Below, piece after piece: positions 1 to 64,000 of a DNA stretch of 64,000 bases (the stretch's first letter is position 1; the number at the start of each line of letters is the position of its first letter). This stretch comes from Candidatus Latescibacterota bacterium (GTDB lineage Bacteria > Latescibacterota > UBA2968 > UBA8231), in contig CBDCNM010000002.1 of assembly GCA_965219385.1 (NCBI GenBank), positions 2,784,936 through 2,848,935 on the forward strand. The letters are read 5' to 3'. Below the pieces are notes generated by a model that worked only from the letters and a program-made list of their open reading frames with translations, was not told where the DNA came from and did not search any database. The position numbers and the translations under genes are program-made.

Positions 1-576
1 CCGCACGCAGGCCAGTGTGCCCCCCAATGCCCATCACCCGATGCTGATCGAACACGAATATGAACGGAAAGGGGCCTTGGCTTACCTGGCTGCTTGGGAT
101 GTGCATCGCGCCAAACTCTTTGGACGATGCGAACCTAAAACAGGGATTGCCCCTTTCCATCGGCTCGTGACACAACTGATGCGTCAAGCCCCTTATTGCA
201 ACGCCAAGCGAGTTTTTCTCATTGTGGACAATGGCTCGTCTCATCGCGGACAGGCCTGTATCCAAAGGCTGCAAAAAGCCTGGCCAAGCCTGGTGCCTGT
301 GCATTTGCCTGTCCATGCCAGTTGGCTTAACCAAATCGAAATCTACTTCTCTATCGTTCAGCGAAAGGTGCTAACACCCAACGATTTTGACGCGCTATCG
401 GCTTTGGAAGACCGCTTGCTGGCTTTCCAGAATCGCTACGAAGCAACGGCTCAGCCGTTTGCTTGGAAATTCACCCAGTCAGATCTGAGTACGTGTATGG
501 CACGGCTCTCTGGAGACCAACACTGGAATCACGCCGCATAATATACGTAACAATGCTTATGAAGTGAACCACTTAG
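1..576 (+). mobile_element. IS630-family element, 3' part (transposase ORF open from the window edge to TAA at 541, then a probable right end)
   Basis: DDE_3-type motifs HEYERKG, LIVDNGSSH, HLPVHASWLNQIEIYFSIVQRK, PFAWKFT; followed by ...ttatgaagtgaaccacttag, resembling an IS630 right end (end position approximate). Confidence 0.88.
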
Positions 577-643
577 TTAGCGATATAAGCCCCAAAAAAA
601 AGGCCCTTGGACCCTCTGTCAAGGCGCTAAGCGCAAGTAAGGG

Positions 644-949
644 TCAGGTACGCTCCCTGATGATCGTTTCAGGTCCTTCGGCAATGCTTGCAGTACGGTT
701 TTGGTGCCTTTCGCCACGTATCGGGGTCAACTCGGTACTCGAGGGGGCACCTGAGGGCGCACCAAGCCGTACGGCCGGCGCCGGAGAGCCGTACGTGCGG
801 ATGATCGTAGAGGTAGACGTTCGATGCGGGTCGACCTCGGGTGTGGGGCGATCTATATCATCTACGTTCCAGGTGCCCATGCGCGGGGCGAGATCGTATA
901 ACATTCCGGTCCAACCCAGCCCAATGACGCCACCGCGATATTTGCTCAT
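644..949 (-). pseudogene. N-terminal remnant of a Gfo/Idh/MocA oxidoreductase
   Basis: RBS (gaggaacc) and MSKYRGGVIGLGWTG Rossmann start; plausible protein sequence is lost after ~45-50 codons. Confidence 0.65.
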
Positions 950-1018
950 TGGGTTCCTCCTCTTCCGAGCCCTTGGTCCAACCGATTAGCGCCTGTATAT
1001 AAACCAGCACAACTTGGC

Positions 1019-1240
1019 GTGCCACTACTGGTGGACCAGCGCTACGAACTGATGGGCTTCGATGGGAGCAAGAGCTTTGCACCCGTCGTGACGCTGGACA
1101 TGATTTTCCCGAAGCGCGTATTCCGAGGCCGATATCTATTGATCGAAGAGGCGTGCGGAATTCTGGGTCGGGACATTCTCAACCATGTAGCTTTGCTTTT
1201 GGATGGTCCGCAACGGCAATGGGTGGAGCATACTCTGTAG
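1019..1240 (+). pseudogene. C-terminal remnant of a retropepsin-like (clan AA) aspartyl protease
   Basis: ILGRDILNHVALLLDGP matches the hallmark ILGRDxL C-terminal motif; no DTG catalytic motif upstream. Confidence 0.6.
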
Positions 1241-1297
1241 CTGGCGAAAGCGGAACGACAACCGGGACTTGCGATTATCGCACCGGAGCGTGAGTGA

Positions 1298-2780
1298 ATG
1301 GCCAACGACGAAATGCTACGGGCTGCGCCGCCTGGCGGCGCAGCGCCCCCGCCCCCTGATACTGGACGACGACGGCGATCTGGTTTATGACCAGCCCACC
1401 CCACAGGACCCCGAGGCCTTTACGCGGCTGCGCCACACGGACCTGATCGACGCGGCCGTCGACAGGCTCGCCTAGTGCATGAGTGGGGCATTGCCAAGGG
1501 GACGGCGGATTCGGTGCGCTACTGGCAGACCCAGAAACTGGGAACGCCCTTCCAGGCCAACATGCCGGATCCGACCCCGGTCGTGGAGGAATTCTGCCGC
1601 CGGCACGGGATCGAGGTCTTCGGTTCCCTGCGCATGAACGATTGCCACGACGCCTTCGGCATGCCGTCGCCGAGACTGCTGTATCCGCTCAAGGTGGCGC
1701 ACCCGGAATTCCTGCTGGGCGACGAAAGCCAGCGCGGCGGTGTCGAGGACGGCCTGGTAGCGGCCATGTGGTCCGGCCTGAACTACGCCCTGCCGGAAGT
1801 GCGGGAGGATCGTCTCTGGTGGGTCGAACACACGGCATCGGCCTACGATCTGGACGGCATCGATCTGAATTTTTTCCGCATGCCCCGGGTGTTCAAACTG
1901 GGCGAGGAGGCCGACAACATATCGGTAATGACCGGTAATGACGGAGTTCATCCGGCGGGCGCGGCAGATTGTCGACAGGGCCGCGGCGCAGCGGCAGCGC
2001 CCCCTGCTGCTGGGGGTGCGGGTGCAGGACACCGTGGAAACCTGCCTGCGCACCGGCATGGACGTGGAGACCTGGCTGCGGGAGGGTCTGGTGGATCGCC
2101 TGCTCGCCGGCGGCGGCTACGCCTCCTTCTGCGTGCCGGCGGCCGAACTGGTGGAACTGGGCCACCGTTGCGATGTCCCGATTTACCCCTGCATCAATTG
2201 CCCCGGCACCTTCGACCGGGGCCCCGGCCGGGGATTCGAGGCCCTACGCGGGGCGGCCGCCAATTTCTGGCAGGCCGGTGCGGACGGCATCTACCTGTGG
2301 AACTACCAGTATCTCGACACGCCCCACATCGCCTACGGCCAACCCCATCCCGAGGACTATGCCCACCTGGCCGACATCGCGGATCCGGCGCGGCTGGCCA
2401 GGCTCGACAAGATTTTCAGCGTCAACCCGCGTTCCCTCGAGCAGTACGCACGCGGCAGCGCCCCCTGTCCGCTGCCCATGCAACTGGATCAGCGGCGCCG
2501 CGGTCTGTCGGTGCGCATCGGCGACGATGTCTCGACGGCGGCGACGGTGTTGTTGCAGGTGGACCTGGAGCACGTGGTTCCAGGAGACAGACTGCACATT
2601 CAGTTCAACGACCTGGAACTAGACAGCGGCGACCAGGAAGGGGGCGAATGGGCGCTCGATGGGGCCGCCGTCTGCCAGGGTTTGAACCAGTTGTCCATCG
2701 CCGTGCGCCAACGGGGCGCATCGGCCTCGGCACCGCTTGCACTGACCGAGGTCCGCGTGCACGTGCGCTACGACGACTGA
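1298..2780 (+). pseudogene. Disrupted glycoside-hydrolase-like (GHL10-type TIM barrel) gene
   Basis: Three frames join into one protein (LILDDDGD...; FGSLRMNDCHD, YDLDGIDLNFFR; GADGIYLWNY); in-frame TAG at 1473-1475, a frameshift just after it, and a 10-bp tandem duplication at 1923-1942. Confidence 0.75.
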
Positions 2781-2863
2781 ATGCCGGGTTCAGAGGCGGC
2801 TTACTACGATTTGTGCCATTAAACGGAAAAAGTGTCGGTAAACGGAAATTTTCAGGGTCACGA

Positions 2864-3367
2864 TCAGATCCTTCGGCGTCTCGGTGGGGCCAGCGCGACC
2901 GTGGATAAGGCGGTGGAAGGCTCGCAGCGCTGGCTCGAAGAAGCCATGGGGGATATGGAGAAGTTGCTGGCCGCGCCGAAGTGCTGGTGATTGCGGGTAG
3001 TGAGCGCCGCCACTCCGCCCGCTTTGGCTTGGGCGATGATCTTTTTCGTCCCTTGATAGCACGGAAAGTATCCCAGACCTCCATCCCCGTCCATCACCAG
3101 AGCCGCCGGCGCCTCGCTCACTACCGAAATCTGCGGACGAGGATTGACTGCTCCGTCCTTTATCTTCTGCAAATAATAGGGTACCTGTCTGGTGCCGTGG
3201 CTGAAGAGGCAGCGCCGATCGTTGCCGGCCAGTATCTTCCCCAGCAATTCCGCATCTTGCCGCGGCATCCCGACTCTCTCAAAAAGGCCGACGATCAGCC
3301 CCTTCATCTCCCCGGCCGGCAGACGGATGCCGTGCTCGGGCGGATAGTTTCGCTTATTCAGATTCAT
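2864..3367 (-). pseudogene. Truncated type 2 malate/L-lactate dehydrogenase (Ldh_2) family gene
   Basis: SHGTRQ, DGDGGLG, RNHQHFGAA motifs; homology stops at ~2960, well short of the usual ~340 aa. Confidence 0.8.
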
Positions 3368-3708
3368 CCCTGTGATATCCTCCCAAAAAGAGTACAGGTC
3401 GGTGGTTATTCGCCGAACTTTTCGGGGCTCATGGGTGGAGACCTCCCGGCAGCAATTTCACAACGGTCTGAGGATTGTCTATTTTACGGAAAATATGCAG
3501 AAACTCGGTGCAGCTCAAGGCAACGGCCATTTCCCCCCGCCAGTGGAACCTGGGATGTATTCTGGCCGGAGGAGGCCTAGCCTGAGCGGAATTTTTAGAG
3601 GGAGAGAGCATCTCAGAAAACGGGGATTACTACCCGCCTGGCACCTGGCATGCGAGGAAGTACTTTGATATCTACCAACCATATATCCAGGAGGGGTGTA
3701 GAGAGAGA

Positions 3709-5523
3709 ATGGGTCGATTGTATCCCAAGTATGCCTTCTGGATCATCCTGACGCTGGCTCTAGCCGTACGCCTCGCCTACGTGCTGCAGATGGATGCTAG
3801 TCCGCTCTTCGAGTACCCAGCCGTGGATGCTGGTACCTATGCGCAGCACGCTGAAAGGCTGGCAGCCGGGAACTGGCTGGGACTCGGGGAGGGGCCTTTC
3901 TGGCAACCTCCCTTCTACCCGTATTTTCTCGGACTAATAAAAATAATAATCCCGGGCTCTTTTTTCTACGCAGCGCGGTTCATCCAGGCCCTGTTAGGGG
4001 CGCTGGTGTGCACCCTGGTCTACTGGCTCGGGCAGCAGATGTTCCAGTCGAGGATCGGCGCCATTGCAGCCCTGGCCGCTGTCTTCTATGGCCCCCTGAT
4101 TTTTTTCGACGGCGAACTGCTGCCCGCTACCCTGGCCGCCTGCCTCGATCTGGCCGGACTGACCCTGCTGGTGCGGGCTGTTCGGCGTCCCTCCTCCTGG
4201 GCTTTTCTGGGGGCCGGTCTGGTGTTCGGTCTGGCCGCCCTCACCGTAGCCACGGTCCTGAGCTTTGTGGTGGCGGGGGCCGGGTGGATTTTCTGGTATT
4301 TCCGCAGCCGCGGTCTGCCGCTTTCGCAGGCGCTGAAAAGGGCGGGGGTATTCCCGCTGGGCGCGCTGCTGGCGATAGCACCGGTGAGCCTGCGCAACCA
4401 CGTTATTGGCGGGGATACGGTCCTCATCTCGCACAATGCCGGGGTGAACTTCTACATCGGCAACAACCCCGACTACGACCGCACTATGCACATACGGCCT
4501 GGCTGGGAGTGGGACGATCTGGTCGGCATGCCCCTAAAGGCAGGGGTCGAGCGGCCTTCGCTTAAATCGCGCTTTTTCCTGAACAAGGCATGGGAGTATA
4601 TCCGCACCCAGCCTTTCGACTATATGAGCCTGCTTTTCAAGAAAACCTTCCTGTTCTGGCACGGCGACGAGGTGGGCCGCAATCAGGATATCTATTTCTG
4701 GAGGAAGTACTCGTCCCTGCTCGCCGCGACCTTGTGGAAGTGGGGGGTGGCCTTTCCCTTCGGGATCGTCGGCCCGCTGGCGCTGCTGGGGCTGGGGCTG
4801 GTCGTGCGCCAGCAGGGTTTCTCCCTGCCCGTGGTCTTTGTGGGGGTTTACGCGCTGTCCGTGATCGCCTTTTTCGCAACCGCGCGCTATCGCATCCCGA
4901 TCGTACCTGTGTTGCTGCTCTTCGCCGCTCATGGGGCGCACTGGGTTTACACGTGCGTGCAGGCGCGCAGACTCGGGACAGCGGGTGCGGGGCTTGCGCT
5001 ACTGGGTGTGTTTGTGGTGTTGGCGAACCACCAGCTCGCCCCGATGGACGTGGGGGATGCGGCCATCCACCACAACCTCGGTGATGCTTATTCCAAACAG
5101 GGCCGGCTGGACCAGGCCCGGCATGAGTTCGAGCAGGCCGTGGCCCTGGATTCCACCTACTGGCAGGCCTGGATCAACCTGGGCTCCCTTATGGCGTGGC
5201 AGAAGGATATCCCCGAAGCGATCCAGATCTTCGAGTGGTTGCTGCAGGCGCATCCAGAGCAGGAAGAGGTGTGGCTGAGGCTGGCCCGGGCGCAGCGGAC
5301 CATGCGCAACCGACCGGCGGCCTTGCGGGCCTACCAGGAGGTGTTGAGGATAACCCCCCGACAGCGCCGTATCTACGCCGAACTAATCGGTTTTCATTTG
5401 CAGGCCAGGGATTTCGACCAGGCTGAGGAGGTCCTGCAGCAGGCCCTAGAGCGCTTTCCCCTGGAGGAGGAGCGCCTCCGGAAGATGTATGAAAGAATGA
5501 GAATCATGGTCCTGACCAGATGA
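3709..5523 (+). CDS. GT-C fold (PMT_2/ArnT-like) membrane glycosyltransferase with C-terminal TPR repeats
   Basis: Many TM helices, VDAGTY, FWQPPFYPYFL, NAGVNFYIGNNP, RYRIPIVP; TPR-like helices (HHNLGDAY, AWINLGSL); RBS aggagg. Confidence 0.85.
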   Translation: MGRLYPKYAFWIILTLALAVRLAYVLQMDASPLFEYPAVDAGTYAQHAERLAAGNWLGLGEGPFWQPPFYPYFLGLIKIIIPGSFFYAARFIQALLGALVCTLVYWLGQQMFQSRIGAIAALAAVFYGPLIFFDGELLPATLAACLDLAGLTLLVRAVRRPSSWAFLGAGLVFGLAALTVATVLSFVVAGAGWIFWYFRSRGLPLSQALKRAGVFPLGALLAIAPVSLRNHVIGGDTVLISHNAGVNFYIGNNPDYDRTMHIRPGWEWDDLVGMPLKAGVERPSLKSRFFLNKAWEYIRTQPFDYMSLLFKKTFLFWHGDEVGRNQDIYFWRKYSSLLAATLWKWGVAFPFGIVGPLALLGLGLVVRQQGFSLPVVFVGVYALSVIAFFATARYRIPIVPVLLLFAAHGAHWVYTCVQARRLGTAGAGLALLGVFVVLANHQLAPMDVGDAAIHHNLGDAYSKQGRLDQARHEFEQAVALDSTYWQAWINLGSLMAWQKDIPEAIQIFEWLLQAHPEQEEVWLRLARAQRTMRNRPAALRAYQEVLRITPRQRRIYAELIGFHLQARDFDQAEEVLQQALERFPLEEERLRKMYERMRIMVLTR

Positions 5524-5938
5524 GGTACTCCTGATCTACGCCATGCTGCTGACGGTCTCGGCCCTGTGCACCATGGGCCTGGTCTATCACTCGTGGTCCG
5601 AGCGCTACAAGCGCTCGGACCACGAGATCGTGGGCAGCGAGGGGCGAATTGTTTTTGCATCCAAGTCTCCCCCTGTTCTGGCGCTCTCCACCACAAAAGC
5701 AGGCGTGCCGGGATACGAGAGAGGAGTCAGTGAAATCACTCTGTCACCGCTCCCTCCGCTCGACGAGCAGTACGCCAAGTGCGACGATTTCCTGCGGGCC
5801 ATCATCGAGGACCGCCCGCCCCTGGTAGATCCGCAAGACGCCTGCCACGCCGTCGAGATCCTGGACGCAGCCTACTGCTCGATCCAGGACGGCTGCATGA
5901 TCGAACTCTCCGAAAGGGGGTATTATTCTGACTCGTGA
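5522..5938 (+). pseudogene. Chimeric remnant: short DUF6785-like TM piece joined to the C-terminus of a Gfo/Idh/MocA oxidoreductase
   Basis: EIVGSEGRI ... DFLRAIIEDRPPLVDPQDACHAVEILDAAY is a typical Gfo/Idh/MocA C-terminus; the preceding EVLLIYAMLLTVSALCTMGL resembles DLVLVYIMLLLACSVPTM in the 23820-25760 protein. Confidence 0.6.
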
Positions 5939-6026
5939 ATAGAGAGTAGGTTTTTCACCCGTTGGGTAGCTCTTTCAGCATCGCTGCAAAAGGAAAAATC
6001 ATGAACTGAAGAGGTGTGAGATCGCG

Positions 6027-7051
6027 ATGGACAAACCCAGGGTTGACGACATCCTCAAAGTCAAGTTCGAACGAGTGCAAGGCGAAGCTTATCGCGGTGC
6101 TGTTCTGGATATAGGACTGCAGGGAAGCTGGTGCGATCACAGTGTCTTGCGACCCGCTATCGATTTCGATGGAAAACTCTTTCGCATGTGGTTCGTTGGC
6201 CAGACCAAAACTTTGGATTCTGGGGTACCCTACGGCATATACGAGCGCATTGGGCTTGCTGTGAGTGCAGATGGAATCAGGTGGAAGGTTGGCAACGACG
6301 GCAGGCCGGTGTTCGGTCTGGCGCGGTCGGGTAACCCCGACAGAAAAGGAGTCAGCCATCCATTCGTTTTACGCTCTGGGGACAAGTACATGATGTGGTA
6401 CGGGTTCATCGACGGCAGGCTGGGCGAAGACATTGGTCACATGGGCTCCGATAGGCGGGTGGAGCGTATTGGATTGGTAGCCGGCTACGACGGTATTCAC
6501 TGGGAGCAAGTCACCGACGAAGAAACGGTTTTAGACGTGGGCCCATTGGGCTCGATCGACAGCATTCAGGCCACGGGAATGCACGTTATAAAAAAAGATG
6601 ATACCTATATCATGTGGTACGGCGCTTATAATGGCAGACACCAGATTGGCATAGCAACCAGCACCGATGGAATCCACTGGGAGAAAGCCAACGGCGGGCA
6701 GCCCGTATCGGGATTGATCGGCGAGCACGTGTTGAGACCGTCTGTCTATTTTGACGGCTGTACATACCTGATGTTCTATGGCAGAAGACACAACAAGCGG
6801 TGGACCATGTTTGCCGCGATCAGCACAGACGGCGTAAACTGGCAACCAGCTTGGGATGACCAACCGCTGCTCGGTCCGCCCCACCGGATAATTTCGCCTT
6901 TGCACCACCAACCCTTTCCGCGAGGCATCACTCCGCAGCCGGGACCAGGCTGGTCATCCAGGGTCGAAGCCTCAGGATGTGGTACGGCGCCAAGGGAGAT
7001 GACCCGCAGCCGCATGAACGCATTGGTTTGATGGAAGTAGTTCTGCAGTAG
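6027..7051 (+). pseudogene. Five-bladed beta-propeller glycoside hydrolase-like protein (GH32/43/130-like), frameshifted near 6880
   Basis: Repeated blades MWF/MWY...RIGLAxSxDGIxW; the last blade (LRMWYGAKGDDPQPHERIGLMEVVLQ*) lies in another frame after the C-rich run ggtccgccccaccg and ends at TAG 7049-7051. Confidence 0.75.
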
Positions 7052-7070
7052 AGCAATCTGCGGCGTTCTA

Positions 7071-8954
7071 TCATTCCTGTTCTTCCACGGTGAATCCTTC
7101 AGGAAGCGCGCCCAAGGGAACCGTGGTGAGGGTAACCAAGGCGCCGGGCTCCACCACGATCTCCGCGGCAGGGCCGCCGGCCTCTTTCCCCAGCTCGGTC
7201 ACCTCGTTTTCGTGGTAGGGATCCACCAGCTCCATGTGGGTGAATCCGCCCTCCACTCCCTCGATGGTGACGCGCCGGGGAAGGGTGGAGCGGTTGAGCA
7301 GCACCACGGTCCTCTTGTCGCCCTCGCCGACAAAGGCCGTGGCCAGGAGATCCTCGGTCTGGGTGGATGCCTCCACCCGCACCATGCCCTGCCGGATCCG
7401 GCGGCTGTACGCACCGAACACGCGGAGCTGGTTGCTTGAGGGCCTGGGCACGAAGCCGTGGCATTTGTCCGGCACGAACAAGGTCCGGGTCCAGCCCACC
7501 GAGAGGCGCACCGGGTTCAACAAGGTAAAGCAGTACAGCAGCGCTGCGGCGTCGGCGAGCACCAGGTTCTTGTGGTAGAGCTGGCCCATGAGCAGGGCGA
7601 GCCGGTACGTCGGACACTGGTTGCGCGCATTGTTGACGCACAATTCCGTGGACAGAAACGGCTTGTCCGCGGTCAGCTCTCTGAAGGTGCGCAAGTACGG
7701 ATCGCAGTCGTCGGGGCGGTTGAAGAATTCCTGGTAATCGTACATGTTGGTGGCCGAGTAGTCGATGGCGTCCCATGCTTGCGGGTTGCTGGTAAAGGCG
7801 CGGGCCCGGGTGATGCCATCCGAGGTCATCTTGCCCCAGACCGTTTCGCTCGTCATCATGTTGGCGTTGCTCATGTGAATCTTCACCGAGCTAAAGCCGG
7901 CGCGGTCGAGCGTGCGACGCAGGACGAGGGTCATCCGGTGGTATTGCTCGGCCGGCTGCGAGCGTTCGTTCTGGATCCCCACTACAGCCGGCGGCGCCCC
8001 GGTTCGTTCCACTGCTGCCTGGCAGTATCCGAGCATGGCCCGGGCGTACTCATCCACATCCAGGCCGTCCTCTGTCCTCGTCCACCCGGGGATTCTCCAA
8101 AACTCGAACCACACCTGGCCGCCGAGAGACTGGATGATTTTGTTGTAGGCGAAGTTGCTGATAAAGCTGTTCGGGAAGTCCTCGGGGTAGTGCGGCCTGG
8201 CCTTTTCGAGATGGTCCCAGTTGGACAGGTCGGACTCGAGACGGAGGTCGATGGGGTTTTCGCGCTGAACCAGCAGGTTGTACTCGCAGACGAATTCCCA
8301 CCAGCGCCGTTTGCCTTTCGGGCTGAGTTCGAGGTAGGCAAGGGGGGCGGCAATCCCGCCGAAGCCGATCATGGTTTGATGGGGTTTGGCGGGATCTACC
8401 CGAACGGTGGCAGCGGTCGGCTGTGGTTTGATGAGACGGCCGCGTACCGTCCCCTGGTGATCGGCAAAGCGGAGCTGATGTCGGCTCACATCGGTGAGGC
8501 AGGTCTGCCTGATTTTTTCCGCGCCATTGATCGACACCGTCAGACCGGTCTTGTGGTCGAGCACCACCGCCACCCTTTCTACCGCTTCCGGGCACGGCGC
8601 GGTGGCGTGGAACCACTTTTTTTCAGGGCCTTCTGAAGGCGTGTGATGATACAGGATAGAGACCTTTCCAAACCAGCGTTTGAGCGGCACCGAAGGATCC
8701 TGGTCAAAGAAATCCTCCACCTCGTACAGGCCGAAGGAATCGTAGAACCGCTGCACTACCTGAACCGAGGAGTCGTCCAGGCGGATGGTGAAGCCGCCCC
8801 GTTCGCCGGTGAACACCCACTCGAAGGTTCCTTCTCCGAGGTCCCATTCTTCAATCCTGAGGGTTCGTTCGAAACAGGCGGGCAGGAACTCGTAGAAATA
8901 GATGCTCTCGCCGAGGTGGAAAGGCTCTGTCCAGGGGGGGTGTTTTTGCGACAT
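7071..8954 (-). CDS. Clan GH-A (GH30-like) glycoside hydrolase with N-terminal beta domain; paralog of 17910-19805
   Basis: QTMIGFGG, GIQNE (acid/base-like), FLSTELC (nucleophile-like), C-terminal beta sandwich (VVLLNRS); RBS gaggag. Confidence 0.75.
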   Translation of the reverse strand: MSQKHPPWTEPFHLGESIYFYEFLPACFERTLRIEEWDLGEGTFEWVFTGERGGFTIRLDDSSVQVVQRFYDSFGLYEVEDFFDQDPSVPLKRWFGKVSILYHHTPSEGPEKKWFHATAPCPEAVERVAVVLDHKTGLTVSINGAEKIRQTCLTDVSRHQLRFADHQGTVRGRLIKPQPTAATVRVDPAKPHQTMIGFGGIAAPLAYLELSPKGKRRWWEFVCEYNLLVQRENPIDLRLESDLSNWDHLEKARPHYPEDFPNSFISNFAYNKIIQSLGGQVWFEFWRIPGWTRTEDGLDVDEYARAMLGYCQAAVERTGAPPAVVGIQNERSQPAEQYHRMTLVLRRTLDRAGFSSVKIHMSNANMMTSETVWGKMTSDGITRARAFTSNPQAWDAIDYSATNMYDYQEFFNRPDDCDPYLRTFRELTADKPFLSTELCVNNARNQCPTYRLALLMGQLYHKNLVLADAAALLYCFTLLNPVRLSVGWTRTLFVPDKCHGFVPRPSSNQLRVFGAYSRRIRQGMVRVEASTQTEDLLATAFVGEGDKRTVVLLNRSTLPRRVTIEGVEGGFTHMELVDPYHENEVTELGKEAGGPAAEIVVEPGALVTLTTVPLGALPEGFTVEEQE

Positions 8955-9010
8955 TTTTTCCTCCTCTTTTTATCAATAATTCAGTCAATTCTTCCTTCAT
9001 CTTGAGAAGT

Positions 9011-9796
9011 TTAGTCGATGGCGCGCATCTGGTCGGACCAGTCGCGCCACATATCCTCCTGGGGCGGCTCCAGCTGGGTTTCCTCGATATCGGTTTTGAC
9101 AAAGTCGTAGAGCACGGCCTGGCGCAGCTGGCGCGAGGTGTTGGGGCTGGCCATATGGCCGAGGCGATGGTGCCAGAAGACGATGTCCCCGGCTTCGCCG
9201 TGGGTGTCGATGGGCGTCTGCTGGTTGAAGCGCTCGCGGACCTGCTCGTAGTCTTCGGTCTTGTCCCTGAGGTACTGCGAGGTGAAGGTGGGGTAGAACG
9301 CGATGTGACTGCCCGGCCACACCATGAAGCTGCCACCGCCCGGCGGCACGTGGTCGATATAGCCGACCACGCCCAGGTGGAAGGGATGGCCGTCGCAGTG
9401 GCAGGTGAGGGGCGGCGGCGGGTGGTCGCCGTAGGGCAGGGTGCAGTAGATGCCGCGGATGCCCTCGGGCCGGACCAACTGGCCCGCGCCCAGCATCTGT
9501 TCGGCCATGGCCCAGATAGCGGGATCGGTGGCCAGGAGGCGCACCATCCACTCTTCGCCGCCCGGTTCGCGGAAGTTCCAGCGGAAGCCGCGGCGGGCGT
9601 TCGAGCTGTCCTCGTTCTCCTCTGCTTCGCTGAAAGGGCCGACCCAGGAGTCGGGGTTGTCGCGGGTGCGGCCGGGCGGGCCCCCGTCCCAGAGCCGGCG
9701 ACGGGCCCGCTCCATCAACTCGGGATCGAGGACCCCGCGTTTGATCAGGTAGCCGTTGCGCTTGAAGAAGCGCATTTCGTCGGTGGACAGTTTCAT
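9011..9796 (-). CDS. Phytanoyl-CoA dioxygenase (PhyH) family Fe(II)/2OG oxygenase
   Basis: FFKRNGYL start, HCD facial-triad motif, VWPGSH, AGDIVFWHHRLGH. Confidence 0.88.
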   Translation of the reverse strand: MKLSTDEMRFFKRNGYLIKRGVLDPELMERARRRLWDGGPPGRTRDNPDSWVGPFSEAEENEDSSNARRGFRWNFREPGGEEWMVRLLATDPAIWAMAEQMLGAGQLVRPEGIRGIYCTLPYGDHPPPPLTCHCDGHPFHLGVVGYIDHVPPGGGSFMVWPGSHIAFYPTFTSQYLRDKTEDYEQVRERFNQQTPIDTHGEAGDIVFWHHRLGHMASPNTSRQLRQAVLYDFVKTDIEETQLEPPQEDMWRDWSDQMRAID

Positions 9797-9919
9797 CGTC
9801 CGCCTTTCCTGATTCCTCGATGATCAAGGTTTCAGGTTTGAATTTCCACGGCTCTGGGATGGGTGCAAAAGCGGCCTTTACCCGCTCGGCCGGCCCGTCT
9901 GTGGTCCGTGGTTAACAAG

Positions 9920-9948
9920 AGTGTAGCAGATCGGCCGGGCAGTGTCAA
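9920..9948 (-). promoter_or_regulatory. Sigma70-type promoter upstream of the PhyH gene
   Basis: Minus strand TTGACA-17 bp-TACACT with extended -10 TG. Confidence 0.65.
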
Positions 9949-10051
9949 CAGACATGGTAAGACCGTTCGGGGCGGGGGGCGAGGGACCGGCATCCACCAC
10001 CTGCGTCCAAATCTTGACCACGCCACCCAAAAGGGTTTTTATCTTTCTTAA

Positions 10052-10216
10052 GGGGAGAAAGAGGATTGTGGTTATCCCAGCAGCGTGCAACTATCCGACG
10101 GCAAATTAGCCACTGCCTATTACACCAAGCTCTCGCACGATTACCACTACGAAATGCGTGTGGCCAGGTGGAACCCCACTGACTTCGCTACTTCAGGATT
10201 ACCTGCCCAGAGTTGA
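10052..10216 (+). pseudogene. C-terminal remnant of a BNR/sialidase-like propeller protein
   Basis: Hand translation EDCGYPSSVQLSDGKLATAYY...VARW; no start codon, in-frame stop directly upstream. Confidence 0.65.
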
Positions 10217-10313
10217 TACGGATCATTCCACCTCAATTCTGTTCTTCAACCGGACCGTCGATATTGTTGCAGTAACCTATTTGATCAGCCATTTTAATCT
10301 CCTGGAGGCTCCG

Positions 10314-11876
10314 ATGTCTGCACTCGAATCTTTCGACCAGCCAAAACCGGAATCCGCCTGCGGCCCGACCCTGTCCCTGACCCGGTATATCGAGGGGGTC
10401 CTGGCCCCCAAGGCGGTAATCCCCAACGACTTCGCCTTTGCCGTCCTGGCCGATATCCACCTCAGGAGCGCTGGCGCGCTGTGGTTCGACGAGGTGCTGC
10501 GGGAGCTTTTGCAACGCTCTACGGACGCGGGGGCCGCCTTTATCGTGGTGGTCGGCGATTTGGGCAAGGCCATAGCGACCCCGCGTGGCAGCGACCTGGC
10601 CTGGCCGCCCGAAGTCTTCGTCGAAACCATCGGTTCAGTGGACAACTGCCCTCCGGTGTTCTTCACCATAGGCAACCACGATCGGGACGGCGCCGGCAAG
10701 GCAGCGTGGCTCCAGGCCCTTTATCCCGAGGTTGTACCTGGACTGGAAGGCACGGCCAACCAGCGCTTTTTCTATTTCTCCTTCAACTGCGGCGCCGGCC
10801 ATTTCGTCTGCCTGGACGCCCACGGCAAGGTGGAAGGCCACTCTGACATGCGGGAAAGCCACGGCACTTCCCACTTTGCTCACATACCCGACGAGGAATT
10901 CGCCTGGTTGGAGGAGGATCTGGAAAAACACCGCGGCCGGCCGACCTTCGTCTTCATGCACGAACCCACCGAGCAGATCGAACACCACCGCCCCTGGCAC
11001 CTGCTGCACAGCCGGGGCCGTCTGATCGGCACCTTAGAGCGCTTCCCGGACGTCCAGTGGCTGTTCCACGGTCACACCCACCACCACTCCCAGGTTCGGG
11101 CCTGGGGCTTGAATATCTGTCACCTGGGCAAGCAGAGGGGCCAGTTCGTGCGGGTGCGGGACGGCGGCGCCACCCTGCACGAACTCGACGATCAGCTTTC
11201 GCAGCCGAGTTTCGTCGACCTGGCCGCGTTGCACCAGAACCGCTGGCGGCCGGACGCCGGACGCCGGGTTTTCCAGGTGGCGCCGGACGGTCCCGAGGTG
11301 CGCGAGTGGGACCGTCCGATCCCATCCCTCTTCGCGCAAGCCGAGGTTCTGGCCGAAGACGGATCGGTAACCCCTCCGGACGGCGGGCCCATGATCCGCG
11401 TCCAGGCGCCGCTCAAGGCCAAAAAGACGGGTGAGGTCGCGGATCTGGCCGGCTATCTGGCCATGGACTTCATCCTGGAGATTCGTCCGGGTACGACCTT
11501 CAGCTATGCGGTTTACTGCGATCCTTTTTCGGTTCACGACCACTTTTCCCTTGCGCCCCTGATCAATACTCGCGATGGCCGTGCTTATCCTCTGTTGCGC
11601 GACCAGGAAGGCCTGCTGATCGACACCGAACCTGAACGGCCGCTGGACGGGTTTTACTCGCTGGGCCCCAGCGACGGGGCCTATTGCGCCCCCAGCCTGC
11701 AGGGCCGGGCGCAAGATCGCTGGTACCAGCGGGTCTGCGATCTGTCCTTTCTGGCTGGTGGCTGGATGGTGGGCGTAGTGGCCTGCGCTACCCCGCCACC
11801 GCAGAAGGATTTGCCCACCGGATATCTGAAATTCTATCTGAGCGCCGTCGAAGTATCCTGGCCGAAGGAGGCCTAG
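10314..11876 (+). CDS. Calcineurin-like metallophosphoesterase with an unknown C-terminal domain
   Basis: ADIH, VGDL, GNHD, FMH, HGHTH motifs; ATG 10314 has a ggagg RBS. Confidence 0.85.
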   Translation: MSALESFDQPKPESACGPTLSLTRYIEGVLAPKAVIPNDFAFAVLADIHLRSAGALWFDEVLRELLQRSTDAGAAFIVVVGDLGKAIATPRGSDLAWPPEVFVETIGSVDNCPPVFFTIGNHDRDGAGKAAWLQALYPEVVPGLEGTANQRFFYFSFNCGAGHFVCLDAHGKVEGHSDMRESHGTSHFAHIPDEEFAWLEEDLEKHRGRPTFVFMHEPTEQIEHHRPWHLLHSRGRLIGTLERFPDVQWLFHGHTHHHSQVRAWGLNICHLGKQRGQFVRVRDGGATLHELDDQLSQPSFVDLAALHQNRWRPDAGRRVFQVAPDGPEVREWDRPIPSLFAQAEVLAEDGSVTPPDGGPMIRVQAPLKAKKTGEVADLAGYLAMDFILEIRPGTTFSYAVYCDPFSVHDHFSLAPLINTRDGRAYPLLRDQEGLLIDTEPERPLDGFYSLGPSDGAYCAPSLQGRAQDRWYQRVCDLSFLAGGWMVGVVACATPPPQKDLPTGYLKFYLSAVEVSWPKEA

Positions 11877-11951
11877 TGCGGCGCATTGGCCGAGCGGATC
11901 CAAACAGGAGGGCAGCATGAAAATCACCAGGATCGAGACCAGGAGGTCATA

Positions 11952-14658
11952 ATGAAACGGATACCCCTGCTGCTGTCGGGGGCCGATGACGTGGATTACG
12001 AGGCCTGGCCCACCACCCAAGGTATTGCCTTTGCCGACGGCGAACTGGCGGCCGGCACCCCGGTGCGGGTGGTCGACGAAGACGGCCGCGCCCGGCCCAC
12101 GCAGGCCACCTGCCTGGCCACCTGGAACAAAGACCTGAAGTACGTGCGCTGGCTGCTGGTGGATTTTCAGGCCGATCTGCGGGCCGGAGAGCAAGGCGAA
12201 CTATTTCTCGAATACGGCCCGGAGGCCGAACCGCCTGCCTGCGACCATCCGGTACGGGTCGAGGAGCGCCCCGACGAAAACGGCCTGCGCCTCGACACGG
12301 GCGCGCTACGCCTGGATCTGCGGCGTTCGAGCGACTCCTGGCAGGCGCCTGGCGATTGCGATGTCTTCGCCGGCTGTCAGATCGCCACTGTCGCCGGCTG
12401 GCGCGAGGTGTTCGGCCGCGACCCTGGGCCGTTTCTCTACCTGCGCGACCAGCACAGCAATGCCTACGACTCCTGCACCCGGGCGCAGCGGCCCTGGATC
12501 GAAATCGAAGACGCCGGGCCGCTGCGCGCCAGCGTGTGCATCCGCGGGTACCACGCCACCGAGCAGGGCCAGCGGTTCTGTCCCTACATCCTGCGGCTGC
12601 ACGTGTTCGCCGGGCAGCGCGATATCCGTTTGTACCACACCTTCGTGTTCGATCAGGAGCCGCACTTCATCGAGCTGGCGGCCATCGGGGTGTCGCTGTC
12701 CCTGGCGCTGGGGAAGGTCCACCGCATGGCCGTGGCGGGCGCCGGGCGGGCGCACGCTTCGACCGAGTGTAGCGCCCTTGGGTTTTTGCAGAGCAACGAT
12801 CAGACCTACGCCGTGACGGCCGACGGGCGCGAAATCGGGGCCGGCGACAGGACCCGCGGCTGGGCCCTGCTGAGCGGAGCGCGCGGCAGCGCCGTCGCGG
12901 TCATCCGCAATGCCTGGCAGGAATACCCCAAGGGCTTCGAGGTGACGCCGGATGGCATCGACGTGCGGATCTGGCCGCAGGACTATCCTCAGACCCTGAA
13001 GTTCACCACCCCGCTCAAGGAGCCGGCCATCCGCTTCGACGACGCCGACCCCAAGATCGTGGATGGGCGCGACGAAGCCGGGTTCGTGCGCCGGGTGTCG
13101 GCTCGTCCCACCGCGCCCCTGAACCTCAAGAGCCTGCACCCCCGCGATCTGGACTCGGTGCTGTGGGTCGAAGAGATGGTCGAAAAGCACGCCGCCGACC
13201 GCGTGGTGTCGTACAATGACACCAGCACCTGTCACGGCATTGGCGCCGCCAAAACCACGGAGATCCACCTGCGCTTCTCGCCCGCCGAGCTGAGCGACGC
13301 GGACGCCGAGCACTTTGCCGGCAGGGTGCAGGAACCCCTCATCGCCCCGGCCGCCCCGGCGCACCTCACCGCCACGCGCGCCCTGGGCCAGACCCACCAT
13401 GCGGGAGATCCGCGCTTTGCCCGGCTCGACGAATTGCTGGACCAGGCACTCTATCGGCACACGGTCGAGATGACCGAGTTCTGCCGGCGCTACGGCATGA
13501 TGACCTGGGGCAACGTGGCCTGCGGCCACTCCAAGGTGGCGCCGAGCATTGCCTACAACCACCACCTGGAGAACAACCGTCCAAACCAGGCCCTGCGCTG
13601 GGTGGGGGTTTTCAACAACGAAGCCTGCGATGAAATCATGGCGGTGTGGTCCCACTTCGCGCGCACGGGACGTCGCGATCACTTCCTGATCGCCCAGGGC
13701 TACAGCCGCTGTGTGGCCGACGTGGGCTTCATCCACGCCCACCCTGGCGCTCCCGAGCTGGTGGGGCTGATGCACTATCACAACGCCTATCCCTGGAGTG
13801 GAGGCCCGAGCCCGTCGCACTCGCTGGTCACGGGTCTGCTCTGGGACTACTACTTTACTGGCAATAGGCGGCTGCTGGACGTGGCCCGGGAGAATGCCGA
13901 CTGGGCCGTGCGCAACCAGGCGCCCAGCGGCATAGTCCACAACCCGCGCCGAACCCTGCACCGCGAATACACCGGTCCCATCTGGTCGCTCATGGAGGTC
14001 TACCAGGCCACCTGGGAGGAGCACTACGGGGACGTGGCGCGGCGTTCGCTGAACTGGTTCTGGCGCACCGTGAGCGTTCCGGGGGTCTATCCCACGTCGG
14101 TGTACACCCGCGGACCACGCGGCGACGAAGCGTACGTGGACCCGGATCCGGCCCTCTACGTCGGCCGGGTGCGCACGGCCCGGCACTGGAACACCTACGC
14201 CTGGGGCCTGGCCTTGAAGCTTTTCGACAGCCGGCCGCTGCGCGACAACATCATCGCCGAGGCCGATACCCTGGTCTGGGATTCGCCGGTTCCCACGGGC
14301 ATCAATTACATGATGCCGATCGTGTGTCTGGCCTACGAGATCACCGGCGACCTGATCTACGCGGCCTATGCCAAGCACCTGGTGGAAAACGCCGCCGTCG
14401 CCAGCCTGGAGGGACTGTGCCGGCACGTCCACCTGGGCGCCTACCACCCTCGCCATCGACGTGATCCGCCTGCGGCACATCGTGGCTGCGGCTCTGGAAA
14501 AGGATCCCGAGGGTCTGGCCGAGGCCGAGGCAGAGTGGCAGCGCCGGCACGCCGAGCGGCACGCGGACCCGCCGGTGTTCACCGAGATCCCCAAGATCGG
14601 TCGTGCCGTGAGTATCGGCGTGCTCGGCACAGAGGATCACCCCGAATCCCCAGCCTGA
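11952..14658 (+). CDS. Large YetA/exo-rhamnogalacturonan-lyase-like protein, with a frameshift near 14445
   Basis: WPTTQGIAFADGEL, LATWNKDLKYVRWLLVDF, EDAGPLRA, WQEYPK, GAAKTTE, DYYFTGN; the natural C-terminus (LAIDVIRLRHIVAAALEKDPE...) is in another frame, ending at 14658; RBS aggagg. Confidence 0.65.
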
Positions 14659-14708
14659 GCAAACTCGATCGGATGGACTCTTACCTGAACCAGCCGTGTT
14701 TCTAACGC

Positions 14709-15010
14709 TTATCTGGTCAAAATTCGCGCTCTTATGATATCGTATTGGTGGCGCAAGTACTCCTTTTCGAGGGGGAGATGTTGGATGGATTGCCACAGGG
14801 TTTTCTCTGCTTTGTGGAGATTCCTTGCTTCCAGATAAAAACCAAAGAGCTCGAGGTACACCTGTGTTTGCCGGGGATCAATCCGCAACACCTCCTGGTA
14901 GGCACGCTCGGCTTCCTGTGGATTGCGCATGGAGCGCTGTGCCCGGGCCAGCTGCAGCTATACCTTTTCCCTTTCCGGATATTTTTCCAATAACCATTTG
15001 AAGATTGCCC
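14709..15010 (-). pseudogene. Remnant of a paralog of the TPR tail of 3709-5523
   Basis: AIFKWLLEKYPEREKV*LQLARAQRSMRNPQEAERAYQEVLRI...RILTR aligns with QIFEWLLQAHPEQEEVWLRLARAQRTMRNRPAALRAYQEVLRI...MVLTR; TGG>TAG at 14958-14960. Confidence 0.85.
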
Positions 15011-15165
15011 TGGAAAGACGGGTGCGTTAAAATAAGCGCATCATCCTGCTGGGCCACCTCACCGGCAAAAAGGAAAACGTCCCTCTATGGGGATAACATG
15101 GAATAATGGAGGCTCGAGGCCGGCCACCGATTTTCGAGGTTTTGCTTACAAGCCGGGAGGAATAA

Positions 15166-16221
15166 ATGTCCGAAACCAAATTCCGCATCCTTTCAATCGG
15201 CACCGCCTTCCGATCCAGCGACACCATCATGCCCTACGTGAAACAGCAGGTCCTCGAAAACGGCTGCGACTACGCCGAAGTGGCCAGCGCCACCACGGAA
15301 GAGGAGGTTATCGCCGCCGCCCGCGAGGCCGACGGCCTGCTCTACCGCACCAGTGTCCAGCCCAGCCGCCGCATCTTCGAGTCCCTGCCCCGCTGCAAAA
15401 TCATGGCCAGCATGGGCGTGGGCTTTGCCGGCGACTGGAAGGCTGCCACCCGCAACAACACCATCGTCACCAACGTGCCCGACGTGTGCATCAACGTGGT
15501 CGCCGAACAGACCATGGCCCACCTCCTGGCCACCCAGCGCGGCATCGCCATGCTGGATCGCAAACTGCGTGCTGGCCTCCCCTGGGAAAAGGTCAAAAAA
15601 CTGGAGTACACCCTGCCCCAGTTGAGCGAAAACACCCTCGGCTTGATCGGCTTTGGCCGCATCGCCCGGGCCGTGGCCGTGCGCGCCCGGGCCTTTGGCA
15701 TGCGCAACCTGGCCTATTCCCCCAGCCTCGACGAGAAGACCGCCTTTGCCCACGGGGTCCAGCTCGCCAGCATAGACGAAATCCTGGAGCGTAGCGATAT
15801 CGTCTCCCTGCACTGCCCTCTGACCGAACAGACCAAGGGTCTGATCGGGGAGGAGGAGTTCAGACGCATGAAACCCAGGGCCATCCTGATTAACACCACC
15901 CGCGGGGCAGTGGTGGACCGGGATGGCCTGCTCCGGGCGCTGCGCGAAAACTGGATCCTGGCCGCTGCCTTGGACGCGCCCCCGGGCGAACCCCTAAAAC
16001 CGGGCGATCCCCTGTTGGAGCTGGACAACGTGCTGATATCGCCCCACGCCGGCGGCGGCTTCGACCGGCTGCACTTCGACTCCACCAACAGCGCCCTCCA
16101 GGGCCTCCTCGAGGTGGCCCGGGGCCGCCTGCCGCGCCTGGAATCCATCCTGAATCCCGAGGTACTGAAAAACTTCCCTAACATCTACTGGCGCCTGGAT
16201 GGTTCCCTGACCAATCTGTGA
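15166..16221 (+). CDS. D-isomer-specific 2-hydroxyacid dehydrogenase
   Basis: GLIGFGRIA, LHCPLT, INTTRG, DxxxxEP, SPHAG; RBS ggagg. Confidence 0.92.
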   Translation: MSETKFRILSIGTAFRSSDTIMPYVKQQVLENGCDYAEVASATTEEEVIAAAREADGLLYRTSVQPSRRIFESLPRCKIMASMGVGFAGDWKAATRNNTIVTNVPDVCINVVAEQTMAHLLATQRGIAMLDRKLRAGLPWEKVKKLEYTLPQLSENTLGLIGFGRIARAVAVRARAFGMRNLAYSPSLDEKTAFAHGVQLASIDEILERSDIVSLHCPLTEQTKGLIGEEEFRRMKPRAILINTTRGAVVDRDGLLRALRENWILAAALDAPPGEPLKPGDPLLELDNVLISPHAGGGFDRLHFDSTNSALQGLLEVARGRLPRLESILNPEVLKNFPNIYWRLDGSLTNL

Positions 16222-16286
16222 GCTAGCGACGAAGTACGAGCCCCCTCCATGAGGCCGACGAAAGAGGGAATGCGTCTGCGGCGTGG

Positions 16287-17606
16287 TCATTCTTGCGCCG
16301 CCTCGCCGTCGACGTCGATGAAGTATCGATAGCAGTCGGCCCAATACTTGAACTCCTCGCGCTGGCGCCAGCGGTTGAGATAGAGTTCGATCAGCCCTGT
16401 CTCATGGTCCTGGAGAATGCCGGGATCGGAGAGTGCAATCCTGTCGGAGTCGCCCTCCTGCCGCGTGTCGACCGTGGTCACGCTGTCCTTGATCAGCAGG
16501 CCGCGGTCGTTGACTTGTGCGATGACCAGCGGGTAGCGGGGATCGTTGCTGTAGGCGGTGTGGTCGGTGATGTTACCGATCCAGAAGATTTTCCGATTCT
16601 TTCTGCTTCTGATAAGATTCGATCGGCTGGACGGAGAATAGAACACCTCCCTGTTGTCAAAGTGCCACGGCGCCGGATCGGTGAAGGTTTTGCCGCCGTC
16701 GTCGGACCAGCAGTACCATTTGTGTCCCGGCGTGCCGGGCTCGATGCGCGTGTTCCTGGCTTCGCTCTGCACATTGGAGCCGCGGAACACCGCCACGATC
16801 CGGCCGGAGGGCAACGTGATCGCGGTCGCCTCGTTTACGCCCCTTGACGATTTCAGATCGCTGATCGCGATCGGGCGGGAGAAGGTCAGATCATAATTCC
16901 CGCGGGTCTCATTGAATCTTCCCCGCGCCACGATCATCCCGTGCATGAGGTGGGGGCAGGAGGGGAAGACCTCGTTGACGTCCAGGCCCAGGATGCGGCA
17001 GCAGGAACCTACGGCCGCGTCCATGGGAAAGAGGATCTCACCGTTGTCCAGCACGTCCACGTTGCAGCCGAAACAGGCGCGGTTGTTATCGGTATAGGCG
17101 GAGTCTCGCCAGTTGTCCGGATCGTAGTCGGCACCTGGTTCGTATTTGACCAGATCAACGGCGCGCTGGTCGCTGCCGTCCTTGCGGACCACCAGCAGGC
17201 AGTGATTGACATAGCCGAGCTGGCCGCCCCAGTGTCGCTCGTAGGCCTTTTTGTGCCCGTCGAAGAAGATCGTGCGCATACTTACCGACACGAAATGCCC
17301 GTACCGGGGATTGTACGCCTGGTTCAAGTATGCTCCGTCCCAGGTTGCGATTTCGTCTTCGCCTTTGGTTTCGTGTCCCCGGCTGTAGACGTCCCGCCAC
17401 TCGCCCCACGTCCGGCCGTTATCATCGGAATACCGCTCGAAGTCCTCGTTGGCCCAGTCCGCCTCACGCTGTAGACTACGGTGCTCCACCCGCCTCAGTT
17501 TGGTGGCGTTTACGTACCTCTGGAATCTCCTTTCGGCGGTTTGTCTGTCCGGAGCAGGGACGTAAAGCTCTCGTCTCACCGTGATGGTCATGTTAACGCA
17601 CTCCAT
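16287..17606 (-). CDS. BNR/Asp-box (sialidase-like) beta-propeller protein
   Basis: Asp boxes YSDDNGRTW and WSDDGGKTF; SSRGVNE, PRYPL. Confidence 0.75.
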   Translation of the reverse strand: MECVNMTITVRRELYVPAPDRQTAERRFQRYVNATKLRRVEHRSLQREADWANEDFERYSDDNGRTWGEWRDVYSRGHETKGEDEIATWDGAYLNQAYNPRYGHFVSVSMRTIFFDGHKKAYERHWGGQLGYVNHCLLVVRKDGSDQRAVDLVKYEPGADYDPDNWRDSAYTDNNRACFGCNVDVLDNGEILFPMDAAVGSCCRILGLDVNEVFPSCPHLMHGMIVARGRFNETRGNYDLTFSRPIAISDLKSSRGVNEATAITLPSGRIVAVFRGSNVQSEARNTRIEPGTPGHKWYCWSDDGGKTFTDPAPWHFDNREVFYSPSSRSNLIRSRKNRKIFWIGNITDHTAYSNDPRYPLVIAQVNDRGLLIKDSVTTVDTRQEGDSDRIALSDPGILQDHETGLIELYLNRWRQREEFKYWADCYRYFIDVDGEAAQE

Positions 17607-17680
17607 TCGCTGGCAACCTGACGCTGAGGCTCAAATATACTCAAACCTATGCCGCAAGCAAATGAGTAGTAGAGGGATAT

Positions 17681-17849
17681 TCAGTATTTCACGGAATCGG
17701 CGGGCGGGGCCGTGCGGGGCTTGTGCCTCTGGCGTTTTATGAGGCCCAGGGCGCTCTTGCCCCGCTCCACTCCCCCATAAAACGCCGCCGGCAACATCCC
17801 CTCCCGGCCTTGAGGTCCAAATAGCTACGGGTATTTCGTGAAGTACTGA
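17681..17849. repeat. MITE-like or palindromic non-coding element
   Basis: Outer inverted repeat 17681-17697/17833-17849 (15/17 match); inner inverted repeat 17731-17744/17773-17786 (13/14). Confidence 0.6.
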
Positions 17850-17909
17850 TATTGTCCAAACTTTAGTATGTACTTATACTGATACGCGTCCACATCGTCG
17901 GAGACCCCT

Positions 17910-19805
17910 ATGAATACAACAGACCAGGCCTACGAAAACGTCCCCTTCTACCTCGACGCCAAGAACGTCTTTTTCCACGAACTACTTCCCGCCTGCTTCG
18001 AACGCACCCTCCGAATCGAAGAATCAAACCGCGAAGGCTGTATCCTCGAATGGCTCTTCACCGGCGCTCAGGGCGGTTTTACCATCCGCCTGGACGACAC
18101 CACAGTGCAGGTAGTCCAGCGCTTCTACGATTCCTTTGGCCTGCATCCTCTGGAAAAATTCTTCGACCAGGACCCCTCGGTGCCACTGGCCCGCTGGTTC
18201 GAAGAAGACCGAGGGGGCCTGCACCTCTTCCCCGAAAAACAATGGTTCCAGGCCACGGCCCCGTGTAGCAAAAAGGTGGAAACCATAAGCGTCGTACTCG
18301 ACCACAAAATGGCCCTTACCGTTTCCATTAACGGCCAGGAAAAAATCAACCAGACCTGTATCCCGGACGTGCGCCGGCACCACCTGCGCTGGGCCGACCG
18401 GCAAGGAAGCATCGCGGTACGGCTCGCCAAACCCGAACCCACCCGCGCCACCGTCCGCATAGACCAGCACCGGCGCTTTCAAACCATGATCGGCTTCGGC
18501 GGCACCGCCGCCCCCACCGCCTACATCGAACTCAGCCCCAAAGGCAAACAACGCTGGTGGGAAGTGGTCTGCGAGTACAACCTGCTCATCCAGCGCGAGA
18601 ACCCGGTCAGTCGCTACCTCAAGAGGGACCTGTCCAACTTCGACGACCTCGAATCCGCCTTCCCTTCCTACTACGGCGACTGTTTCCCCAATTTCGAGAT
18701 CAGCGATTTCAATTACAACAAGATCATCCAGAGCCTCGGCGGCCAGGTCTTCTTCGAGTTCTGGGGTTTGCCCGGCTGGATGATGAAGGAAGGAGAGGGC
18801 ATAAACGACAGAGGCCAGCACTGCGACAGGGTTGTGGACGCCGACGAATTCGCCCGCGCCATGCTCGGTTTCTGCCATACATCGGTCGAAAAAGCCGGGG
18901 GCCCGCCGGACGTCTTGGGCATCCAGAATGAAAGCTCGCAAACCCCCGAGTCCTACCACGCCATGACCCTGACCCTGCGTCGCGAGCTCGACCGCGCCGG
19001 ATTCCAATCCGTGAAGATACACATGAGCGACGCCAATATGATGTCCGGCGACTCGGTCTGGGGCAAGGTATACTCCCACAGCCTGGCGCGCGCCCGCGCC
19101 TTTACCAGCAACCCGGAGGCCTGGGCCGCCATCGACTACTCGGCCACCCACATGTACGATTTTCAGGAGTACTTCAACCGTCCCGATGACTACGACCAGT
19201 ACCTGCGCGAGTGGAAGGAGTTGACCGCGGACAAGCCGTTTTTCTCCTCGGAGATGTGCGTCAACAACCCGCGCTACCAGCTGCCGACCTACCGAGTCGC
19301 CCTGCTCATGGCCGAGCTCTACCACAAAAACTTCGCCATTGCCGATGCCGCGGGCATGGCCTTCTGCTACACCCTGGTAAACATCGAGCAGCCCTCCTTC
19401 GGCTGGACCCGGTCTTTGCTGGTGGCGGACACCGAGCGCAACTACGTACCCAGGGCCTCCAGCCACCAGCTCCGCGTCTTCGGCGCGTACAGCCGTCGGA
19501 TCAAAGCGGGCATGGTGCGGGTAGGGGCCGAAACCGGGACCGAAGACCTGATGGTCACGGCCTACGTCGGCGACGAGGACCAGCGGACCGTGGTGATCCT
19601 CAACCGCTCCACCGTGCCCCGCCGCGTCTCCATCGAGGGCATGGACGGCGGCTTCACCCACCTGGAAATCGCCGATTCCTACCACGAAAACGAGGTCTTT
19701 GAACTGGATGCCCCATCCGGGGAGGTTGAGGTAAGTCCCGGCGCCATCGCAACCCTCACCACGGTGCCCCTCGGCGCCCTTCCCCAAGGTTTTACTCTGG
19801 ATTAG
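17910..19805 (+). CDS. Clan GH-A (GH30-like) glycoside hydrolase; paralog of 7071-8954
   Basis: QTMIGFGG, GIQNE, YSATHMY, FFSSEMC; colinear with the paralog over its whole length. Confidence 0.78.
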   Translation: MNTTDQAYENVPFYLDAKNVFFHELLPACFERTLRIEESNREGCILEWLFTGAQGGFTIRLDDTTVQVVQRFYDSFGLHPLEKFFDQDPSVPLARWFEEDRGGLHLFPEKQWFQATAPCSKKVETISVVLDHKMALTVSINGQEKINQTCIPDVRRHHLRWADRQGSIAVRLAKPEPTRATVRIDQHRRFQTMIGFGGTAAPTAYIELSPKGKQRWWEVVCEYNLLIQRENPVSRYLKRDLSNFDDLESAFPSYYGDCFPNFEISDFNYNKIIQSLGGQVFFEFWGLPGWMMKEGEGINDRGQHCDRVVDADEFARAMLGFCHTSVEKAGGPPDVLGIQNESSQTPESYHAMTLTLRRELDRAGFQSVKIHMSDANMMSGDSVWGKVYSHSLARARAFTSNPEAWAAIDYSATHMYDFQEYFNRPDDYDQYLREWKELTADKPFFSSEMCVNNPRYQLPTYRVALLMAELYHKNFAIADAAGMAFCYTLVNIEQPSFGWTRSLLVADTERNYVPRASSHQLRVFGAYSRRIKAGMVRVGAETGTEDLMVTAYVGDEDQRTVVILNRSTVPRRVSIEGMDGGFTHLEIADSYHENEVFELDAPSGEVEVSPGAIATLTTVPLGALPQGFTLD

Positions 19806-19814
19806 GAAGTCGCC

Positions 19815-20960
19815 ATGAAGATCACCGATGTCGAAATCATTCAACAAGCAGAGAACACCCGGCTGCGCCGCGACTTCGCCTGGATCCTGGTGCACACCGA
19901 CGAGGGCCTCACCGGTCTGGGCGAACTCAATCGCCGCCCTCACGAACTGGTACCCATCATCCAGAACTGGACCCCCCAGTTCCTGGTCGGCCAGGACCCG
20001 CGCCACATCGAGCGCATCTGGGAAACCCTGTTTTACCACATCACCCCCCACGGCAACACCGGCGCGACCCGCCGCGCTCTCAGCGCCATTGACATGGCCC
20101 TGTGGGACATCTCCGGCAAGGCCCTTGACGCCCCGGTCTGGCACCTTTTGGGCGGGACCTGCCGGGACCGGGTGCCGGTCTACAGCACTGGTGGGATCGA
20201 GGGCTCAACGCAGGAGGAGGTGCACCACAAGGTCCGGCAGATGAAAACGACGGGCTGGAAAGCCGCCAAGACCGACCCCTTCGAGCTGACCCGCGAGGCC
20301 AAGGATCCCAGCCAGCAGTTCCTCTGGCGCTACGCCTCGCCCGCGGAAGTCGCCCGCGGGGTGGAAATAATGCAGTGGACCCGCGAGGCCACCGGCAATG
20401 GATTCGACGTGGGCGTCGACTGCCACCCCCTCTGGGACGTGCACGGGGCCACCCGCGTTATCCGCGCCATGGAACCCTTTGACCTCATGTTCTTCGAGTG
20501 TCCGATCATCGAGGACAGTATCGAGCCGTGGGCGGCCCTGGCGCGCGACTGTCGGGTGCCACTGATGGCCGGGGAATACAGCCAGTCCCGCTTTCAGCTC
20601 CTGCCCTTTATCGAGCGCAACTTGGTCTCCATCGTCAACCCGGACCTGGCCTGGGTCGGCGGCATCACCGAGATCAAGCGCATCGGCATCCTTGCCAAGG
20701 CGCACGGGATAGCCGTTGCGCCGCACGACTCGGGACCGGTGACCACCTATGCCCGCTGTCACGCCATGGCCCACATGAGCAATGCCTTCTTCATGGAACT
20801 GTCCAGTGCCACCAGGGGGATGTGGGAGGCAGTGACCGAAGAGTTGAAGATGAAAGATTCCAGTCTGCCCCTGCCCACCGGGCCGGGCCTGGGGGTGGAA
20901 TTAAATCCCGACCTCATCGATGCTTGGCGCCGGCGAGAAAAGCAGGGGGAGAAGCCGTGA
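19815..20960 (+). CDS. Mandelate racemase/muconate lactonizing enzyme family (acid-sugar dehydratase-like)
   Basis: TDEGLTGLGE, SAIDMALWDISGK, KxD, VDCH, FECP, AGE, APH motifs. Confidence 0.92.
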   Translation: MKITDVEIIQQAENTRLRRDFAWILVHTDEGLTGLGELNRRPHELVPIIQNWTPQFLVGQDPRHIERIWETLFYHITPHGNTGATRRALSAIDMALWDISGKALDAPVWHLLGGTCRDRVPVYSTGGIEGSTQEEVHHKVRQMKTTGWKAAKTDPFELTREAKDPSQQFLWRYASPAEVARGVEIMQWTREATGNGFDVGVDCHPLWDVHGATRVIRAMEPFDLMFFECPIIEDSIEPWAALARDCRVPLMAGEYSQSRFQLLPFIERNLVSIVNPDLAWVGGITEIKRIGILAKAHGIAVAPHDSGPVTTYARCHAMAHMSNAFFMELSSATRGMWEAVTEELKMKDSSLPLPTGPGLGVELNPDLIDAWRRREKQGEKP

Positions 20961-20999
20961 AACCGCTGTCCTGGATGAGGGGTAGCGCTGTCAACCCTT

Positions 21000-21280
21000 G
21001 CAATTGATATAACTGCCAGTTCCTTCATCCTCTCGCCCATGGGTCCGGGGGCGAGTTTGCCTAGTTTGGTGGGATGCATGCCGGCACCCATCACGGTATC
21101 CAGGATGAACGTAGAGAAGTCGGTGTGGCGGAAGGGCTCGATGATCTCGGGTATCACCTCGTCGGAATAGAAAACTTCGTCGTCCTTCTTGGCGATGATG
21201 ATTTTTTGCGGCGGCCTTTCCCATTCTCTCCTGACCTCCTCCTCCGATACGGGCACCAGCCGCACCCACGCCAGTCCGGC
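21000..21280 (-). pseudogene. Internal fragment of an unknown, possibly GH-like, gene
   Basis: Natural-looking sequence RLVPVSEEEV...KIIIAKKDD...IEPFRHTDF with no clear start or stop context. Confidence 0.4.
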
Positions 21281-21605
21281 GCGCGAATTTCCGTTCTGTC
21301 CGGCTTTGTTGCATAAAAACTGGCCGGGGCCTGTTTCCCCTGCCGCCGATGGGTTTAAGTCCCTTTGCCCACCGGATAGGATTCCGGTTTACCCCGATGC
21401 AGTAGCCGGTTGAGCAGAGCACAGCCCAACCGCGCTTCACACTGTTGGTGGGTTAGGGTGCGGGCACGCAAGGGGCCGCCCATGATCCGCTTGTCAAACA
21501 CTGAACCAACAGATCAAAGAGCAGAGTGCCGCGCTCGCCGATTGCGAGGCGGCCTATGACGCGCTATAGAGCACGTTGCGCGCGGATGGAGAGCGCAACG
21601 CCAGA

Positions 21606-22739
21606 TTAATAGCCTATCGGCAGCAGCGTCTGCTGGGGAGCGGCCTTGCTCTTGCGCTTTGCACTGAGGCCCTGCACTGCAAAACGATTGTTCGGTTCCG
21701 CGCTGTACTGGGCCACCAGCGTCATGCCGTCGGCCTCGCCGACAATTCCCGTAACTTCGTTTAGCAACAAGTCTTGTTCCTGAGCCGTCATTACTGGAAA
21801 TCCGTAATGGCGGCTCGCGTATTTCAACGGGCCGCTTTCTGCCGTGCGCGCGGCGGCCCACTCCGCGTGCCGAGCCAGCCGGGCGCGGTTATACTTGTTG
21901 GCGGCAGGGGGTGTGGAGCGCAGCAGGTTTTGCGCGACCGGCACCAACGTCTCGTCAATCTCCATGCCGATAGAGTTTCTTCCCGCTGTTAGGGCGGCTG
22001 CCAGCGTAGTTCCAGTCCCCGCAAACGGATCGAGCACCAAGTCTTCTTTGACGGAAAACATACAAATGAGCCGGTAGGCCAATTCAAACGGAAAGGCCGC
22101 GCTGCGCTGGCGGGTCGGTGCATCGACAAGCCCTTGCGAAGTTCCCTTTACATCGAACCACACGTCTGAGAACCAGACGTTGCGCTCCTCCCAGAAGAAG
22201 GCGCTCTCTCGGCGCTTGGTTTTCTCTACGACCGTTGTGAATGTTCGCCGGCGCCCTTTTCTAAGCACGAGGATGTACTCGTGCTCGTAGGTCACATACG
22301 CCCCTACAGGCAGCATCCCAGACCCCATAAATTTGTTGGGTGCGTTGGTCTGTTTGCGCCAGAGTATATCGGGCAAAGCCGCAAAACCCTGGCCGAGGAA
22401 GCTGCTGAGTATGCGGGAGTGATTGGAGTAGAGCTGGAAGTCGCCATCCAAGGTTCGGGTGGCGTCGCCGATGTTGACGCAGGCAATGGCCCCCGGCTTC
22501 ATAACGCGACAGCACTGCATCCACACTTCATCGAGCAGCTCGTGCATGAGCGCGAAAGCAGCTCCTCCGTTGCCGCGCGATAGTTGCGCCGCGATGCGAC
22601 CGTCTTGGAGCGCGAAAATCTCATCCCACATTTCCACCATCGGATAGGGCGGCGAGGTGACGATCAAATCGACCGACTCATCGGGGATTCTCGCCATGGA
22701 CTGGGCAGGGCCGCATATCAGCTTAGCGGTGGTTTGCAT
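21606..22739 (-). CDS. Site-specific DNA methyltransferase, beta class (probably N4-cytosine)
   Basis: Motif IV VTSPPY precedes motif I VLDPFAGTGTT; AAFPFELAYRLI; RBS gagga. Confidence 0.92.
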   Translation of the reverse strand: MQTTAKLICGPAQSMARIPDESVDLIVTSPPYPMVEMWDEIFALQDGRIAAQLSRGNGGAAFALMHELLDEVWMQCCRVMKPGAIACVNIGDATRTLDGDFQLYSNHSRILSSFLGQGFAALPDILWRKQTNAPNKFMGSGMLPVGAYVTYEHEYILVLRKGRRRTFTTVVEKTKRRESAFFWEERNVWFSDVWFDVKGTSQGLVDAPTRQRSAAFPFELAYRLICMFSVKEDLVLDPFAGTGTTLAAALTAGRNSIGMEIDETLVPVAQNLLRSTPPAANKYNRARLARHAEWAAARTAESGPLKYASRHYGFPVMTAQEQDLLLNEVTGIVGEADGMTLVAQYSAEPNNRFAVQGLSAKRKSKAAPQQTLLPIGY

Positions 22740-22788
22740 TGGTTCTATCCTCTATAAAAGTGTTGAGTGCACCCTATTCTGTCTCTAA

Positions 22789-23547
22789 GGATTGACGATG
22801 GAATTACTCGGCCGGAAGCAGTGGATAATTCCATTCAGGTAAATCCGCATCAAAAAGGATGCGCATCTGCTCTTTGATTTCCCGGGTTACTTTTCGTCCG
22901 GTCTGATAAACCTTATTCAGGAGGTGGACGCGCCCCCGTAACCCCGTTTTCGTCGTGGCCTTCGCCCTCAATTCTTTGACGCGCTTGATACCGGTAAAAA
23001 GGACGCCTTGACAAACCCGGTGCCCAGGGGGAAATAAGCGATGATCGATCGGGTTGTATTTGGACGTATAAGGAGGAAAATGAGCGACCCGAATAACCCA
23101 CCCGATTTCTTCGGCAAAGCGTTGCAGTGCCACTTTGAAGAGGACCCTCCGACCGCCGTTACGACCACCACGGTCGCACCGCATCAGGATCGAGGTGGCT
23201 TCCGGATAATCGTTGGGTTTGCCGCCTCCCCCTTTCCGGCGGATACGCGTTTGCGACCGGGCGTCCGGATCCTGCAAGTCACGAAGACCTTGGGTGATCG
23301 TATGGCGTTTACAGCCGAGCACCTCGGAAATGCAGGTGAGGCCGCCGCGACCCCGTTGGGCTGCTTCGACGGCGGCATATCGGCGGCGGTCTTTTTCCGA
23401 CAAGCTTTCGTAGAAAGACCGCATCTGCTCTTCGATCAGAGGAGGATAGACGGACATGGGAATACCTTCCAGAAGGAGGAATGATAAAGAAGGGCTTCAA
23501 AATAACGACCTTTCCAATCTTTGGCCAAATTATTAAATCGTCAATCC
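22789..23547 (-). mobile_element. Internally deleted ISAzo13-family insertion sequence
   Basis: Transposase N-terminus (LSEKDRRRYAAVEA, RIRRKGGG) fused directly to the C-terminus (AHFPPYTSKYNPIDHRLF, WNY); 11-bp TIRs GGATTGACGAT at 22789-22799 and 23537-23547; TAA direct repeat on both flanks. Confidence 0.9.
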
Positions 23548-23819
23548 TAACCCCTTGAACAGACATAGGACTTGTACCGGATTAAATCAAGGCATACCGG
23601 CCTGTATCGTCCAGTACGAGTTTATGGACACTTTTGCGACACCCAGATTAATATTTCCTTTCCTCGATTATCTCTATGTGGCCGGGCAAGAAATCTGTGT
23701 ACCATCTGGTAGCACAACCGGGTCTTCCAATTGGCTGCGCCTGAGGTGCTTGGACGAGTTTACATTGATTCTGGAGGGACCGCTCGAATTAACCGAGGAT
23801 GGTGGAAGAGGTGGGGTAC

Positions 23820-25760
23820 TCACATAAAGGTTATAAAATTCCCGCTCTCCCCCAGCACCCAGTCGACCACCAGCCAGAACCCACCCACGCTGGCCTCCCC
23901 GATGATCAGGCCCAGGAAAAACGGGCGAGCCGCCTTGAAGAGTTGACCCCCGCCGTACTTCAGGATGATCAACTTCAGCAGCCACGACACAAAGATCGAA
24001 AACCACACCCACCCGGTCAGCCAGCCCACGCTGATCACGAACCCCAGGGGGTGCAGTGGCCACCAGTAGAACCGGGTGTGCGCAAACATCAACAACCCCT
24101 CGATCAGGCCCCCGATCCCGGTGAATATAAAACCACGCACATCCGGCTCCGTGGCATTCATGATCGGCGGCACCATATCCGTGAACGGCCGCCGCGGCAG
24201 GCCGGTGGCGAAAAAACGCTGCAGGTTGATGCCTCCGTGGGTGTAGAACAATTCCAGGATGATCCATGTGGCCCCGGCCAGGCTGCACACCAGGGCCACC
24301 ACCATGGCCCAGAACACGATCCGCTTGGATCCCGGAATACGCTCGGCCAGTTTCAAGCTGTTGGCGATGGGGATCATGGGAAAGAGCCGCGTCTCCGACT
24401 GCCAGACATAGGTATAGGTCAGGGCCACCAGGCCCCTGGTGCCGATGATCGAGGTGCCCACCGTGGAAATCACAAAGTAGGCCGCCACCATGGTCACCCG
24501 CGTCGTCGGTACCCCGGCCGTGGCCACCACCCGCGTCATCATGATATAGAAGACCAGACACGCGCCCAGAAACAGCGGCAGCACCACCGGTGGAATGCCC
24601 GTGCTCCACAGCCATAGGGCAATCAGCAGCAGGCTGCAGAGAAAACCCCACAACGTCACCCGGTAGGGCAGCACCTCCTCGGAATCGTCCACCCCGGCAT
24701 TCTTGCGCCAGGTTTTGCGCCACACTTCCCGCAACTGGCCGCGGGCGATCCACAGCCCGTAGAGCACAAAGACCAGACACGCGCCCATGGCCTGGTGGGT
24801 CAGATCCGCGGTCTGGGAAGTCGAATACATGCTCAGCCTTTCGTCGCTGGATATGCCCAGGGTATTGAAGGTTCCCTCCTGGATCTTGCCCAGAAGATAG
24901 AAGAACCAGATGCTGAAGGTGATCTCCAGATTGACCAGGTAGAAAAATCCGATCCAGGCGTAGCTCAGCATCATCGGCCAGTAGACCGTGCCGTTGAAGA
25001 AATAATACCGCCCTATGATAAAGGGCATATCCGGGACAAAGGGGAAGTAGTGGTGCAGTCCCGTCAGACTGAACATGAAAAACGGCACCGCGAACCCTAT
25101 CCACATCACCTTGTTCCTGAACAAAGGCCGGATCCCCCTCAGCCCCTCCTCTTCGGGACCGATCATATGCAGGGGCACCTGGGCCATGGGGTAGGTCAGG
25201 CGCTCGTGGGTGGACCACTGCCGGTGCAGGATGGTGCTCATGCAGATCATCATGAAGCTGAGCACCAGAAAAAACCCGTACCAGTGCGCCAGGGGTTCGG
25301 CCCACACCTCCCAGGGAATGCTCTGCCCTGCGGGCAGGCCCTCGTAGAAGTGTTTGATGGCCTGGTAGTCCTTGGGCACCAGCCAGTCCGGGGTATGGGG
25401 CAGGTAGATCGCCTCCCACTGGTTTTCCGGGGTGGAAAAATAGGAAACCCCGCTGATGACCGTGATCAGGGAAGCGACATAGGGCATGGTGGGCACCGAG
25501 CAGGCCAGCAGCAGCATGATGTAGACCAGCACCAGGTCGGCCCGACCCAGCGCCAGACGCCGGCCGAGCAGGCCCAGCCCCACGTTGATGAACAGGGTAA
25601 AAACAAAGAACAGAAAGATGGCAGCCGGAGAAGAGATGTTCAGGGCCATCATCGAGCCCTGGATCATGAAGATGGCGTAGGGTGCGGCAATGCCGATGAA
25701 CAGGGAAAGCAGGGCTCCGACCAGGAGGCCCTTCAGGGTGAAGGGTGAAGGTGTGGCCAC
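23820..25760 (-). CDS. DUF6785/DUF6784-type polytopic membrane protein (OPT-like putative transporter)
   Basis: ~16 hydrophobic segments; QWSTHERLTYP, WWPLHPLGF, LKYGG, PFFLGLIIG motifs. Confidence 0.75.
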   Translation of the reverse strand: MATPSPFTLKGLLVGALLSLFIGIAAPYAIFMIQGSMMALNISSPAAIFLFFVFTLFINVGLGLLGRRLALGRADLVLVYIMLLLACSVPTMPYVASLITVISGVSYFSTPENQWEAIYLPHTPDWLVPKDYQAIKHFYEGLPAGQSIPWEVWAEPLAHWYGFFLVLSFMMICMSTILHRQWSTHERLTYPMAQVPLHMIGPEEEGLRGIRPLFRNKVMWIGFAVPFFMFSLTGLHHYFPFVPDMPFIIGRYYFFNGTVYWPMMLSYAWIGFFYLVNLEITFSIWFFYLLGKIQEGTFNTLGISSDERLSMYSTSQTADLTHQAMGACLVFVLYGLWIARGQLREVWRKTWRKNAGVDDSEEVLPYRVTLWGFLCSLLLIALWLWSTGIPPVVLPLFLGACLVFYIMMTRVVATAGVPTTRVTMVAAYFVISTVGTSIIGTRGLVALTYTYVWQSETRLFPMIPIANSLKLAERIPGSKRIVFWAMVVALVCSLAGATWIILELFYTHGGINLQRFFATGLPRRPFTDMVPPIMNATEPDVRGFIFTGIGGLIEGLLMFAHTRFYWWPLHPLGFVISVGWLTGWVWFSIFVSWLLKLIILKYGGGQLFKAARPFFLGLIIGEASVGGFWLVVDWVLGESGNFITFM

Positions 25761-25785
25761 TCAGTCCTCTTTTGTATTCAATATC

Positions 25786-26577
25786 TTACCAAACCTGCCG
25801 CACTAGCCGCGCTCCCAGGTCGGACCTTTGCGCATCCGGCTTGCCAAAAAAACGGGACGCAGAGCGCGCCCCCAGCGCCAAGTGGCCAAAGGATCCGCTG
25901 CGCGCTACCCGGCGAGCGCCCTGATCGGGGCCTTTGGGGTCAATCTGCCGCTCGCGGCCATAGACGCCCTCCCGATCCCACACCCACTCCCACACATTCC
26001 CGTGCATATCGTAGAGTCCCCACGGATTGGGCCATTTGGTGCCGACTGCATGGGGGTATTGTTCCTCCACCATCCAGCTGTTGTCACTGACCCAGGCATA
26101 ATCGCGCAGTTGCATCTCGTCGTTGCCGCAGGACCAGGGGGTCCGGGTGCCCGCCCGGCAGGCGTACTCCCACTCCGCCTCGGTGGCCAGGCGATACACC
26201 CTTTCGCCCTCTCCCCGGTTCAGACGCTGGATGAATTTCTGCACCTCCTTCCAGCTGATGTACACCGCCGGATGATCTGCTCCTTCCCGCACATACCTCT
26301 TCCCCTTCCACGGCTGCGTCTCCATCACCGCGTACCACTGTCCCTGGGTGATTTCGTACTTACCCAGGTAGAATCCGCGACTGATCTCAGCCTCGTGCTG
26401 TGGCCGCTCGCGTTCGTCCATCTGCCCCATCTCCGCCTCGTCGGACCCCATGGCAAACGAACCTGGCTCGATATAGACAAACTCCATCGACGCGCCACCG
26501 GGTAGTTTTACTGTCAGCTCGTCTCCACATCCCAGCGCTAAAACAGTGATCATCAGTATTACTGGTTCACCGCGCAT
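25786..26577 (-). CDS. Formylglycine-generating-enzyme-fold (SUMF1/PvdO-like) lipoprotein, probably non-catalytic
   Basis: Lipobox LALGC; KYEITQGQW, RLATEAEWEYACRAG, NPWGLYDMHGNVWEW; catalytic Cys pair absent after RSGS. Confidence 0.88.
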   Translation of the reverse strand: MRGEPVILMITVLALGCGDELTVKLPGGASMEFVYIEPGSFAMGSDEAEMGQMDERERPQHEAEISRGFYLGKYEITQGQWYAVMETQPWKGKRYVREGADHPAVYISWKEVQKFIQRLNRGEGERVYRLATEAEWEYACRAGTRTPWSCGNDEMQLRDYAWVSDNSWMVEEQYPHAVGTKWPNPWGLYDMHGNVWEWVWDREGVYGRERQIDPKGPDQGARRVARSGSFGHLALGARSASRFFGKPDAQRSDLGARLVRQVW

Positions 26578-28294
26578 CCCCTACCACCCCTTCCCCTTCG
26601 CGCACAACCACAAACCGATCCGCCGCAATATCCTCCATGGTATCCACCACCCCGCTGGGCCATTCTACTTCCAGCCGGTCCACCCGCTCGGCCTGCCCCA
26701 GGCCAAAATGAGCGCGGATATCATCCTGCGATATAAAATTGGAACCCGCGTGAATCTCCCGCACCTGGACCTGCGCACCGACCGCGACCCGCACCCTGGC
26801 GCCGATGCCATCGCGGTTGCTCTGACTCCCCCGCGTCCGGATCGACAACCAGTGATTGTCACCCGGGGTATCGTTGCGCAGCAAGGTGGGGGTATCGTTC
26901 AGATTGAGTACTGCGATATCGATATCCCCATCGTTGTCAAAGTCCCCCAGACTCGCTCCCCGGCTCACCTTCTCCACCTCGAGGCCCGGACCGGCGATGG
27001 CGGAAACATCCGCGAAGGTGCCATCCCCCCTGTTCCAGAACACGATATTCCTCTGAGGATACGAAGAGCCTTGGTCGAACTGGTCGATCTGGTGATAGAC
27101 GTGCCCGTTGGCCACAAAGAGATCCTCGCGCCCGTCGTTGTCCAGATCCGCAAAGCCGGCGCCCCAACCCACCTGTTTCCAGGTGGGGTAAAGCATCCGG
27201 GCCAGGGACGTGACATCTGCAAAAAAACCCTTGCCATTGTTCTGGTAGAGGGTGTTGTAGTCCTCTGCGAAGTTGGTGACGTAGAGGTCGAAATCCCCGT
27301 CGTTGTCGTAGTCGCCGAAGGCAGCTCCCATACAGGCCTGGGCTTCCCCATTGCCGAGGAAAGCCACCCCCCTCTCAACCGCTACATCCGAAAACCTGCC
27401 ATTTCCTTCATTCTGGTAGAGCATATTTCGGCCGGAATCATTGGCCACAAAGATATCCGCGTCCCCATCGTCGTCGAAGTCGTGGAACAACACCGCAAAA
27501 CCATACCGCCTGTCGCCATCCACGACCCCGGCCTTTTCGGTGACATCCCTGAAGGTGCCGTCCCCCTGGTTGTGAAAGAGGACATCCGCAGCCCCCTTCA
27601 GACCTCGGGGACCGTAGAATACCTTGATCCCGCGCCACATTCCCGCATCCACGGATACCGGCCGGAAGTTCATGTCGAAGTGGATGTAATTCGCCACGTA
27701 GAGATCGAGAAAACCATCCCGATCGTAGTCGCCAAAGGCACATCCCGTACTCATGCGCTGATCCGCCACGCCGGCTTGTTCAGCCACATCCCTGAAGGTG
27801 CCATCCCCTTCATTGCGGTAGAGCCGGTTGCGGCCGAAATTGGCGACGTAGAGATCCGCATCTCCATCGTTGTCGTAGTCCGCGGCCACGCATCCCATGC
27901 CCCAGCTGGTATCCGCCACGCCGGCTTGTTCAGCCACATCCCTGAAGGTGCCATCCCCCTCATTGCGGTAGAGCGCATTGCGCGGTTCCTGCCCGGCGGC
28001 AAACCCCTCGAGCTTCGAGCCGTTGATCACGTAGAGGTCCAGGTCGCCGTCGTTGTCGTAGTCGAAGGAAGCCATGCCGCCCCCCTTGGCTTCGACGATG
28101 TATTTCTTTTCCCGGTTGCCGCACACATTCTCCAGGTGCAGGCCGGCCTGTTCGGCAATATCGACAAAGTGGATAACCGGCGCCTGTGGCTCAGGGGCTT
28201 TTTCTTTCTGAGCAGTGCATGAAATCCAGAAAGGGCATCCCAGCATCCACCACAAAAGTTGGAGGCAGAAAGCGATCTTCACATCATCCCGCAT
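26567..28294 (-). CDS. CRTAC1-family protein (FG-GAP/VCBS repeats plus ASPIC/UnbV domain)
   Basis: Repeated DYDNDGDxDLYVxN; SNRDGIGARV...HFGLG...VEWPSG. Confidence 0.9.
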   Translation of the reverse strand: MRDDVKIAFCLQLLWWMLGCPFWISCTAQKEKAPEPQAPVIHFVDIAEQAGLHLENVCGNREKKYIVEAKGGGMASFDYDNDGDLDLYVINGSKLEGFAAGQEPRNALYRNEGDGTFRDVAEQAGVADTSWGMGCVAADYDNDGDADLYVANFGRNRLYRNEGDGTFRDVAEQAGVADQRMSTGCAFGDYDRDGFLDLYVANYIHFDMNFRPVSVDAGMWRGIKVFYGPRGLKGAADVLFHNQGDGTFRDVTEKAGVVDGDRRYGFAVLFHDFDDDGDADIFVANDSGRNMLYQNEGNGRFSDVAVERGVAFLGNGEAQACMGAAFGDYDNDGDFDLYVTNFAEDYNTLYQNNGKGFFADVTSLARMLYPTWKQVGWGAGFADLDNDGREDLFVANGHVYHQIDQFDQGSSYPQRNIVFWNRGDGTFADVSAIAGPGLEVEKVSRGASLGDFDNDGDIDIAVLNLNDTPTLLRNDTPGDNHWLSIRTRGSQSNRDGIGARVRVAVGAQVQVREIHAGSNFISQDDIRAHFGLGQAERVDRLEVEWPSGVVDTMEDIAADRFVVVREGEGVVGDAR

Positions 28295-28521
28295 TGATTT
28301 TCCGTTTAAGTACAGGCAAAAAAAAGGCAGGTCTGAAAACCCACCCTGTTCTTCGTCCAGACCAAAAAATAAAAAAACACACCTGCCTGGGGCAAGTAAT
28401 CTAGTGCGTTTGCTGTTTCGACCACACCTTGTTCACGGCGTCGTATTTGTGTACCATTCATACGCTCTCGTACAAAAAGGGAGTCGCCAAGTGGATCGGA
28501 CATGCACCCTAGGAGGTCGAG

Positions 28522-29283
28522 ATGAGTTTAGTTGCTGGCAAACCAAAAGTTCCTGGTGAAACCAAAGTGGTTGCCATTATGGGCGATTATTTTCACAATG
28601 CCGCGGCCCAGGAAATTTGCATCCGCAGGATATACGCAACGGCAGAGAACTGGCGAATCATATTTGTCCTGGCGAACCAATTTTTCACCCCCGAACTCAT
28701 CAGCGACGCCGACCTGTTCATCGCGGCGCGCTTGAGCGGGCCCGATACCATTGGCTGGAGGACGGAGGGCCTGGCGGAAGAACTGACAGAAGGAGACGAT
28801 TTCTGGACGGACGAGCACATAAAAGCGGTTGTCGACAATGTCAGCGAACGCGGTATGGGGTTCATGGCGCTGCACTGCACCATTGCCTGCGAGAACGAGG
28901 CCTTGCTGGACTTCATGGATACCGGCTACATACCCCACCAGGCAAAGCAGGATCTCTGGCTGCACAATTTGAATCAGGAACACCCGATAACCCAGGGGTT
29001 CGAAGACTTCAGAATTTCTCTCGACGAGCAATTCGGCGCTTCGTTGAAGTCCGACTCTTCCACTGCGCTTTTTGAAATGACGGGCGTGCAGGACAGGCGG
29101 GAAACCATCGGAGGGTGGTGCCTGGAGCGCGGCGCCGGCCGGGTGGTCGGGCTGTTGCCTGGGCACCTGCACTATGCCTATAGCGGCCCGGCATACCAGG
29201 AGATCATGTGGCGCGCGGCGCACTGGGCCATGGGGCGCAATATCCCGCTCTTTCCCGGGGTCTCGATCGGAAGATGGCCTTGA
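28522..29283 (+). CDS. ThuA-like (class I glutamine amidotransferase-like fold) protein
   Basis: GDYFH, GMGFMALHC, HPITQGF, DEQF, GAGRVVGLLPGH, AAHWA; RBS aggagg. Confidence 0.8.
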   Translation: MSLVAGKPKVPGETKVVAIMGDYFHNAAAQEICIRRIYATAENWRIIFVLANQFFTPELISDADLFIAARLSGPDTIGWRTEGLAEELTEGDDFWTDEHIKAVVDNVSERGMGFMALHCTIACENEALLDFMDTGYIPHQAKQDLWLHNLNQEHPITQGFEDFRISLDEQFGASLKSDSSTALFEMTGVQDRRETIGGWCLERGAGRVVGLLPGHLHYAYSGPAYQEIMWRAAHWAMGRNIPLFPGVSIGRWP

Positions 29284-29335
29284 TTTTCCCTTAGAAGGCT
29301 TCTTAAAAAGGGGGATGTCGACGGCTGTTGGCACC

Positions 29336-31894
29336 TCAATACGCCACCGCCACCGTGCGCAGGACCTCTTTGCCCGTGACATCCGCCCCCTCCGTGCTGG
29401 TATCGATCCGCAGCCGCGCACAGTAGATCCCGGGCGGCACTAGCTTGCCGACCGCATTGCGGCCATCCCACGGCATCTCGTAGGCCCCGGTGCTCACCCC
29501 GCGCCGTTCGACCAAACCCTGTACCCAGCGGCCGCTCAGATCGTAAATATCCACCTTGACCGGATTATCGTCGCCCACCCGCACCACCTTAAAGACAAAC
29601 AGCGCCCGGTCGTTGATACCATCCCCATTGGGCGAAAACACCGGGGGTCTCACCGCCACATTGGCAAGCAATTCCCTGCTCTTTATGGACCCCACCAGGG
29701 TGGTGGTATTGCCCTCGACCTGCTCCAAGGCATCCCCCGCGTCCACCCGCTGCCACACCCCATTGCTCCAGGTCCCGTTCTGCACCGCAGCGCGTAGCGG
29801 CGCCCCCGTGGCAAAGAGCGCGGTCCTGAAATCCAGCCGCACCACTTCAATGCCCTCCCCAAAGCCGATTTCCGGAAATTTCAGGTGCAGGCTATCGGAG
29901 CCGGTGGGGATCCGGGTGGCATCCAGCTGCAGGCCGGACGTATCCCCGGGCTCAGCGCCAGTGAAATCCCGTTCCCGGCCCCCGTACAGGGTCGTAAAAT
30001 TCAGCTCCATATCGGGTGGGGCCACCAGCAACAACTGGTCGAAACCCGGATCCCTGCGCCCGAATTTGGGCCGGATGTACAGAGAGAAGGGCCGTTCCGC
30101 TCCCAGGGTGTCGACCTGAAAGGGCACAATTTCGCCGACCAGACTCTGGGCCACGGGCGAGGCAAAATTGAGCCGGATCGACCGCAGTGCGGAACTGGTG
30201 TCCGGATCCGCGGAGATCAGGGTGGCCCGGATCTTGAGGAACTCCCGCGGCGAGGGCGAGGTAATGGGACTCCCGGCGGGATTCCGGTAGGGTTCGCTCC
30301 AGTCGCTCCAGTCGCTGCCCGGCACCTCCAGGGTGTCTATAGCCCCTTTGAAGACCGAAATCAATTTATCGTACTCGGCTTGCGAGACTTCGGTGCCGTC
30401 CTTCTTGAAATAGCGCAAGGCGTGTCCCAATTCATTCCCGGTGCGGGTCTGGAGCACCACCCGGGTTCCTGGTGGCGCCTCCTCTTCCCACTCGATCTCG
30501 AGCAGATTGCGGCTGCCCCCCAGGCGGATCAGGTCCGATGCCAGGGCGACTTCCGGCTGGAATCCTTCCCCGTAGAGCTGGAACTCCGATACCAAAGTTG
30601 AACTCGCGCGGCCCCCTGCCCCGGGAAGGAAGATCCTGAAGAAGCGGGCTTTGAGCGGAGCGAATCTTTCGCCGTCGAAATTGTTGCCTCTCGCATCGTC
30701 GTGAGCCACCGTGGTAGTCCACCGGAGGCTGCCGTCCGGGGCCTGGGAACCATCCGAGAGGTCCACATTGTAGGGTTTAAACCCCCCTCCCCCTCTGCCG
30801 AAGACGATCCGGTAGGAGTCAATCCAGAACAAGGCACCCAGGTCAAAGAACAGTTCGAGATCCTGAGCTCCGTAGTTTATTTGTCGTCCCTTGTCCCGGA
30901 TCCCGTCGGTGAAGGCGGCCAGGCCGAAAGAAGTGGGGGTCATGGATCCCCCCCTCTCGAGCGTGCGGCTGAGTATTTCGTCCCCTTCGCCCCAGACCTC
31001 CAGGCCGGCCAGGCGCGGGCGCTCGCGGCGAAAATAGCGGATGGGCCCTTTCTGGTCCGCGCGCAATTGCTGGTAGATACCCCTTTCTACCGCGACCTCC
31101 CCCCCACCGAGCAGGAGCTTGGTGTACTCGATCGCGCCCCGCTCCGCCGCGGGCAACTTATTGTATGCATCTTCGTCCTCGATTTGCCGGCCCCGATCGA
31201 AATCGCTCCCCCGCACCACCACCTGTACAAACCGCGCCCCCATGGCCCCTACTTCCTGGTCCATCCCCTGCAGATCGATCTCGAAGAGCCGCTGGGTCTT
31301 GTTCGGGTGGAGGGTCCGCAACACGGTCCGGTAAACCAGCTTCTCGAGGTTTCTCGTCGGCGTTGCCCCGTCCGCCACCAGCACGTCGAAGAGCAGGAAG
31401 GGATCCCCTTCCTCTTCCGCGACGAATCGCAGCACGATCTTCCTGGCCAGCACGTAGCGTCCCAGGTCCACGATGAACCACGCCCGCCAGGCCAGCTCGT
31501 CCCCCTCTCCTGCCAGCTCGGGCTCCCAGTAGGTGCTTTTGTCATTGTCCAGGACGTGGGCCACGTCCGCCCGCCTGGAACCGGCCTGGATGGCATCTAT
31601 CAGGGTGATGTCCTCGGGATCCTTTTTCAGGCTCGCGGGTGGAAAGAGCTGAAGGAACGCCACGATATCCGGCACCACATTGATATCCTTGCGCCAGCGG
31701 CGGGGTTGCACCCGACCTGAGGACGAGACTTCTACGGTCCCCGCAGGGAACTCCCAGTTCTGCCAGTGCGTCCGGCCGGAAACCACGACCTGATTGCCAC
31801 TGACGCGATGCCCTCTCCCCTGGGTCCACCCTTCCGAGAGCAAGGCCAGCAATAGCACCATACCTGCCCGATATATCCATCCCATCTTGTCCAT
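29336..31894 (-). CDS. Secreted protein with C-terminal CHU_C/FlgD-Ig-like domain (paralog 1 of 3)
   Basis: Signal peptide; C-terminus FSPNGDGIND...IYDLSGR...WDGRNAVGKLVPPGIY. Confidence 0.75.
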   Translation of the reverse strand: MDKMGWIYRAGMVLLLALLSEGWTQGRGHRVSGNQVVVSGRTHWQNWEFPAGTVEVSSSGRVQPRRWRKDINVVPDIVAFLQLFPPASLKKDPEDITLIDAIQAGSRRADVAHVLDNDKSTYWEPELAGEGDELAWRAWFIVDLGRYVLARKIVLRFVAEEEGDPFLLFDVLVADGATPTRNLEKLVYRTVLRTLHPNKTQRLFEIDLQGMDQEVGAMGARFVQVVVRGSDFDRGRQIEDEDAYNKLPAAERGAIEYTKLLLGGGEVAVERGIYQQLRADQKGPIRYFRRERPRLAGLEVWGEGDEILSRTLERGGSMTPTSFGLAAFTDGIRDKGRQINYGAQDLELFFDLGALFWIDSYRIVFGRGGGGFKPYNVDLSDGSQAPDGSLRWTTTVAHDDARGNNFDGERFAPLKARFFRIFLPGAGGRASSTLVSEFQLYGEGFQPEVALASDLIRLGGSRNLLEIEWEEEAPPGTRVVLQTRTGNELGHALRYFKKDGTEVSQAEYDKLISVFKGAIDTLEVPGSDWSDWSEPYRNPAGSPITSPSPREFLKIRATLISADPDTSSALRSIRLNFASPVAQSLVGEIVPFQVDTLGAERPFSLYIRPKFGRRDPGFDQLLLVAPPDMELNFTTLYGGRERDFTGAEPGDTSGLQLDATRIPTGSDSLHLKFPEIGFGEGIEVVRLDFRTALFATGAPLRAAVQNGTWSNGVWQRVDAGDALEQVEGNTTTLVGSIKSRELLANVAVRPPVFSPNGDGINDRALFVFKVVRVGDDNPVKVDIYDLSGRWVQGLVERRGVSTGAYEMPWDGRNAVGKLVPPGIYCARLRIDTSTEGADVTGKEVLRTVAVAY

Positions 31895-31911
31895 GGGCGC
31901 TACCTCGAGTT

Positions 31912-33840
31912 TCAGTACACCAGAGAGACCACGCCTTCCCTGCTGGCCCTTTCCTCGTCCGCCTCCACTTCCAGCCTCAGGATGTAGAGCCCCGGCGGCA
32001 GGAGGGCTCCCTGTCCATCCCTGCCGTCCCAGGTGGTGGAAAAACGGCCGCCCGAAGCCCCGTCCCGTCCCGCTTCGCCCAGCTTGCGGCCCGCGAGGTC
32101 GTAGAGCATTACAGCCACCGGCACCGGTCCCGCCAGATTCAACAGGTCGGCCTCGATCCGCACCACATCATTCGTCCCATCCCCATTGGGGGTAAACGCC
32201 CGGGGCCACAGCCGCAGGACCTGGATGGTCTTTTGCCCCACATTGCTCAGGGCCACGCTCAGGGTATTGCTGTCCACCAGTTCGTCCGCATCCCCTGGCG
32301 TCACCCCCTGAGGCACCTCGTGCGGCCGGGTGCTGTCGAATACCCGACCGGAGAACACCGTGCCGAAATTGAAGACCTCGGCCTGGAACACCACCTCGAT
32401 CAATTCCTCTGTCTGCTGCGGATCGATCCGCGGGATCTCCACCTCGAAACCGCCCTCCTCCAAAAGCCTCCAGGCCCAGTCGGATGTCGGCACATCCGTC
32501 CGGCCAAGCCGCAGCGAATCCACGCTTAGCGGCCGCGCCGGCGTGTCCACGACCAGGCGGTCGAATCCCAGATCGTCGCCCCGCATCCGCGGTTTGAGCC
32601 TGTAGGTAAAAGAAGTAACGGCTCCGGCCCGGGCCTGCGCCGGGGTGATCTCGGCCACAACCTGGCTGGCCACCGGCGGGATCGATACCGCGAATTGCAG
32701 AAAGTCCAGCCTCCCGCTGGCCTCTCTGGTGGAGGCGAAATCCGCGCGGAACTGGACGAACTGCCGGGTCTTTGTAGCCTCCATGGCGCCCCTGCTGTCG
32801 GCAAAGTTGTAGGCCGCGGACCAGGATCCCCAGTTCTCGGTGTCGTGGGTAATCCCGGCTCGCTCCGTGGACGACAGCCGCTGGTAGTCCCTCAGGGTGA
32901 GGCGATCGCCGTCCTCGGCAAAGCGGCTACGCTCGCCGCCGCGAAAGGTAAAGCGCCAGTAGTTGTTGGGGTCGTCGTCGCCGCCGCTGCGCATGCTCAG
33001 GCCGACTTGCGCCCCCGGATCCTGCTGCCCGGCCCAGGAGAGCGCCCCCAGGCTGGCCGGCCGGCCCAGGTCGATCACATTGGATACATAGGCGGCCGAG
33101 ACCGCCGATCCAGCGCCAAAGATCTGGAGTTCGGCGATCTCCCAGATCCCGCGGGTGTTCTCGAACCCCTCGAACAGCAGCCGGCGGATGGGCACGGGCG
33201 GCAGTTCCAGCTCCAGCACGGGCCGGGTGTTCTCGCGGATATCGTGGGCAATATCAAAACCTACGGGATGCTGCCCCCCTGTGTAGTACTCCCGCGTGGC
33301 TTCCTTGAGGGGGTCCCCGTCGGTGATCCCGATGAGGAGGCGCTCCATGAAGCGCTCGCTGGCAAATTGTCGGCGCGGGAAAATGCGGAGACGGTCGATG
33401 AAGAAGAGCCCGCCGAAATCGAATATCATGTTCAAGGTCACGTCCCCGCCAACCTGGACAAAGCGGCCATCCCCCAGATAAACCGTGTCCTCGTCCTCGT
33501 CGAACATGGCGAGAAGATCATGGTCCATGGCCGTCACCCAGCCCCCCCTCCAGAGATGGTGGAGCACATCGCCCCCCTGACCCCCGAGCCTCGGGGCCAG
33601 GTTGGTACCCGGATCCAACTGCCGGGGCCGCATGAAATCGGGCCTTATCTCCAGCAACTCGGCCTTGCCGTGCTGGCTCTCGTCCACCGCGGCCCAGTCC
33701 AGGGGCTCGAAACTGAAAGGCGCGTCCAGGTCCGGCTCGGGCAGGTTCTCTCCCCCCATCCGGTATAGGGTGAGGGCTCCGAGCTGCGGCAAACAGGCCA
33801 AAAGGACAGTAAAAACAACAAGGGCCAGACGAAAATCCAT
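31912..33840 (-). CDS. Secreted protein with C-terminal CHU_C/FlgD-Ig-like domain (paralog 2 of 3)
   Basis: Signal peptide; FTPNGDGTND...LYDLAGR...WDGRDGQGALLPPGLY. Confidence 0.75.
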   Translation of the reverse strand: MDFRLALVVFTVLLACLPQLGALTLYRMGGENLPEPDLDAPFSFEPLDWAAVDESQHGKAELLEIRPDFMRPRQLDPGTNLAPRLGGQGGDVLHHLWRGGWVTAMDHDLLAMFDEDEDTVYLGDGRFVQVGGDVTLNMIFDFGGLFFIDRLRIFPRRQFASERFMERLLIGITDGDPLKEATREYYTGGQHPVGFDIAHDIRENTRPVLELELPPVPIRRLLFEGFENTRGIWEIAELQIFGAGSAVSAAYVSNVIDLGRPASLGALSWAGQQDPGAQVGLSMRSGGDDDPNNYWRFTFRGGERSRFAEDGDRLTLRDYQRLSSTERAGITHDTENWGSWSAAYNFADSRGAMEATKTRQFVQFRADFASTREASGRLDFLQFAVSIPPVASQVVAEITPAQARAGAVTSFTYRLKPRMRGDDLGFDRLVVDTPARPLSVDSLRLGRTDVPTSDWAWRLLEEGGFEVEIPRIDPQQTEELIEVVFQAEVFNFGTVFSGRVFDSTRPHEVPQGVTPGDADELVDSNTLSVALSNVGQKTIQVLRLWPRAFTPNGDGTNDVVRIEADLLNLAGPVPVAVMLYDLAGRKLGEAGRDGASGGRFSTTWDGRDGQGALLPPGLYILRLEVEADEERASREGVVSLVY

Positions 33841-33852
33841 ATCAATACCCCC

Positions 33853-33890
33853 ATAAAAGAAGGGAGAGCAGACAAATGTCTCGCCCTCCC
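33853..33890 (-). terminator. Intrinsic terminator after the 302-aa gene
   Basis: Minus strand GGGAGGGC-GAGAC-AUUU-GUCU-GCUCUCCC followed by UUCUUUUAU. Confidence 0.7.
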
Positions 33891-33927
33891 GGTCTTAAAA
33901 CAGGTTGTGAAGTACTACCTGTGCAAC

Positions 33928-34836
33928 TTACTTTGCAAAGGATGCCTTGATATGACCCCAGCTGTCGTTTTCGACCGCGGTCGGCAGCCGGTCGAAGTCG
34001 GGCTCGAGGAGAAGCACGTCGGCGTAGTCGGTGGCGTTGTCGTTCATGTTCGCCCCTCCCGCGGTCCACACCAGATAGCTCGCCGCCAATTCCTCGTCGG
34101 TGTCGCCGCCGTCGTTATCGATCCACGCGCCGGCCCAGCCGAAGATCTCGCCGGCCTGGAAATCGTGCAGGGTCCCCGCGTTGGGATCGGCCGGATCAAA
34201 ATCGTCCCAGGCCACCGAGTACCATTCGCTCGTGAGGGTGGTCTCGAGTCCGTGACCGCCATCGAGTTGATAGGCGTCCGGGCAGCAGGTATAGGGCGCC
34301 TTGTCGGCCCAGGTGGTTTCGCTCATCCACATCCACATCCAGCTGCGCGGCGCTATCTCCGGCATGCCCCAGTGGGCGGCCTGTGCGCCGTTGTAGGCCG
34401 GGACATCATCCGATGACCTGAGGCTTTCGGTACCACTGTGATCCGCGTCTATGCCCATCTCGATTTTATCGTTGCCGGCGCAGCACCCGCCGGCAAAGGC
34501 GTCCGACCTCTGGAAGTAGTCGTCGATCCATTCCTGGGCAAAGTAGATGCGGTCCTCCTCGTCGTTCCAGCCTATGGCGAAGCGGAAATTGAAGTCGGCC
34601 AGATCCAATACCGGCTCGTTCCCGGCGGAGGCGCCCCCCCACGTGTCATCGAGGTCGATCCAGTAGTCCTCGGGCAGGACATTCCACTCCGAAAGATCGC
34701 CGTCCAGGGTGGGCAGGTGCGTGCTGGGCCAATTCCACGCCACAAAAGTCACGCCTTCGGGAAGGTGAGCGCTGGCAGAACCGATCATGCCGAGCAGGGC
34801 CACTGCTGTGATGAGGATCAGGGCGGTTCTTTTCAT
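33928..34836 (-). CDS. Acidic secreted protein (DOMON/CBM9-like) with a C-terminal TAVExxSWGxIK tail
   Basis: Signal peptide ending ASA; PTLDGDLSEW, GWNDEEDRIYF, IDADHSG; ends PTAVENDSWGHIKASFAK; RBS gaggag. Confidence 0.7.
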   Translation of the reverse strand: MKRTALILITAVALLGMIGSASAHLPEGVTFVAWNWPSTHLPTLDGDLSEWNVLPEDYWIDLDDTWGGASAGNEPVLDLADFNFRFAIGWNDEEDRIYFAQEWIDDYFQRSDAFAGGCCAGNDKIEMGIDADHSGTESLRSSDDVPAYNGAQAAHWGMPEIAPRSWMWMWMSETTWADKAPYTCCPDAYQLDGGHGLETTLTSEWYSVAWDDFDPADPNAGTLHDFQAGEIFGWAGAWIDNDGGDTDEELAASYLVWTAGGANMNDNATDYADVLLLEPDFDRLPTAVENDSWGHIKASFAK

Positions 34837-34987
34837 GATGACAAGCTCCTCTGTTTAGGGTGAAAATAGCGCACGGATGATTTCACTCGAATTATGAGTC
34901 CATTTTATGAGTTCATTATTATTAAGGTAAAAAAACATGTAGACGTCAAGTTCTATTTTCTCGCCCGCACAAACAGGATTTTGGGGA

Positions 34988-37930
34988 TTATTCTTTGAGA
35001 CTGGCGAACACAGAGAGAAAAACCAGTCCCGACTTGCGGATATCCCGGTCCCCCTCCACCACCTCGAGGGAGCGCCGGTCGTAGCGCAAACCCAGTTGGG
35101 TGGTGAAGGCGTACCCCACGTACGAACTCCTGTTGCTCAATTGCAGGCCCAGGACCTGGCCGCGGAAATCACCGGTAAAAAGGCCGGGATCCAGGTCTTT
35201 TTCCCTTGCCCTGAGTTCGTAGAAGAAGCGCTGCTCCCAGCCCAGTTGGACATCGGAATTGACTAGCAGGGGAAACTGCACGAAAAAGAAGAAGAGGGCG
35301 TCCCATGAACCTTCCTTCTCCTGAGCCCGGCTGAAGGGGGTTGCGCGCAGGTATTCGCTTTTGAAGCGGGGCGAGAGCGATACCCTGCCCCACAGGTAGG
35401 TATAATTGACCTTGTCGATAAGCCCCACAAACCCCGAGTGCTCGCGGCCGTTGCGCCCGTCCGGTCCCAGGGGATCGAAGGCCACCATGGGCGCGCCCTT
35501 CTCGTCCAGCACAATCCGACCCTCTGCATCCTGGTGAAACTCCACCTGTGTGTCCTGCTGGCGCCAGGTTTCCCACTTGAAGCGGTGCCGGGTGGACCAC
35601 AGCTCCGGACTGGCGTAGTCCCAGTCGGCATAGAAGGTATTGATCCAGGTGTTCTCGCCGGCCAGGAGATCGGGCACGGCCTGGTTGGTGCCGGCCGTCT
35701 CCCCGGCCTGACCAAAGGCCTGCCGGGGCATGATCCACTGGGAAAGCGGGTCGAGGATGGTGTCCTCCACCCTTTTCACCATGTCGAAGACGCGCAGGCG
35801 GCCCCATACTGGATCGTCCTTTGCAAAGGTGAAAATGCCGTAATTGGTGCGGTTGTCGCGGTTGTCCTGGCGTTGCTCCTGGCTCAGGCGCCCCAGGGTC
35901 AGCCGGATCCGGGGATTGACCTGGACCCTGCCGTACAGATTGTAACCCCAGTGGTCTTTCTTGTAAGGATAGTCCGCCAGGTCGTCGTTCTCGAAGCGAT
36001 CCACCCAGGCGTTGTTGTTCAGATCCATGCCAAAGAGGAATTCCGGCCGGTCCGCATGATAGCGCAGGAAGGGTTCGTCGTAGTCGGGGAAAAAGTTGCG
36101 GCGATCCACGTTGCTGTTCTGGTTGAAGTCGGAGATGAAGTCGTGGTTTTCGTCGTACCCGGGGAACACCTCCGGATCGGCCGTCCCCAGGCTGCGGTCG
36201 GAAACCTCCCGGCCCGGGAGGGGGATCAGACTGCCCTGAAAGATGCGCTGCTGGTCGGGGTGGCGGTCGTTGTCGTCGTTGTCGTCGACCAGGTCGTAGG
36301 AGCGGGTAATGGCCTGCGGCGAGTAATCCACTGTCCCGGCGCTGTTCACCGGTCGTATATTGGTGCTGTAGCCATCGTCCATGCCAAAGGCCTCGGCAAA
36401 GAAGTGCCAGGCCCCCCTGCGTTTGGCCAGATTGGCCATCCAGCCGACGGAGCGTTTGTCCCCGGCGATGCCGGCGATGCCCCGGTGCTTCTCCCGCTGG
36501 ATTGCCGGGTACTTGCGGTAGCGGGTGTTGATGTTGAATTCGCCGTAAAAATCAAAGCCGTGGAAGTCGCGGATCTCGGCGCTCAGCCCCTGGATCTGAA
36601 CCGCCGTGGGGAGGCCGTAATCGAAGACCACCTGGCGCTGGTTCAGGCGGTTTTTGATATTGCCCGGGGCCCGCGCCACCTCCAGGAACTGCGGCTGCTC
36701 AACCGCGTTGGTCTGCCGGTCCGAGGCCACCTCCACCCGGTAGTCGCTGCCCAGGACCAGGCGGAAGCGCACATTCGAGACCTGGGCCAGGGCGTCCTCG
36801 GCCTCGGCCAGGGTCAGCCCCAGGTGCTGCTGCAGCAAAAACCGCAGAGTGCCGTCCTCGTCCTCCCCCTCTCCGGGAGCCAGGACGTACTTCAGGGTGA
36901 TGCGCTCGGTCCCGTCCGCACTCAGGAATCCATCCCTCATGGTGCCGCCCTGGCGCACCGGCCCGAAGCCGATATCGCTACCCACGATAACCGTGTCCCG
37001 GGCCACCGTCCGCACGGTGTCCGCCCCGGCGACCTGGCGCACCAGGGTGGTGGTGATTTCCACCTCCTGGGCAAAGAGCACGGCCCCGCCCTGGCCGTCT
37101 TCGGGGGAGTCGTCGCCAAGCCGCACCAGCAGCAGGTCCAGCCGCCTGGCCAGCTGGCCGGAGGTCAACTGGCCCGTGAAGGGATTTTCACCCAAACCGT
37201 CCCGGTTGCCATTGGCATGGTGGGCGTTCACCAGGGTCAGGCCCAGCCTCAGGAAATCCGTCACATCCGCCTCGACCCGGCCCGCGGCCAGGTTGGTGAA
37301 ATTGGCAGCCAGCACCTTTGCCGGCACCCCCTCGGCAATCACGACCTTGGGCCCCGAGATCCTGGAAAACAGGCCCGTAGCCTGGAAGCGGCTGGTTTCC
37401 AGGCTGGTCAAAACCCCGTTGAAGCCGGGCTTGTGGAAGGTCATGGGAGTCAGGGTCGCGTTGATTTCGTCTCCGATCAGGATCGAGTAGCTGTAGTCGC
37501 CGCTGGCATCGGTGGAGATGAGCAGCCGCTGGAACCAGTCCTGGTACTCGGTTTCCTTGGTCACTTCGCCGGCCTCGAAGGTGAGCGGCTGGGTCTGGCG
37601 CCAGTCGTAGATCAGCCACCCCCGGGTGATCAGATTCCCGTACGAGTCGTAGAAATAGGAGCCTTCCTGGTTGGGCTCCAGGTAGCGCAGGTAGCGCTCC
37701 CGGGCGTAGTTGGTGTAGCTCCACTGGCGGCGGCCGTACTCCTGGAACAACTCCTGGGGCAAGTACCAGCGCTGTATGGTCGGGTCCAGGGCGTCTATTT
37801 GCATGGAGGGGCCCGCCGCGGCAAAGACGGTCCGCCCGCCCACGCGCCGGCCCAGGCGGTTGCCGTAATCCACCTGGGCCGCGGCCGTGCCGGCCAGCCC
37901 GAGGATCAGCATTAGAGAGCACACCCTCAT
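34988..37930 (-). CDS. Putative outer-membrane protein, 980 aa (paralog B)
   Basis: ATG 37930 overlaps the upstream TGA; signal peptide MRVCSLMLILGLAGTAAAQ; amphipathic beta-strand patterning in the C-terminal half; Asp/Asn-rich loop. Confidence 0.65.
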   Translation of the reverse strand: MRVCSLMLILGLAGTAAAQVDYGNRLGRRVGGRTVFAAAGPSMQIDALDPTIQRWYLPQELFQEYGRRQWSYTNYARERYLRYLEPNQEGSYFYDSYGNLITRGWLIYDWRQTQPLTFEAGEVTKETEYQDWFQRLLISTDASGDYSYSILIGDEINATLTPMTFHKPGFNGVLTSLETSRFQATGLFSRISGPKVVIAEGVPAKVLAANFTNLAAGRVEADVTDFLRLGLTLVNAHHANGNRDGLGENPFTGQLTSGQLARRLDLLLVRLGDDSPEDGQGGAVLFAQEVEITTTLVRQVAGADTVRTVARDTVIVGSDIGFGPVRQGGTMRDGFLSADGTERITLKYVLAPGEGEDEDGTLRFLLQQHLGLTLAEAEDALAQVSNVRFRLVLGSDYRVEVASDRQTNAVEQPQFLEVARAPGNIKNRLNQRQVVFDYGLPTAVQIQGLSAEIRDFHGFDFYGEFNINTRYRKYPAIQREKHRGIAGIAGDKRSVGWMANLAKRRGAWHFFAEAFGMDDGYSTNIRPVNSAGTVDYSPQAITRSYDLVDDNDDNDRHPDQQRIFQGSLIPLPGREVSDRSLGTADPEVFPGYDENHDFISDFNQNSNVDRRNFFPDYDEPFLRYHADRPEFLFGMDLNNNAWVDRFENDDLADYPYKKDHWGYNLYGRVQVNPRIRLTLGRLSQEQRQDNRDNRTNYGIFTFAKDDPVWGRLRVFDMVKRVEDTILDPLSQWIMPRQAFGQAGETAGTNQAVPDLLAGENTWINTFYADWDYASPELWSTRHRFKWETWRQQDTQVEFHQDAEGRIVLDEKGAPMVAFDPLGPDGRNGREHSGFVGLIDKVNYTYLWGRVSLSPRFKSEYLRATPFSRAQEKEGSWDALFFFFVQFPLLVNSDVQLGWEQRFFYELRAREKDLDPGLFTGDFRGQVLGLQLSNRSSYVGYAFTTQLGLRYDRRSLEVVEGDRDIRKSGLVFLSVFASLKE

Positions 37931-40716
37931 CACTGCACCCCGGCGTAGACCGTGATGAAGCTGACGGCCTCGGTATCGCTCCTGGTATCCCGGTCGAATG
38001 CCCCCGGCTCCACTTCGCGCACCACCTCGGTGCCGATCCGCCCGATGCGCAGGCCGATCTGGGTGGTCAGGCGATACCCCAGGTAGTCCGTGGAATTGGA
38101 GAGCTGCAGGGCCAGATTTCTGGAGCGCAGATCCCCGGTCGGCCCGGTGCTGGCCTGCGCTGCCAGCTCGTCCTCGTCCTGCACCAACTCCCGGAGCCAC
38201 AGCAACTCGACCCCGGCCTGGATCAGGGTGCGCTCGAGTACGGGGAGGTGCCCCAGCAGCTGCGCTGTGCCGCTCCACTCCACGCGTTTATCCCCTCCCT
38301 GCTGGAAGGCCGTCTGGCGCCGGTACTCGCTCTTGAACCTGGGCTGCAGGTCGAGGCGTCCCAGCCCGTACTCATAGTCGAGTTTGTTGATCAGCCCGAC
38401 AAAGCTGGCATTTTCCGCCAGCAGGCGGCCGTCGCTGGCGCGCAGCCCGTCCTGGTTCTGGTGGAAGATTTCGCACTTGAACTTGTTGATCAGGTTGAGG
38501 CGGGGGATGCCCCTGTAGGCGAAGCCGAGATAGGCGGTGTTGATCCAGGTATCCTGGGCCGGCAGCAGGTCCTGCACCAGGGGCCGGGCCACGGCCCCCA
38601 GGATGAAGGCCGTGGACTCGCGGCGGTCATCCGGAATGCTATCCTCGGAGCGTTTGAGCATTTCGAAGGCCTGCAAACGCCCCAGGCCAGGGTAGTCTCT
38701 GTCAAAGGTCAACAGGGCGTAGGTGGTGCGGTTAGCGCGCGCCTCGGACTGCATCTCCTCGTCAATGCGGCCCAGGGTCAGACGCGCTTCCGGCCCTAGG
38801 TGGCCCCCGACAAAGGCATTGTACCCGCGGCGGTCGGTCTTGTAGGGATAGTCGGGCAGGTCGTCGTCTTCGAAGCGGTCGATCCAGTTGTTGTTGTTGG
38901 CGTCAATCCCGAAGAGGAATTCGGGCCGGTCGACCTCGTAGCGCAGGAAGGGCTCCTCATAGTCCGGGATGGCATTGGGCACCGAGGGGGTGTCGTTCTG
39001 GTTGAAGTCCGAGATGAAGTCGTTGTTCTCGTCCCAGCCCGGGAAGACCCGCCCGTCTCGTGACTGGCTGGCGCGCCGCCAGTCCGGGGTGCGGTCTTGG
39101 TCGTCGTTGTCTTCGACGAACTCGTAGAAGTGGCGCTCGTCGTTGTCGTAGAGTACATCCCCGTTGGCGTTGGTCAGAAAGGCGGTGGTGGAATAGTCTT
39201 CGTCGAAGGCATAGACCTCGGCAAAGCCGAACCAGGGGTAGATCCGCCTGGAGAGGTTGAAGTGCCACGCGTCCGCTTGCGCGGAGGAGATCTTGTGGTT
39301 CTCGCCCGCGTTGAAGAGGGCGGCGTTGGGGTACTGGGAATAGCGCTTGTTGCGGTCCCACTCGCCGTAGAAATCAAACCCCAGGAGATCGGTCCCCGCG
39401 ATGGTGAACCCGCCCACCAGGTTGCCGGTGGGCAAGCCGTAATCGAACTGGACCCGCTGCAAATTCGAAATATCCTTCACGTTTCCCGGCGCCTGGCGCA
39501 CCTTCAAAAGCGCAGGCTCGAAATCGTCGATGATTTCAGCACTGAGCGGCGGCGTAGGGATGGGGTTCAATCCGGTCTGCCGGTCCGACCACATCTCTAT
39601 CTTGAAGTCGTTGGCCAGGATATAATCGAACTCCACCTTGACGATGGAGGTCGGGTCCGGGCCGATATAGGCCGGGTCTGCAAAGTCGTAGTTGAGCACG
39701 ATGCGCTCCAGACCGTTGGCCGCCACAAAGCCGCTACGGTCGACCCCGCCGAAGACCACGGGCCACTCGTCGCCCGCCCGCACCACCTCCTGAAGGGCGG
39801 ACATGGTCTCCAGGCCGGTCTCGAAATCCCGGCTGACGATCCGCACATCGTGGCGGAACAGGGCGGCGCCTGCCTCGCCGTCTTCCGGGCTGTCGTCGCT
39901 CAGAATCACGGCAATGGCGTTTGTCGGAGTGCTGCTCTGGCCGGCGGTCAGGCTGCCGGCGATCAAATCGCCGCTGAACAGATCCAGCTCGGTATTGGCG
40001 TGGCGGGCGTCCACCAAGGTGGCTCCTACCTCGATGAAATCCCCCAGCTGGACCACGGCGCGCCCCCCGAACAGGCTGGTGGTATTGGTCCGGACCACCG
40101 GTTCCGGGGTGGAGCTGGAAATGGGTTCGCTGACCCGCGAAGCCAGCACGGTCGCCGCGTACTTATCCGACGTGAAATCCATCTGCACCCCGTTGAATCT
40201 GGGTTTGGAAAAGGTCATGGGGGTGAGGGTAGTGCGCAACTGGGTGCCCACGGTGATGGCGTAGTGGTACTGTCCCTTGGCATCGCCGCCAACGGTGACA
40301 TTGCTGAACCAGGAATTGAAGCGGCCATCCTGGAAGATGCCGCTGCCCAGCTGCTGGGGCTGGTTCTGGCGCCAGTCGTAGATCAACCAGCCGCGGCCGA
40401 TGAAATTGCCGTAGAAATCGTAGAAGTAATCCCCTTCGAGGGTGGTGTTGACGTACCGCTGGTAACGATCTTTAGAGTAGTTGGAGTACTCCCACTGGCG
40501 CCAGGCGTAGTCCTGGTAGAGTTCCTGGGGCACGTACCATTTCTTGACGGTCGGATCCAGGGCCCCGAACATCACGCCGGGACCCCTCGGTTCAAAGCTG
40601 ACCTTGCCCCCGCGCTGAAGCCCCAGGCGATCCCCGTAGTTCTGGCCGTGCCCCAGGCCCCCGCCCCCCCCCAGGCACACCAGTACCACAATGGTAAAAT
40701 TCGCAACCCCTTTCAA
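37930..40716 (-). CDS. Putative outer-membrane protein, 928 aa (paralog A)
   Basis: RBS ggagga with TTG start; signal peptide; colinear with paralog B (YGDRLG, ALDPT, PQEL, GWLIYDWRQ, TLTPMTF, DDSPEDG, FDYGLPT); ends FITVYAGVQ. Confidence 0.65.
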   Translation of the reverse strand: MKGVANFTIVVLVCLGGGGGLGHGQNYGDRLGLQRGGKVSFEPRGPGVMFGALDPTVKKWYVPQELYQDYAWRQWEYSNYSKDRYQRYVNTTLEGDYFYDFYGNFIGRGWLIYDWRQNQPQQLGSGIFQDGRFNSWFSNVTVGGDAKGQYHYAITVGTQLRTTLTPMTFSKPRFNGVQMDFTSDKYAATVLASRVSEPISSSTPEPVVRTNTTSLFGGRAVVQLGDFIEVGATLVDARHANTELDLFSGDLIAGSLTAGQSSTPTNAIAVILSDDSPEDGEAGAALFRHDVRIVSRDFETGLETMSALQEVVRAGDEWPVVFGGVDRSGFVAANGLERIVLNYDFADPAYIGPDPTSIVKVEFDYILANDFKIEMWSDRQTGLNPIPTPPLSAEIIDDFEPALLKVRQAPGNVKDISNLQRVQFDYGLPTGNLVGGFTIAGTDLLGFDFYGEWDRNKRYSQYPNAALFNAGENHKISSAQADAWHFNLSRRIYPWFGFAEVYAFDEDYSTTAFLTNANGDVLYDNDERHFYEFVEDNDDQDRTPDWRRASQSRDGRVFPGWDENNDFISDFNQNDTPSVPNAIPDYEEPFLRYEVDRPEFLFGIDANNNNWIDRFEDDDLPDYPYKTDRRGYNAFVGGHLGPEARLTLGRIDEEMQSEARANRTTYALLTFDRDYPGLGRLQAFEMLKRSEDSIPDDRRESTAFILGAVARPLVQDLLPAQDTWINTAYLGFAYRGIPRLNLINKFKCEIFHQNQDGLRASDGRLLAENASFVGLINKLDYEYGLGRLDLQPRFKSEYRRQTAFQQGGDKRVEWSGTAQLLGHLPVLERTLIQAGVELLWLRELVQDEDELAAQASTGPTGDLRSRNLALQLSNSTDYLGYRLTTQIGLRIGRIGTEVVREVEPGAFDRDTRSDTEAVSFITVYAGVQ

Positions 40717-40733
40717 GAGCTATCCTCCATTCC

Positions 40734-42962
40734 TCAATAAACCACGCCGACCAGCCCCAGGGCGTTTTCCTCTCCCGTCCCGGCTTCGAGCCCAATCCTG
40801 AACACGTACTGTCCCGGCGGCACCACGCGGCCGCTGTCGTCTCTCCCGTCCCAGGGCCGGGCAAAGCGACCGCTTTGATCCCCGTCTTCGTAGAGACGCC
40901 TGACCAGGCGGCCGCTCAGGTCGAAGATATGGATCTTCAGGGGCGTCAAACCCGCGATATTGGTGATGTCGTAGCGCATGAATGACTGGTCGTTGAGACC
41001 GTCTCCATTGGGCGAAAACACCACGGGTTCGGCCCGCACATTGATGAGAAGATCTTTAATCAGGGGCAGGTCCACCGAAAGGTTCTCGGGAATCAAGGTG
41101 CCCGACGGCTGGGTATCTGGATCGTCCACCCCGGCAAAACTCAGGTCCACGGCATTGCCTCCGGCCACGGCCTGCGCCACCGTGGCACTTGCAGCGCTGT
41201 TCAAAGCCCGGCCACTGAAACGGGTAGCAAAGCGCAGCACCGTGCTCCTGAACTCCACGGTAAGAATGGTGCCGTCCTCCTCGATGAGCGGGAACGCCAG
41301 CACGAAACCGTCGTCGCGCACTTCGGTGACGGCAAAGCCGTCGGCGGACGCGGGCAGGCTCTCCGGATCGGCAAAGGAGAAATCGACCTCCCGCACAGTA
41401 CCATCCGGCCTCCTGACCTGGATATGGCCAATGGATGTAACCCGTAGCGGGGTGTCGATCTCGAAGCGGTCGAAGCCCTGGTCCCGTCCGGCCCTGGACT
41501 GATTCAGGACCGCGAATCTAAAGTTCGTCTCCTCTCCCACAGCCGCTGCGCGCGGCAGGATTTCGGCTACGAGCCCCTCGGCGTAGGGAGGGCTTACCAC
41601 GTCGAAGGCCAGGCTGCCGATGCCCGTGGCCGCGTCGAAATCCTGGCTGACAAAATCAATGGCGAACTGGAAGTAGCGCCGGGGTCTGGATTCGACCTCG
41701 ATGGGGATGCCCAAGTCGGCGTCCTCGACCTGTTCCAGGGCGACAATTCCCGCCGCCGGGTACGACGGCGACCAGCCGCTCCAGTTGGTGAGGTCGTCGC
41801 GTATATCCCCTCTGTCCTGCATCCTCAGCTTCTTGTAATCGGCTTCCTCGAGGGTGATGAGGGCCTGCTCTTCGAGCGCCAGTTCCTCGAAGGCCTTGAT
41901 GGCCTCGCTCACTTGGATCTCGCCGTTGTCCAGAGTGGTCTCGATCAAATCCCTGAGCCGGGTATCGTCGACATCCTCGGCCCACTTCCACGGCACCTTC
42001 ACGTCCGGGGTAGGGGTGGGCCGGCCTCCGACGCGGAAAAACTGCTCGGCGGGCGGGCGGATCTTGGTGAACTCCACCGGCTGCGGATCGCGCCCCGTGC
42101 GGCTGCGGATCCGGGCGCTGGAGAAGCCGGATTCGCCCTGCTCTACCTGCACCCAGCGCAGATTCCCCAGCAGGGCCAGATCGCCGAAGTCGAAGATATT
42201 CGACAGGTAGCGCGCCTCGGGCACAAAGCCGGTGCCGAAGACCTGGAACTCGGCGATTTCAAAACCGACCGAGGTCAGCGACCTCAGGCGCACAAAGCGA
42301 ACGTACTGCGGGGGTATGCGGACATCTATCACGGCCTCTTCGTTCTTGTTCTCCAGGACCACGGTACGCCAGATCGGTACTCCCTGGGACTGGTTTTCGG
42401 GGGTGCCGTCGTTGACGAAGATCTCGAACCCTCGCAGGAAGTCGTTCTGGAAGGGGAATTCCGGCGCCGGATAGGCCGGGTCCGCATTGCGCGGAAAAAA
42501 CTTGAAGCGATCGACTCCGAAGCGCGCCCCCAAGTCCATATCGATCTGCAATCCCCTGACCCCGATGCTCCCGCTCCCCACCAGGCCGCGCAAATCCAGG
42601 GCGCTCTTCCCGTCGTCGTCGATGATGCGCCCCAAACCATCCCGAATTTGTATCACATTGGAACCGAGGTCGCCGCCGCGCTCTGCAATCCCCGAGGCGA
42701 TATTGCGGGTCACGTCGGCGCGCTGCGGAAAAATCCAGTTGGGGCGTCCCTCGGGGTTGAAGTCGATGACCCCGCCGAGGGCATTGGTCTGTTCGACGGA
42801 CTGCGCCGTGCGTATCACCACAGCGGGAATGGTGCCTCCCCCGCCCGCCCAGTTGCGCCCCTGGTCCCCGCCCAAGACGATGACTTCCGCCGTACTGAAA
42901 ACAGGGGATAAACCAGGCGCGACACTGCCCGCCAGAACGATCCAAAACAGATGGGGCTTCAT
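40734..42962 (-). CDS. Secreted protein with C-terminal CHU_C/FlgD-Ig-like domain (paralog 3 of 3)
   Basis: Signal peptide MKPHLFWIVLAG...; FSPNGDGLND...IFDLSGRLV...WDGRDDSGRVVPPGQY. Confidence 0.75.
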   Translation of the reverse strand: MKPHLFWIVLAGSVAPGLSPVFSTAEVIVLGGDQGRNWAGGGGTIPAVVIRTAQSVEQTNALGGVIDFNPEGRPNWIFPQRADVTRNIASGIAERGGDLGSNVIQIRDGLGRIIDDDGKSALDLRGLVGSGSIGVRGLQIDMDLGARFGVDRFKFFPRNADPAYPAPEFPFQNDFLRGFEIFVNDGTPENQSQGVPIWRTVVLENKNEEAVIDVRIPPQYVRFVRLRSLTSVGFEIAEFQVFGTGFVPEARYLSNIFDFGDLALLGNLRWVQVEQGESGFSSARIRSRTGRDPQPVEFTKIRPPAEQFFRVGGRPTPTPDVKVPWKWAEDVDDTRLRDLIETTLDNGEIQVSEAIKAFEELALEEQALITLEEADYKKLRMQDRGDIRDDLTNWSGWSPSYPAAGIVALEQVEDADLGIPIEVESRPRRYFQFAIDFVSQDFDAATGIGSLAFDVVSPPYAEGLVAEILPRAAAVGEETNFRFAVLNQSRAGRDQGFDRFEIDTPLRVTSIGHIQVRRPDGTVREVDFSFADPESLPASADGFAVTEVRDDGFVLAFPLIEEDGTILTVEFRSTVLRFATRFSGRALNSAASATVAQAVAGGNAVDLSFAGVDDPDTQPSGTLIPENLSVDLPLIKDLLINVRAEPVVFSPNGDGLNDQSFMRYDITNIAGLTPLKIHIFDLSGRLVRRLYEDGDQSGRFARPWDGRDDSGRVVPPGQYVFRIGLEAGTGEENALGLVGVVY

Positions 42963-43296
42963 CCGTTTTCCACCATACACGTATTGTCAGTACTTGACGA
43001 AATCGGCGGACAGCCGAAAGGGGAATCCCCCACAAAACACCTCCGGCAACATCTCCTTCCGGCCTCGAGCTTGGTGTTCACGTGGTTTCGTTATGCACGG
43101 ATTGCGAAACTTGAAAATTACTCAGCCCTAAAGATTGTGCATCACAAAATTGAAATCAAGTCTTTTCTGAATTGGCAAACCAGAATACAAGGCCGACCTC
43201 GGCCGGGCGAGCGCTTTACTTTTAAAGTGGTTTTTCGTACTGTTTGAAGCTCTGGAATCCCTGCAAACACCTCATCCTTTAGAGGAAGAGTCATCG

Positions 43297-44964
43297 ATGA
43301 AGAAAACCACCCTCGTCCTGCTCGGTTTCCTGCTCGGCTGCGGTCCAACCCAGGACGACCTCGACCCCGTCGTCGCCCAGGTGGGTGATGAGTGGATCAG
43401 GGCCTCTGAGCTGGAGGCCTTTGCCGAGGACATCCCCGATGGCATGAAACAAGGTGGGACTCCCCTGAGGGTCCACCGCAACCTGCTGGAGAGCCTGATC
43501 GACAAGAAACTGCTGCTCGCCGAGGCACGCGCTACAGATACCGAGAACGATCCCTGGTTCATACATAAGATGGAACAAAAGGAAAAAGATCTTCTCATCC
43601 GGCTTTACAGGGTAAAGCACGCCGAAAAATTTCTCATTGACCAAGAAGAGGCGGAAAAGATCTATCGCAAATCCCGCTGGGACCGCGCTCTGCGCTTGGG
43701 GATGATCCTGTTCGAGAACAAAGAACAGGCTCTACAGACCATCGCCGATCTCGAGGCCGGCGCCGACTTCGCGCAGCTGGCCAGGGAGCGCTCCCTGGAC
43801 GAAGAAAGCCGGGAACGCGGCGGCGATGGCGGCACCTACCTGCGCCGGGACCAGATCGAGCCGATTGCCGACCGCATCTTCCACCTGAGTGTGGGCGAGA
43901 TCTCCGCTCCGCTCCCCAAACTCCACAACCAGGAAAAACGCCATGCCGTGCTAAAGATCCTGGATGAGATCCCGGTGCCCTTCGAGGTGGCTGCCCCCGC
44001 CGTCCACAAAGCCCTGATCACCCGCAAAAAAGAGCAGCAATTGAAAACCGTGATCGACTCGCTGAAAGCAAGCTACGCCCTCCGGATACACCACGAAGCG
44101 ATTCAACTATTGATCCGGCTGAACCAGGATTCCGCCACAGACATCTTCGAACTGCCCGAGCCCGAGGCCAGCCGTCCCCTGTGCACCTACAAGGGCGGCC
44201 AGATCACCTTGGACGATCTGCTCCAGGACGCCCGGGCACTCCAGCTGGGACGCCCGGCCCTGAACGACAGCCTGATCGTTTTGGGCCTGCTCAACGAAAC
44301 CGTCATTGCCAGACACCTCTTCCTGGCGGAGGCCCGGGTCCAGGGTCTCGACCAGGACCCCGGTCTGCTGGAAACCCTGGCCAGGGCAAAAGAGGAATTC
44401 CTCCTGGACGCCCTGCGCCGGCGCGAGGTGGACCAGCACGTGGAAGCCTCCGAGGAAGAAATGCGCGAATTTTACGAGGCCCATCCCGAAAAATTCACCG
44501 ACCCCGAAACCACCATAATCGCCGAGATCCTGGTGAAAACCGATTCCCTGGCCTGGCGCCTCAAGACGGCCCTGGAGCAAGGCGCCGACGCCGCCCAGCT
44601 GGCGCGCGAGCATTCCCGGCGCACGGGACTGGCCCACCACCACGACGGCGAGATTCGCCTCAACCTCTACACCAAGGGGTTTTTCCCAGATGTGTACCAG
44701 GCCGTGCAGCAACTAGAGGTCGGGGATATAGGGGGTCCAGTCAAGGTCCGTGAGGGGTATTCAGTGTTCAAGCTCCTGGATCGGGTAGCGAGAAAGAATC
44801 CCTACGACAAAGAATCCCGGCGCCGGGCCAGAGCCTATGTGAGGATCGACAAGAGCAAAAGAGACTACGTGAGCTATGTGCGCGGTCTGCGCGACAAGTA
44901 CCCGGTTGCCATCTTCGACGAAAAGCTGGAAATGGTGATCCGCACCGCTGCTCCTTCAGGGTGA
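43297..44964 (+). CDS. Parvulin-type peptidyl-prolyl isomerase/chaperone lipoprotein (SurA/PrsA-like, two PPIase domains)
   Basis: Lipobox LLGC; VVAQVGDEWI, LESLIDKKLL; ADFAQLARERSLD..GGDGG, VGEISAP; second unit AAQLAREHS, VGDIGGPV..GYSVFK. Confidence 0.88.
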   Translation: MKKTTLVLLGFLLGCGPTQDDLDPVVAQVGDEWIRASELEAFAEDIPDGMKQGGTPLRVHRNLLESLIDKKLLLAEARATDTENDPWFIHKMEQKEKDLLIRLYRVKHAEKFLIDQEEAEKIYRKSRWDRALRLGMILFENKEQALQTIADLEAGADFAQLARERSLDEESRERGGDGGTYLRRDQIEPIADRIFHLSVGEISAPLPKLHNQEKRHAVLKILDEIPVPFEVAAPAVHKALITRKKEQQLKTVIDSLKASYALRIHHEAIQLLIRLNQDSATDIFELPEPEASRPLCTYKGGQITLDDLLQDARALQLGRPALNDSLIVLGLLNETVIARHLFLAEARVQGLDQDPGLLETLARAKEEFLLDALRRREVDQHVEASEEEMREFYEAHPEKFTDPETTIIAEILVKTDSLAWRLKTALEQGADAAQLAREHSRRTGLAHHHDGEIRLNLYTKGFFPDVYQAVQQLEVGDIGGPVKVREGYSVFKLLDRVARKNPYDKESRRRARAYVRIDKSKRDYVSYVRGLRDKYPVAIFDEKLEMVIRTAAPSG

Positions 44965-45006
44965 CCGCTGCACCACGACGGAAATAACTGGTTAGAAACT
45001 TCTGCT

Positions 45007-46857
45007 GTGCTACCCCACTTGTTCGGTTGCGCGACTTTCTGCTATCTGGCCATTCCCCTGTCCATGGCCTTGGGACTTTCCGGTTGCGCCCGGGATAAGC
45101 CGGGCCTCAACCGAGCGCACTTCGCCGAAGCAACCGTCTCCGGCCTCCAGTTCACCCACACCAGCGGTGCCCGGGGAGACTACTTCCTCTTCGAAACCAT
45201 GGGCGCCGGCGCGGCCTTCTTCGACTACGACGACGATGGGTTGGTGGATCTCTACCTGGTGAACGGCTTCGACCTGCCGGCTTGGACCCGCCAGATCGTG
45301 CCCATCAACCTGGCCCGACAGGACCAGGAAGGCTACTGGGTAACAGAAGACTACGCCCCTCCCCTGCGCTTCGAGGGCCAGGCCGACAGCGCCATGTACG
45401 CCCTGTCTCAGGCCACTTCTCAAAATCCACAACGCAACCGGCTCTACCGCAACCAGGGTGGCGGCCGCTTCGCCGACGTCACCCACAAAGCCGGCGTCGG
45501 CGATACCGGGTACGGCATGGGCTGCGCCGTGGGCGACTACGACAACGACGGGCACGCCGACCTCTACGTCACCAACTACGGCCCCAACGCCCTTTATCAC
45601 AATCAGGGCAACGGCCGCTTTGCCGACGTCACCCACAAAGCCGGCGTCGGCGATCCTCACTGGAGCACCAGCGCCGCCTTTGTGGACTACGACCAGGACG
45701 GCGACCTGGACCTCTACGTGGTCAACTACCTGGATTTTACCCTGGAAAACAACCGCATCTGCGGCGGTTTCCTGGACGCGCGCAGCGAAGTGGGCGGCCG
45801 AGTGCGAAAGATCGCGCCGGAGCGGCGCACCTATTGCAGTCCCCGGCGCTACAACGGGGCTCCGGACATACTCTACCGCAATGAGGGCAACGGCCGCTTC
45901 GTTGATATCACCCGAGAGGCCGGGGTCTTCAGCCTCTTCGGCAAGGGTTTGGGGATAACCATCGGCGACCTCGACGACGACGGGGCCATCGACCTCTACA
46001 TCGCCAACGACGGCACCCGGAACTTCCTCTACCGCAACAACGGGGACGGCTCTTTCACCGACAGCGCCCTCCGCGCCGGCGCCGCGTACAATGCTGCGGG
46101 CCAGGCCGAGGCCAGCATGGGGGTGGACGCCGGCGACTTTGACAACGACGGCGACCTGGATCTTTTCGCCACCCATTTTTCCCGCGAGAGCAATACCCTC
46201 TACCGCAACGACGGAGCAAACACCTTCGCGGACATCAGCGAAGAGGCGGGCCTGGCCCAGCCGAGTCTGTCCTTCCTGGGCTTCGGCACCTTCTTCTTCG
46301 ACGCCGACAACGACGGCGACCTGGACCTTTTCGTGGCCAACGGCCATGTCCGCGACCGGGTTCGGTTGATTGAGCCGGACCTGCGCTATGCCCAGAGCAA
46401 CCAGCTCTTCGAGAACACCTCTGCCGGGACATATATCGATGCTTCGGCCTTTAGCGGCCCCATTTTCCAGGATGCCTATGTCTCCCGGGGCGCCGCCTTT
46501 GCCGACATCGACAACGACGGCGATCTGGATATCCTGGTCACCAATTGCAACGGCCCGGCCCGGCTCTACTGCAACCAGTTGGCCTCTCGGGCCCACTGGC
46601 TCTCGCTGCGCCTGATCGGCACCCGCACCAACCGCGATGCCATCGGGGCCCGGGTCCGCCTCACCTGCGGGACCCGCACCCAGGTGCGCGAGGTCCACAC
46701 CAGCGGCACCTATCTTTCCGCCAACGGTGTGCGCCTGCACTTTGGGCTGGGGGACTGCACCGAGGTGGATGGTCTGGAGATCCGCTGGCCGGACGGGAGC
46801 CGGCAGGAAATGCAGCGAGTGCCCGTCGATCGGTTTCTCGTTGTGGAGCAAAGGTAG
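45007..46857 (+). CDS. CRTAC1-family lipoprotein (FG-GAP/VCBS plus ASPIC/UnbV); start uncertain
   Basis: LSGC lipobox; DYDNDGxxDLYV repeats; NRDAIGARV, LHFGLG, IRWPDG. Confidence 0.9.
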   Translation: MLPHLFGCATFCYLAIPLSMALGLSGCARDKPGLNRAHFAEATVSGLQFTHTSGARGDYFLFETMGAGAAFFDYDDDGLVDLYLVNGFDLPAWTRQIVPINLARQDQEGYWVTEDYAPPLRFEGQADSAMYALSQATSQNPQRNRLYRNQGGGRFADVTHKAGVGDTGYGMGCAVGDYDNDGHADLYVTNYGPNALYHNQGNGRFADVTHKAGVGDPHWSTSAAFVDYDQDGDLDLYVVNYLDFTLENNRICGGFLDARSEVGGRVRKIAPERRTYCSPRRYNGAPDILYRNEGNGRFVDITREAGVFSLFGKGLGITIGDLDDDGAIDLYIANDGTRNFLYRNNGDGSFTDSALRAGAAYNAAGQAEASMGVDAGDFDNDGDLDLFATHFSRESNTLYRNDGANTFADISEEAGLAQPSLSFLGFGTFFFDADNDGDLDLFVANGHVRDRVRLIEPDLRYAQSNQLFENTSAGTYIDASAFSGPIFQDAYVSRGAAFADIDNDGDLDILVTNCNGPARLYCNQLASRAHWLSLRLIGTRTNRDAIGARVRLTCGTRTQVREVHTSGTYLSANGVRLHFGLGDCTEVDGLEIRWPDGSRQEMQRVPVDRFLVVEQR

Positions 46858-46969
46858 TTGTCCAGAGTATTTCTCCCTTGAGTACAGGTAGGGCCAATCG
46901 TATCTTAGCGTCCTGGAAATATACCGCCATTACATGCAATACGACCGCACGCTCCCTGGAAAGAAAAGC

Positions 46970-48547
46970 ATGACAACCACAGGCATCCAAAAAACACTGT
47001 GGACCCTTCTCCTGCTCTGGCCCATCCACACCGCGGCCCAGGAAGCCGCGCGCGACACCACCATCGCCGGCCAGACCTATGCCCTCCTACCGATCGATAC
47101 CCTGATCGCGCAACTCCGCTCCGCCGAGCCTAGCGCTCGGCTCCACTATACCCGGACCGTCTTCAGTGGCCCTTTTTTCGCCCGGGCTGCCGGCATCGAT
47201 ACCATCCGAGTGGCCCTGGATTTTTCCGACGTTCGCTTCCTGGATGAGGTCTCCCTTGACCGGGTGGTTTTCCTGGAACCCGTGCGCCTGGCTCGCGCCC
47301 TCTTCGCGGAGGGCCTCTCCCTGATGGGCACCCGCTTCCTGGGCCCGCTGGACTTGAGTGCCGCCCACTTCCGCAAACAGGCCAGCTTCAAACAAGTTGA
47401 GCTTCTGGACAGGGCTGATTTCTCGGAGTGCAAATTCTACCAGGTCGGCTCCTTTATCGAGGCCCAATTCCACGGCCCGACCTCCTTCAGCCGGGTTCTG
47501 TTCAAGGATATCATCTACTTCGAAGGCGCCGATTTCTCCGGCCCCGTCGATTTCCAGGATACCTTTTGCGAAGGCATTGCCTCCTTCAAAGAAGCCGTAT
47601 GGCGACAGGCCGTCTCCTTTGGCGGAGCTCACCTCCGGGAGCGGGTGATGTTCTGGCAGGCCCGCTTTGACGGCGGGGCTGCCTTCGACGCGGCCTGGTT
47701 CGGCGACGAGGTCTCGTTCAGCCGGGCCCGTTTCGCCACCGGGGCCTCCTTTCACCACACCACCTTCGAGGGACCGGCCCACTTCGACCAGGCCGTCTTT
47801 CGCGCCCCGGCCTACTTTGTCGATAGCCGCTTTCAACAAGGCGCGGACTTCATCGGCGCTCGCTTCCACGCCGGCCTCTATCTCAATGCCTTCTTCAACA
47901 ATACCCTCGACCTGCGGCACATCCATACGCCCCTCCTGGACCTGCAGCCTCCCGCGGAAAAGCTACCGGCCATGCGCGCGGATTCCACCTTTGCCGACAC
48001 CACACGGATCTACTTGCAAGGAGCCCATTACCAGCAAATCCTGGTGCGCTTCTCCCAGTTGCAGGGCCGCCTGGCTACCCGGGATGTCACGCTGGAGGAC
48101 CTGGCACCGGTCTACGCTTCCCTGCGCCGCCACCTCCAGGCTCAGGGCCTGCACCGTGACGCCAGGGCCTGCCGGGTGGAATGGCTGGAACGCCGCCGCC
48201 ATACCCTGAACTGGACCGAAGGAGAAAAGTACTGGCTCCAGCTGTTGTGGCTGAGCAGCGGCTACCTCACCGACTTGTGGCACCTTGTGTGCCTTGCTTT
48301 TTTCCTTGTTCTGCTTTTCTCTGTGCTCTTCCGTCTCTGGCGTCCCTTCCTGCAATCCATCCACGATAAGAGCGCACCCTCGTTTGGGGATTGTTTGTAC
48401 CTCAGCGTGCAGATTTTTATCCACCTGGGACCGGGCTTCTGGCATGCCACGGGTCCTGCCCGTCTCCTGATCGTGGCCGCGGCCCTGCTCGGCTGGACCT
48501 GCTGGGCCCTCTTCATCGCCACCCTTTTCTCTTTGTGGTGGTCCTGA
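46970..48547 (+). CDS. Pentapeptide-repeat protein with a C-terminal ion-channel-like (TM-pore-TM) domain
   Basis: Signal-peptide-like N-terminus; [AV]xFxxAxF decamer repeats; TM, FGDCLYLSVQIFIHLGPG, TM. Confidence 0.78.
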   Translation: MTTTGIQKTLWTLLLLWPIHTAAQEAARDTTIAGQTYALLPIDTLIAQLRSAEPSARLHYTRTVFSGPFFARAAGIDTIRVALDFSDVRFLDEVSLDRVVFLEPVRLARALFAEGLSLMGTRFLGPLDLSAAHFRKQASFKQVELLDRADFSECKFYQVGSFIEAQFHGPTSFSRVLFKDIIYFEGADFSGPVDFQDTFCEGIASFKEAVWRQAVSFGGAHLRERVMFWQARFDGGAAFDAAWFGDEVSFSRARFATGASFHHTTFEGPAHFDQAVFRAPAYFVDSRFQQGADFIGARFHAGLYLNAFFNNTLDLRHIHTPLLDLQPPAEKLPAMRADSTFADTTRIYLQGAHYQQILVRFSQLQGRLATRDVTLEDLAPVYASLRRHLQAQGLHRDARACRVEWLERRRHTLNWTEGEKYWLQLLWLSSGYLTDLWHLVCLAFFLVLLFSVLFRLWRPFLQSIHDKSAPSFGDCLYLSVQIFIHLGPGFWHATGPARLLIVAAALLGWTCWALFIATLFSLWWS

Positions 48548-48550
48548 TCC

Positions 48551-50299
48551 ATGGTGCAACTCGCTCTGTTCATTGTTAGAAGCCGTCTTAAAACCTGGCA
48601 AAATGGGCGGCGTCTGGTTCTGGGCGGCATAAATAGTCCGTCGTTTTGCGCGTCACCGATTTACGGCTTGCTGACCCTCGCCCTCGCCTCCTTCCTCCAC
48701 GCCTGCGCCAGCGAGTCCCCCCCCGCGTCCGCGCCGGTCCACTACACCGAAGTCTCGGATGCCGCTGGCCTCGACTTCGTCCACTACAACGGCGCCCGGG
48801 GCGACTACTTCTACCCCGAAACCATGGGCTCGGGCGCCGCTTTTTTCGACTTCGACAACGACGGCTGGCAGGATATCTACCTGGTCAACGGCACCTACCT
48901 GACGGGCCTGCCCCCGGATCCTTTGCCGACCAACCGGCTCTACCGCAACACCGGGGATGGAAAATTCGTCGATAGAACCGCTGCTTCCGGCAGCGGCGAT
49001 ACGGGCTACGGCATGGGCTGCGCCGCCGCCGACTTCGACAACGACGGCGACCAGGACCTCTACATCACCAACCTCGGCGGCAATGTCCTCTACCGCAACC
49101 AGGGCCCGGGCCGCTTCGAGGACATCACCCGCCAGGCCGGCGTGGGGGATGAGCGCTGGGGCACCAGTAGCGGCTTTCTGGACTTTGACCTGGACGGCGA
49201 CCTGGACCTCTTCGTGGTCAACTACGTGGAGTACGCCCTGGACCAGGATCACGTCTGCAGACGAGGCCGGCTGCGCTCCTACTGTGCCCCGATTTACTAC
49301 CAGCCCATCGGCGATATCCTCTACCGCAACGACGGGGGGCGGTTCACCGACGTCACCCAGGAAGCCGGCATCACCCAGGTAGGCTGGGGCCTGGGCGTGG
49401 CCTTCTCGGACTTTGACCTGGACGGCGACACTGACGTGTACGTGGCCAACGACGGCTCCATGAACGCCCTGTACGAAAACCGCCGGGGCCACTTCGTCGA
49501 TGTCGGTCTCCAGGCCGGGGCGCGCTACAACGAAAACGGCCGCTCCGAGGCCGGCATGGGCGTGGACTTCGGCGACTTTGACAACGACGGTCACCAGGAC
49601 ATCTTTGTGACCAACTTCGCCCTGGAAACCAATACCCTCTATCGCAATACCGGCCAGGGCCGCTTCCGGGACGTCACCGCCCCTCTGGGGCTGGAAGAGC
49701 CCAGTTTCGTACCCCTGGGCTTTGGCACCCGCTTCCTGGACTTTGACAACGATGCGGACCTGGACCTGTTCGTGGCCAACGGCCACGTGGTGGACATTAT
49801 TTCCCAGACCGACTCCAGCCAAACCTACCTCCAGGCCAACCAGCTCTTCCGCAACGAGGCCGGCGCCCGTTTCGTGGAGGTATCGGCCCTTTCCGGTCCC
49901 AGCTTCGCGGTGGAGAACGTGGCGCGCGGCCTGGCCATGGCCGACTTTGACAACGACGGCGACCAGGACCTGCTGGTCACCACCGAGGCCGGCCGGCCCC
50001 GGCTCTTGCGCAACGACGGAGGCAACCGCAACCACTGGCTCCTCATCCACCTCAAAGGCGCCCACCAGCGCGATGCCCTGGGCGCCCGCGTCTCTGTCAC
50101 CGCCAATGGCACCCGTCAGATCAAGGAGCGCCAATCCGGCAGCAGCTACCTGTCCAGCCACGATCTCCGCCTCCACTTCGGCCTGGGCCAGGCTACCCAG
50201 GCGGATATAGAGATTCGCTGGCCCGAAGGCCAGATTCAGACCCTGTCCGGGGTGGAAGCCAACCAGATCCTGCACATCGTGCAGCAGCCGCCCCACTGA
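48551..50299 (+). CDS. CRTAC1-family lipoprotein (FG-GAP/VCBS plus ASPIC/UnbV)
   Basis: LHAC lipobox-like site; DFDNDG repeats; RDALGARV, LHFGLG, IRWPEG. Confidence 0.9.
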   Translation: MVQLALFIVRSRLKTWQNGRRLVLGGINSPSFCASPIYGLLTLALASFLHACASESPPASAPVHYTEVSDAAGLDFVHYNGARGDYFYPETMGSGAAFFDFDNDGWQDIYLVNGTYLTGLPPDPLPTNRLYRNTGDGKFVDRTAASGSGDTGYGMGCAAADFDNDGDQDLYITNLGGNVLYRNQGPGRFEDITRQAGVGDERWGTSSGFLDFDLDGDLDLFVVNYVEYALDQDHVCRRGRLRSYCAPIYYQPIGDILYRNDGGRFTDVTQEAGITQVGWGLGVAFSDFDLDGDTDVYVANDGSMNALYENRRGHFVDVGLQAGARYNENGRSEAGMGVDFGDFDNDGHQDIFVTNFALETNTLYRNTGQGRFRDVTAPLGLEEPSFVPLGFGTRFLDFDNDADLDLFVANGHVVDIISQTDSSQTYLQANQLFRNEAGARFVEVSALSGPSFAVENVARGLAMADFDNDGDQDLLVTTEAGRPRLLRNDGGNRNHWLLIHLKGAHQRDALGARVSVTANGTRQIKERQSGSSYLSSHDLRLHFGLGQATQADIEIRWPEGQIQTLSGVEANQILHIVQQPPH

Positions 50300-50405
50300 T
50301 CCAATGAGAGATCAGCGTAGAGTCATCAGCCGTGCAGGTTGGGCGAAGATGCCGAGGGTGCTCAGCTGGCGCTGTGCTCTGTCTAGACTTACAGCAACCT
50401 TCTTT

Positions 50406-51500
50406 TCAGCGCCAGGCATCAAACGGGTTTTCCGCTTCTGCCAGTGGAATCGAAACCCGCGCACCCGCCATGTGCGAGGCATGCGCGGCCATGGCCCACT
50501 CGAGATGGCGCCGGGCGGTTCGTCCATCGAGGAGCTCGAACTCAGGCTCCCGGCCATCGAGCACGTCGAGCATGGATCGGGCCATCCGGTGGTGCGCCTT
50601 GACCCACTTCTTATCGTCGGGCGGTGGTTCGGAGGGGATGACTTCCCAACGCTCATCGTTGAAGAGTCCCGGGCTGACCAGCGGGTGGTAGTAGATATCG
50701 GGCTGGTTGCTCATCGGGCCAGGCAGCGACAGGGTGCCCTCCGTACCGTGGATGTCGATCCGGTAAGGATGCTCCTTGTGGTCTCCTTCATAGGATTCAA
50801 AGTCGGCGGCAAAGCCAGCGTCGAATGCGTAATACGCCCGTATGCCGTTGCCGGCGACCAGGCCCATCCCTTCAACCCCTTCCTTGAGGTCCTGTGGCGT
50901 GACGTCCCGTCCATCCTGGGTGATGTGGGCATGGCACCACAGCGGTTGTCCCCAAACCTGACAGAGGAAATCGAAAAAGTGGGGGTAGAGGTCGAGGAAG
51001 AGTTGGTCGCCGCCGTGGTGTCCGTTCATGCCATAGATGCGCGCCAGGCGGGGTTGGCCGATCTTGCCGGCCTTGATGAGCGGGATGGCCACATGCTGAA
51101 TGGGCGGATGCCCCCGCCAGGGACACGCCACAATCAGCAGTTTGTCGCGCTGTTCGCACGCCGCGACCATCTGATCGACCTGGGCCGGTGAAGCGGCAAC
51201 CGGCTTCTCGAGGTAAATGTGGGTACCGGCTTCGGCGGCAACCATGGCCATCTCGAAGTGATCGCCGATCTCGCGGGTGGCGATCACCGCGATGTCCGGT
51301 CGCTCTGATTCGAGCATCTGTCGGTAGTCGGCGTACCCCTTCCTGGCGCCGGTATCTTCAAGGGCTTTCCGGCGCCCTTCGTCGTCCGGATCGGCGAGGG
51401 CGACGATCTCGGCACCTTCCACCCCGACGAAGGCCTGGTCGACAGAGTGACCGTAGTCTCCGCGGCCGGTATGCCCGATGATGACCACGCTTTTGCTCAT
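50406..51500 (-). CDS. Gfo/Idh/MocA family oxidoreductase
   Basis: IIGHTGRGDYGH, HIYLEKPVA, IHGTEG. Confidence 0.9.
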   Translation of the reverse strand: MSKSVVIIGHTGRGDYGHSVDQAFVGVEGAEIVALADPDDEGRRKALEDTGARKGYADYRQMLESERPDIAVIATREIGDHFEMAMVAAEAGTHIYLEKPVAASPAQVDQMVAACEQRDKLLIVACPWRGHPPIQHVAIPLIKAGKIGQPRLARIYGMNGHHGGDQLFLDLYPHFFDFLCQVWGQPLWCHAHITQDGRDVTPQDLKEGVEGMGLVAGNGIRAYYAFDAGFAADFESYEGDHKEHPYRIDIHGTEGTLSLPGPMSNQPDIYYHPLVSPGLFNDERWEVIPSEPPPDDKKWVKAHHRMARSMLDVLDGREPEFELLDGRTARRHLEWAMAAHASHMAGARVSIPLAEAENPFDAWR

Positions 51501-52522
51501 AATCTCTCCTTCAATTCGACTGTTTTACCACTGTGCATGGACTCGGATACGGCATCGAGGACTTTCATCTGAGCGATGCTGTACTCGGGCGCAATGCGGT
51601 GCGGTGCTCCCGTATCGAGGCAGGCGCACAAGTGCTCCAATTGCAAGCCAAACTGAAAGGTCGGTTCAAACTCGAACTGCTCCACGCCTTCTTGGGTGTG
51701 ATGCTCCAGCGCCACAGCCTGGTTCTCGTTGTTCCAGGCTTTTTCTATCCGCAACAGGCCGCCGTCGCCGGCCATCTCTACGTATTGCGAGCCCCAGGCG
51801 CCGAAGCTCACTGAAATCTGCGCCGCGCGGCCGCCCGAAAAGGCCAGCAATATGAAGGCCGCATCGTCTACCTCCACACCCGGCATCTGAGCGGCAAAAA
51901 CCCGCTCGGGTTCCTCGCCGAAGACAAAGCGCGCGTGGTGTATATTATAACACGCCAGGTCGTAGATCGAACCGCCGCCCTGGCTGCGGTTGAAGCGCCA
52001 GTTCAGATGGGGTTGCCGGCGTTCGAGGGCGATATTGGCACAAAAGGTGCCGCGCACATTCGACAACGCGCCGATACCACCTTGCTGAATGATTTCATGA
52101 GCTCGTAAATGCATGGGGTGATGGCGAAACTTAAATGCTTCGGCCACGAGCACGTCGTTTTCGCGTCCGGCGGAGACCAATGCTTCGGCTTCGGCTGCGT
52201 TCTGGGCAAAGGGTTTCTCGCACAGGATGGCCTTGACGCGCTTTGATTCGGCGAGCTGAATCCCGAGTTCAGCGTGATAGATGCCCCAGGTGCAAATAAC
52301 CGCGATGTCGATCTCTTCCTGAGCCAGCATGTCATCGAGGCTGGTGTATTGCCGGCTGACGTCGAACTGCTGGGTGAAGCGGTCGAGCGCTTCCGCTGAT
52401 ACATCGTAGACGGCGACGAGATCCGTGCGGTCGGTCAGCAGGCAAGCGGTTGCATGATGGCTTGCAATGCTTCCGGTTCCGATCAAAGCCGCTCGATATG
52501 TCTTTTTCGTTGCGTGGGTCAT
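51497..52522 (-). CDS. Gfo/Idh/MocA family oxidoreductase
   Basis: ALIGTGSIA, ILCEKPFA, AEAFKFRHHP, GGGSIYDLACY; ATG 52522 chosen as start. Confidence 0.9.
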   Translation of the reverse strand: MTHATKKTYRAALIGTGSIASHHATACLLTDRTDLVAVYDVSAEALDRFTQQFDVSRQYTSLDDMLAQEEIDIAVICTWGIYHAELGIQLAESKRVKAILCEKPFAQNAAEAEALVSAGRENDVLVAEAFKFRHHPMHLRAHEIIQQGGIGALSNVRGTFCANIALERRQPHLNWRFNRSQGGGSIYDLACYNIHHARFVFGEEPERVFAAQMPGVEVDDAAFILLAFSGGRAAQISVSFGAWGSQYVEMAGDGGLLRIEKAWNNENQAVALEHHTQEGVEQFEFEPTFQFGLQLEHLCACLDTGAPHRIAPEYSIAQMKVLDAVSESMHSGKTVELKERL

Positions 52523-52721
52523 TGCGTCAACGGAGACCAAAGGGCACCATCTTCCACTTGCCAAGAGTCGTCTCGACACACCTTCGAGAAGGATTCTAAA
52601 ATATATTATTATTCAGCACCCCGTCAAAATCTATGGATTGACCGCCGGGTGAAACGTGATATGTTATCTGCATGGCAATAAGATCGGCGTTTTATTTTTG
52701 CAAAAGAGGGTGATATGATAT

Positions 52722-53708
52722 ATGGATGAGCGGTATTTGGTGACAGGTGCGCTTGGTTGCGTGGGTGCATGGGCGGTTCGCCGGCTGGTCCGCGAGGGGG
52801 TGCCGGTGTGGACCTACGACCTGGGCGGCGACCCTTACCGGTTGAGGACGATCATGGCGGACGAAGCGCTGGATCAGGTGCGGTTGCTCGAGGGCGACAT
52901 CGCGGATCTGGGCGGGTTCGAGCAGGTCGTGGTCGACCGCGGTATTACTCATATCCTGCACCTGGCGGCCATGCAGGTGCCTCTGGTCCGGGCCGATCCA
53001 GTGCGCGGGGCCGAGGTGAACGTCGTGGGGACCACCGTCGTCTTCGAGACGGCCGCGCGGCATCGCAACCAGGTCCAGAACCTGGTCTTTGCAAGCTCGT
53101 TCGGGGTGTACGGCGAACCGGAAGCCTACCCGCCGGGGCCGCTCGCCCACGACGCTCCGTTGCTGCCTCCGACCCTCTACGGGGTGTTCAAGCAGTGCAA
53201 CGAGGGCACGGCTCAGGTCTACTGGCGGGAGCAGTCGGTCCACAGCATCGGTCTGCGCCCGTGCGTGGTGTACGGACCGGGTCGCGATCAGGGCTGGACC
53301 TCCACCCCCACCAAGGCCATGCTGGCCGCCGCGCTCGGTCGCGAGTACGAGATCACCTATGGCGGCACCCTCGTCTATCACCACGCCGATGATGTCGCCG
53401 CCGCCTTTATCGCCGCGGCCAGAACCAGGCTGGAAGGCGCCCCGGTCTACAATCTGGGGGGCAGCACGGTTTCCATGGCCCAGATCGTCGCTGCAATCGA
53501 GGAGGTCATCCCTGAGTCGGCGGGCAAGATTGGATTCGACCCGCCGCCGCTGCCGCATCCTTCGAGCGCCGCTGACAGCGCCCTGAACCAGGCCCTTGGG
53601 CCCCTCCAGTACCGGTCGCTGGTCCAGGGAGTCCGGGATACTGTAGAGGTCTTCCGCACTGCCCTGGAGGCCGGTCGCCTCGACCTTGAGCGGGCTCTAC
53701 GTACCTAG
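52722..53708 (+). CDS. NAD-dependent epimerase/dehydratase (extended SDR)
   Basis: LVTGALGCVG, HLAA, ASS, YGVFK (YxxxK), VYGPG. Confidence 0.92.
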   Translation: MDERYLVTGALGCVGAWAVRRLVREGVPVWTYDLGGDPYRLRTIMADEALDQVRLLEGDIADLGGFEQVVVDRGITHILHLAAMQVPLVRADPVRGAEVNVVGTTVVFETAARHRNQVQNLVFASSFGVYGEPEAYPPGPLAHDAPLLPPTLYGVFKQCNEGTAQVYWREQSVHSIGLRPCVVYGPGRDQGWTSTPTKAMLAAALGREYEITYGGTLVYHHADDVAAAFIAAARTRLEGAPVYNLGGSTVSMAQIVAAIEEVIPESAGKIGFDPPPLPHPSSAADSALNQALGPLQYRSLVQGVRDTVEVFRTALEAGRLDLERALRT

Positions 53709-53709
53709 C

Positions 53710-55338
<1,629 letters not shown>

Positions 55339-55477
55339 GTCAGGCTCCTTCAGCGCTTGATATTGCGTCCATGGTTCGTGCCGTATTCCAGGAGTACGAG
55401 TTCAGGTTCGCCTGTCCTCGGCATCCGCCCGCCTCCGCAACTGCCCGAGGCGGCGCCCCAGCTTCTCCACTTCTTCT

Positions 55478-55795
55478 TCAATCAACCTCAATTCGTCGTC
55501 GACGCTTATCTCGCCGTTCAGGGCCATTGTGCTTGCGCCACTCTTCGGCCTCGCGCTCGGCCTGGGCCTCGTCCATCGAGTTGATGATCACGCCGATGAA
55601 CAGATTCAGCATGATCACGGTGCCCGGCAGCACGAAGGACACGAAGTAGAGAGCCCCGCCGAGGACCGGCAGCCCCTTTGAGGCCTGGCGCAACGGGGCC
55701 AGGGCAAAATCCTGGTAGCCCGGGTAGGCATCGCTGCCGTACATCTGAATGTACATCACGTCGGTCCAATCCTCCAGGGGCACCACCCGGAACAT
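55478..55795 (-). pseudogene. C-terminal remnant of a bacterial voltage-gated Na/Ca channel (NaChBac-like)
   Basis: [14 protein letters not shown] (filter, cf. TLESW/TLEDW) and S6 YFVSFV...[13 protein letters not shown]1-S5 absent. Confidence 0.8.
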
Positions 55796-55828
55796 TAAGA
55801 AGCCGTCTTAAAATTCCGGGTGCACACC

Positions 55829-56533
55829 TCATGCGAACCGCTCCCGCTGCTGCAGGCGCAGCAATCCGAATAGCGTCGCCAGCACGGCCCCGACCAGCAG
55901 GTATGCCCGGTTGTAGAACGTCGTCGCTTGCTGGACGATGGATTCGTAGGCTTCCACCTGCGCGAAGGGATTGTGGTACAGGTTCCAGCGGCTGCCCTCC
56001 AGAGGCTCCGTCAGCATCCAGAAAAACAAGCCCAGGACCAGCAACAGAGCGGCGGTGCCGTTGCCGCTGCGGATTAGCGTCGCCAGCATGAAGCCCAGGC
56101 TGCTCAGGAAGGAGATGGGAAACATTAGATGGAAGACCATGGACCACACCGAGAAGTCGGCCAGGGCCATCCTGCACAGGGCCGCCAGCAGCAGCAACAT
56201 AGCGGCGATCACCAGCTGCTGCACGCCGTGGCGGGCCAGCCACACTTTGTAGCGGTAGTCGGGAATAGCGAAAAGCGTCTCCAGCATGCGACCGTCCACA
56301 TCGCTCTGCACACAGTAAGCCGACGGGTAGAACATCAGCAGCACCCCCGGCACCAGCAGGAAGTAGTAGACTAGGGCCGCGCTCGGTGGCACCTCTTCCT
56401 GGGCCGTGTGCACGACGACTACGGTGCAGAAGATGAGCAGCGCCAGCAGCAGGAAGTAGATGAACTTGCCGGCGAACACCTGGCTGGCACTATAGCGCGC
56501 GAAGGCGGCCATACTCCGGAACCGGGCCAGCAT
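55829..56533 (-). CDS. ABC-2-type permease-like membrane protein
   Basis: ~6 TM segments; DVDGRMLETLFAIP resembles the ExExGTLExL..P coupling motif; start overlaps the upstream stop. Confidence 0.65.
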   Translation of the reverse strand: MLARFRSMAAFARYSASQVFAGKFIYFLLLALLIFCTVVVVHTAQEEVPPSAALVYYFLLVPGVLLMFYPSAYCVQSDVDGRMLETLFAIPDYRYKVWLARHGVQQLVIAAMLLLLAALCRMALADFSVWSMVFHLMFPISFLSSLGFMLATLIRSGNGTAALLLVLGLFFWMLTEPLEGSRWNLYHNPFAQVEAYESIVQQATTFYNRAYLLVGAVLATLFGLLRLQQRERFA

Positions 56534-59500
56534 CAGGCCGGCCTCTCCAGCAGCCAGAGGTACGAGTCCTCCAGGGTCGGGGTCACTTCTTCGGCCTCGG
56601 GTAGGGGCTGCTCGTCCGCCAGGATGCGCACCCGGATGGATTCGCCGTCCCGCATGTGGTGCACGATCCGGGTGCGATGGCGCAACTCCTCCAGGCGTTC
56701 TTCGCTGATCCGTGCCTGCCAGACCGCACCCCTGGTCAGCTCCACCATCTCCCGCGGGCTGCCGTGGAAGCGGACCTGGCCCTGGCCCATGACGACCAGA
56801 TGGTTACAGGAACTCGAAATATCCTCGATGATGTGGGTCGAGAAGATCACCACCCGGTTGCGGGCCAGTTCGGCCAGCAGGTTGCGGAAGCGGATGCGCT
56901 CGCGCGGATCCAGCCCCGCCGTGGGCTCGTCCACCAGCAGGATGCGGGGCAGGCGCAGGAGCGTCTGGGCGATCCCGACCCGTTGCTTCATCCCTCCCGA
57001 GAACCCGCCGATCTTGCTGTCCCCGCTCTCCTCGAGGTGCACCGACCGCAGGGCGCCCTCCACCACTTCCCGCCGCTCTCTGGAGTCCCACTGTCCCTTC
57101 AACAGCGCCTGGTAGTCCAGGAACTGGCGGGCGGTCATGTTCTCGTAGGTGCCAAACTCCTGGGGCAGGTAGCCGATCAAAGCCTGCAGCTCCTCCCGCT
57201 GTTGGGTCAGATCGATGCCGTTGATGCGCACCTTCCCCAGGCTCTGCTCCAGTATGCCGCAGACGATGCGCATCAGCGTGGTCTTACCGGCGCCATTGGG
57301 CCCCACCAGACCAAACATGCCGCTCTCGATCCTCAGGGACACTTGTTCCACGGCGGTGAATGGACGCTTGCGTTTGCCGATGAGGGGTAGCGCTCCTACC
57401 AGCAAATAGAAGGCGCGGCGGCTGCGCCGGAAGCGACCGGTTATGGCATCGACATTCACCACGCCGCTGTGCAACCACCGCACGCCCCGGTTTACCACTG
57501 CTCCGAGGTACCATACTGCCCCCGCTGTGATCACCAGAGGCATATCGTCCCCCCTGTTGCGGAACCACAACACGTGCGCCAGGGGCAGCAGCCAGTAGCA
57601 CAGGTGGTAGAGCAGACGTGTAGTGCGGTGCAGGAAGCCGGCTCCCCGCGGCAGCCAGATCCACGCCAGGCTCAGAACGTGGACGTAGAAGGCCACGGAC
57701 AGGATGATGGTCCAGACCGCGCTCTCCTGGTACAGGTAGACGAAGTAGAAATGGAAGGCGAGCACGGGCAGTCGCCATGCCAGTGCGGCCCGGCGTCCAC
57801 CCTGATTGTCGCCCGCGTCCGGCTGGTGCTGTGCCTGGCGCTCGCCGCGACCCCATTGCCGCGCGAAGCGGGAGCGCTCATCGTACACCTTGACCACATT
57901 ATCGATCGAGATCTGCAGCGGCACCCCTTCCGGGATCAAAGCGGCCCGGCTGCGACGCAGACTCGACCGCGCGAACCAGGTGAACGCCGGTACCAGACCC
58001 AACAGGACGATGCCGTCGGCGAATTGCCAGAAGGTGGAGTCCACGTTGTGGTGTATCAGGGCGGCGCCGGCGGCCAGGATCGCCAACTGCACCAGATTGA
58101 TCCACCAGTCCAGCTGCCCCAACCACGCCACAGCCGTGGCCAGTCCGAAGTAAACCGTTGGCACCAGCACCAGGGTAAAAACCGTCCCCGCCACCAGGCC
58201 GCCGATCACGGCGATGGCGAAGGGGGCGCCAATGGTGGCCACGTACTCGGCCTTGCCCATGGCCAGGGGCAGCATGGCCAGGATGGTAGACAGGGCCGTG
58301 ATCAGAATCGGCCGCACCCTGACCTGCCCGGCCGCCAGTAGCGCCCGTCCCAACCGGTACCCCTGCCGTTGCAGCAGGCGGGCGTAGTCGATCAGCATGA
58401 TGCCGTTGTTGACCACCACGCCCAGGAGGATGAGGAAGCCCACCAAGGCATTGGCGTTGAAGAGCGAGTTGCCCGTCAGGATCAGGCCCCACAGGGCGCC
58501 GATGGTGGCCAGCGGCAGGGTTATCATCATGGCCAGAGGGGCCACCAGAGACTCGAATACCGCGGCCAGGATCATGTAAATGAGCACCACCGACGCCCCG
58601 ATCAGGAAGTAAAAGGCGGAAAGGTCGGTCTCGTCATGCACTACCTCGATTGACATTCCCGGCGGCAGGGACAGATCGGCGGCCAGCCGATCCACGGCCG
58701 CCCGGGCCTCGTCCAGCAGGTCGTTCGTCCCGGTGATTTCCTCCTCGAACTGGTAGGTCAGCTCTGCTTCCCTTTGCTGGTTCACCCGGTTGAAACCGCC
58801 GTATCCTTGCGCATAGACCAGGTCGGCCAGCTGCAGCAAGGGCACGTCACCCCCGTCCACCGTGCCGACCCGCAAGCGGCGCAAATCTTCGATCCGGCGC
58901 TGCGGATATCCCGTGCTCGTCAACGCCACCTTGATCGGGTCGGACCCTCTCATCACCTGGACCGAAGGGTTCAACTGGGGCTGGAAGCCCGACAGGGCCG
59001 CGGCGATCGCGTTAGGCTGGACCCCGAAGTGGGATATGGCCGTCCGGTCGATCAGTAGATCGATTTCCGGTTGGCCCCGATTGATACCTGGCGACGAATA
59101 GCGGACCCCGGGTTGCCGCTCCAGATTGTAGCGGATGTCGTCGATGATGGTCTTCACCAGATCCATACTACTGCCGCGCACGACGATGCGCTCGCTCGCC
59201 TCGCCAATTCCGAGCAGGCGTTGAAAGGCCCGGCCACCACCTGGACCACCGCCCCTGCCGCCGTAGCGCGGGTCGGTCCGCGGCTGTTCCCAGGAGAGAT
59301 GAACCTGCGGGAAGGCTTTCCTGAGCCGGTCGTAGATCTCCTTCTTGATCGCCGCCAGGTTGCGCCGGGCGATTTTCTGGTAGCCCTCCTTTAATTCGAA
59401 AGCCAGCCGTAGGTTGTCGACTTCGATGTCGATGCGTCGCTTTGCCACCTCCTCGATGTCCGCCAGACGCGCGTCCATTCTCCGGGCCTGTTCATCGGCC

Positions 59501-61215
59501 AGCTGCAGGGTCATTCCTCCGGGTATGGCAGCATACAGATCGAAGCTGGTCAGCTCTACTTCCACGGGGCTGTTGACGCTGACCGTCAGGCTCAGAAGAA
59601 GGCTGACGAGGAAAGCGACCACTGCAATGCCCGTGGTCCGTCCCGGAAAACGCATGCACGACTTGAGCAGCAGCGAGTAGATCTGCACCATGCGGTGACG
59701 CTGCGACACGGCGTTGAAGGTGCGCGACCGGTCGGTTGGGCGGCGGGCGAACAAGCGATAGGTGAACACCGGGATCAGCAGCATGGCCACCAGCAGCGAT
59801 ACCAGCAAGGTGCAGATGATGGATACTCCGACCTGCTGTCCCAGGAGGCGCACCAGAAAATTGTCGGAGAAGACGAAGGGGAGAAACACGCACACCGTGG
59901 TCAGCGTCGTCGCCAACACCGCCCGCCACACCTGCGCTACCCCGGTGACCACCGCCTCGTGTGCCTGGCGCCCACGCCCCAGCTGCCGGTAGATATTTTC
60001 CAGCACCACAATGCTGTTGTCCAGCAGCATGCCCACGGCTATGGCGATGCCCACCAGGGATAGCATGTTGAGGCTTATGTCGAAGGCGTAGAACAGGTTC
60101 ATGGCGATCAGCATTGAAATCGGTATGGCCGCCGCCACGATCGCCACCAGGGGCAGATTGCGCAGGAACACCCAGAGGATGCCGACCGCCAGCAGCCCGC
60201 CCACCACGGCCAGCGCCTTGATATCGCCGATGTTTTCCTCGATCGCCTCGGCGGTGTCGCTCTGGATCACCAGTTCGACGCCGTCCGGATCCAGGTTCCG
60301 ATTCAACTCGTCCACCACCTTGCGCGTCGCCCGCGACAGGGCCAGCAGGTTGGCCTGGCGGTCGCTGACCAGGGTGATGGAGACCGCTTCCATACCGTTG
60401 ATGCGGGCGATGCTCTCGCGCAGGGCCCCCCCCTCCACCACGGTGGCGATCTGCCCCAGCCACAGCGGACCCTCGGCGCGAACGATGGTCTCTTTTAGGT
60501 CCTCTATGGAGCGCAGATCGCTGGAAAGGTTGACGAAGATCCGCTGGCCCCCGTTCTCCACCTGACCCAGGAAGCGACGGGGGCGAGAGGATTGGGAGAT
60601 CCGCGTCTCTACCTCGGCCAGGGTCAGGCCGTGGCTGTGCATGATTTCTTCGCTGAGCAGCACCTCCACCAGCTGCTGGCGACCCCCGTACACCGCCACG
60701 TTCGCCATCCCTTCCACGCTTTGCAGATCCGGCACTACCTTTTCGTCCACCACATTGCGAATCTGATCCAGGGTACCCACCCCGCGGGCCTGCAGCGACA
60801 TGAACTGACTGGCCAGTTGTTCGGTGTCGATCTTGAGCACCATGGCCCGGAAATCATCGCCCAGCTGGGCCCGGGTGGCGGCGACGCGTTCCTCCAGCTT
60901 GAGGAAGGCGTACTGCTGAGCGCTCCGCCGGGTGTAATAGACGAACAGAGTCGCCTGCTGCTGTTCTATGTACGACTCGATCCTTTCTATGTCCTCCAGA
61001 CCCGCGATGGCGCTCTCCAGAGGGATCACCGCCTGCCGTTCGATGAAGTGCGGGTCGGCGTCGCGAGCGCTCTGTACCTGCACCACGAGCATGGGCAGCT
61101 CCGCGGCGGGGATGAGCTCCACGGCCAGACGGTCGTAGGACACCGCCCCCAGCAGGCATCCTCCGATCAGGAGCATGCACACCAGCACCGGTCTGTGGAT
61201 GAAGAAGGCAATCAC
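56533..61215 (-). CDS. RND (AcrB-like) permease fused to a C-terminal ABC ATPase domain
   Basis: RND: FIHRPV, GMLLDNSIVVLEN, AVFESL, GVVVNNGI, RVRPILIT; ABC: GPNGAGKT, YLPQEF, FSGGMKQR, ILLVDEP, FSTH. Confidence 0.9.
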   Translation of the reverse strand: MIAFFIHRPVLVCMLLIGGCLLGAVSYDRLAVELIPAAELPMLVVQVQSARDADPHFIERQAVIPLESAIAGLEDIERIESYIEQQQATLFVYYTRRSAQQYAFLKLEERVAATRAQLGDDFRAMVLKIDTEQLASQFMSLQARGVGTLDQIRNVVDEKVVPDLQSVEGMANVAVYGGRQQLVEVLLSEEIMHSHGLTLAEVETRISQSSRPRRFLGQVENGGQRIFVNLSSDLRSIEDLKETIVRAEGPLWLGQIATVVEGGALRESIARINGMEAVSITLVSDRQANLLALSRATRKVVDELNRNLDPDGVELVIQSDTAEAIEENIGDIKALAVVGGLLAVGILWVFLRNLPLVAIVAAAIPISMLIAMNLFYAFDISLNMLSLVGIAIAVGMLLDNSIVVLENIYRQLGRGRQAHEAVVTGVAQVWRAVLATTLTTVCVFLPFVFSDNFLVRLLGQQVGVSIICTLLVSLLVAMLLIPVFTYRLFARRPTDRSRTFNAVSQRHRMVQIYSLLLKSCMRFPGRTTGIAVVAFLVSLLLSLTVSVNSPVEVELTSFDLYAAIPGGMTLQLADEQARRMDARLADIEEVAKRRIDIEVDNLRLAFELKEGYQKIARRNLAAIKKEIYDRLRKAFPQVHLSWEQPRTDPRYGGRGGGPGGGRAFQRLLGIGEASERIVVRGSSMDLVKTIIDDIRYNLERQPGVRYSSPGINRGQPEIDLLIDRTAISHFGVQPNAIAAALSGFQPQLNPSVQVMRGSDPIKVALTSTGYPQRRIEDLRRLRVGTVDGGDVPLLQLADLVYAQGYGGFNRVNQQREAELTYQFEEEITGTNDLLDEARAAVDRLAADLSLPPGMSIEVVHDETDLSAFYFLIGASVVLIYMILAAVFESLVAPLAMMITLPLATIGALWGLILTGNSLFNANALVGFLILLGVVVNNGIMLIDYARLLQRQGYRLGRALLAAGQVRVRPILITALSTILAMLPLAMGKAEYVATIGAPFAIAVIGGLVAGTVFTLVLVPTVYFGLATAVAWLGQLDWWINLVQLAILAAGAALIHHNVDSTFWQFADGIVLLGLVPAFTWFARSSLRRSRAALIPEGVPLQISIDNVVKVYDERSRFARQWGRGERQAQHQPDAGDNQGGRRAALAWRLPVLAFHFYFVYLYQESAVWTIILSVAFYVHVLSLAWIWLPRGAGFLHRTTRLLYHLCYWLLPLAHVLWFRNRGDDMPLVITAGAVWYLGAVVNRGVRWLHSGVVNVDAITGRFRRSRRAFYLLVGALPLIGKRKRPFTAVEQVSLRIESGMFGLVGPNGAGKTTLMRIVCGILEQSLGKVRINGIDLTQQREELQALIGYLPQEFGTYENMTARQFLDYQALLKGQWDSRERREVVEGALRSVHLEESGDSKIGGFSGGMKQRVGIAQTLLRLPRILLVDEPTAGLDPRERIRFRNLLAELARNRVVIFSTHIIEDISSSCNHLVVMGQGQVRFHGSPREMVELTRGAVWQARISEERLEELRHRTRIVHHMRDGESIRVRILADEQPLPEAEEVTPTLEDSYLWLLERPA

Positions 61216-61228
61216 GATGGCGTCGTTC

Positions 61229-64000
61229 TCACATGGGTCTGGATTGCAGCCGGTCGCCGCGCGCCAGCAGGTGATAGGCGCAGGGGATCACGGCAAGCGT
61301 GAGGGCGGTGGAGGTGACAAGGCCACCGATCACGGCAACGGCCATGGGGGCGCGCAGCGCGGCGCCCTCCCCGGCGCCGATGGCCAGGGGCAAAAGCGCC
61401 AGCATGGTAGTCGCGCTGGTCATCGCGATCGGCCGGATGCGCGTCTGACCGGCGCCGAGAATGGCTTCCCGCAGCTCCTGCCCCGAGCGGCGGTTCTGAT
61501 TGATGCGGTCCACCAGTATGATGGAGTCGTTGACGGCGATGCCGGCCAGCATGATCACCCCGATGAAGGACATCACGTTGAGCGGCATCGACAAGGCCAT
61601 GAGTCCAAGGACCGCTCCGACGCCCGCCAGCGGGATGGTCAACAGGATGACGAAGGGATGCACCAGGGACTCGAACTGCGCCGCCATCACCATGTACACC
61701 ATCACCACGGCCAGTATCAGGGCGAAAAGCAGGTTTTCGAAGGCATCCTGGCGCAGCTTTTCCTCGCCGGTCACCTCGTAGCCGTACTCGGGCGGCCACG
61801 CAATCGTGGCCAGTTCCGCCTCTACCTGGGCCGCGACCTGGTCGAAAGGCCGGTCTGAACTCAGGTGGGCGCTTACCGTGGACGTGCGCATCTGATTGTT
61901 CCGCGTTATCGCCCGGGGCGACAGGGAGGGAACCAGCCGCGCCACCTCGTCGAGGCGCACGCGTCGGCCCTCCGGCGCCTCCAGCATCACATTTTCCAGC
62001 TCCTGCAGCGACAGGCGCGGCCGTTGGATGACGATGTCGCTGTACTCGCCCAGCTGCTGAAGCTGCCCCGCCGCCTGCCCCGAAAGCAGGTGCTCCAGCT
62101 GGTTGCCTATGGCGTCGATCTGTATGGAGTGCTGCGCCGCACGGGTGCGGTCGATCTCCAGGTCTATCTGGGGGTGGCCCTCGCCCAGGCCGGTTTCGAC
62201 GTTGGCGAGACCGTTCATCCCGGCCAGCCGCTCCTCCACCTGGCCGGCCAGCTCGGTGAGGATCTCCAGATCCTGCCCCTTGATTTCTACCTGCAGCGGC
62301 GCCGCCGTGCGCCCGAGGCTGATCTCCAGGGCCGTCTCCTGCTGCACGAACCGCGCCTCCACATCCGGCAGCGCCTTTAGCTCCGCGCCCAGGGCGGCAA
62401 TCAGCGCGGTCGGTGCCAGCGAACTGGCCGGCTCGAAGATGATGTGGATGGCGGCGCTGTTCTCATCCGCCAGCAGATCCCGCACGTCGGTGCTGCTCCC
62501 GGCGGGACCCACCCGCGCGTAGAGGTGTCGCAGGTGAGTGCCGAAGTTCTGCGTCAGGAAAGTTTCGAGGTTGCGGACCACACCCTCGGTGCGGTCCAGG
62601 TGCGTTCCCTCGGCCAGGGTCAGTTCTACCGACAGCTCACCGCGGCCGGTCCGCGGCATGAACTCGCTGCCCAGCATCGGCAGCAGCGCGGCCGTGCCGG
62701 CCACCAGAAGCAGGCCCGCAAGCAGCACCGGGATGCGGTGCTTCAGCAAGCCCTGCAACAGGCTGGCGTAGCGCGGAAAGTGGACGGCATTCACCGTTGC
62801 GCCGCGGCCCTTTCCGAGTAAACGCGAGCACAACATGGGGATGACGACCATGGCGACGAAGAGGGAGGACAGCAGCGAGAACGCCACTGTCCACGCTTGT
62901 TCCCGGAAGAGTTCCCCGGCGGCGCCGTGGAGGTAGACGATGGGAAGGAAGACGACGATGGTGGTTGCCGTCGAGCTGGTGATCGCGCCGCCGACCTCGC
63001 CCGCGCCCAGCACCGCTGCGTCCTTCAGGGGGGCGCCGTCCTCCAGCTTTCTGAAGATGTTTTCCAACACCACGATGGCGTTGTCCACCAGCATGCCGGC
63101 ACCTAGGGCCAGACCGCCGAGGGTCATCAGGTTCAGCGACAGGTCGCCGAAGTACATCAGGTTGAAGGTAGCGACGATGGAAATGGGGATGGCGATGCTG
63201 ACCACCGCCGTCACTCCGAGGCGTCGCAGGAACAGGAACAACACCAGCATCGCCAGGAAAATGCCGAGCAGTCCGGCCTGCTCTACCTCGGCGACCGCCG
63301 CCTCGATGAAGCGGGCCTGGTCCTGCACCACCTCGATCCGGTATCCCGGTAGCGTCCGTCGCAGCACCTCTAGCTGCTGGTGGATGCTGCCGGCCGCGTC
63401 AATGGTGTTGAAACGCGCCTCCTTGTATATCTCCAGGCCGATGCAGCGCCTCCCGTCCAGGCGCACCACGTTCTCCGGCTCGCTTAGAATGGTGCGCACC
63501 TGGGCCACTTCGCGCAGAGGTACCGGGGTCTGCTCAACCGTGGGCGCGGCCGTTGTGGCACCCGTCCGGGCCGCTGTTTCCGGGGTCCTGGCGGCTACGA
63601 TCAGATGGTTCAGTTCCTCCGGAGAGGCGAACTCCCCCACCCCTTTGATGAGGTAGCGGCGCCCCATCTCCACGATGGATCCCCCCACCGTGTTGCGGTT
63701 GGCATTCTCGATCGTCGACTTCAGCTGCTCGGCCGTAATGCCGTAGGCCTCCAGGGTGTAGGCATCGGTCCGCACTTCCACCTGGCGCCGCCGCTCCCCC
63801 ACCAGTTCCACCGCCGCGACTCCCGGCAGCCGAATCAACTCGGTGCGAATGATGTTCTCCGCGGTCTGGCGCAGGGCGTCCAGACCGCTCACTTCCGGGT
63901 GGTAGAAGGCGGCCACCACCACCGGCCGGGCATTGGGATCGTGCTGGCTGACCGCGACCTCCTCCGCGTTCGAGCGCTGCGCCTGATCGGCCATCATCTT
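61229..64000 (-). CDS. RND (AcrB-like) permease, 5' end beyond the window
   Basis: GMLVDNAIVVLEN, VVFLP, AAQFES, GIAVNDSI, RIRPIAMT, PMAVAVIGGL. Confidence 0.93.
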   Translation of the reverse strand, partial: KMMADQAQRSNAEEVAVSQHDPNARPVVVAAFYHPEVSGLDALRQTAENIIRTELIRLPGVAAVELVGERRRQVEVRTDAYTLEAYGITAEQLKSTIENANRNTVGGSIVEMGRRYLIKGVGEFASPEELNHLIVAARTPETAARTGATTAAPTVEQTPVPLREVAQVRTILSEPENVVRLDGRRCIGLEIYKEARFNTIDAAGSIHQQLEVLRRTLPGYRIEVVQDQARFIEAAVAEVEQAGLLGIFLAMLVLFLFLRRLGVTAVVSIAIPISIVATFNLMYFGDLSLNLMTLGGLALGAGMLVDNAIVVLENIFRKLEDGAPLKDAAVLGAGEVGGAITSSTATTIVVFLPIVYLHGAAGELFREQAWTVAFSLLSSLFVAMVVIPMLCSRLLGKGRGATVNAVHFPRYASLLQGLLKHRIPVLLAGLLLVAGTAALLPMLGSEFMPRTGRGELSVELTLAEGTHLDRTEGVVRNLETFLTQNFGTHLRHLYARVGPAGSSTDVRDLLADENSAAIHIIFEPASSLAPTALIAALGAELKALPDVEARFVQQETALEISLGRTAAPLQVEIKGQDLEILTELAGQVEERLAGMNGLANVETGLGEGHPQIDLEIDRTRAAQHSIQIDAIGNQLEHLLSGQAAGQLQQLGEYSDIVIQRPRLSLQELENVMLEAPEGRRVRLDEVARLVPSLSPRAITRNNQMRTSTVSAHLSSDRPFDQVAAQVEAELATIAWPPEYGYEVTGEEKLRQDAFENLLFALILAVVMVYMVMAAQFESLVHPFVILLTIPLAGVGAVLGLMALSMPLNVMSFIGVIMLAGIAVNDSIILVDRINQNRRSGQELREAILGAGQTRIRPIAMTSATTMLALLPLAIGAGEGAALRAPMAVAVIGGLVTSTALTLAVIPCAYHLLARGDRLQSRPM

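Follow-up and report, generated by a model that had tools for sequence, protein, structure and literature searches.

What purpose is served by a protein family that occupies 20 genes of ~2.8 kb in a single genome, yet has no name, profile or structure? The question is raised by two members that lie side by side in the DNA of an uncultured marine-type bacterium of the Latescibacterota. Within the window, which is the whole 64,000-nucleotide stretch that was analyzed, barrel gene A (37930..40716, minus strand) encodes 928 aa from a TTG start behind GGAGG, and barrel gene B (34988..37930, minus strand) encodes 980 aa from an ATG start inside the TGATG stop/start overlap of the two genes (37928..37932, minus strand). 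Both genes are intact, and both are spanned by an independent DNA run for which only substitutions, without indels, were listed. The overlap, nine shared sequence blocks and the C-terminal strings FITVYAGVQ and FLSVFASLKE are all present where an earlier sequence-only reading had placed them, and the paralogy that it proposed is borne out by BLASTP, which aligns A and B over 1003 columns at 39% identity and 610 bits.

A conserved pair of paralogous genes

The 20 paralogues are distributed over 10 loci: six belong to three A/B pairs, five are singles and nine are distant members. Members were also found in every one of the 63 genomes sampled from the bacterium's taxonomic family. A further member, on a contig of 2.4 kb assigned to a Myxococcales bin (L053), is not counted as evidence of range. 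A and B each form a clade of their own (support 1.0 for both), and the sub-lineages of one clade mirror those of the other. The A-then-B order is observed throughout, with B downstream in 61 of the 63 evaluable A genes and no B within the available 2.1-3.5 kb at the other two (L059 and L076). At 29 B-centred loci the gene directly upstream is A in 25 and a SurA-like gene in 4, and in 3 of the latter A is listed further up. Coupling of the two genes, which had been read as translational, is not universal, since a SurA-like gene intervenes in 10 of 60 pairs.

The separate mirrored clades and the near-constant downstream position of B make a partnership of A and B likely, with the provisos that related genomes are not independent samples and that linkage is not binding. 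Strict co-inheritance renders the proposed 1:1 complex of two barrels plausible, but such a complex is not required by the family, as B is absent at 14 of 80 related loci and this genome contains the five singles. Mirror-distance correlations over 59 loci (A-B 0.98, A-cargo 0.97, B-cargo 0.97) reflect shared descent and are not counted as evidence of contact.

Predicted barrel architecture and the acidic loop

Both proteins are predicted to be outer membrane beta-barrels, as had been suggested. AlphaFold2 models of A (pLDDT 71.8, pTM 0.70) and B (pLDDT 84.2, pTM 0.82) are barrel-shaped and all of their top fold matches are barrels. The same models do not support a single barrel built from two chains, which is unlikely because each chain alone is modelled as a complete barrel of ~24 strands (the strand number being a DSSP count on predicted models). 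As expected of outer membrane barrels, whose strands are amphipathic, antiparallel and even in number with short inner turns and long outer loops, the 24 modelled strands have long and short loops on alternate sides, and both inserts lie on the long-loop side. A hydrophobic N-terminal helix appears in both models and in A is likely a signal peptide, judged by eye. It is followed by a conserved N-terminal segment (A residues 26-104; 40405..40641, minus strand) with pLDDT below 50 in both models, a candidate plug or partner interface. The outer insert of each protein is modelled as a beta-sandwich. In A this beta-rich domain (approximately residues 243-430; 39427..39990, minus strand) carries the DDSPEDG motif and emerges from the long loop after strand 7; its counterpart in B, of the same predicted architecture, has an extra helical hairpin found in B's sub-lineage (36605..37207, minus strand). 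The insert domain also exists as a stand-alone copy (L008:8135-8896).

Across 146 rows, conservation is highest in the acidic insert, originally described as conserved, where 30 of 99 columns are at least 90% conserved; the C-terminal part of the barrel has 14 such columns among 300. In A the predicted acidic loop (residues 528-630; 38827..39135, minus strand) follows strand 11 and contains repeated D/N-x-D/N-x-D/N motifs. The loop of B (35948..36307, minus strand) is 17 residues longer and is modelled at moderate-to-high confidence with almost no regular secondary structure, its helices being 3-residue helical turns only. Calcium loops of the TSP3 type consist of tandem DxDxDGxxD motifs without secondary structure. 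TSP3-like motifs are present here, as had been claimed, and are clearest in the distant clade, whose members have LDxDxDGxPD and NxNxxPD in tandem, again without regular secondary structure. The acidic loop differs from TSP3 in being an outer loop of a barrel, and its motifs have no Pfam or PDB sequence match. The alternative comparison with EF-hands fails: the 12-residue EF-hand loop pattern occurs in 88 of the 146 rows scored, the full 13-position pattern occurs in 0 of 146, flanking helices are lacking, and B does not carry even the 12-residue pattern. Judged by its motifs, the loop is likely to bind Ca2+.

The impression that no characterized family fits these proteins held in every resource searched. 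A and B have no family match in Pfam or NCBIfam, nor do 12 paralogues from the genome in Pfam or 27 relatives in NCBIfam, and A and four profiles of the family gave chance-level matches only against PDB sequences. Profile searches of A and B found neither PorP/SprF (PF11751, TIGR03519) nor a Plug-family (PF07715) or TonB-receptor match. Fold searches returned generic barrels, none standing out (Z 9-14, rmsd 4-14 Å), and the ESM Atlas returned only unnamed clusters at 0.99 and, with the insert alone, nothing. The Atlas also listed DUF6029 at 0.89 with 160 shared features, which we regard as a lead only. A literature search, with subscription journals and supplements outside its scope, found no paper on the barrel family and nothing on Latescibacter with type IX secretion (T9SS), Latescibacter with FlgD, or DUF6785; for Latescibacter outer membrane beta-barrels it gave papers that are unrelated, judging from their titles and the opening of their abstracts.

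A repeated cassette of secreted proteins

The pair belongs to a larger repeated cassette, which the sequence-only reading had overlooked. Three cargo genes lie on the same strand. Cargo 1 (40734..42980, minus strand; 748 aa) ends 17 nt upstream of A and has a CHU_C/FlgD-Ig tail terminating in VVY; its paralogue, cargo 2 (31912..33840, minus strand; 642 aa), has the same type of tail, and cargo 3 (29336..31894, minus strand; 852 aa) combines an F5/8 (discoidin)-like domain with a CHU_C tail. A CBM9-like secreted protein of 302 aa (33928..34836, minus strand; profile versus 1i82, E 2.2e-6) has a short SWGxIK tail, so that both CBM9-like and F5/8 domains occur among the secreted cassette proteins. 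The cassette is accompanied by a recurrent SurA/PrsA-like PPIase, likely a lipoprotein chaperone (43297..44964, plus strand), and by a DUF6785+DUF6784 membrane protein with ~14 hydrophobic segments (23820..25760, minus strand); DUF6785 has no solved relative and no assigned function.

The linkage of these genes to the barrels is observed repeatedly. A CTD gene lies directly upstream of the barrel in 73 of 74 loci with flanking sequence, the cargo tails reaching or slightly exceeding the CHU_C cut-off and falling short of that of TIGR04131. Of 29 genes with a type-B-like VxY tail, 26 have a barrel within 10 kb, a zone that makes up 4.8% of the genome, versus 5 of 62 other CTD-like genes, and outside the training set the proximity holds in 7 of 10. 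Three VxY genes are at least 32 kb from any barrel, as is one truncated look-alike. DUF6785 genes are similarly enriched, with 18 of 27 no more than 15 kb from a barrel locus (a zone covering 6.6% of the genome), and 6 of 7 SurA-like genes cluster at barrel loci. No CTD neighbor was found for the distant-clade barrels in genome G003 and at two G006 loci. The neighbors that nearly always travel with the barrels are likely sugar-binding-type secreted proteins.

Components of T9SS are encoded in the genome, with SprA, PorU and PorV matches over cut-off; GldM and GldN gave no match in the genome, and controls gave none either. Three divergent PorV/PorP-like genes are present, and such small barrels lie between cargo and giant barrel at three loci (L006, L103 and L110). 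In this genome (G000) and in G006 and G015, distant paralogues have TPR-ExbB(-ExbD) genes after them, ExbB/ExbD adjoining distant paralogues only, and no TPR/ExbBD genes were found in cis at the A/B or single loci examined. This motor need not serve the giant barrels, as one locus (L113) pairs TPR-ExbB-ExbD with a small PorV-like barrel only. The genome also retains 24 ordinary TonB-receptor plug matches.

Possible roles of the paired barrels

The explanation that we tentatively prefer, as a possible one, is that A and B form a heteromer that docks lectin-like proteins exported by T9SS and also serves as a gated pore for import. In the mechanism that we infer, cargo would exit via a SprA/PorV/PorU-type translocon and then bind through its VxY-ending tail to a two-subunit surface platform, formed by A and B side by side, which would dock the lectin-like secreted proteins of the cassette. 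The SurA-like lipoprotein would chaperone the barrels, and Ca2+ would rigidify the acidic outer loop. Captured nutrients would probably be imported through the platform, with a lumen that may be gated by the conserved N-terminal segment, the acidic loop or both; solutes would then reach the DUF6785 membrane protein, and the TPR-ExbB-ExbD sets beside distant paralogues would provide the energy in trans. The singles may be homo-oligomeric or monomeric versions. SusC/SusD and other TonB-dependent transporters, which have 22 strands, offer a parallel: in both cases a large barrel goes with its own surface binding proteins, paralogous loci are numerous, some of them have ExbB/ExbD nearby, and a dimer is possible. 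A and B differ from them in having no Plug domain, ~24 strands, only generic fold similarity and partners that bear T9SS-like tails instead of lipid anchors. The bolder proposal of a second, separately evolved utilisome, with hetero-oligomeric 24-strand Ca-gated barrels, T9SS-delivered binding proteins attached by a dedicated tail rather than a lipid anchor, a giant TPR arm on ExbB/ExbD that opens the barrels in place of TonB, and DUF6785 as a new inner membrane permease family, we consider unlikely.

A and B could instead be co-regulated but physically independent barrels, each for different cargoes or solutes, given that each chain folds alone in the models, that singles exist, that only 8 columns carry fixed A/B differences and that a shared operon would suffice to hold two genes together. 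We judge this somewhat unlikely, since the two genes have stayed paired and in the same order while the cassette was duplicated several times, lone copies being almost absent, and the conserved low-pLDDT N-terminal segment looks like an interface. A role as a pure shuttle or anchor, in which the barrels would do the PorP/SprF job by taking type-B-like cargo from SprA and displaying it as an adhesin without import, is rather unlikely. Its appeal comes from the position of the barrel directly downstream of cargo, which copies the sprB-sprF rule of Bacteroidota (as given in an excerpt of PMC12618676), from the weak CHU_C and TIGR04131 resemblance of the tails, and from the finding of no PorP-like gene in A/B or single clade-1 loci. 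The occurrence of SprA_N in 88 of 94 barrel-positive genomes points the same way but says little, as SprA is near-universal (143 of 151 in the sample). PorP/SprF belongs to the FadL family, and the T9SS that it serves shares SprA, PorU and PorV with this genome. Its barrel has 14 strands (excerpt of PMC9143113), whereas A and B have ~24 strands, ~930-980 aa, fixed pairs, a large outer insert and an acidic loop. The much greater barrel width, together with the small PorV/PorP-like barrels already present in distant-clade loci, argues for import over mere anchoring, as do the F5/8 and CBM9-like domains, the proximity of DUF6785 and the TPR-ExbB(-ExbD) genes beside distant paralogues. Anchoring also fits poorly with cargo-to-barrel ratios of three cargoes for two barrels or for one, and with barrels that have no cargo neighbor.

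Translocation of the neighboring cargo by the barrels themselves, in the manner of an usher or two-partner transporter, appears improbable. Ushers have 24 strands and would match in width, the cassette has a dedicated chaperone gene and tight cargo linkage, and one genome (G015, 96% complete) combines cargo, three barrels and TPR-ExbBD with no SprA match by family or protein. That genome is a single assembly of 60 contigs and has PorV, however, and the tails resemble T9SS signals. Usher or Omp85 identity was rejected for A and B, as Pfam profile search found neither POTRA nor usher plug or terminal domains, Omp85 barrels have 16 strands, and FimD/PapC and Omp85 are matched in fold only as generic barrels (rmsd 6-13 Å). 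Very improbable, in our view, is an envelope scaffold in which a metal-stabilized oligomeric barrel lattice holds a surface coat, akin to Deinococcus SlpA (8ae1, 7zgx). This very large barrel has acidic insertions that bind metal and may have a scaffolding role (excerpt of PMC9388160), and it is the top Foldseek match for both models (E ~5e-8, TM 0.23-0.26). Of 30 members scanned, 8 have SlpA_C matches, and precomputed ones exist for 38 of the 120 distant members listed, but these matches cover only 70-100 residues below cut-off, and a search of PDB sequences with the family profiles does not recover SlpA. Identity with SlpA/OmpM-like proteins was rejected because A and B have no SLH domain, coiled-coil stalk or 30-strand trimeric barrel; twenty paralogues and transporter-like neighbors also suit a scaffold poorly.

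If the dock-and-pore explanation is correct, it would show how T9SS works in bacteria other than Bacteroidota, in which no Gld motor was detected. The barrels, with their calcium-type loop, would represent an additional size class, and testable roles would follow for DUF6785 and for the VxY and SWGxIK tails. The A/B pair is also a clean natural example of what may be a change from homo- to hetero-oligomer. Concerning expression, promoter and terminator scans gave chance level only, and an RNA run (share 0.05) yielded short, near-identical, low-depth contigs, possibly DNA carry-over, on at least B, the CBM9-like gene, two cargo genes and the PPIase gene.

Pairing of the two genes

The two neighbouring genes, A (37930-40716, minus strand, 928 aa) and B (34988-37930, minus strand, 980 aa), are intact and joined by a TGATG at 37928-37932 on the minus strand, as the sequence-only reading had described, and all of the motifs it listed as shared were found in both. 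The proteins align end to end with 39% identity. That reading had recognized no family for them; this held in sequence searches of Pfam, NCBIfam and PDB, none of which gave a match. The closest ESM Atlas clusters to the family are without a name, and no published description was found in the open-access literature searched.

In a midpoint-rooted FastTree phylogeny of 67 representatives, drawn from 160 full-length ORFs and aligned over 880 columns, first genes (A) and second genes (B) form separate clades with support of 1.0 and matching sub-lineages, and singles, which are barrel genes lacking an A/B partner, fall outside both. Pairing was counted manually in 80 loci picked by similarity to A, 66 centred on an A-type gene (3 of them cut by contig ends) and 14 on singles. 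B lies downstream in 61 of the remaining 63 A-type loci, and the two without it belong to one record with only 2.1-3.5 kb of sequence downstream. When loci were centred on B, A was directly upstream in 25/29 and a SurA-like gene in 4/29, with A further up in three of these four; loci in both tests are relatives rather than independent samples. Full pairs are adjacent in 50 of 60 cases and separated by a SurA-like gene in 10; among the adjacent ones, 41 have B starting within ~11 nt of the A stop (four starts were read by eye). Tree, counts and spacings together indicate an old pair retained as a unit, in which translational coupling is not obligatory.

Predicted fold and the acidic loop

AlphaFold2 modelled A (pLDDT 71.8, pTM 0.70; 92 close sequences) and B (pLDDT 84.2, pTM 0.82; 80 diverse sequences) each as a barrel of its own, which agrees with the proposed beta-barrel fold and rules out the literal reading of a single barrel built from two chains. 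We counted 24 wall strands in the predicted A barrel, with odd strands leading into long loops and even strands into short turns. A 186-residue insert follows strand 7 and a 124-residue acidic loop follows strand 11, and both would therefore lie on the presumed outer face. Residues ~19 to 95 have pLDDT <50 in both models, yet are well conserved within their clade and might represent a plug or an interface. Foldseek and VIA-align retrieved generic barrels only, with VIA-align Z-scores of 9-14 and no match standing out. SlpA was the top Foldseek match for both models (TM about 0.25), and SlpA_C matches below the cut-off occurred in 8 of 30 scanned members, distant ones, and in 38/120 among the distant members listed; family profiles run against the PDB did not retrieve SlpA, and a relationship to it is a lead only.

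The acidic loop is the best-conserved part of the barrel (30 of 99 columns at least 90% conserved across 146 rows) and is folded in the B model, almost devoid of regular secondary structure. Its motifs, which in a distant clade of paralogues read VDDNDDxDxxPD, GVFPGLDxDxDGxPD, NxNxxPDYxEPF and GxDxNNNGxxDxRENDxxPDYPY, resemble thrombospondin type-3 calcium repeats; sequence libraries gave no match. The loop had been called EF-hand/TSP3-like; the thrombospondin resemblance stands and the EF-hand does not, as the 12-residue EF-loop pattern occurs in 88/146 rows, the full pattern in none of the 146, and no flanking helices were found. The loop would probably bind calcium.

Distribution and genomic neighbourhood

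Among 7996 candidates scored, 1115 were relatives of A, and a family profile search yielded 943 representatives (50% clustering). Named records come from Latescibacterota or from MAGs labelled Gemmatimonadetes, which we infer to be the same lineage. The family was matched in 94 of 151 sampled genomes of the phylum, in 63/63 of the window's own taxonomic family and in 0/51 of three others. The genome holding the window (G000; 5.8 Mb, 94% complete) carries 20 full-length paralogues over 10 loci: six genes in three A/B pairs, five singles, and nine members of the distant clade (~25% identity). It also has one stand-alone insert-domain copy, a 253-aa secreted-looking protein at L008:8135-8896 (G000:C2:3410135-3410896) in which the insert domain is followed by an SWGxIK-type tail.

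The gene order in the window is cargo 1, A, B, a CBM9-like protein, cargo 2 and cargo 3, where the cargos are secreted lectin-like proteins with a CHU_C/FlgD-Ig-type tail (CTD); a divergent PPIase and, 9 kb from B, a gene for the ~14-helix membrane protein DUF6785 accompany these. In 73 of 74 related loci with flank, the barrel gene is immediately preceded by a CTD gene; five more lack flanking sequence. A profile made from the tails of 19 genes neighbouring barrels matched 93 ORFs in G000. VxY-type tails account for 29, and 26 of these are no more than 10 kb from a barrel (7/10 outside the training set), compared with 5/62 of the others, two weak ENY-ending matches being left out; one of the 62 resembles a truncated VxY type and is 32 kb away. 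Together, the 10-kb zones make up 4.8% of the genome. They also contain 6/7 SurA-like genes and 9/27 DUF6785 ORFs, the latter rising to 18/27 within 15 kb (6.6% of the genome; a few of the 27 are fragments or overlapping). SprA, PorU and three PorV matched over cut-off in G000; GldM and GldN did not, and their controls were silent too.

The motif AVE..[ST]WG.IK, probably a minimal sorting tail, ends 55 G000 ORFs including window 33928-34836, 17 of them within 10 kb of barrels, and near-identical copies with this tail form tandem arrays at L003 and L004. Two ~1150-aa proteins ending QQFLENY (G000:C2:2653057-2656575 and 1489742-1493164), each adjoining an extra PorV-family match, possibly represent another tail or shuttle class. 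VxY-tailed genes with no barrel nearby occur at L095:10632-16954 and at L096:10343-12550, the latter near a DUF6785 gene. FG-GAP/ASPIC-UnbV-type proteins flank the cassette (window 26567-28294, 45007-46857 and 48551-50299), with 11/25 such ORFs in G000 within 15 kb of a barrel. Window 46934-48547 encodes a 537-aa pentapeptide-repeat protein with a two-helix ion-channel-like domain at its C-terminus. Close relatives hold a 580-aa TPR-repeat membrane protein between B and the CBM9-like gene (L014:15801-17546 and equivalents), where the window has a 151-bp gap only.

Proposed docking, import and alternative roles

PorP/SprF proteins are described as 14-stranded barrels binding type B CTD cargo (PMC9143113), with genes commonly directly downstream of the cargo gene (PMC12618676). 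The barrel gene here likewise follows a CTD cargo gene, and this shared order makes docking of VxY-tailed proteins on the barrels the best-supported inference by analogy. We tentatively favour a reading in which A and B would form a heteromeric platform for these proteins, with a gated pore that would import. Enrichment of DUF6785 near barrels and the CBM9 likeness of the cassette protein are consistent with import; against it, A and B lack a Plug domain, G000 still has 24 plug matches of the ordinary TonB-receptor type, no solved relative was found for DUF6785, and A/B loci encode no motor in cis. A purely anchoring role appears rather unlikely, and a pure shuttle leaves unexplained why the barrel is so wide and why small barrels coexist with it, as well as the presence of lectin-like domains, 14-helix membrane proteins and motor genes, which is why the dock with an import pore is preferred. 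It is a separate question whether A and B are independent barrels that do not touch, which we consider doubtful.

An export pore is improbable; one genome, G015, gave no SprA match with two queries but contains PorV. Least probable is a scaffold like SlpA (PMC9388160). A and B lack the hallmarks that were tested of PorP/SprF, TonB-dependent transporters, ushers/Omp85, SlpA and EF-hands, and their putative working is closest to PorP/SprF and TonB-dependent transporters.

In distant-clade loci, two to four barrels precede a ~1080-1180-aa TPR protein and, in many cases, ExbB, ExbD, DUF4159 and a 260-aa lipoprotein. A PorV/PorP-like barrel of 290-400 aa lies between cargo and giant barrel at L006, L103 and L110; none was found in A/B and single loci. 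The motor set at L113 without a giant barrel, together with barrels lacking a CTD neighbour in G003 and at two G006 loci, speaks against a tight model. The L113 operon (5874-14625) encodes a CBM9-like protein, a lipoprotein, a PorV/PorP-like barrel, a 1084-aa TPR protein, ExbB, ExbD and DUF4159, and L115:9935-11014 is a lone PorV/PorP-like gene near-identical to that of L113. The 96%-complete genome G015 (C14; L099, L100) has cargo, three barrels, TPR, ExbB, two ExbD and PorV. SprA_N matches occur in 143/151 sampled genomes of the phylum, barrel-free families included, although the T9SS is described in one paper as confined to Bacteroidota.

Follow-up and report, generated by a model that had tools for sequence, protein, structure and literature searches.

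A conserved RND-ABC fusion protein in a seven-gene cassette: a candidate for tethered two-step export

Introduction

No efflux engines have been studied better than RND and ABC transporters, which textbooks present as distinct machines, each with its own source of energy. The locus described here raises the question of what it means for an RND permease and an ABC ATPase to be encoded as one polypeptide, and whether such an ATPase acts on the RND permease or on a membrane partner of its own. The window analyzed is a stretch of 64,000 nucleotides from a Candidatus Latescibacterota bacterium (contig CBDCNM010000002.1). An earlier note on this DNA knew of no characterised transporter that joins the two engines. 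No description of an RND-ABC fusion was found in the openly searchable literature, passages of PMC8277102, PMC3924187 and PMC7997004 included. Features that are new here include the displacement of the first strand of the NBD by a membrane-like insertion, the predicted type-V fold of the small downstream protein P0003, and a relay that differs from that of AcrB in both RND paralogues of the locus.

The fusion gene

The fusion gene and its parts lie on the reverse strand at the following positions of the window:

56533..61215, reverse strand: RND2-NBD fusion gene, 1560 aa, stop codon included, GTG start
58147..61215, reverse strand: RND permease module, residues 1-1023 (Pfam ACR_tran, full length)
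57946..58107, reverse strand: two linker helices past TM12, residues 1037-1057 and 1061-1090 (AF2 model, hydropathy)
57883..57912, reverse strand: NBD strand beta1, residues 1102-1111, ISIDNVVKVY (DSSP strand, model residues 83-92)
57391..57870, reverse strand: insertion within the NBD, residues 1116-1275 (AF2 model, hydropathy)
56536..57360, reverse strand: NBD core and C-terminal domain, residues 1286-1560 (ABC-2/NosF/TM_1403 class)

As first proposed, one 1560-aa frame holds a full RND permease and a complete NBD: Pfam ACR_tran (PF00873) matches residues 2-1023 over profile positions 2-1018 of 1021 (E 3.1e-154, 515.6 bits versus a cutoff of 28), and ABC_tran (PF00005) matches residues 1290-1433 (E 4.4e-28, 99 bits versus a cutoff of 25). 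The hydropathy segments of the RND module form two blocks, as expected for RND proteins (12 TM, two large periplasmic loops), and the extra TM helices that had also been claimed are placed by the AF2 model and hydropathy as six helices within residues 1037-1249.

A gene of this kind could be an artefact, either a misassembly, a frameshifted pseudogene or a read-through of two genes, and support for such an origin was looked for and none was found. A 6932-nt contig, one in each of two sequencing runs, matches the window over positions 55800-61300 with neither differences nor gaps, and a contig of a third run covers 56878-58266, so that the RND/NBD junction at 57900-58150 is bridged with no stop or misassembly seen; these contigs come from three separate studies, one run of which is possibly the source of the window itself. 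There is no stop or frameshift between the RND and NBD parts in this ORF, the two parts share one stop-to-stop frame in 38/38 related loci, and both are conserved, with a mean identity of about 75% for the NBD across 111 homologues. All 120 homologous clusters listed contain PF00873 plus PF00005 in one polypeptide, which together with the shared frames and identical contigs rules out misassembly or read-through and leaves an artefact extremely improbable. The RND-ABC fusion is thus confirmed as real, intact and conserved. A possible sign of its expression comes from a single RNA library, where four short pieces match it exactly but may be carried-over DNA.

Distribution of the fusion

The uncharacterised homologues that the earlier note expected in databases are abundant, and 111 of the 120 clusters listed are 1522-1621 aa in length. 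Fusion carriers are found among the Bacteroidota, Gemmatimonadota, Calditrichota, Latescibacterota and relatives, and cultured ones include Marivirga, Prolixibacter, Draconibacterium, Maribellus and Parabacteroides. The linker+NBD module is present in 82 of 168 genomes of the window's own phylum and in 34 of the 52 high-quality ones, with one copy in each. The carriers therefore make up roughly half of the genomes sampled from the phylum and include many Bacteroidota, among them cultured and gut-associated genera. This combination of single copy and wide carriage suggests that the substrate is likely important for envelope biology or for the intrinsic tolerance of abundant environmental and host-associated bacteria.

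A search for shorter proteins, as split homologues would be, recovered only fragments, most of them on 2-5 kb contigs or labelled partial. A few short homologues, such as P0154, P0169 and P0211, lie on longer contigs. A probe made of the linker alone recovered 69 representatives, 15 of them full-length and 54 short, and in most of the short ones the match ran to the end of the protein, as in contig fragments; one protein, P0280 (526 aa), begins at the linker and may be genuinely split or just fragmentary. A convincing split form was therefore not found among the short homologues searched, a result that falls short of proof of absence. These findings bear on the proposal that the tether serves co-assembly or stoichiometry only, with two independent transporters joined by a chance fusion of adjacent genes and no functional hand-over between them. 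Fusions of neighboring genes are common, but retention of a single frame in all 38 loci over several phyla, a conserved linker that is specific to this family, and the outcome of the search for split forms make this proposal very unlikely.

The fused NBD and its membrane-like insertion

The NBD motifs named in the earlier note are all located (Walker A GPNGAGKT at residue 1305, Q-loop LPQEF at 1350, signature FSGGMKQR at 1405, Walker B ILLVDEP at 1425 and H-loop STH at 1459); they are invariant or nearly so across 28 aligned homologues, and the catalytic motifs are all intact in 30/30 fused orthologues. Structure and sequence comparison places this NBD in the TM_1403/NosF/ABCA/LptB class, and its structural match to 4yer_B (VIA Z 27.8, rmsd 3.9, 265 aligned) agrees with an ABC ATPase.

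The strand beta1 of this domain is parted from the rest by an insertion of ~170 residues (residues 1116-1275). Structural alignments of solved NBDs begin at model residues 79-83, which correspond to residue 1-2 of their own chains, and in a BLASTP comparison of the fused NBD with the free NBD encoded at the same locus, residues 1-17 of the free NBD have no match adjoining the core. The helices of the insertion are a polar one, four that are hydrophobic, rich in aromatic residues and membrane-like (residues 1138-1162, 1166-1186, 1194-1221 and 1225-1249), and a short one. It is kept in 37/39 related loci by tblastn, and the linker-only probe did not find it in any other architecture; short-insert variants are placed in a quick tree with an SH-aLRT support of 87, and their position is tentative. 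The second linker helix ends in a conserved Ser-Leu-Arg (1085-1087), of which S1085, L1086 and R1087 are each invariant.

A conserved seven-gene cassette

The fusion gene is part of a cassette whose order is free NBD, large ABC-2 membrane protein, OMF, MFP, RND1, RND2-NBD and the small 6-TM protein P0003. Two members that flank the fusion gene are:

61229..64000, reverse strand: RND1, an unfused RND paralogue of 1033 aa, whose 5' end lies about 330 nt past the window end
55829..56533, reverse strand: P0003, 234 aa, 6-TM, whose start overlaps the fusion stop codon by 1 nt

Gene order is identical in 26/26 loci that hold all seven members. Among evaluable loci, RND1 (36/36, directly upstream of the fusion), the MFP (36/36), the OMF (34/36), P0003 (34/36, downstream), the large ABC-2 protein (32/33) and the free NBD (30/33) are nearly always present. 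In the divergent fused variant L045, P0003, OMF and large ABC-2 partners were undetected with the queries used, and no recurring family was seen among 29 ORFs downstream of the cassette in 10 loci. As the flanks differ from locus to locus, they give no hint of the substrate, for which the earlier note suggested a lipid, lipoprotein or large polymer. The MFP is recognized by TIGR01730 (161.5 bits versus a cutoff of 94.9) and also by HlyD_D23, and the OMF contains two OEP repeats (E 3.9e-42). The permease thus has a periplasmic adaptor and an outer-membrane factor encoded beside it, as in tripartite RND systems.

The large ABC-2 protein (about 1,100 aa) has weak Pfam matches to ABC2_membrane_2 (E 1.5e-4) and Golvesin_C and no NCBIfam match. 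Its atlas neighbors are labelled 'xanthan lyase family' or 'ABC transporter permease', or are ABC-2/M1-peptidase fusions at 0.88, and these labels are leads only. Both NBD paralogues, the fused and the free, retain Walker A, the Q-loop Gln, SGG, the Walker B Asp-Glu and the H-loop His.

P0003 as a predicted partner of the fused NBD

P0003 has no Pfam or NCBIfam match, and its identity is suggested by structure prediction. The AF2 model (pLDDT 88.3, pTM 0.86) has as its best Foldseek matches almost exclusively type-V TMDs, those of NosY, PmtCD, CcmB and ABCG, with TM values of 0.55-0.63 and weak E-values, the best being 0.026 and none <=0.001. When modelled with fusion residues 1020-1560, P0003 gave ipSAE values of 0.71, 0.72 and 0.68 in three runs versus 0.00 for the best of 3 controls, a score which may stem from likeness to solved NosFY-type complexes and which indicates likeness rather than binding. 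The runs have at least 79% of contacts in common and a partner pLDDT of at least 78, and in calibration of the complex tool its mark was reached by 116/157 solved complexes and by 2/215 mismatched pairs.

The predicted interface brings the NBD groove at 1316-1381 (the Q-loop groove) against the N-terminal helix (3-21) and coupling loop (81-97) of P0003, and the near-invariant residues of P0003 sit in this same coupling loop. Linker residues 1085 and 1088-1089 also touch P0003 in the complex model, in which no confident contact of the four inserted helices with P0003 was found. P0003 is therefore predicted to be a type-V (ABC-2) permease and the cognate TMD of the fused NBD. The supposition, implicit in the earlier note, that this NBD has no TMD of its own and so acts on the RND permease runs against this prediction, as a partner with a type-V fold is modelled in its coupling groove.

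The RND modules and their relay residues

RND1 and RND2 are encoded in tandem and are about 30% identical. The best solved relative of RND2 is MdtB (9lyq_B, E 1.9e-72), and the scores of RND2 lie far below the curated NCBIfam cutoffs for multidrug RND permease subfamilies (460 versus 1250 bits for NF033617, 303.5 versus 1250 for NF000282, and 269 versus 1584 bits for the MdtB/MuxB model NF007798).

The proton relay of AcrB is formed by Asp407-Asp408 in TM4, Lys940 in TM10 and Arg971 in TM11. By alignment to 9lyq_B, the corresponding positions of RND2 are Asp399-Asn400 in TM4, Asn936-Asn937 in TM10 and Arg968 in TM11, with Asp399, Asn936 and Arg968 each conserved in 36/36 sequences and Asn400 in 32/36. 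This non-AcrB relay (Asp-Asn / Asn-Asn / Arg) is common to RND1 and RND2; equivalents of Asp408 and Lys940 are absent from both paralogues in the alignment, and the one remaining Asp and the Arg (Asp399 and Arg968) are retained by both (36/36 and 35/35 sequences). Loss of the AcrB relay as a trait of the fused subunit alone is ruled out by the same pattern in RND1. With Asp408 and Lys940 equivalents absent from both paralogues, proton use by the RND part is possible rather than established.

An alternative is that the locus encodes an RND pump which is driven or gated by ATP. The NBD would then act on the RND module through the linker and inserted helices, either replacing or gating a weakened proton relay, and P0003 would be an accessory. 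The covalent link follows straight after TM12, the six extra helices could pass on motion, and both the missing Asp408 and Lys940 equivalents and the inserted helices that make no confident P0003 contact are features that such a pump could account for. Against this, the relay pattern is not tied to the NBD because unfused RND1 shows it too, Asp399 and Arg968 are invariant, and the coupling groove of the NBD is filled by a canonical ABC-2 TMD in the prediction. In addition, ABC NBDs work in pairs, for which an RND assembly of three-fold symmetry has no symmetric arrangement to offer, and a complete second NBD/TMD pair is encoded in the operon. We therefore consider an ATP-driven RND quite unlikely; with P0003 as the predicted TMD, plus a second NBD and a second ABC-2 membrane protein in the operon, a tethered ABC-2 transporter is the simpler reading. 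The earlier suggestion that ATP- and PMF-driven steps are physically coupled is thus upheld insofar as the ABC motor is physically tethered to the RND module, and loses support where it would imply ATP-driven transport by the RND part.

A model for tethered two-step export

The reading that we favor, and hold to be somewhat more probable than its negation, is export in two steps by an ABC-2 transporter that is joined covalently to a tripartite, heteromeric RND pump. In this model the C-terminus of RND2 would carry a working ABC-2-class ATPase, held in the membrane plane by the two linker helices and the four-helix NBD insertion and serving P0003 as its own 6-TM type-V permease. A single heterodimeric ABC-2 exporter would be built from the fused NBD with P0003 as one half and the free NBD with the large ABC-2 protein as the other; it would be anchored covalently to a heteromeric RND1/RND2 trimer and act with the MFP and OMF of the operon. 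Its ABC part would use ATP to move a substrate, possibly amphipathic or lipid-like, out of the cytoplasm or inner leaflet, and the tethered RND-MFP-OMF part would then carry it over the periplasm and outer membrane. If the trimer held two RND1 subunits and a single RND2, it would bring in just one fused NBD. This would account for the single free NBD of the cassette and would reconcile the three-fold symmetry of RND with the two-fold symmetry of ABC proteins.

It is also conceivable that the cassette encodes two separate homodimeric ABC-2 transporters, one formed by two copies of the fused NBD and P0003, and another by two copies of the free NBD and large ABC-2 protein alone, with two RND2 subunits either in one trimer with a single RND1 or bridging two trimers. 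Both NBDs have full consensus ATP sites, as in homodimers, the quick tree does not place the fused NBDs and the free ones as sisters, P0003 is predicted to dock on the fused NBD without the other pair, and MdtB2C-type trimers hold two copies of one paralogue. However, the fusion is inherited together with the genes for the free NBD and large ABC-2 protein, in a fixed order and with a matching tree shape, which suggests one machine; the internal branching of the fused and free NBD clades matches in the same quick tree (SH-aLRT only), consistent with co-inheritance. We accordingly regard a pair of homodimers as unlikely.

A bolder extension of the tethered ABC-2 model, possible but doubtful in our estimation, is a dual-energy, envelope-spanning machine, a new transporter class in which a heterodimeric ABC-2 transporter is built into a heterotrimeric RND pump via its single RND2. 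One transport cycle of such a machine would lead from the cytoplasm or inner leaflet to the outside, with ATP hydrolysis and an ion gradient powering successive steps that are mechanically coupled, and the four inserted NBD helices would be the coupling element of the two motors.

The fusion offers direct experimental access to the coupling between export through the inner membrane and export across the envelope. It may also show how an ABC motor with two-fold symmetry is fitted to a three-fold RND trimer, and it raises the question of the role of a membrane insertion within an NBD.

Comparison with known systems

The cassette resembles MdtABC-TolC and MuxABC-OpmB in that a tandem pair of RND permease genes goes with a single MFP and an OMF, and the NCBIfam models for MdtB/MuxB and MdtC are the top equivalog-type matches of RND2. 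MdtB2C is the stoichiometry of the heteromeric RND that contains MdtB. Unlike the cassette described here, which adds four ABC-type components, none of the Mdt or Mux subunits carries an NBD, and the Asp-Asp / Lys relay of those systems contrasts with Asp-Asn / Asn-Asn here.

Among ABC systems, the NBD class is shared with NosFY(D), PmtCD, CcmAB, Wzm-Wzt, ABCG and ABCA (NosF 7osf_B, TM_1403 and ABCA being the points of comparison), and TM_1403 likewise has an extra C-terminal domain on its NBD. The predicted P0003 fold resembles that of type-V/ABC-2 exporters (NosY, PmtCD, CcmB, ABCG), as does the predicted NBD-TMD interface through an N-terminal amphipathic helix and a coupling loop. In contrast to these exporters, the NBD is here joined to an RND permease and has its beta1 split off by the ~170-residue membrane insertion, and neither the two NBDs nor the two TMDs of the cassette are alike, the TMDs differing strongly (234 aa and about 1,100 aa). 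CFTR NBD1 also carries an insertion near its start, the regulatory insertion; that one is short and soluble, whereas about 170 residues with four hydrophobic helices are inserted here.

The permease of MacB comprises four TM helices together with a periplasmic domain. MacAB-TolC is similar to this cassette in combining an ABC ATPase with an MFP and an OMF, but the NBD of MacB is N-terminal and fused to its permease domain, according to a review, whereas the NBD here is C-terminal to an RND permease, the TMD is a separate, predicted 6-TM ABC-2 type protein, and the periplasm-spanning part consists of the RND permeases.

Two-step cooperation between pumps is exemplified by EmrE and AcrAB. A published account describes single-component pumps of the inner membrane that move substrates from the cytoplasm to the periplasm and RND tripartite pumps that then move them from the periplasm to the outside (PMC4338810). 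Such cooperating pumps are separate proteins that are linked kinetically, whereas the two steps would be hard-wired in one polypeptide if the tethered export model proposed here is true.

The RND2-NBD fusion and its gene cassette

The earlier note had described one frame holding a full AcrB-like permease and an ABC ATPase domain (NBD), and the Pfam matches bear this out: residues 2-1023 match ACR_tran (profile positions 2-1018 of 1021, E 3.1e-154), a full-length AcrB-type permease (RND2), and residues 1290-1433 match ABC_tran (E 4.4e-28), an ABC ATPase. Each NBD motif that it listed is found (Walker A 1305, Q-loop 1350, signature 1405, Walker B 1425, H-loop 1459), and the top NCBIfam matches of this domain are GldA, DrrA and NodI-type ATPases, which are of the ABC-2 class.

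The fusion lies in a seven-gene cassette; the window ends within RND1, the gene upstream of the fusion, so the surrounding genome was added to read the cassette in full. Synteny was analyzed by tblastn in 39 related loci from named genomes, with only loci that contain enough DNA on the relevant side counted as evaluable.

Genes of the cassette, with presence in evaluable loci
Gene 1, minus strand: separate ABC ATPase (free NBD), 302 aa, sharing 45% identity with the fused NBD; 30/33, the three other loci being truncated directly at the preceding gene
Gene 2, minus strand: large ABC-2-like membrane protein, ~1,100 aa after correction of an over-long ORF; 32/33
Gene 3, minus strand: outer-membrane factor (OMF) with two OEP repeats; 34/36
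Gene 4, minus strand: periplasmic adaptor (MFP), TIGR01730, 161.5 bits (cutoff 94.9); 36/36
Gene 5, minus strand: RND1, unfused RND paralogue, 1033 aa; 36/36
Gene 6, 56533..61215, minus strand: RND2-NBD fusion, GTG start, 1560 aa
Gene 7, minus strand: P0003, 234 aa, ATG overlapping the fusion stop codon by one base; 34/36, one miss (L042) having a weaker 26% match

The complete set is present in 26 loci, with the same gene order in 26/26, and genes outside it vary between loci, which indicates that the cassette is self-contained. Beyond the 3' end of P0003, a 490-bp gap is followed by an unrelated class I (iron-sulfur) fumarate hydratase (53710-55338, minus strand, 542 aa; Fumerase and Fumerase_C, E 1e-78 and 8e-86); a plus-strand 632-aa ORF overlapping it (53686-55584), which lacks a Pfam match, probably represents a shadow frame of high-GC DNA. 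Just upstream of the cassette and outside the window, a 560-aa ORF (G000:C2:2856259-2857941, minus strand, = L005:18261-19943) has a weak match to GHL10 (glycosyl hydrolase-like 10; E 2e-5, under the Pfam cutoff).

In the large ABC-2 protein (G000:C2:2851862-2855455, minus strand, = L005:13863-17456, outside the window), an ABC-2-like 6-TM block lies at the N-terminus and a Golvesin_C domain at the C-terminus, with ~800 residues from the 6-TM block to the protein end; ABC2_membrane_2 is matched weakly. ABC-2 permease/M1-peptidase fusions, a kind filed under TC 3.A.1.145 in PMC3924187, are among its atlas neighbours at 0.88. The longest minus-strand ORFs of this protein and the OMF (L005:12358-14274) overlap by ~410 nt; since homology begins only at residue 78 and at about residue 150, respectively, the true starts lie within the ORFs, and the extra N-terminal stretches are artefacts of high GC.

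Integrity and distribution of the fusion

The region 55800-61300 is covered by a single 6932-nt Logan contig from each of two sequencing runs (X2 and X3) with 0 differences and 0 indels, and the contig of a third (X4; 56878-58266, likewise without either) bridges the RND/NBD junction, over which the earlier note had proposed a check of reads; these runs come from three different studies, and one of the runs may be the window's own source. More decisive is the homologue search, which covered proteins of 858-2730 aa and was scored on residues 1030-1560 only: all 120 listed clusters carry PF00873 plus PF00005, the one-polypeptide architecture that the note had proposed to look for, and 111 of them are 1522-1621 aa long with a C-terminal part 50-80% identical. 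The uncharacterized homologues that the note foresaw thus number at least 120 clusters among those listed, and its concern that homologues might always be split into two genes is answered by the 38/38 loci in which RND2 and NBD, where both could be placed, share one stop-to-stop frame. An artefact is therefore extremely improbable.

Names attached to the source records of carriers include Gemmatimonadota, Latescibacterota, Zixibacteria, Aminicenantes, Krumholzibacteria, Calditrichaceae, Spirochaetales and many Bacteroidota, and cultured carriers include Marivirga tractuosa, M. sericea, Prolixibacter bellariivorans, Draconibacterium mangrovi, Maribellus maritimus, Bacteroides sp. 224 and Parabacteroides massiliensis. 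In the window's own phylum, the linker+NBD module (E <= 1e-90) is found in 82/168 sampled genomes and 34/52 high-quality ones, at one copy per carrier genome, and is patchy by family (13/13, 28/31 and 19/22 carriers versus 20/75 in its own family). Public annotations name these proteins 'efflux RND transporter permease subunit' or 'AcrB/ABC-type multidrug transport system ATPase subunit'.

Four short stretches that match the fusion gene exactly (57464-57654, 58352-58555, 58920-59078 and 59932-60101) occur in a sponge metatranscriptome (X13), weakly suggesting that it is transcribed, as they could be DNA carry-over. Together with these exact matches in X13, small word shares of 55800-61300 in sponge and seawater metagenomes hint at a marine or sponge-associated habitat.

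A split NBD with inserted helices

Residues 1020-1560 were folded with a 61-row alignment (mean pLDDT 83.8).

Predicted elements after TM12
1037-1057 and 1061-1090: two helices
1102-1111: strand ISIDNVVKVY
between this strand and the hydrophobic helices: one polar helix
1138-1162, 1166-1186, 1194-1221 and 1225-1249: four hydrophobic, aromatic-rich helices
C-terminal to these: a short helix, then a strand leading to Walker A

Structural alignments to solved NBDs start at model residues 79-83, corresponding to residue 1-2 of the solved chains (TM_1403 4yer_B: Z 27.8, rmsd 3.9 Å, 265 aligned, model residues 79-540; FtsE 8hd0_A: 212 aligned, model residues 82-465), so in the model the isolated strand is NBD strand beta1 and ~170 residues are inserted within the NBD. 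In agreement with a displaced beta1, residues 18-288 of the free NBD match the fused core by BLASTP and its first 17 have no adjacent partner. Judged by length and by hydropathy (Kyte-Doolittle, best 19-residue means of 1.1-2.0), the linker and inserted helices probably cross the membrane, and their even number (2 + 4) would keep all NBD pieces on the cytoplasmic side.

Few parts of the fusion are as well conserved as the NBD (~75% mean identity in 111 full-length homologues), and the linker is specific to the family: probing 1.84 billion cluster representatives with the linker alone gave 69 matches, none in another architecture. Of these, 15 are at least 1550 aa with the linker always at ~1025-1298, and 54 are under 1150 aa; in most of these 54 the match runs to the protein end, as in fragments. 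A divergent fused lineage (L045:9968-14290, plus strand, and L049; 26-29% identical) groups beside the main fused clade in a quick tree (support 87). In L045, the RND part is 26% identical, only ~50 soluble residues occupy the insertion site, and P0003, OMF and the large ABC-2 partner were not detected nearby with cassette queries. The short insert and tree position hint that fusion preceded membrane insertion, and this lineage may be an earlier or alternative form.

P0003 as a predicted membrane partner of the fused NBD

P0003, a 6-TM protein without a Pfam or NCBIfam match, has a confident predicted fold (pLDDT 88.3, pTM 0.86) whose Foldseek neighbours, with few exceptions, are type-V/ABC-2 permeases (NosY, PmtCD, CcmB, ABCG2, ABCG5/G8, ABCA; TM-scores 0.55-0.63, with weak E-values, best 0.026); neighbours of the fused NBD include NosF and TM_1403. 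When residues 1020-1560 and P0003 were modelled together, both as alignments, ipSAE was 0.71, 0.72 and 0.68, whereas the best of the three controls reached 0.00; at least 79% of contacts were common to the three runs, and partner pLDDT was at least 78. In calibration, the mark was reached by 116/157 solved complexes and 2/215 mismatched pairs, counts that are rough for a pair with its own alignments; and because NosFY-type complexes are already solved, this result shows likeness to them rather than proving binding.

The modelled interface is the canonical one, formed by NBD residues 1316-1381 round the Q-loop plus residue 1417, and by the N-terminal amphipathic helix (3-21), TM2-TM3 loop (81-97) and C-terminus of P0003. 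In that loop Glu85 is invariant and Phe88, Gly89, Ile90, Pro91, Tyr93, Tyr95 and Lys96 are near-invariant. The conserved Ser-Leu-Arg ending linker helix 2 also touches P0003 in the model; for the four inserted helices, no confident contact with it is predicted. The fused NBD is thus predicted to have a TMD of its own, P0003. That the NBD instead directly drives or gates the RND permease by ATP is a reading to which we give little credence.

Proton relay positions

The best solved relative of RND2 is MdtB (9lyq_B, E 1.9e-72), through which the relay positions were mapped; their AcrB counterparts are Asp407, Asp408, Lys940 and Arg971.

Relay positions (fusion numbering)
399 (AcrB Asp407): RND2 Asp 36/36; RND1 Asp 35/35
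400 (AcrB Asp408): RND2 Asn 32/36; RND1 Asn 34/35
936 (AcrB Lys940): RND2 Asn 36/36; RND1 Asn 34/35
937 (next residue): RND2 Asn 35/36; RND1 Asn 19 and Asp 16 of 35
968 (AcrB Arg971): RND2 Arg 36/36; RND1 Arg 35/35

One carboxylate and the arginine are strictly retained in both paralogues, and the shared pattern ties the departure from AcrB to this RND lineage as a whole rather than to the fused subunit.

A proposed two-step exporter and its relation to known systems

With two different NBDs and two different TMDs, the cassette appears to hold exactly the components of a single heterodimeric ABC-2 exporter and, in its two RND paralogues, one MFP and one OMF, those of a single MdtABC-like tripartite RND pump. 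No catalytic motif is missing from either NBD paralogue, and in a quick tree the two clades match in their internal branching, as co-inherited partners should. We consider it on balance probable, if only slightly so, that a heterodimeric ABC-2 exporter is tethered to a trimer with a single RND2. Such a trimer would show one fused NBD, which, seated on P0003, would pair with its free counterpart on the large ABC-2 protein, so that two-fold and three-fold symmetry could be reconciled. In this scheme the ABC part would spend ATP to move substrate from the cytoplasm or inner leaflet, and the attached RND-MFP-OMF would then take it across the outer membrane. A homodimeric ABC arrangement seems unlikely, and that the tether serves co-assembly only is improbable. 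That the assembly is truly a dual-energy machine we regard as less likely than not.

The earlier note had allowed that the architecture might already be characterized; full-text literature searches turned up no account of an RND-ABC fusion, and passages of a comprehensive tripartite-pump review (PMC8277102) and of comparative transporter papers (PMC3924187, PMC7997004) do not mention one. By these sources the covalent RND-ABC hybrid is not a known arrangement, and its components are of known kinds, the likeness to MdtABC residing in the two RND paralogues, one MFP and one OMF of the cassette.
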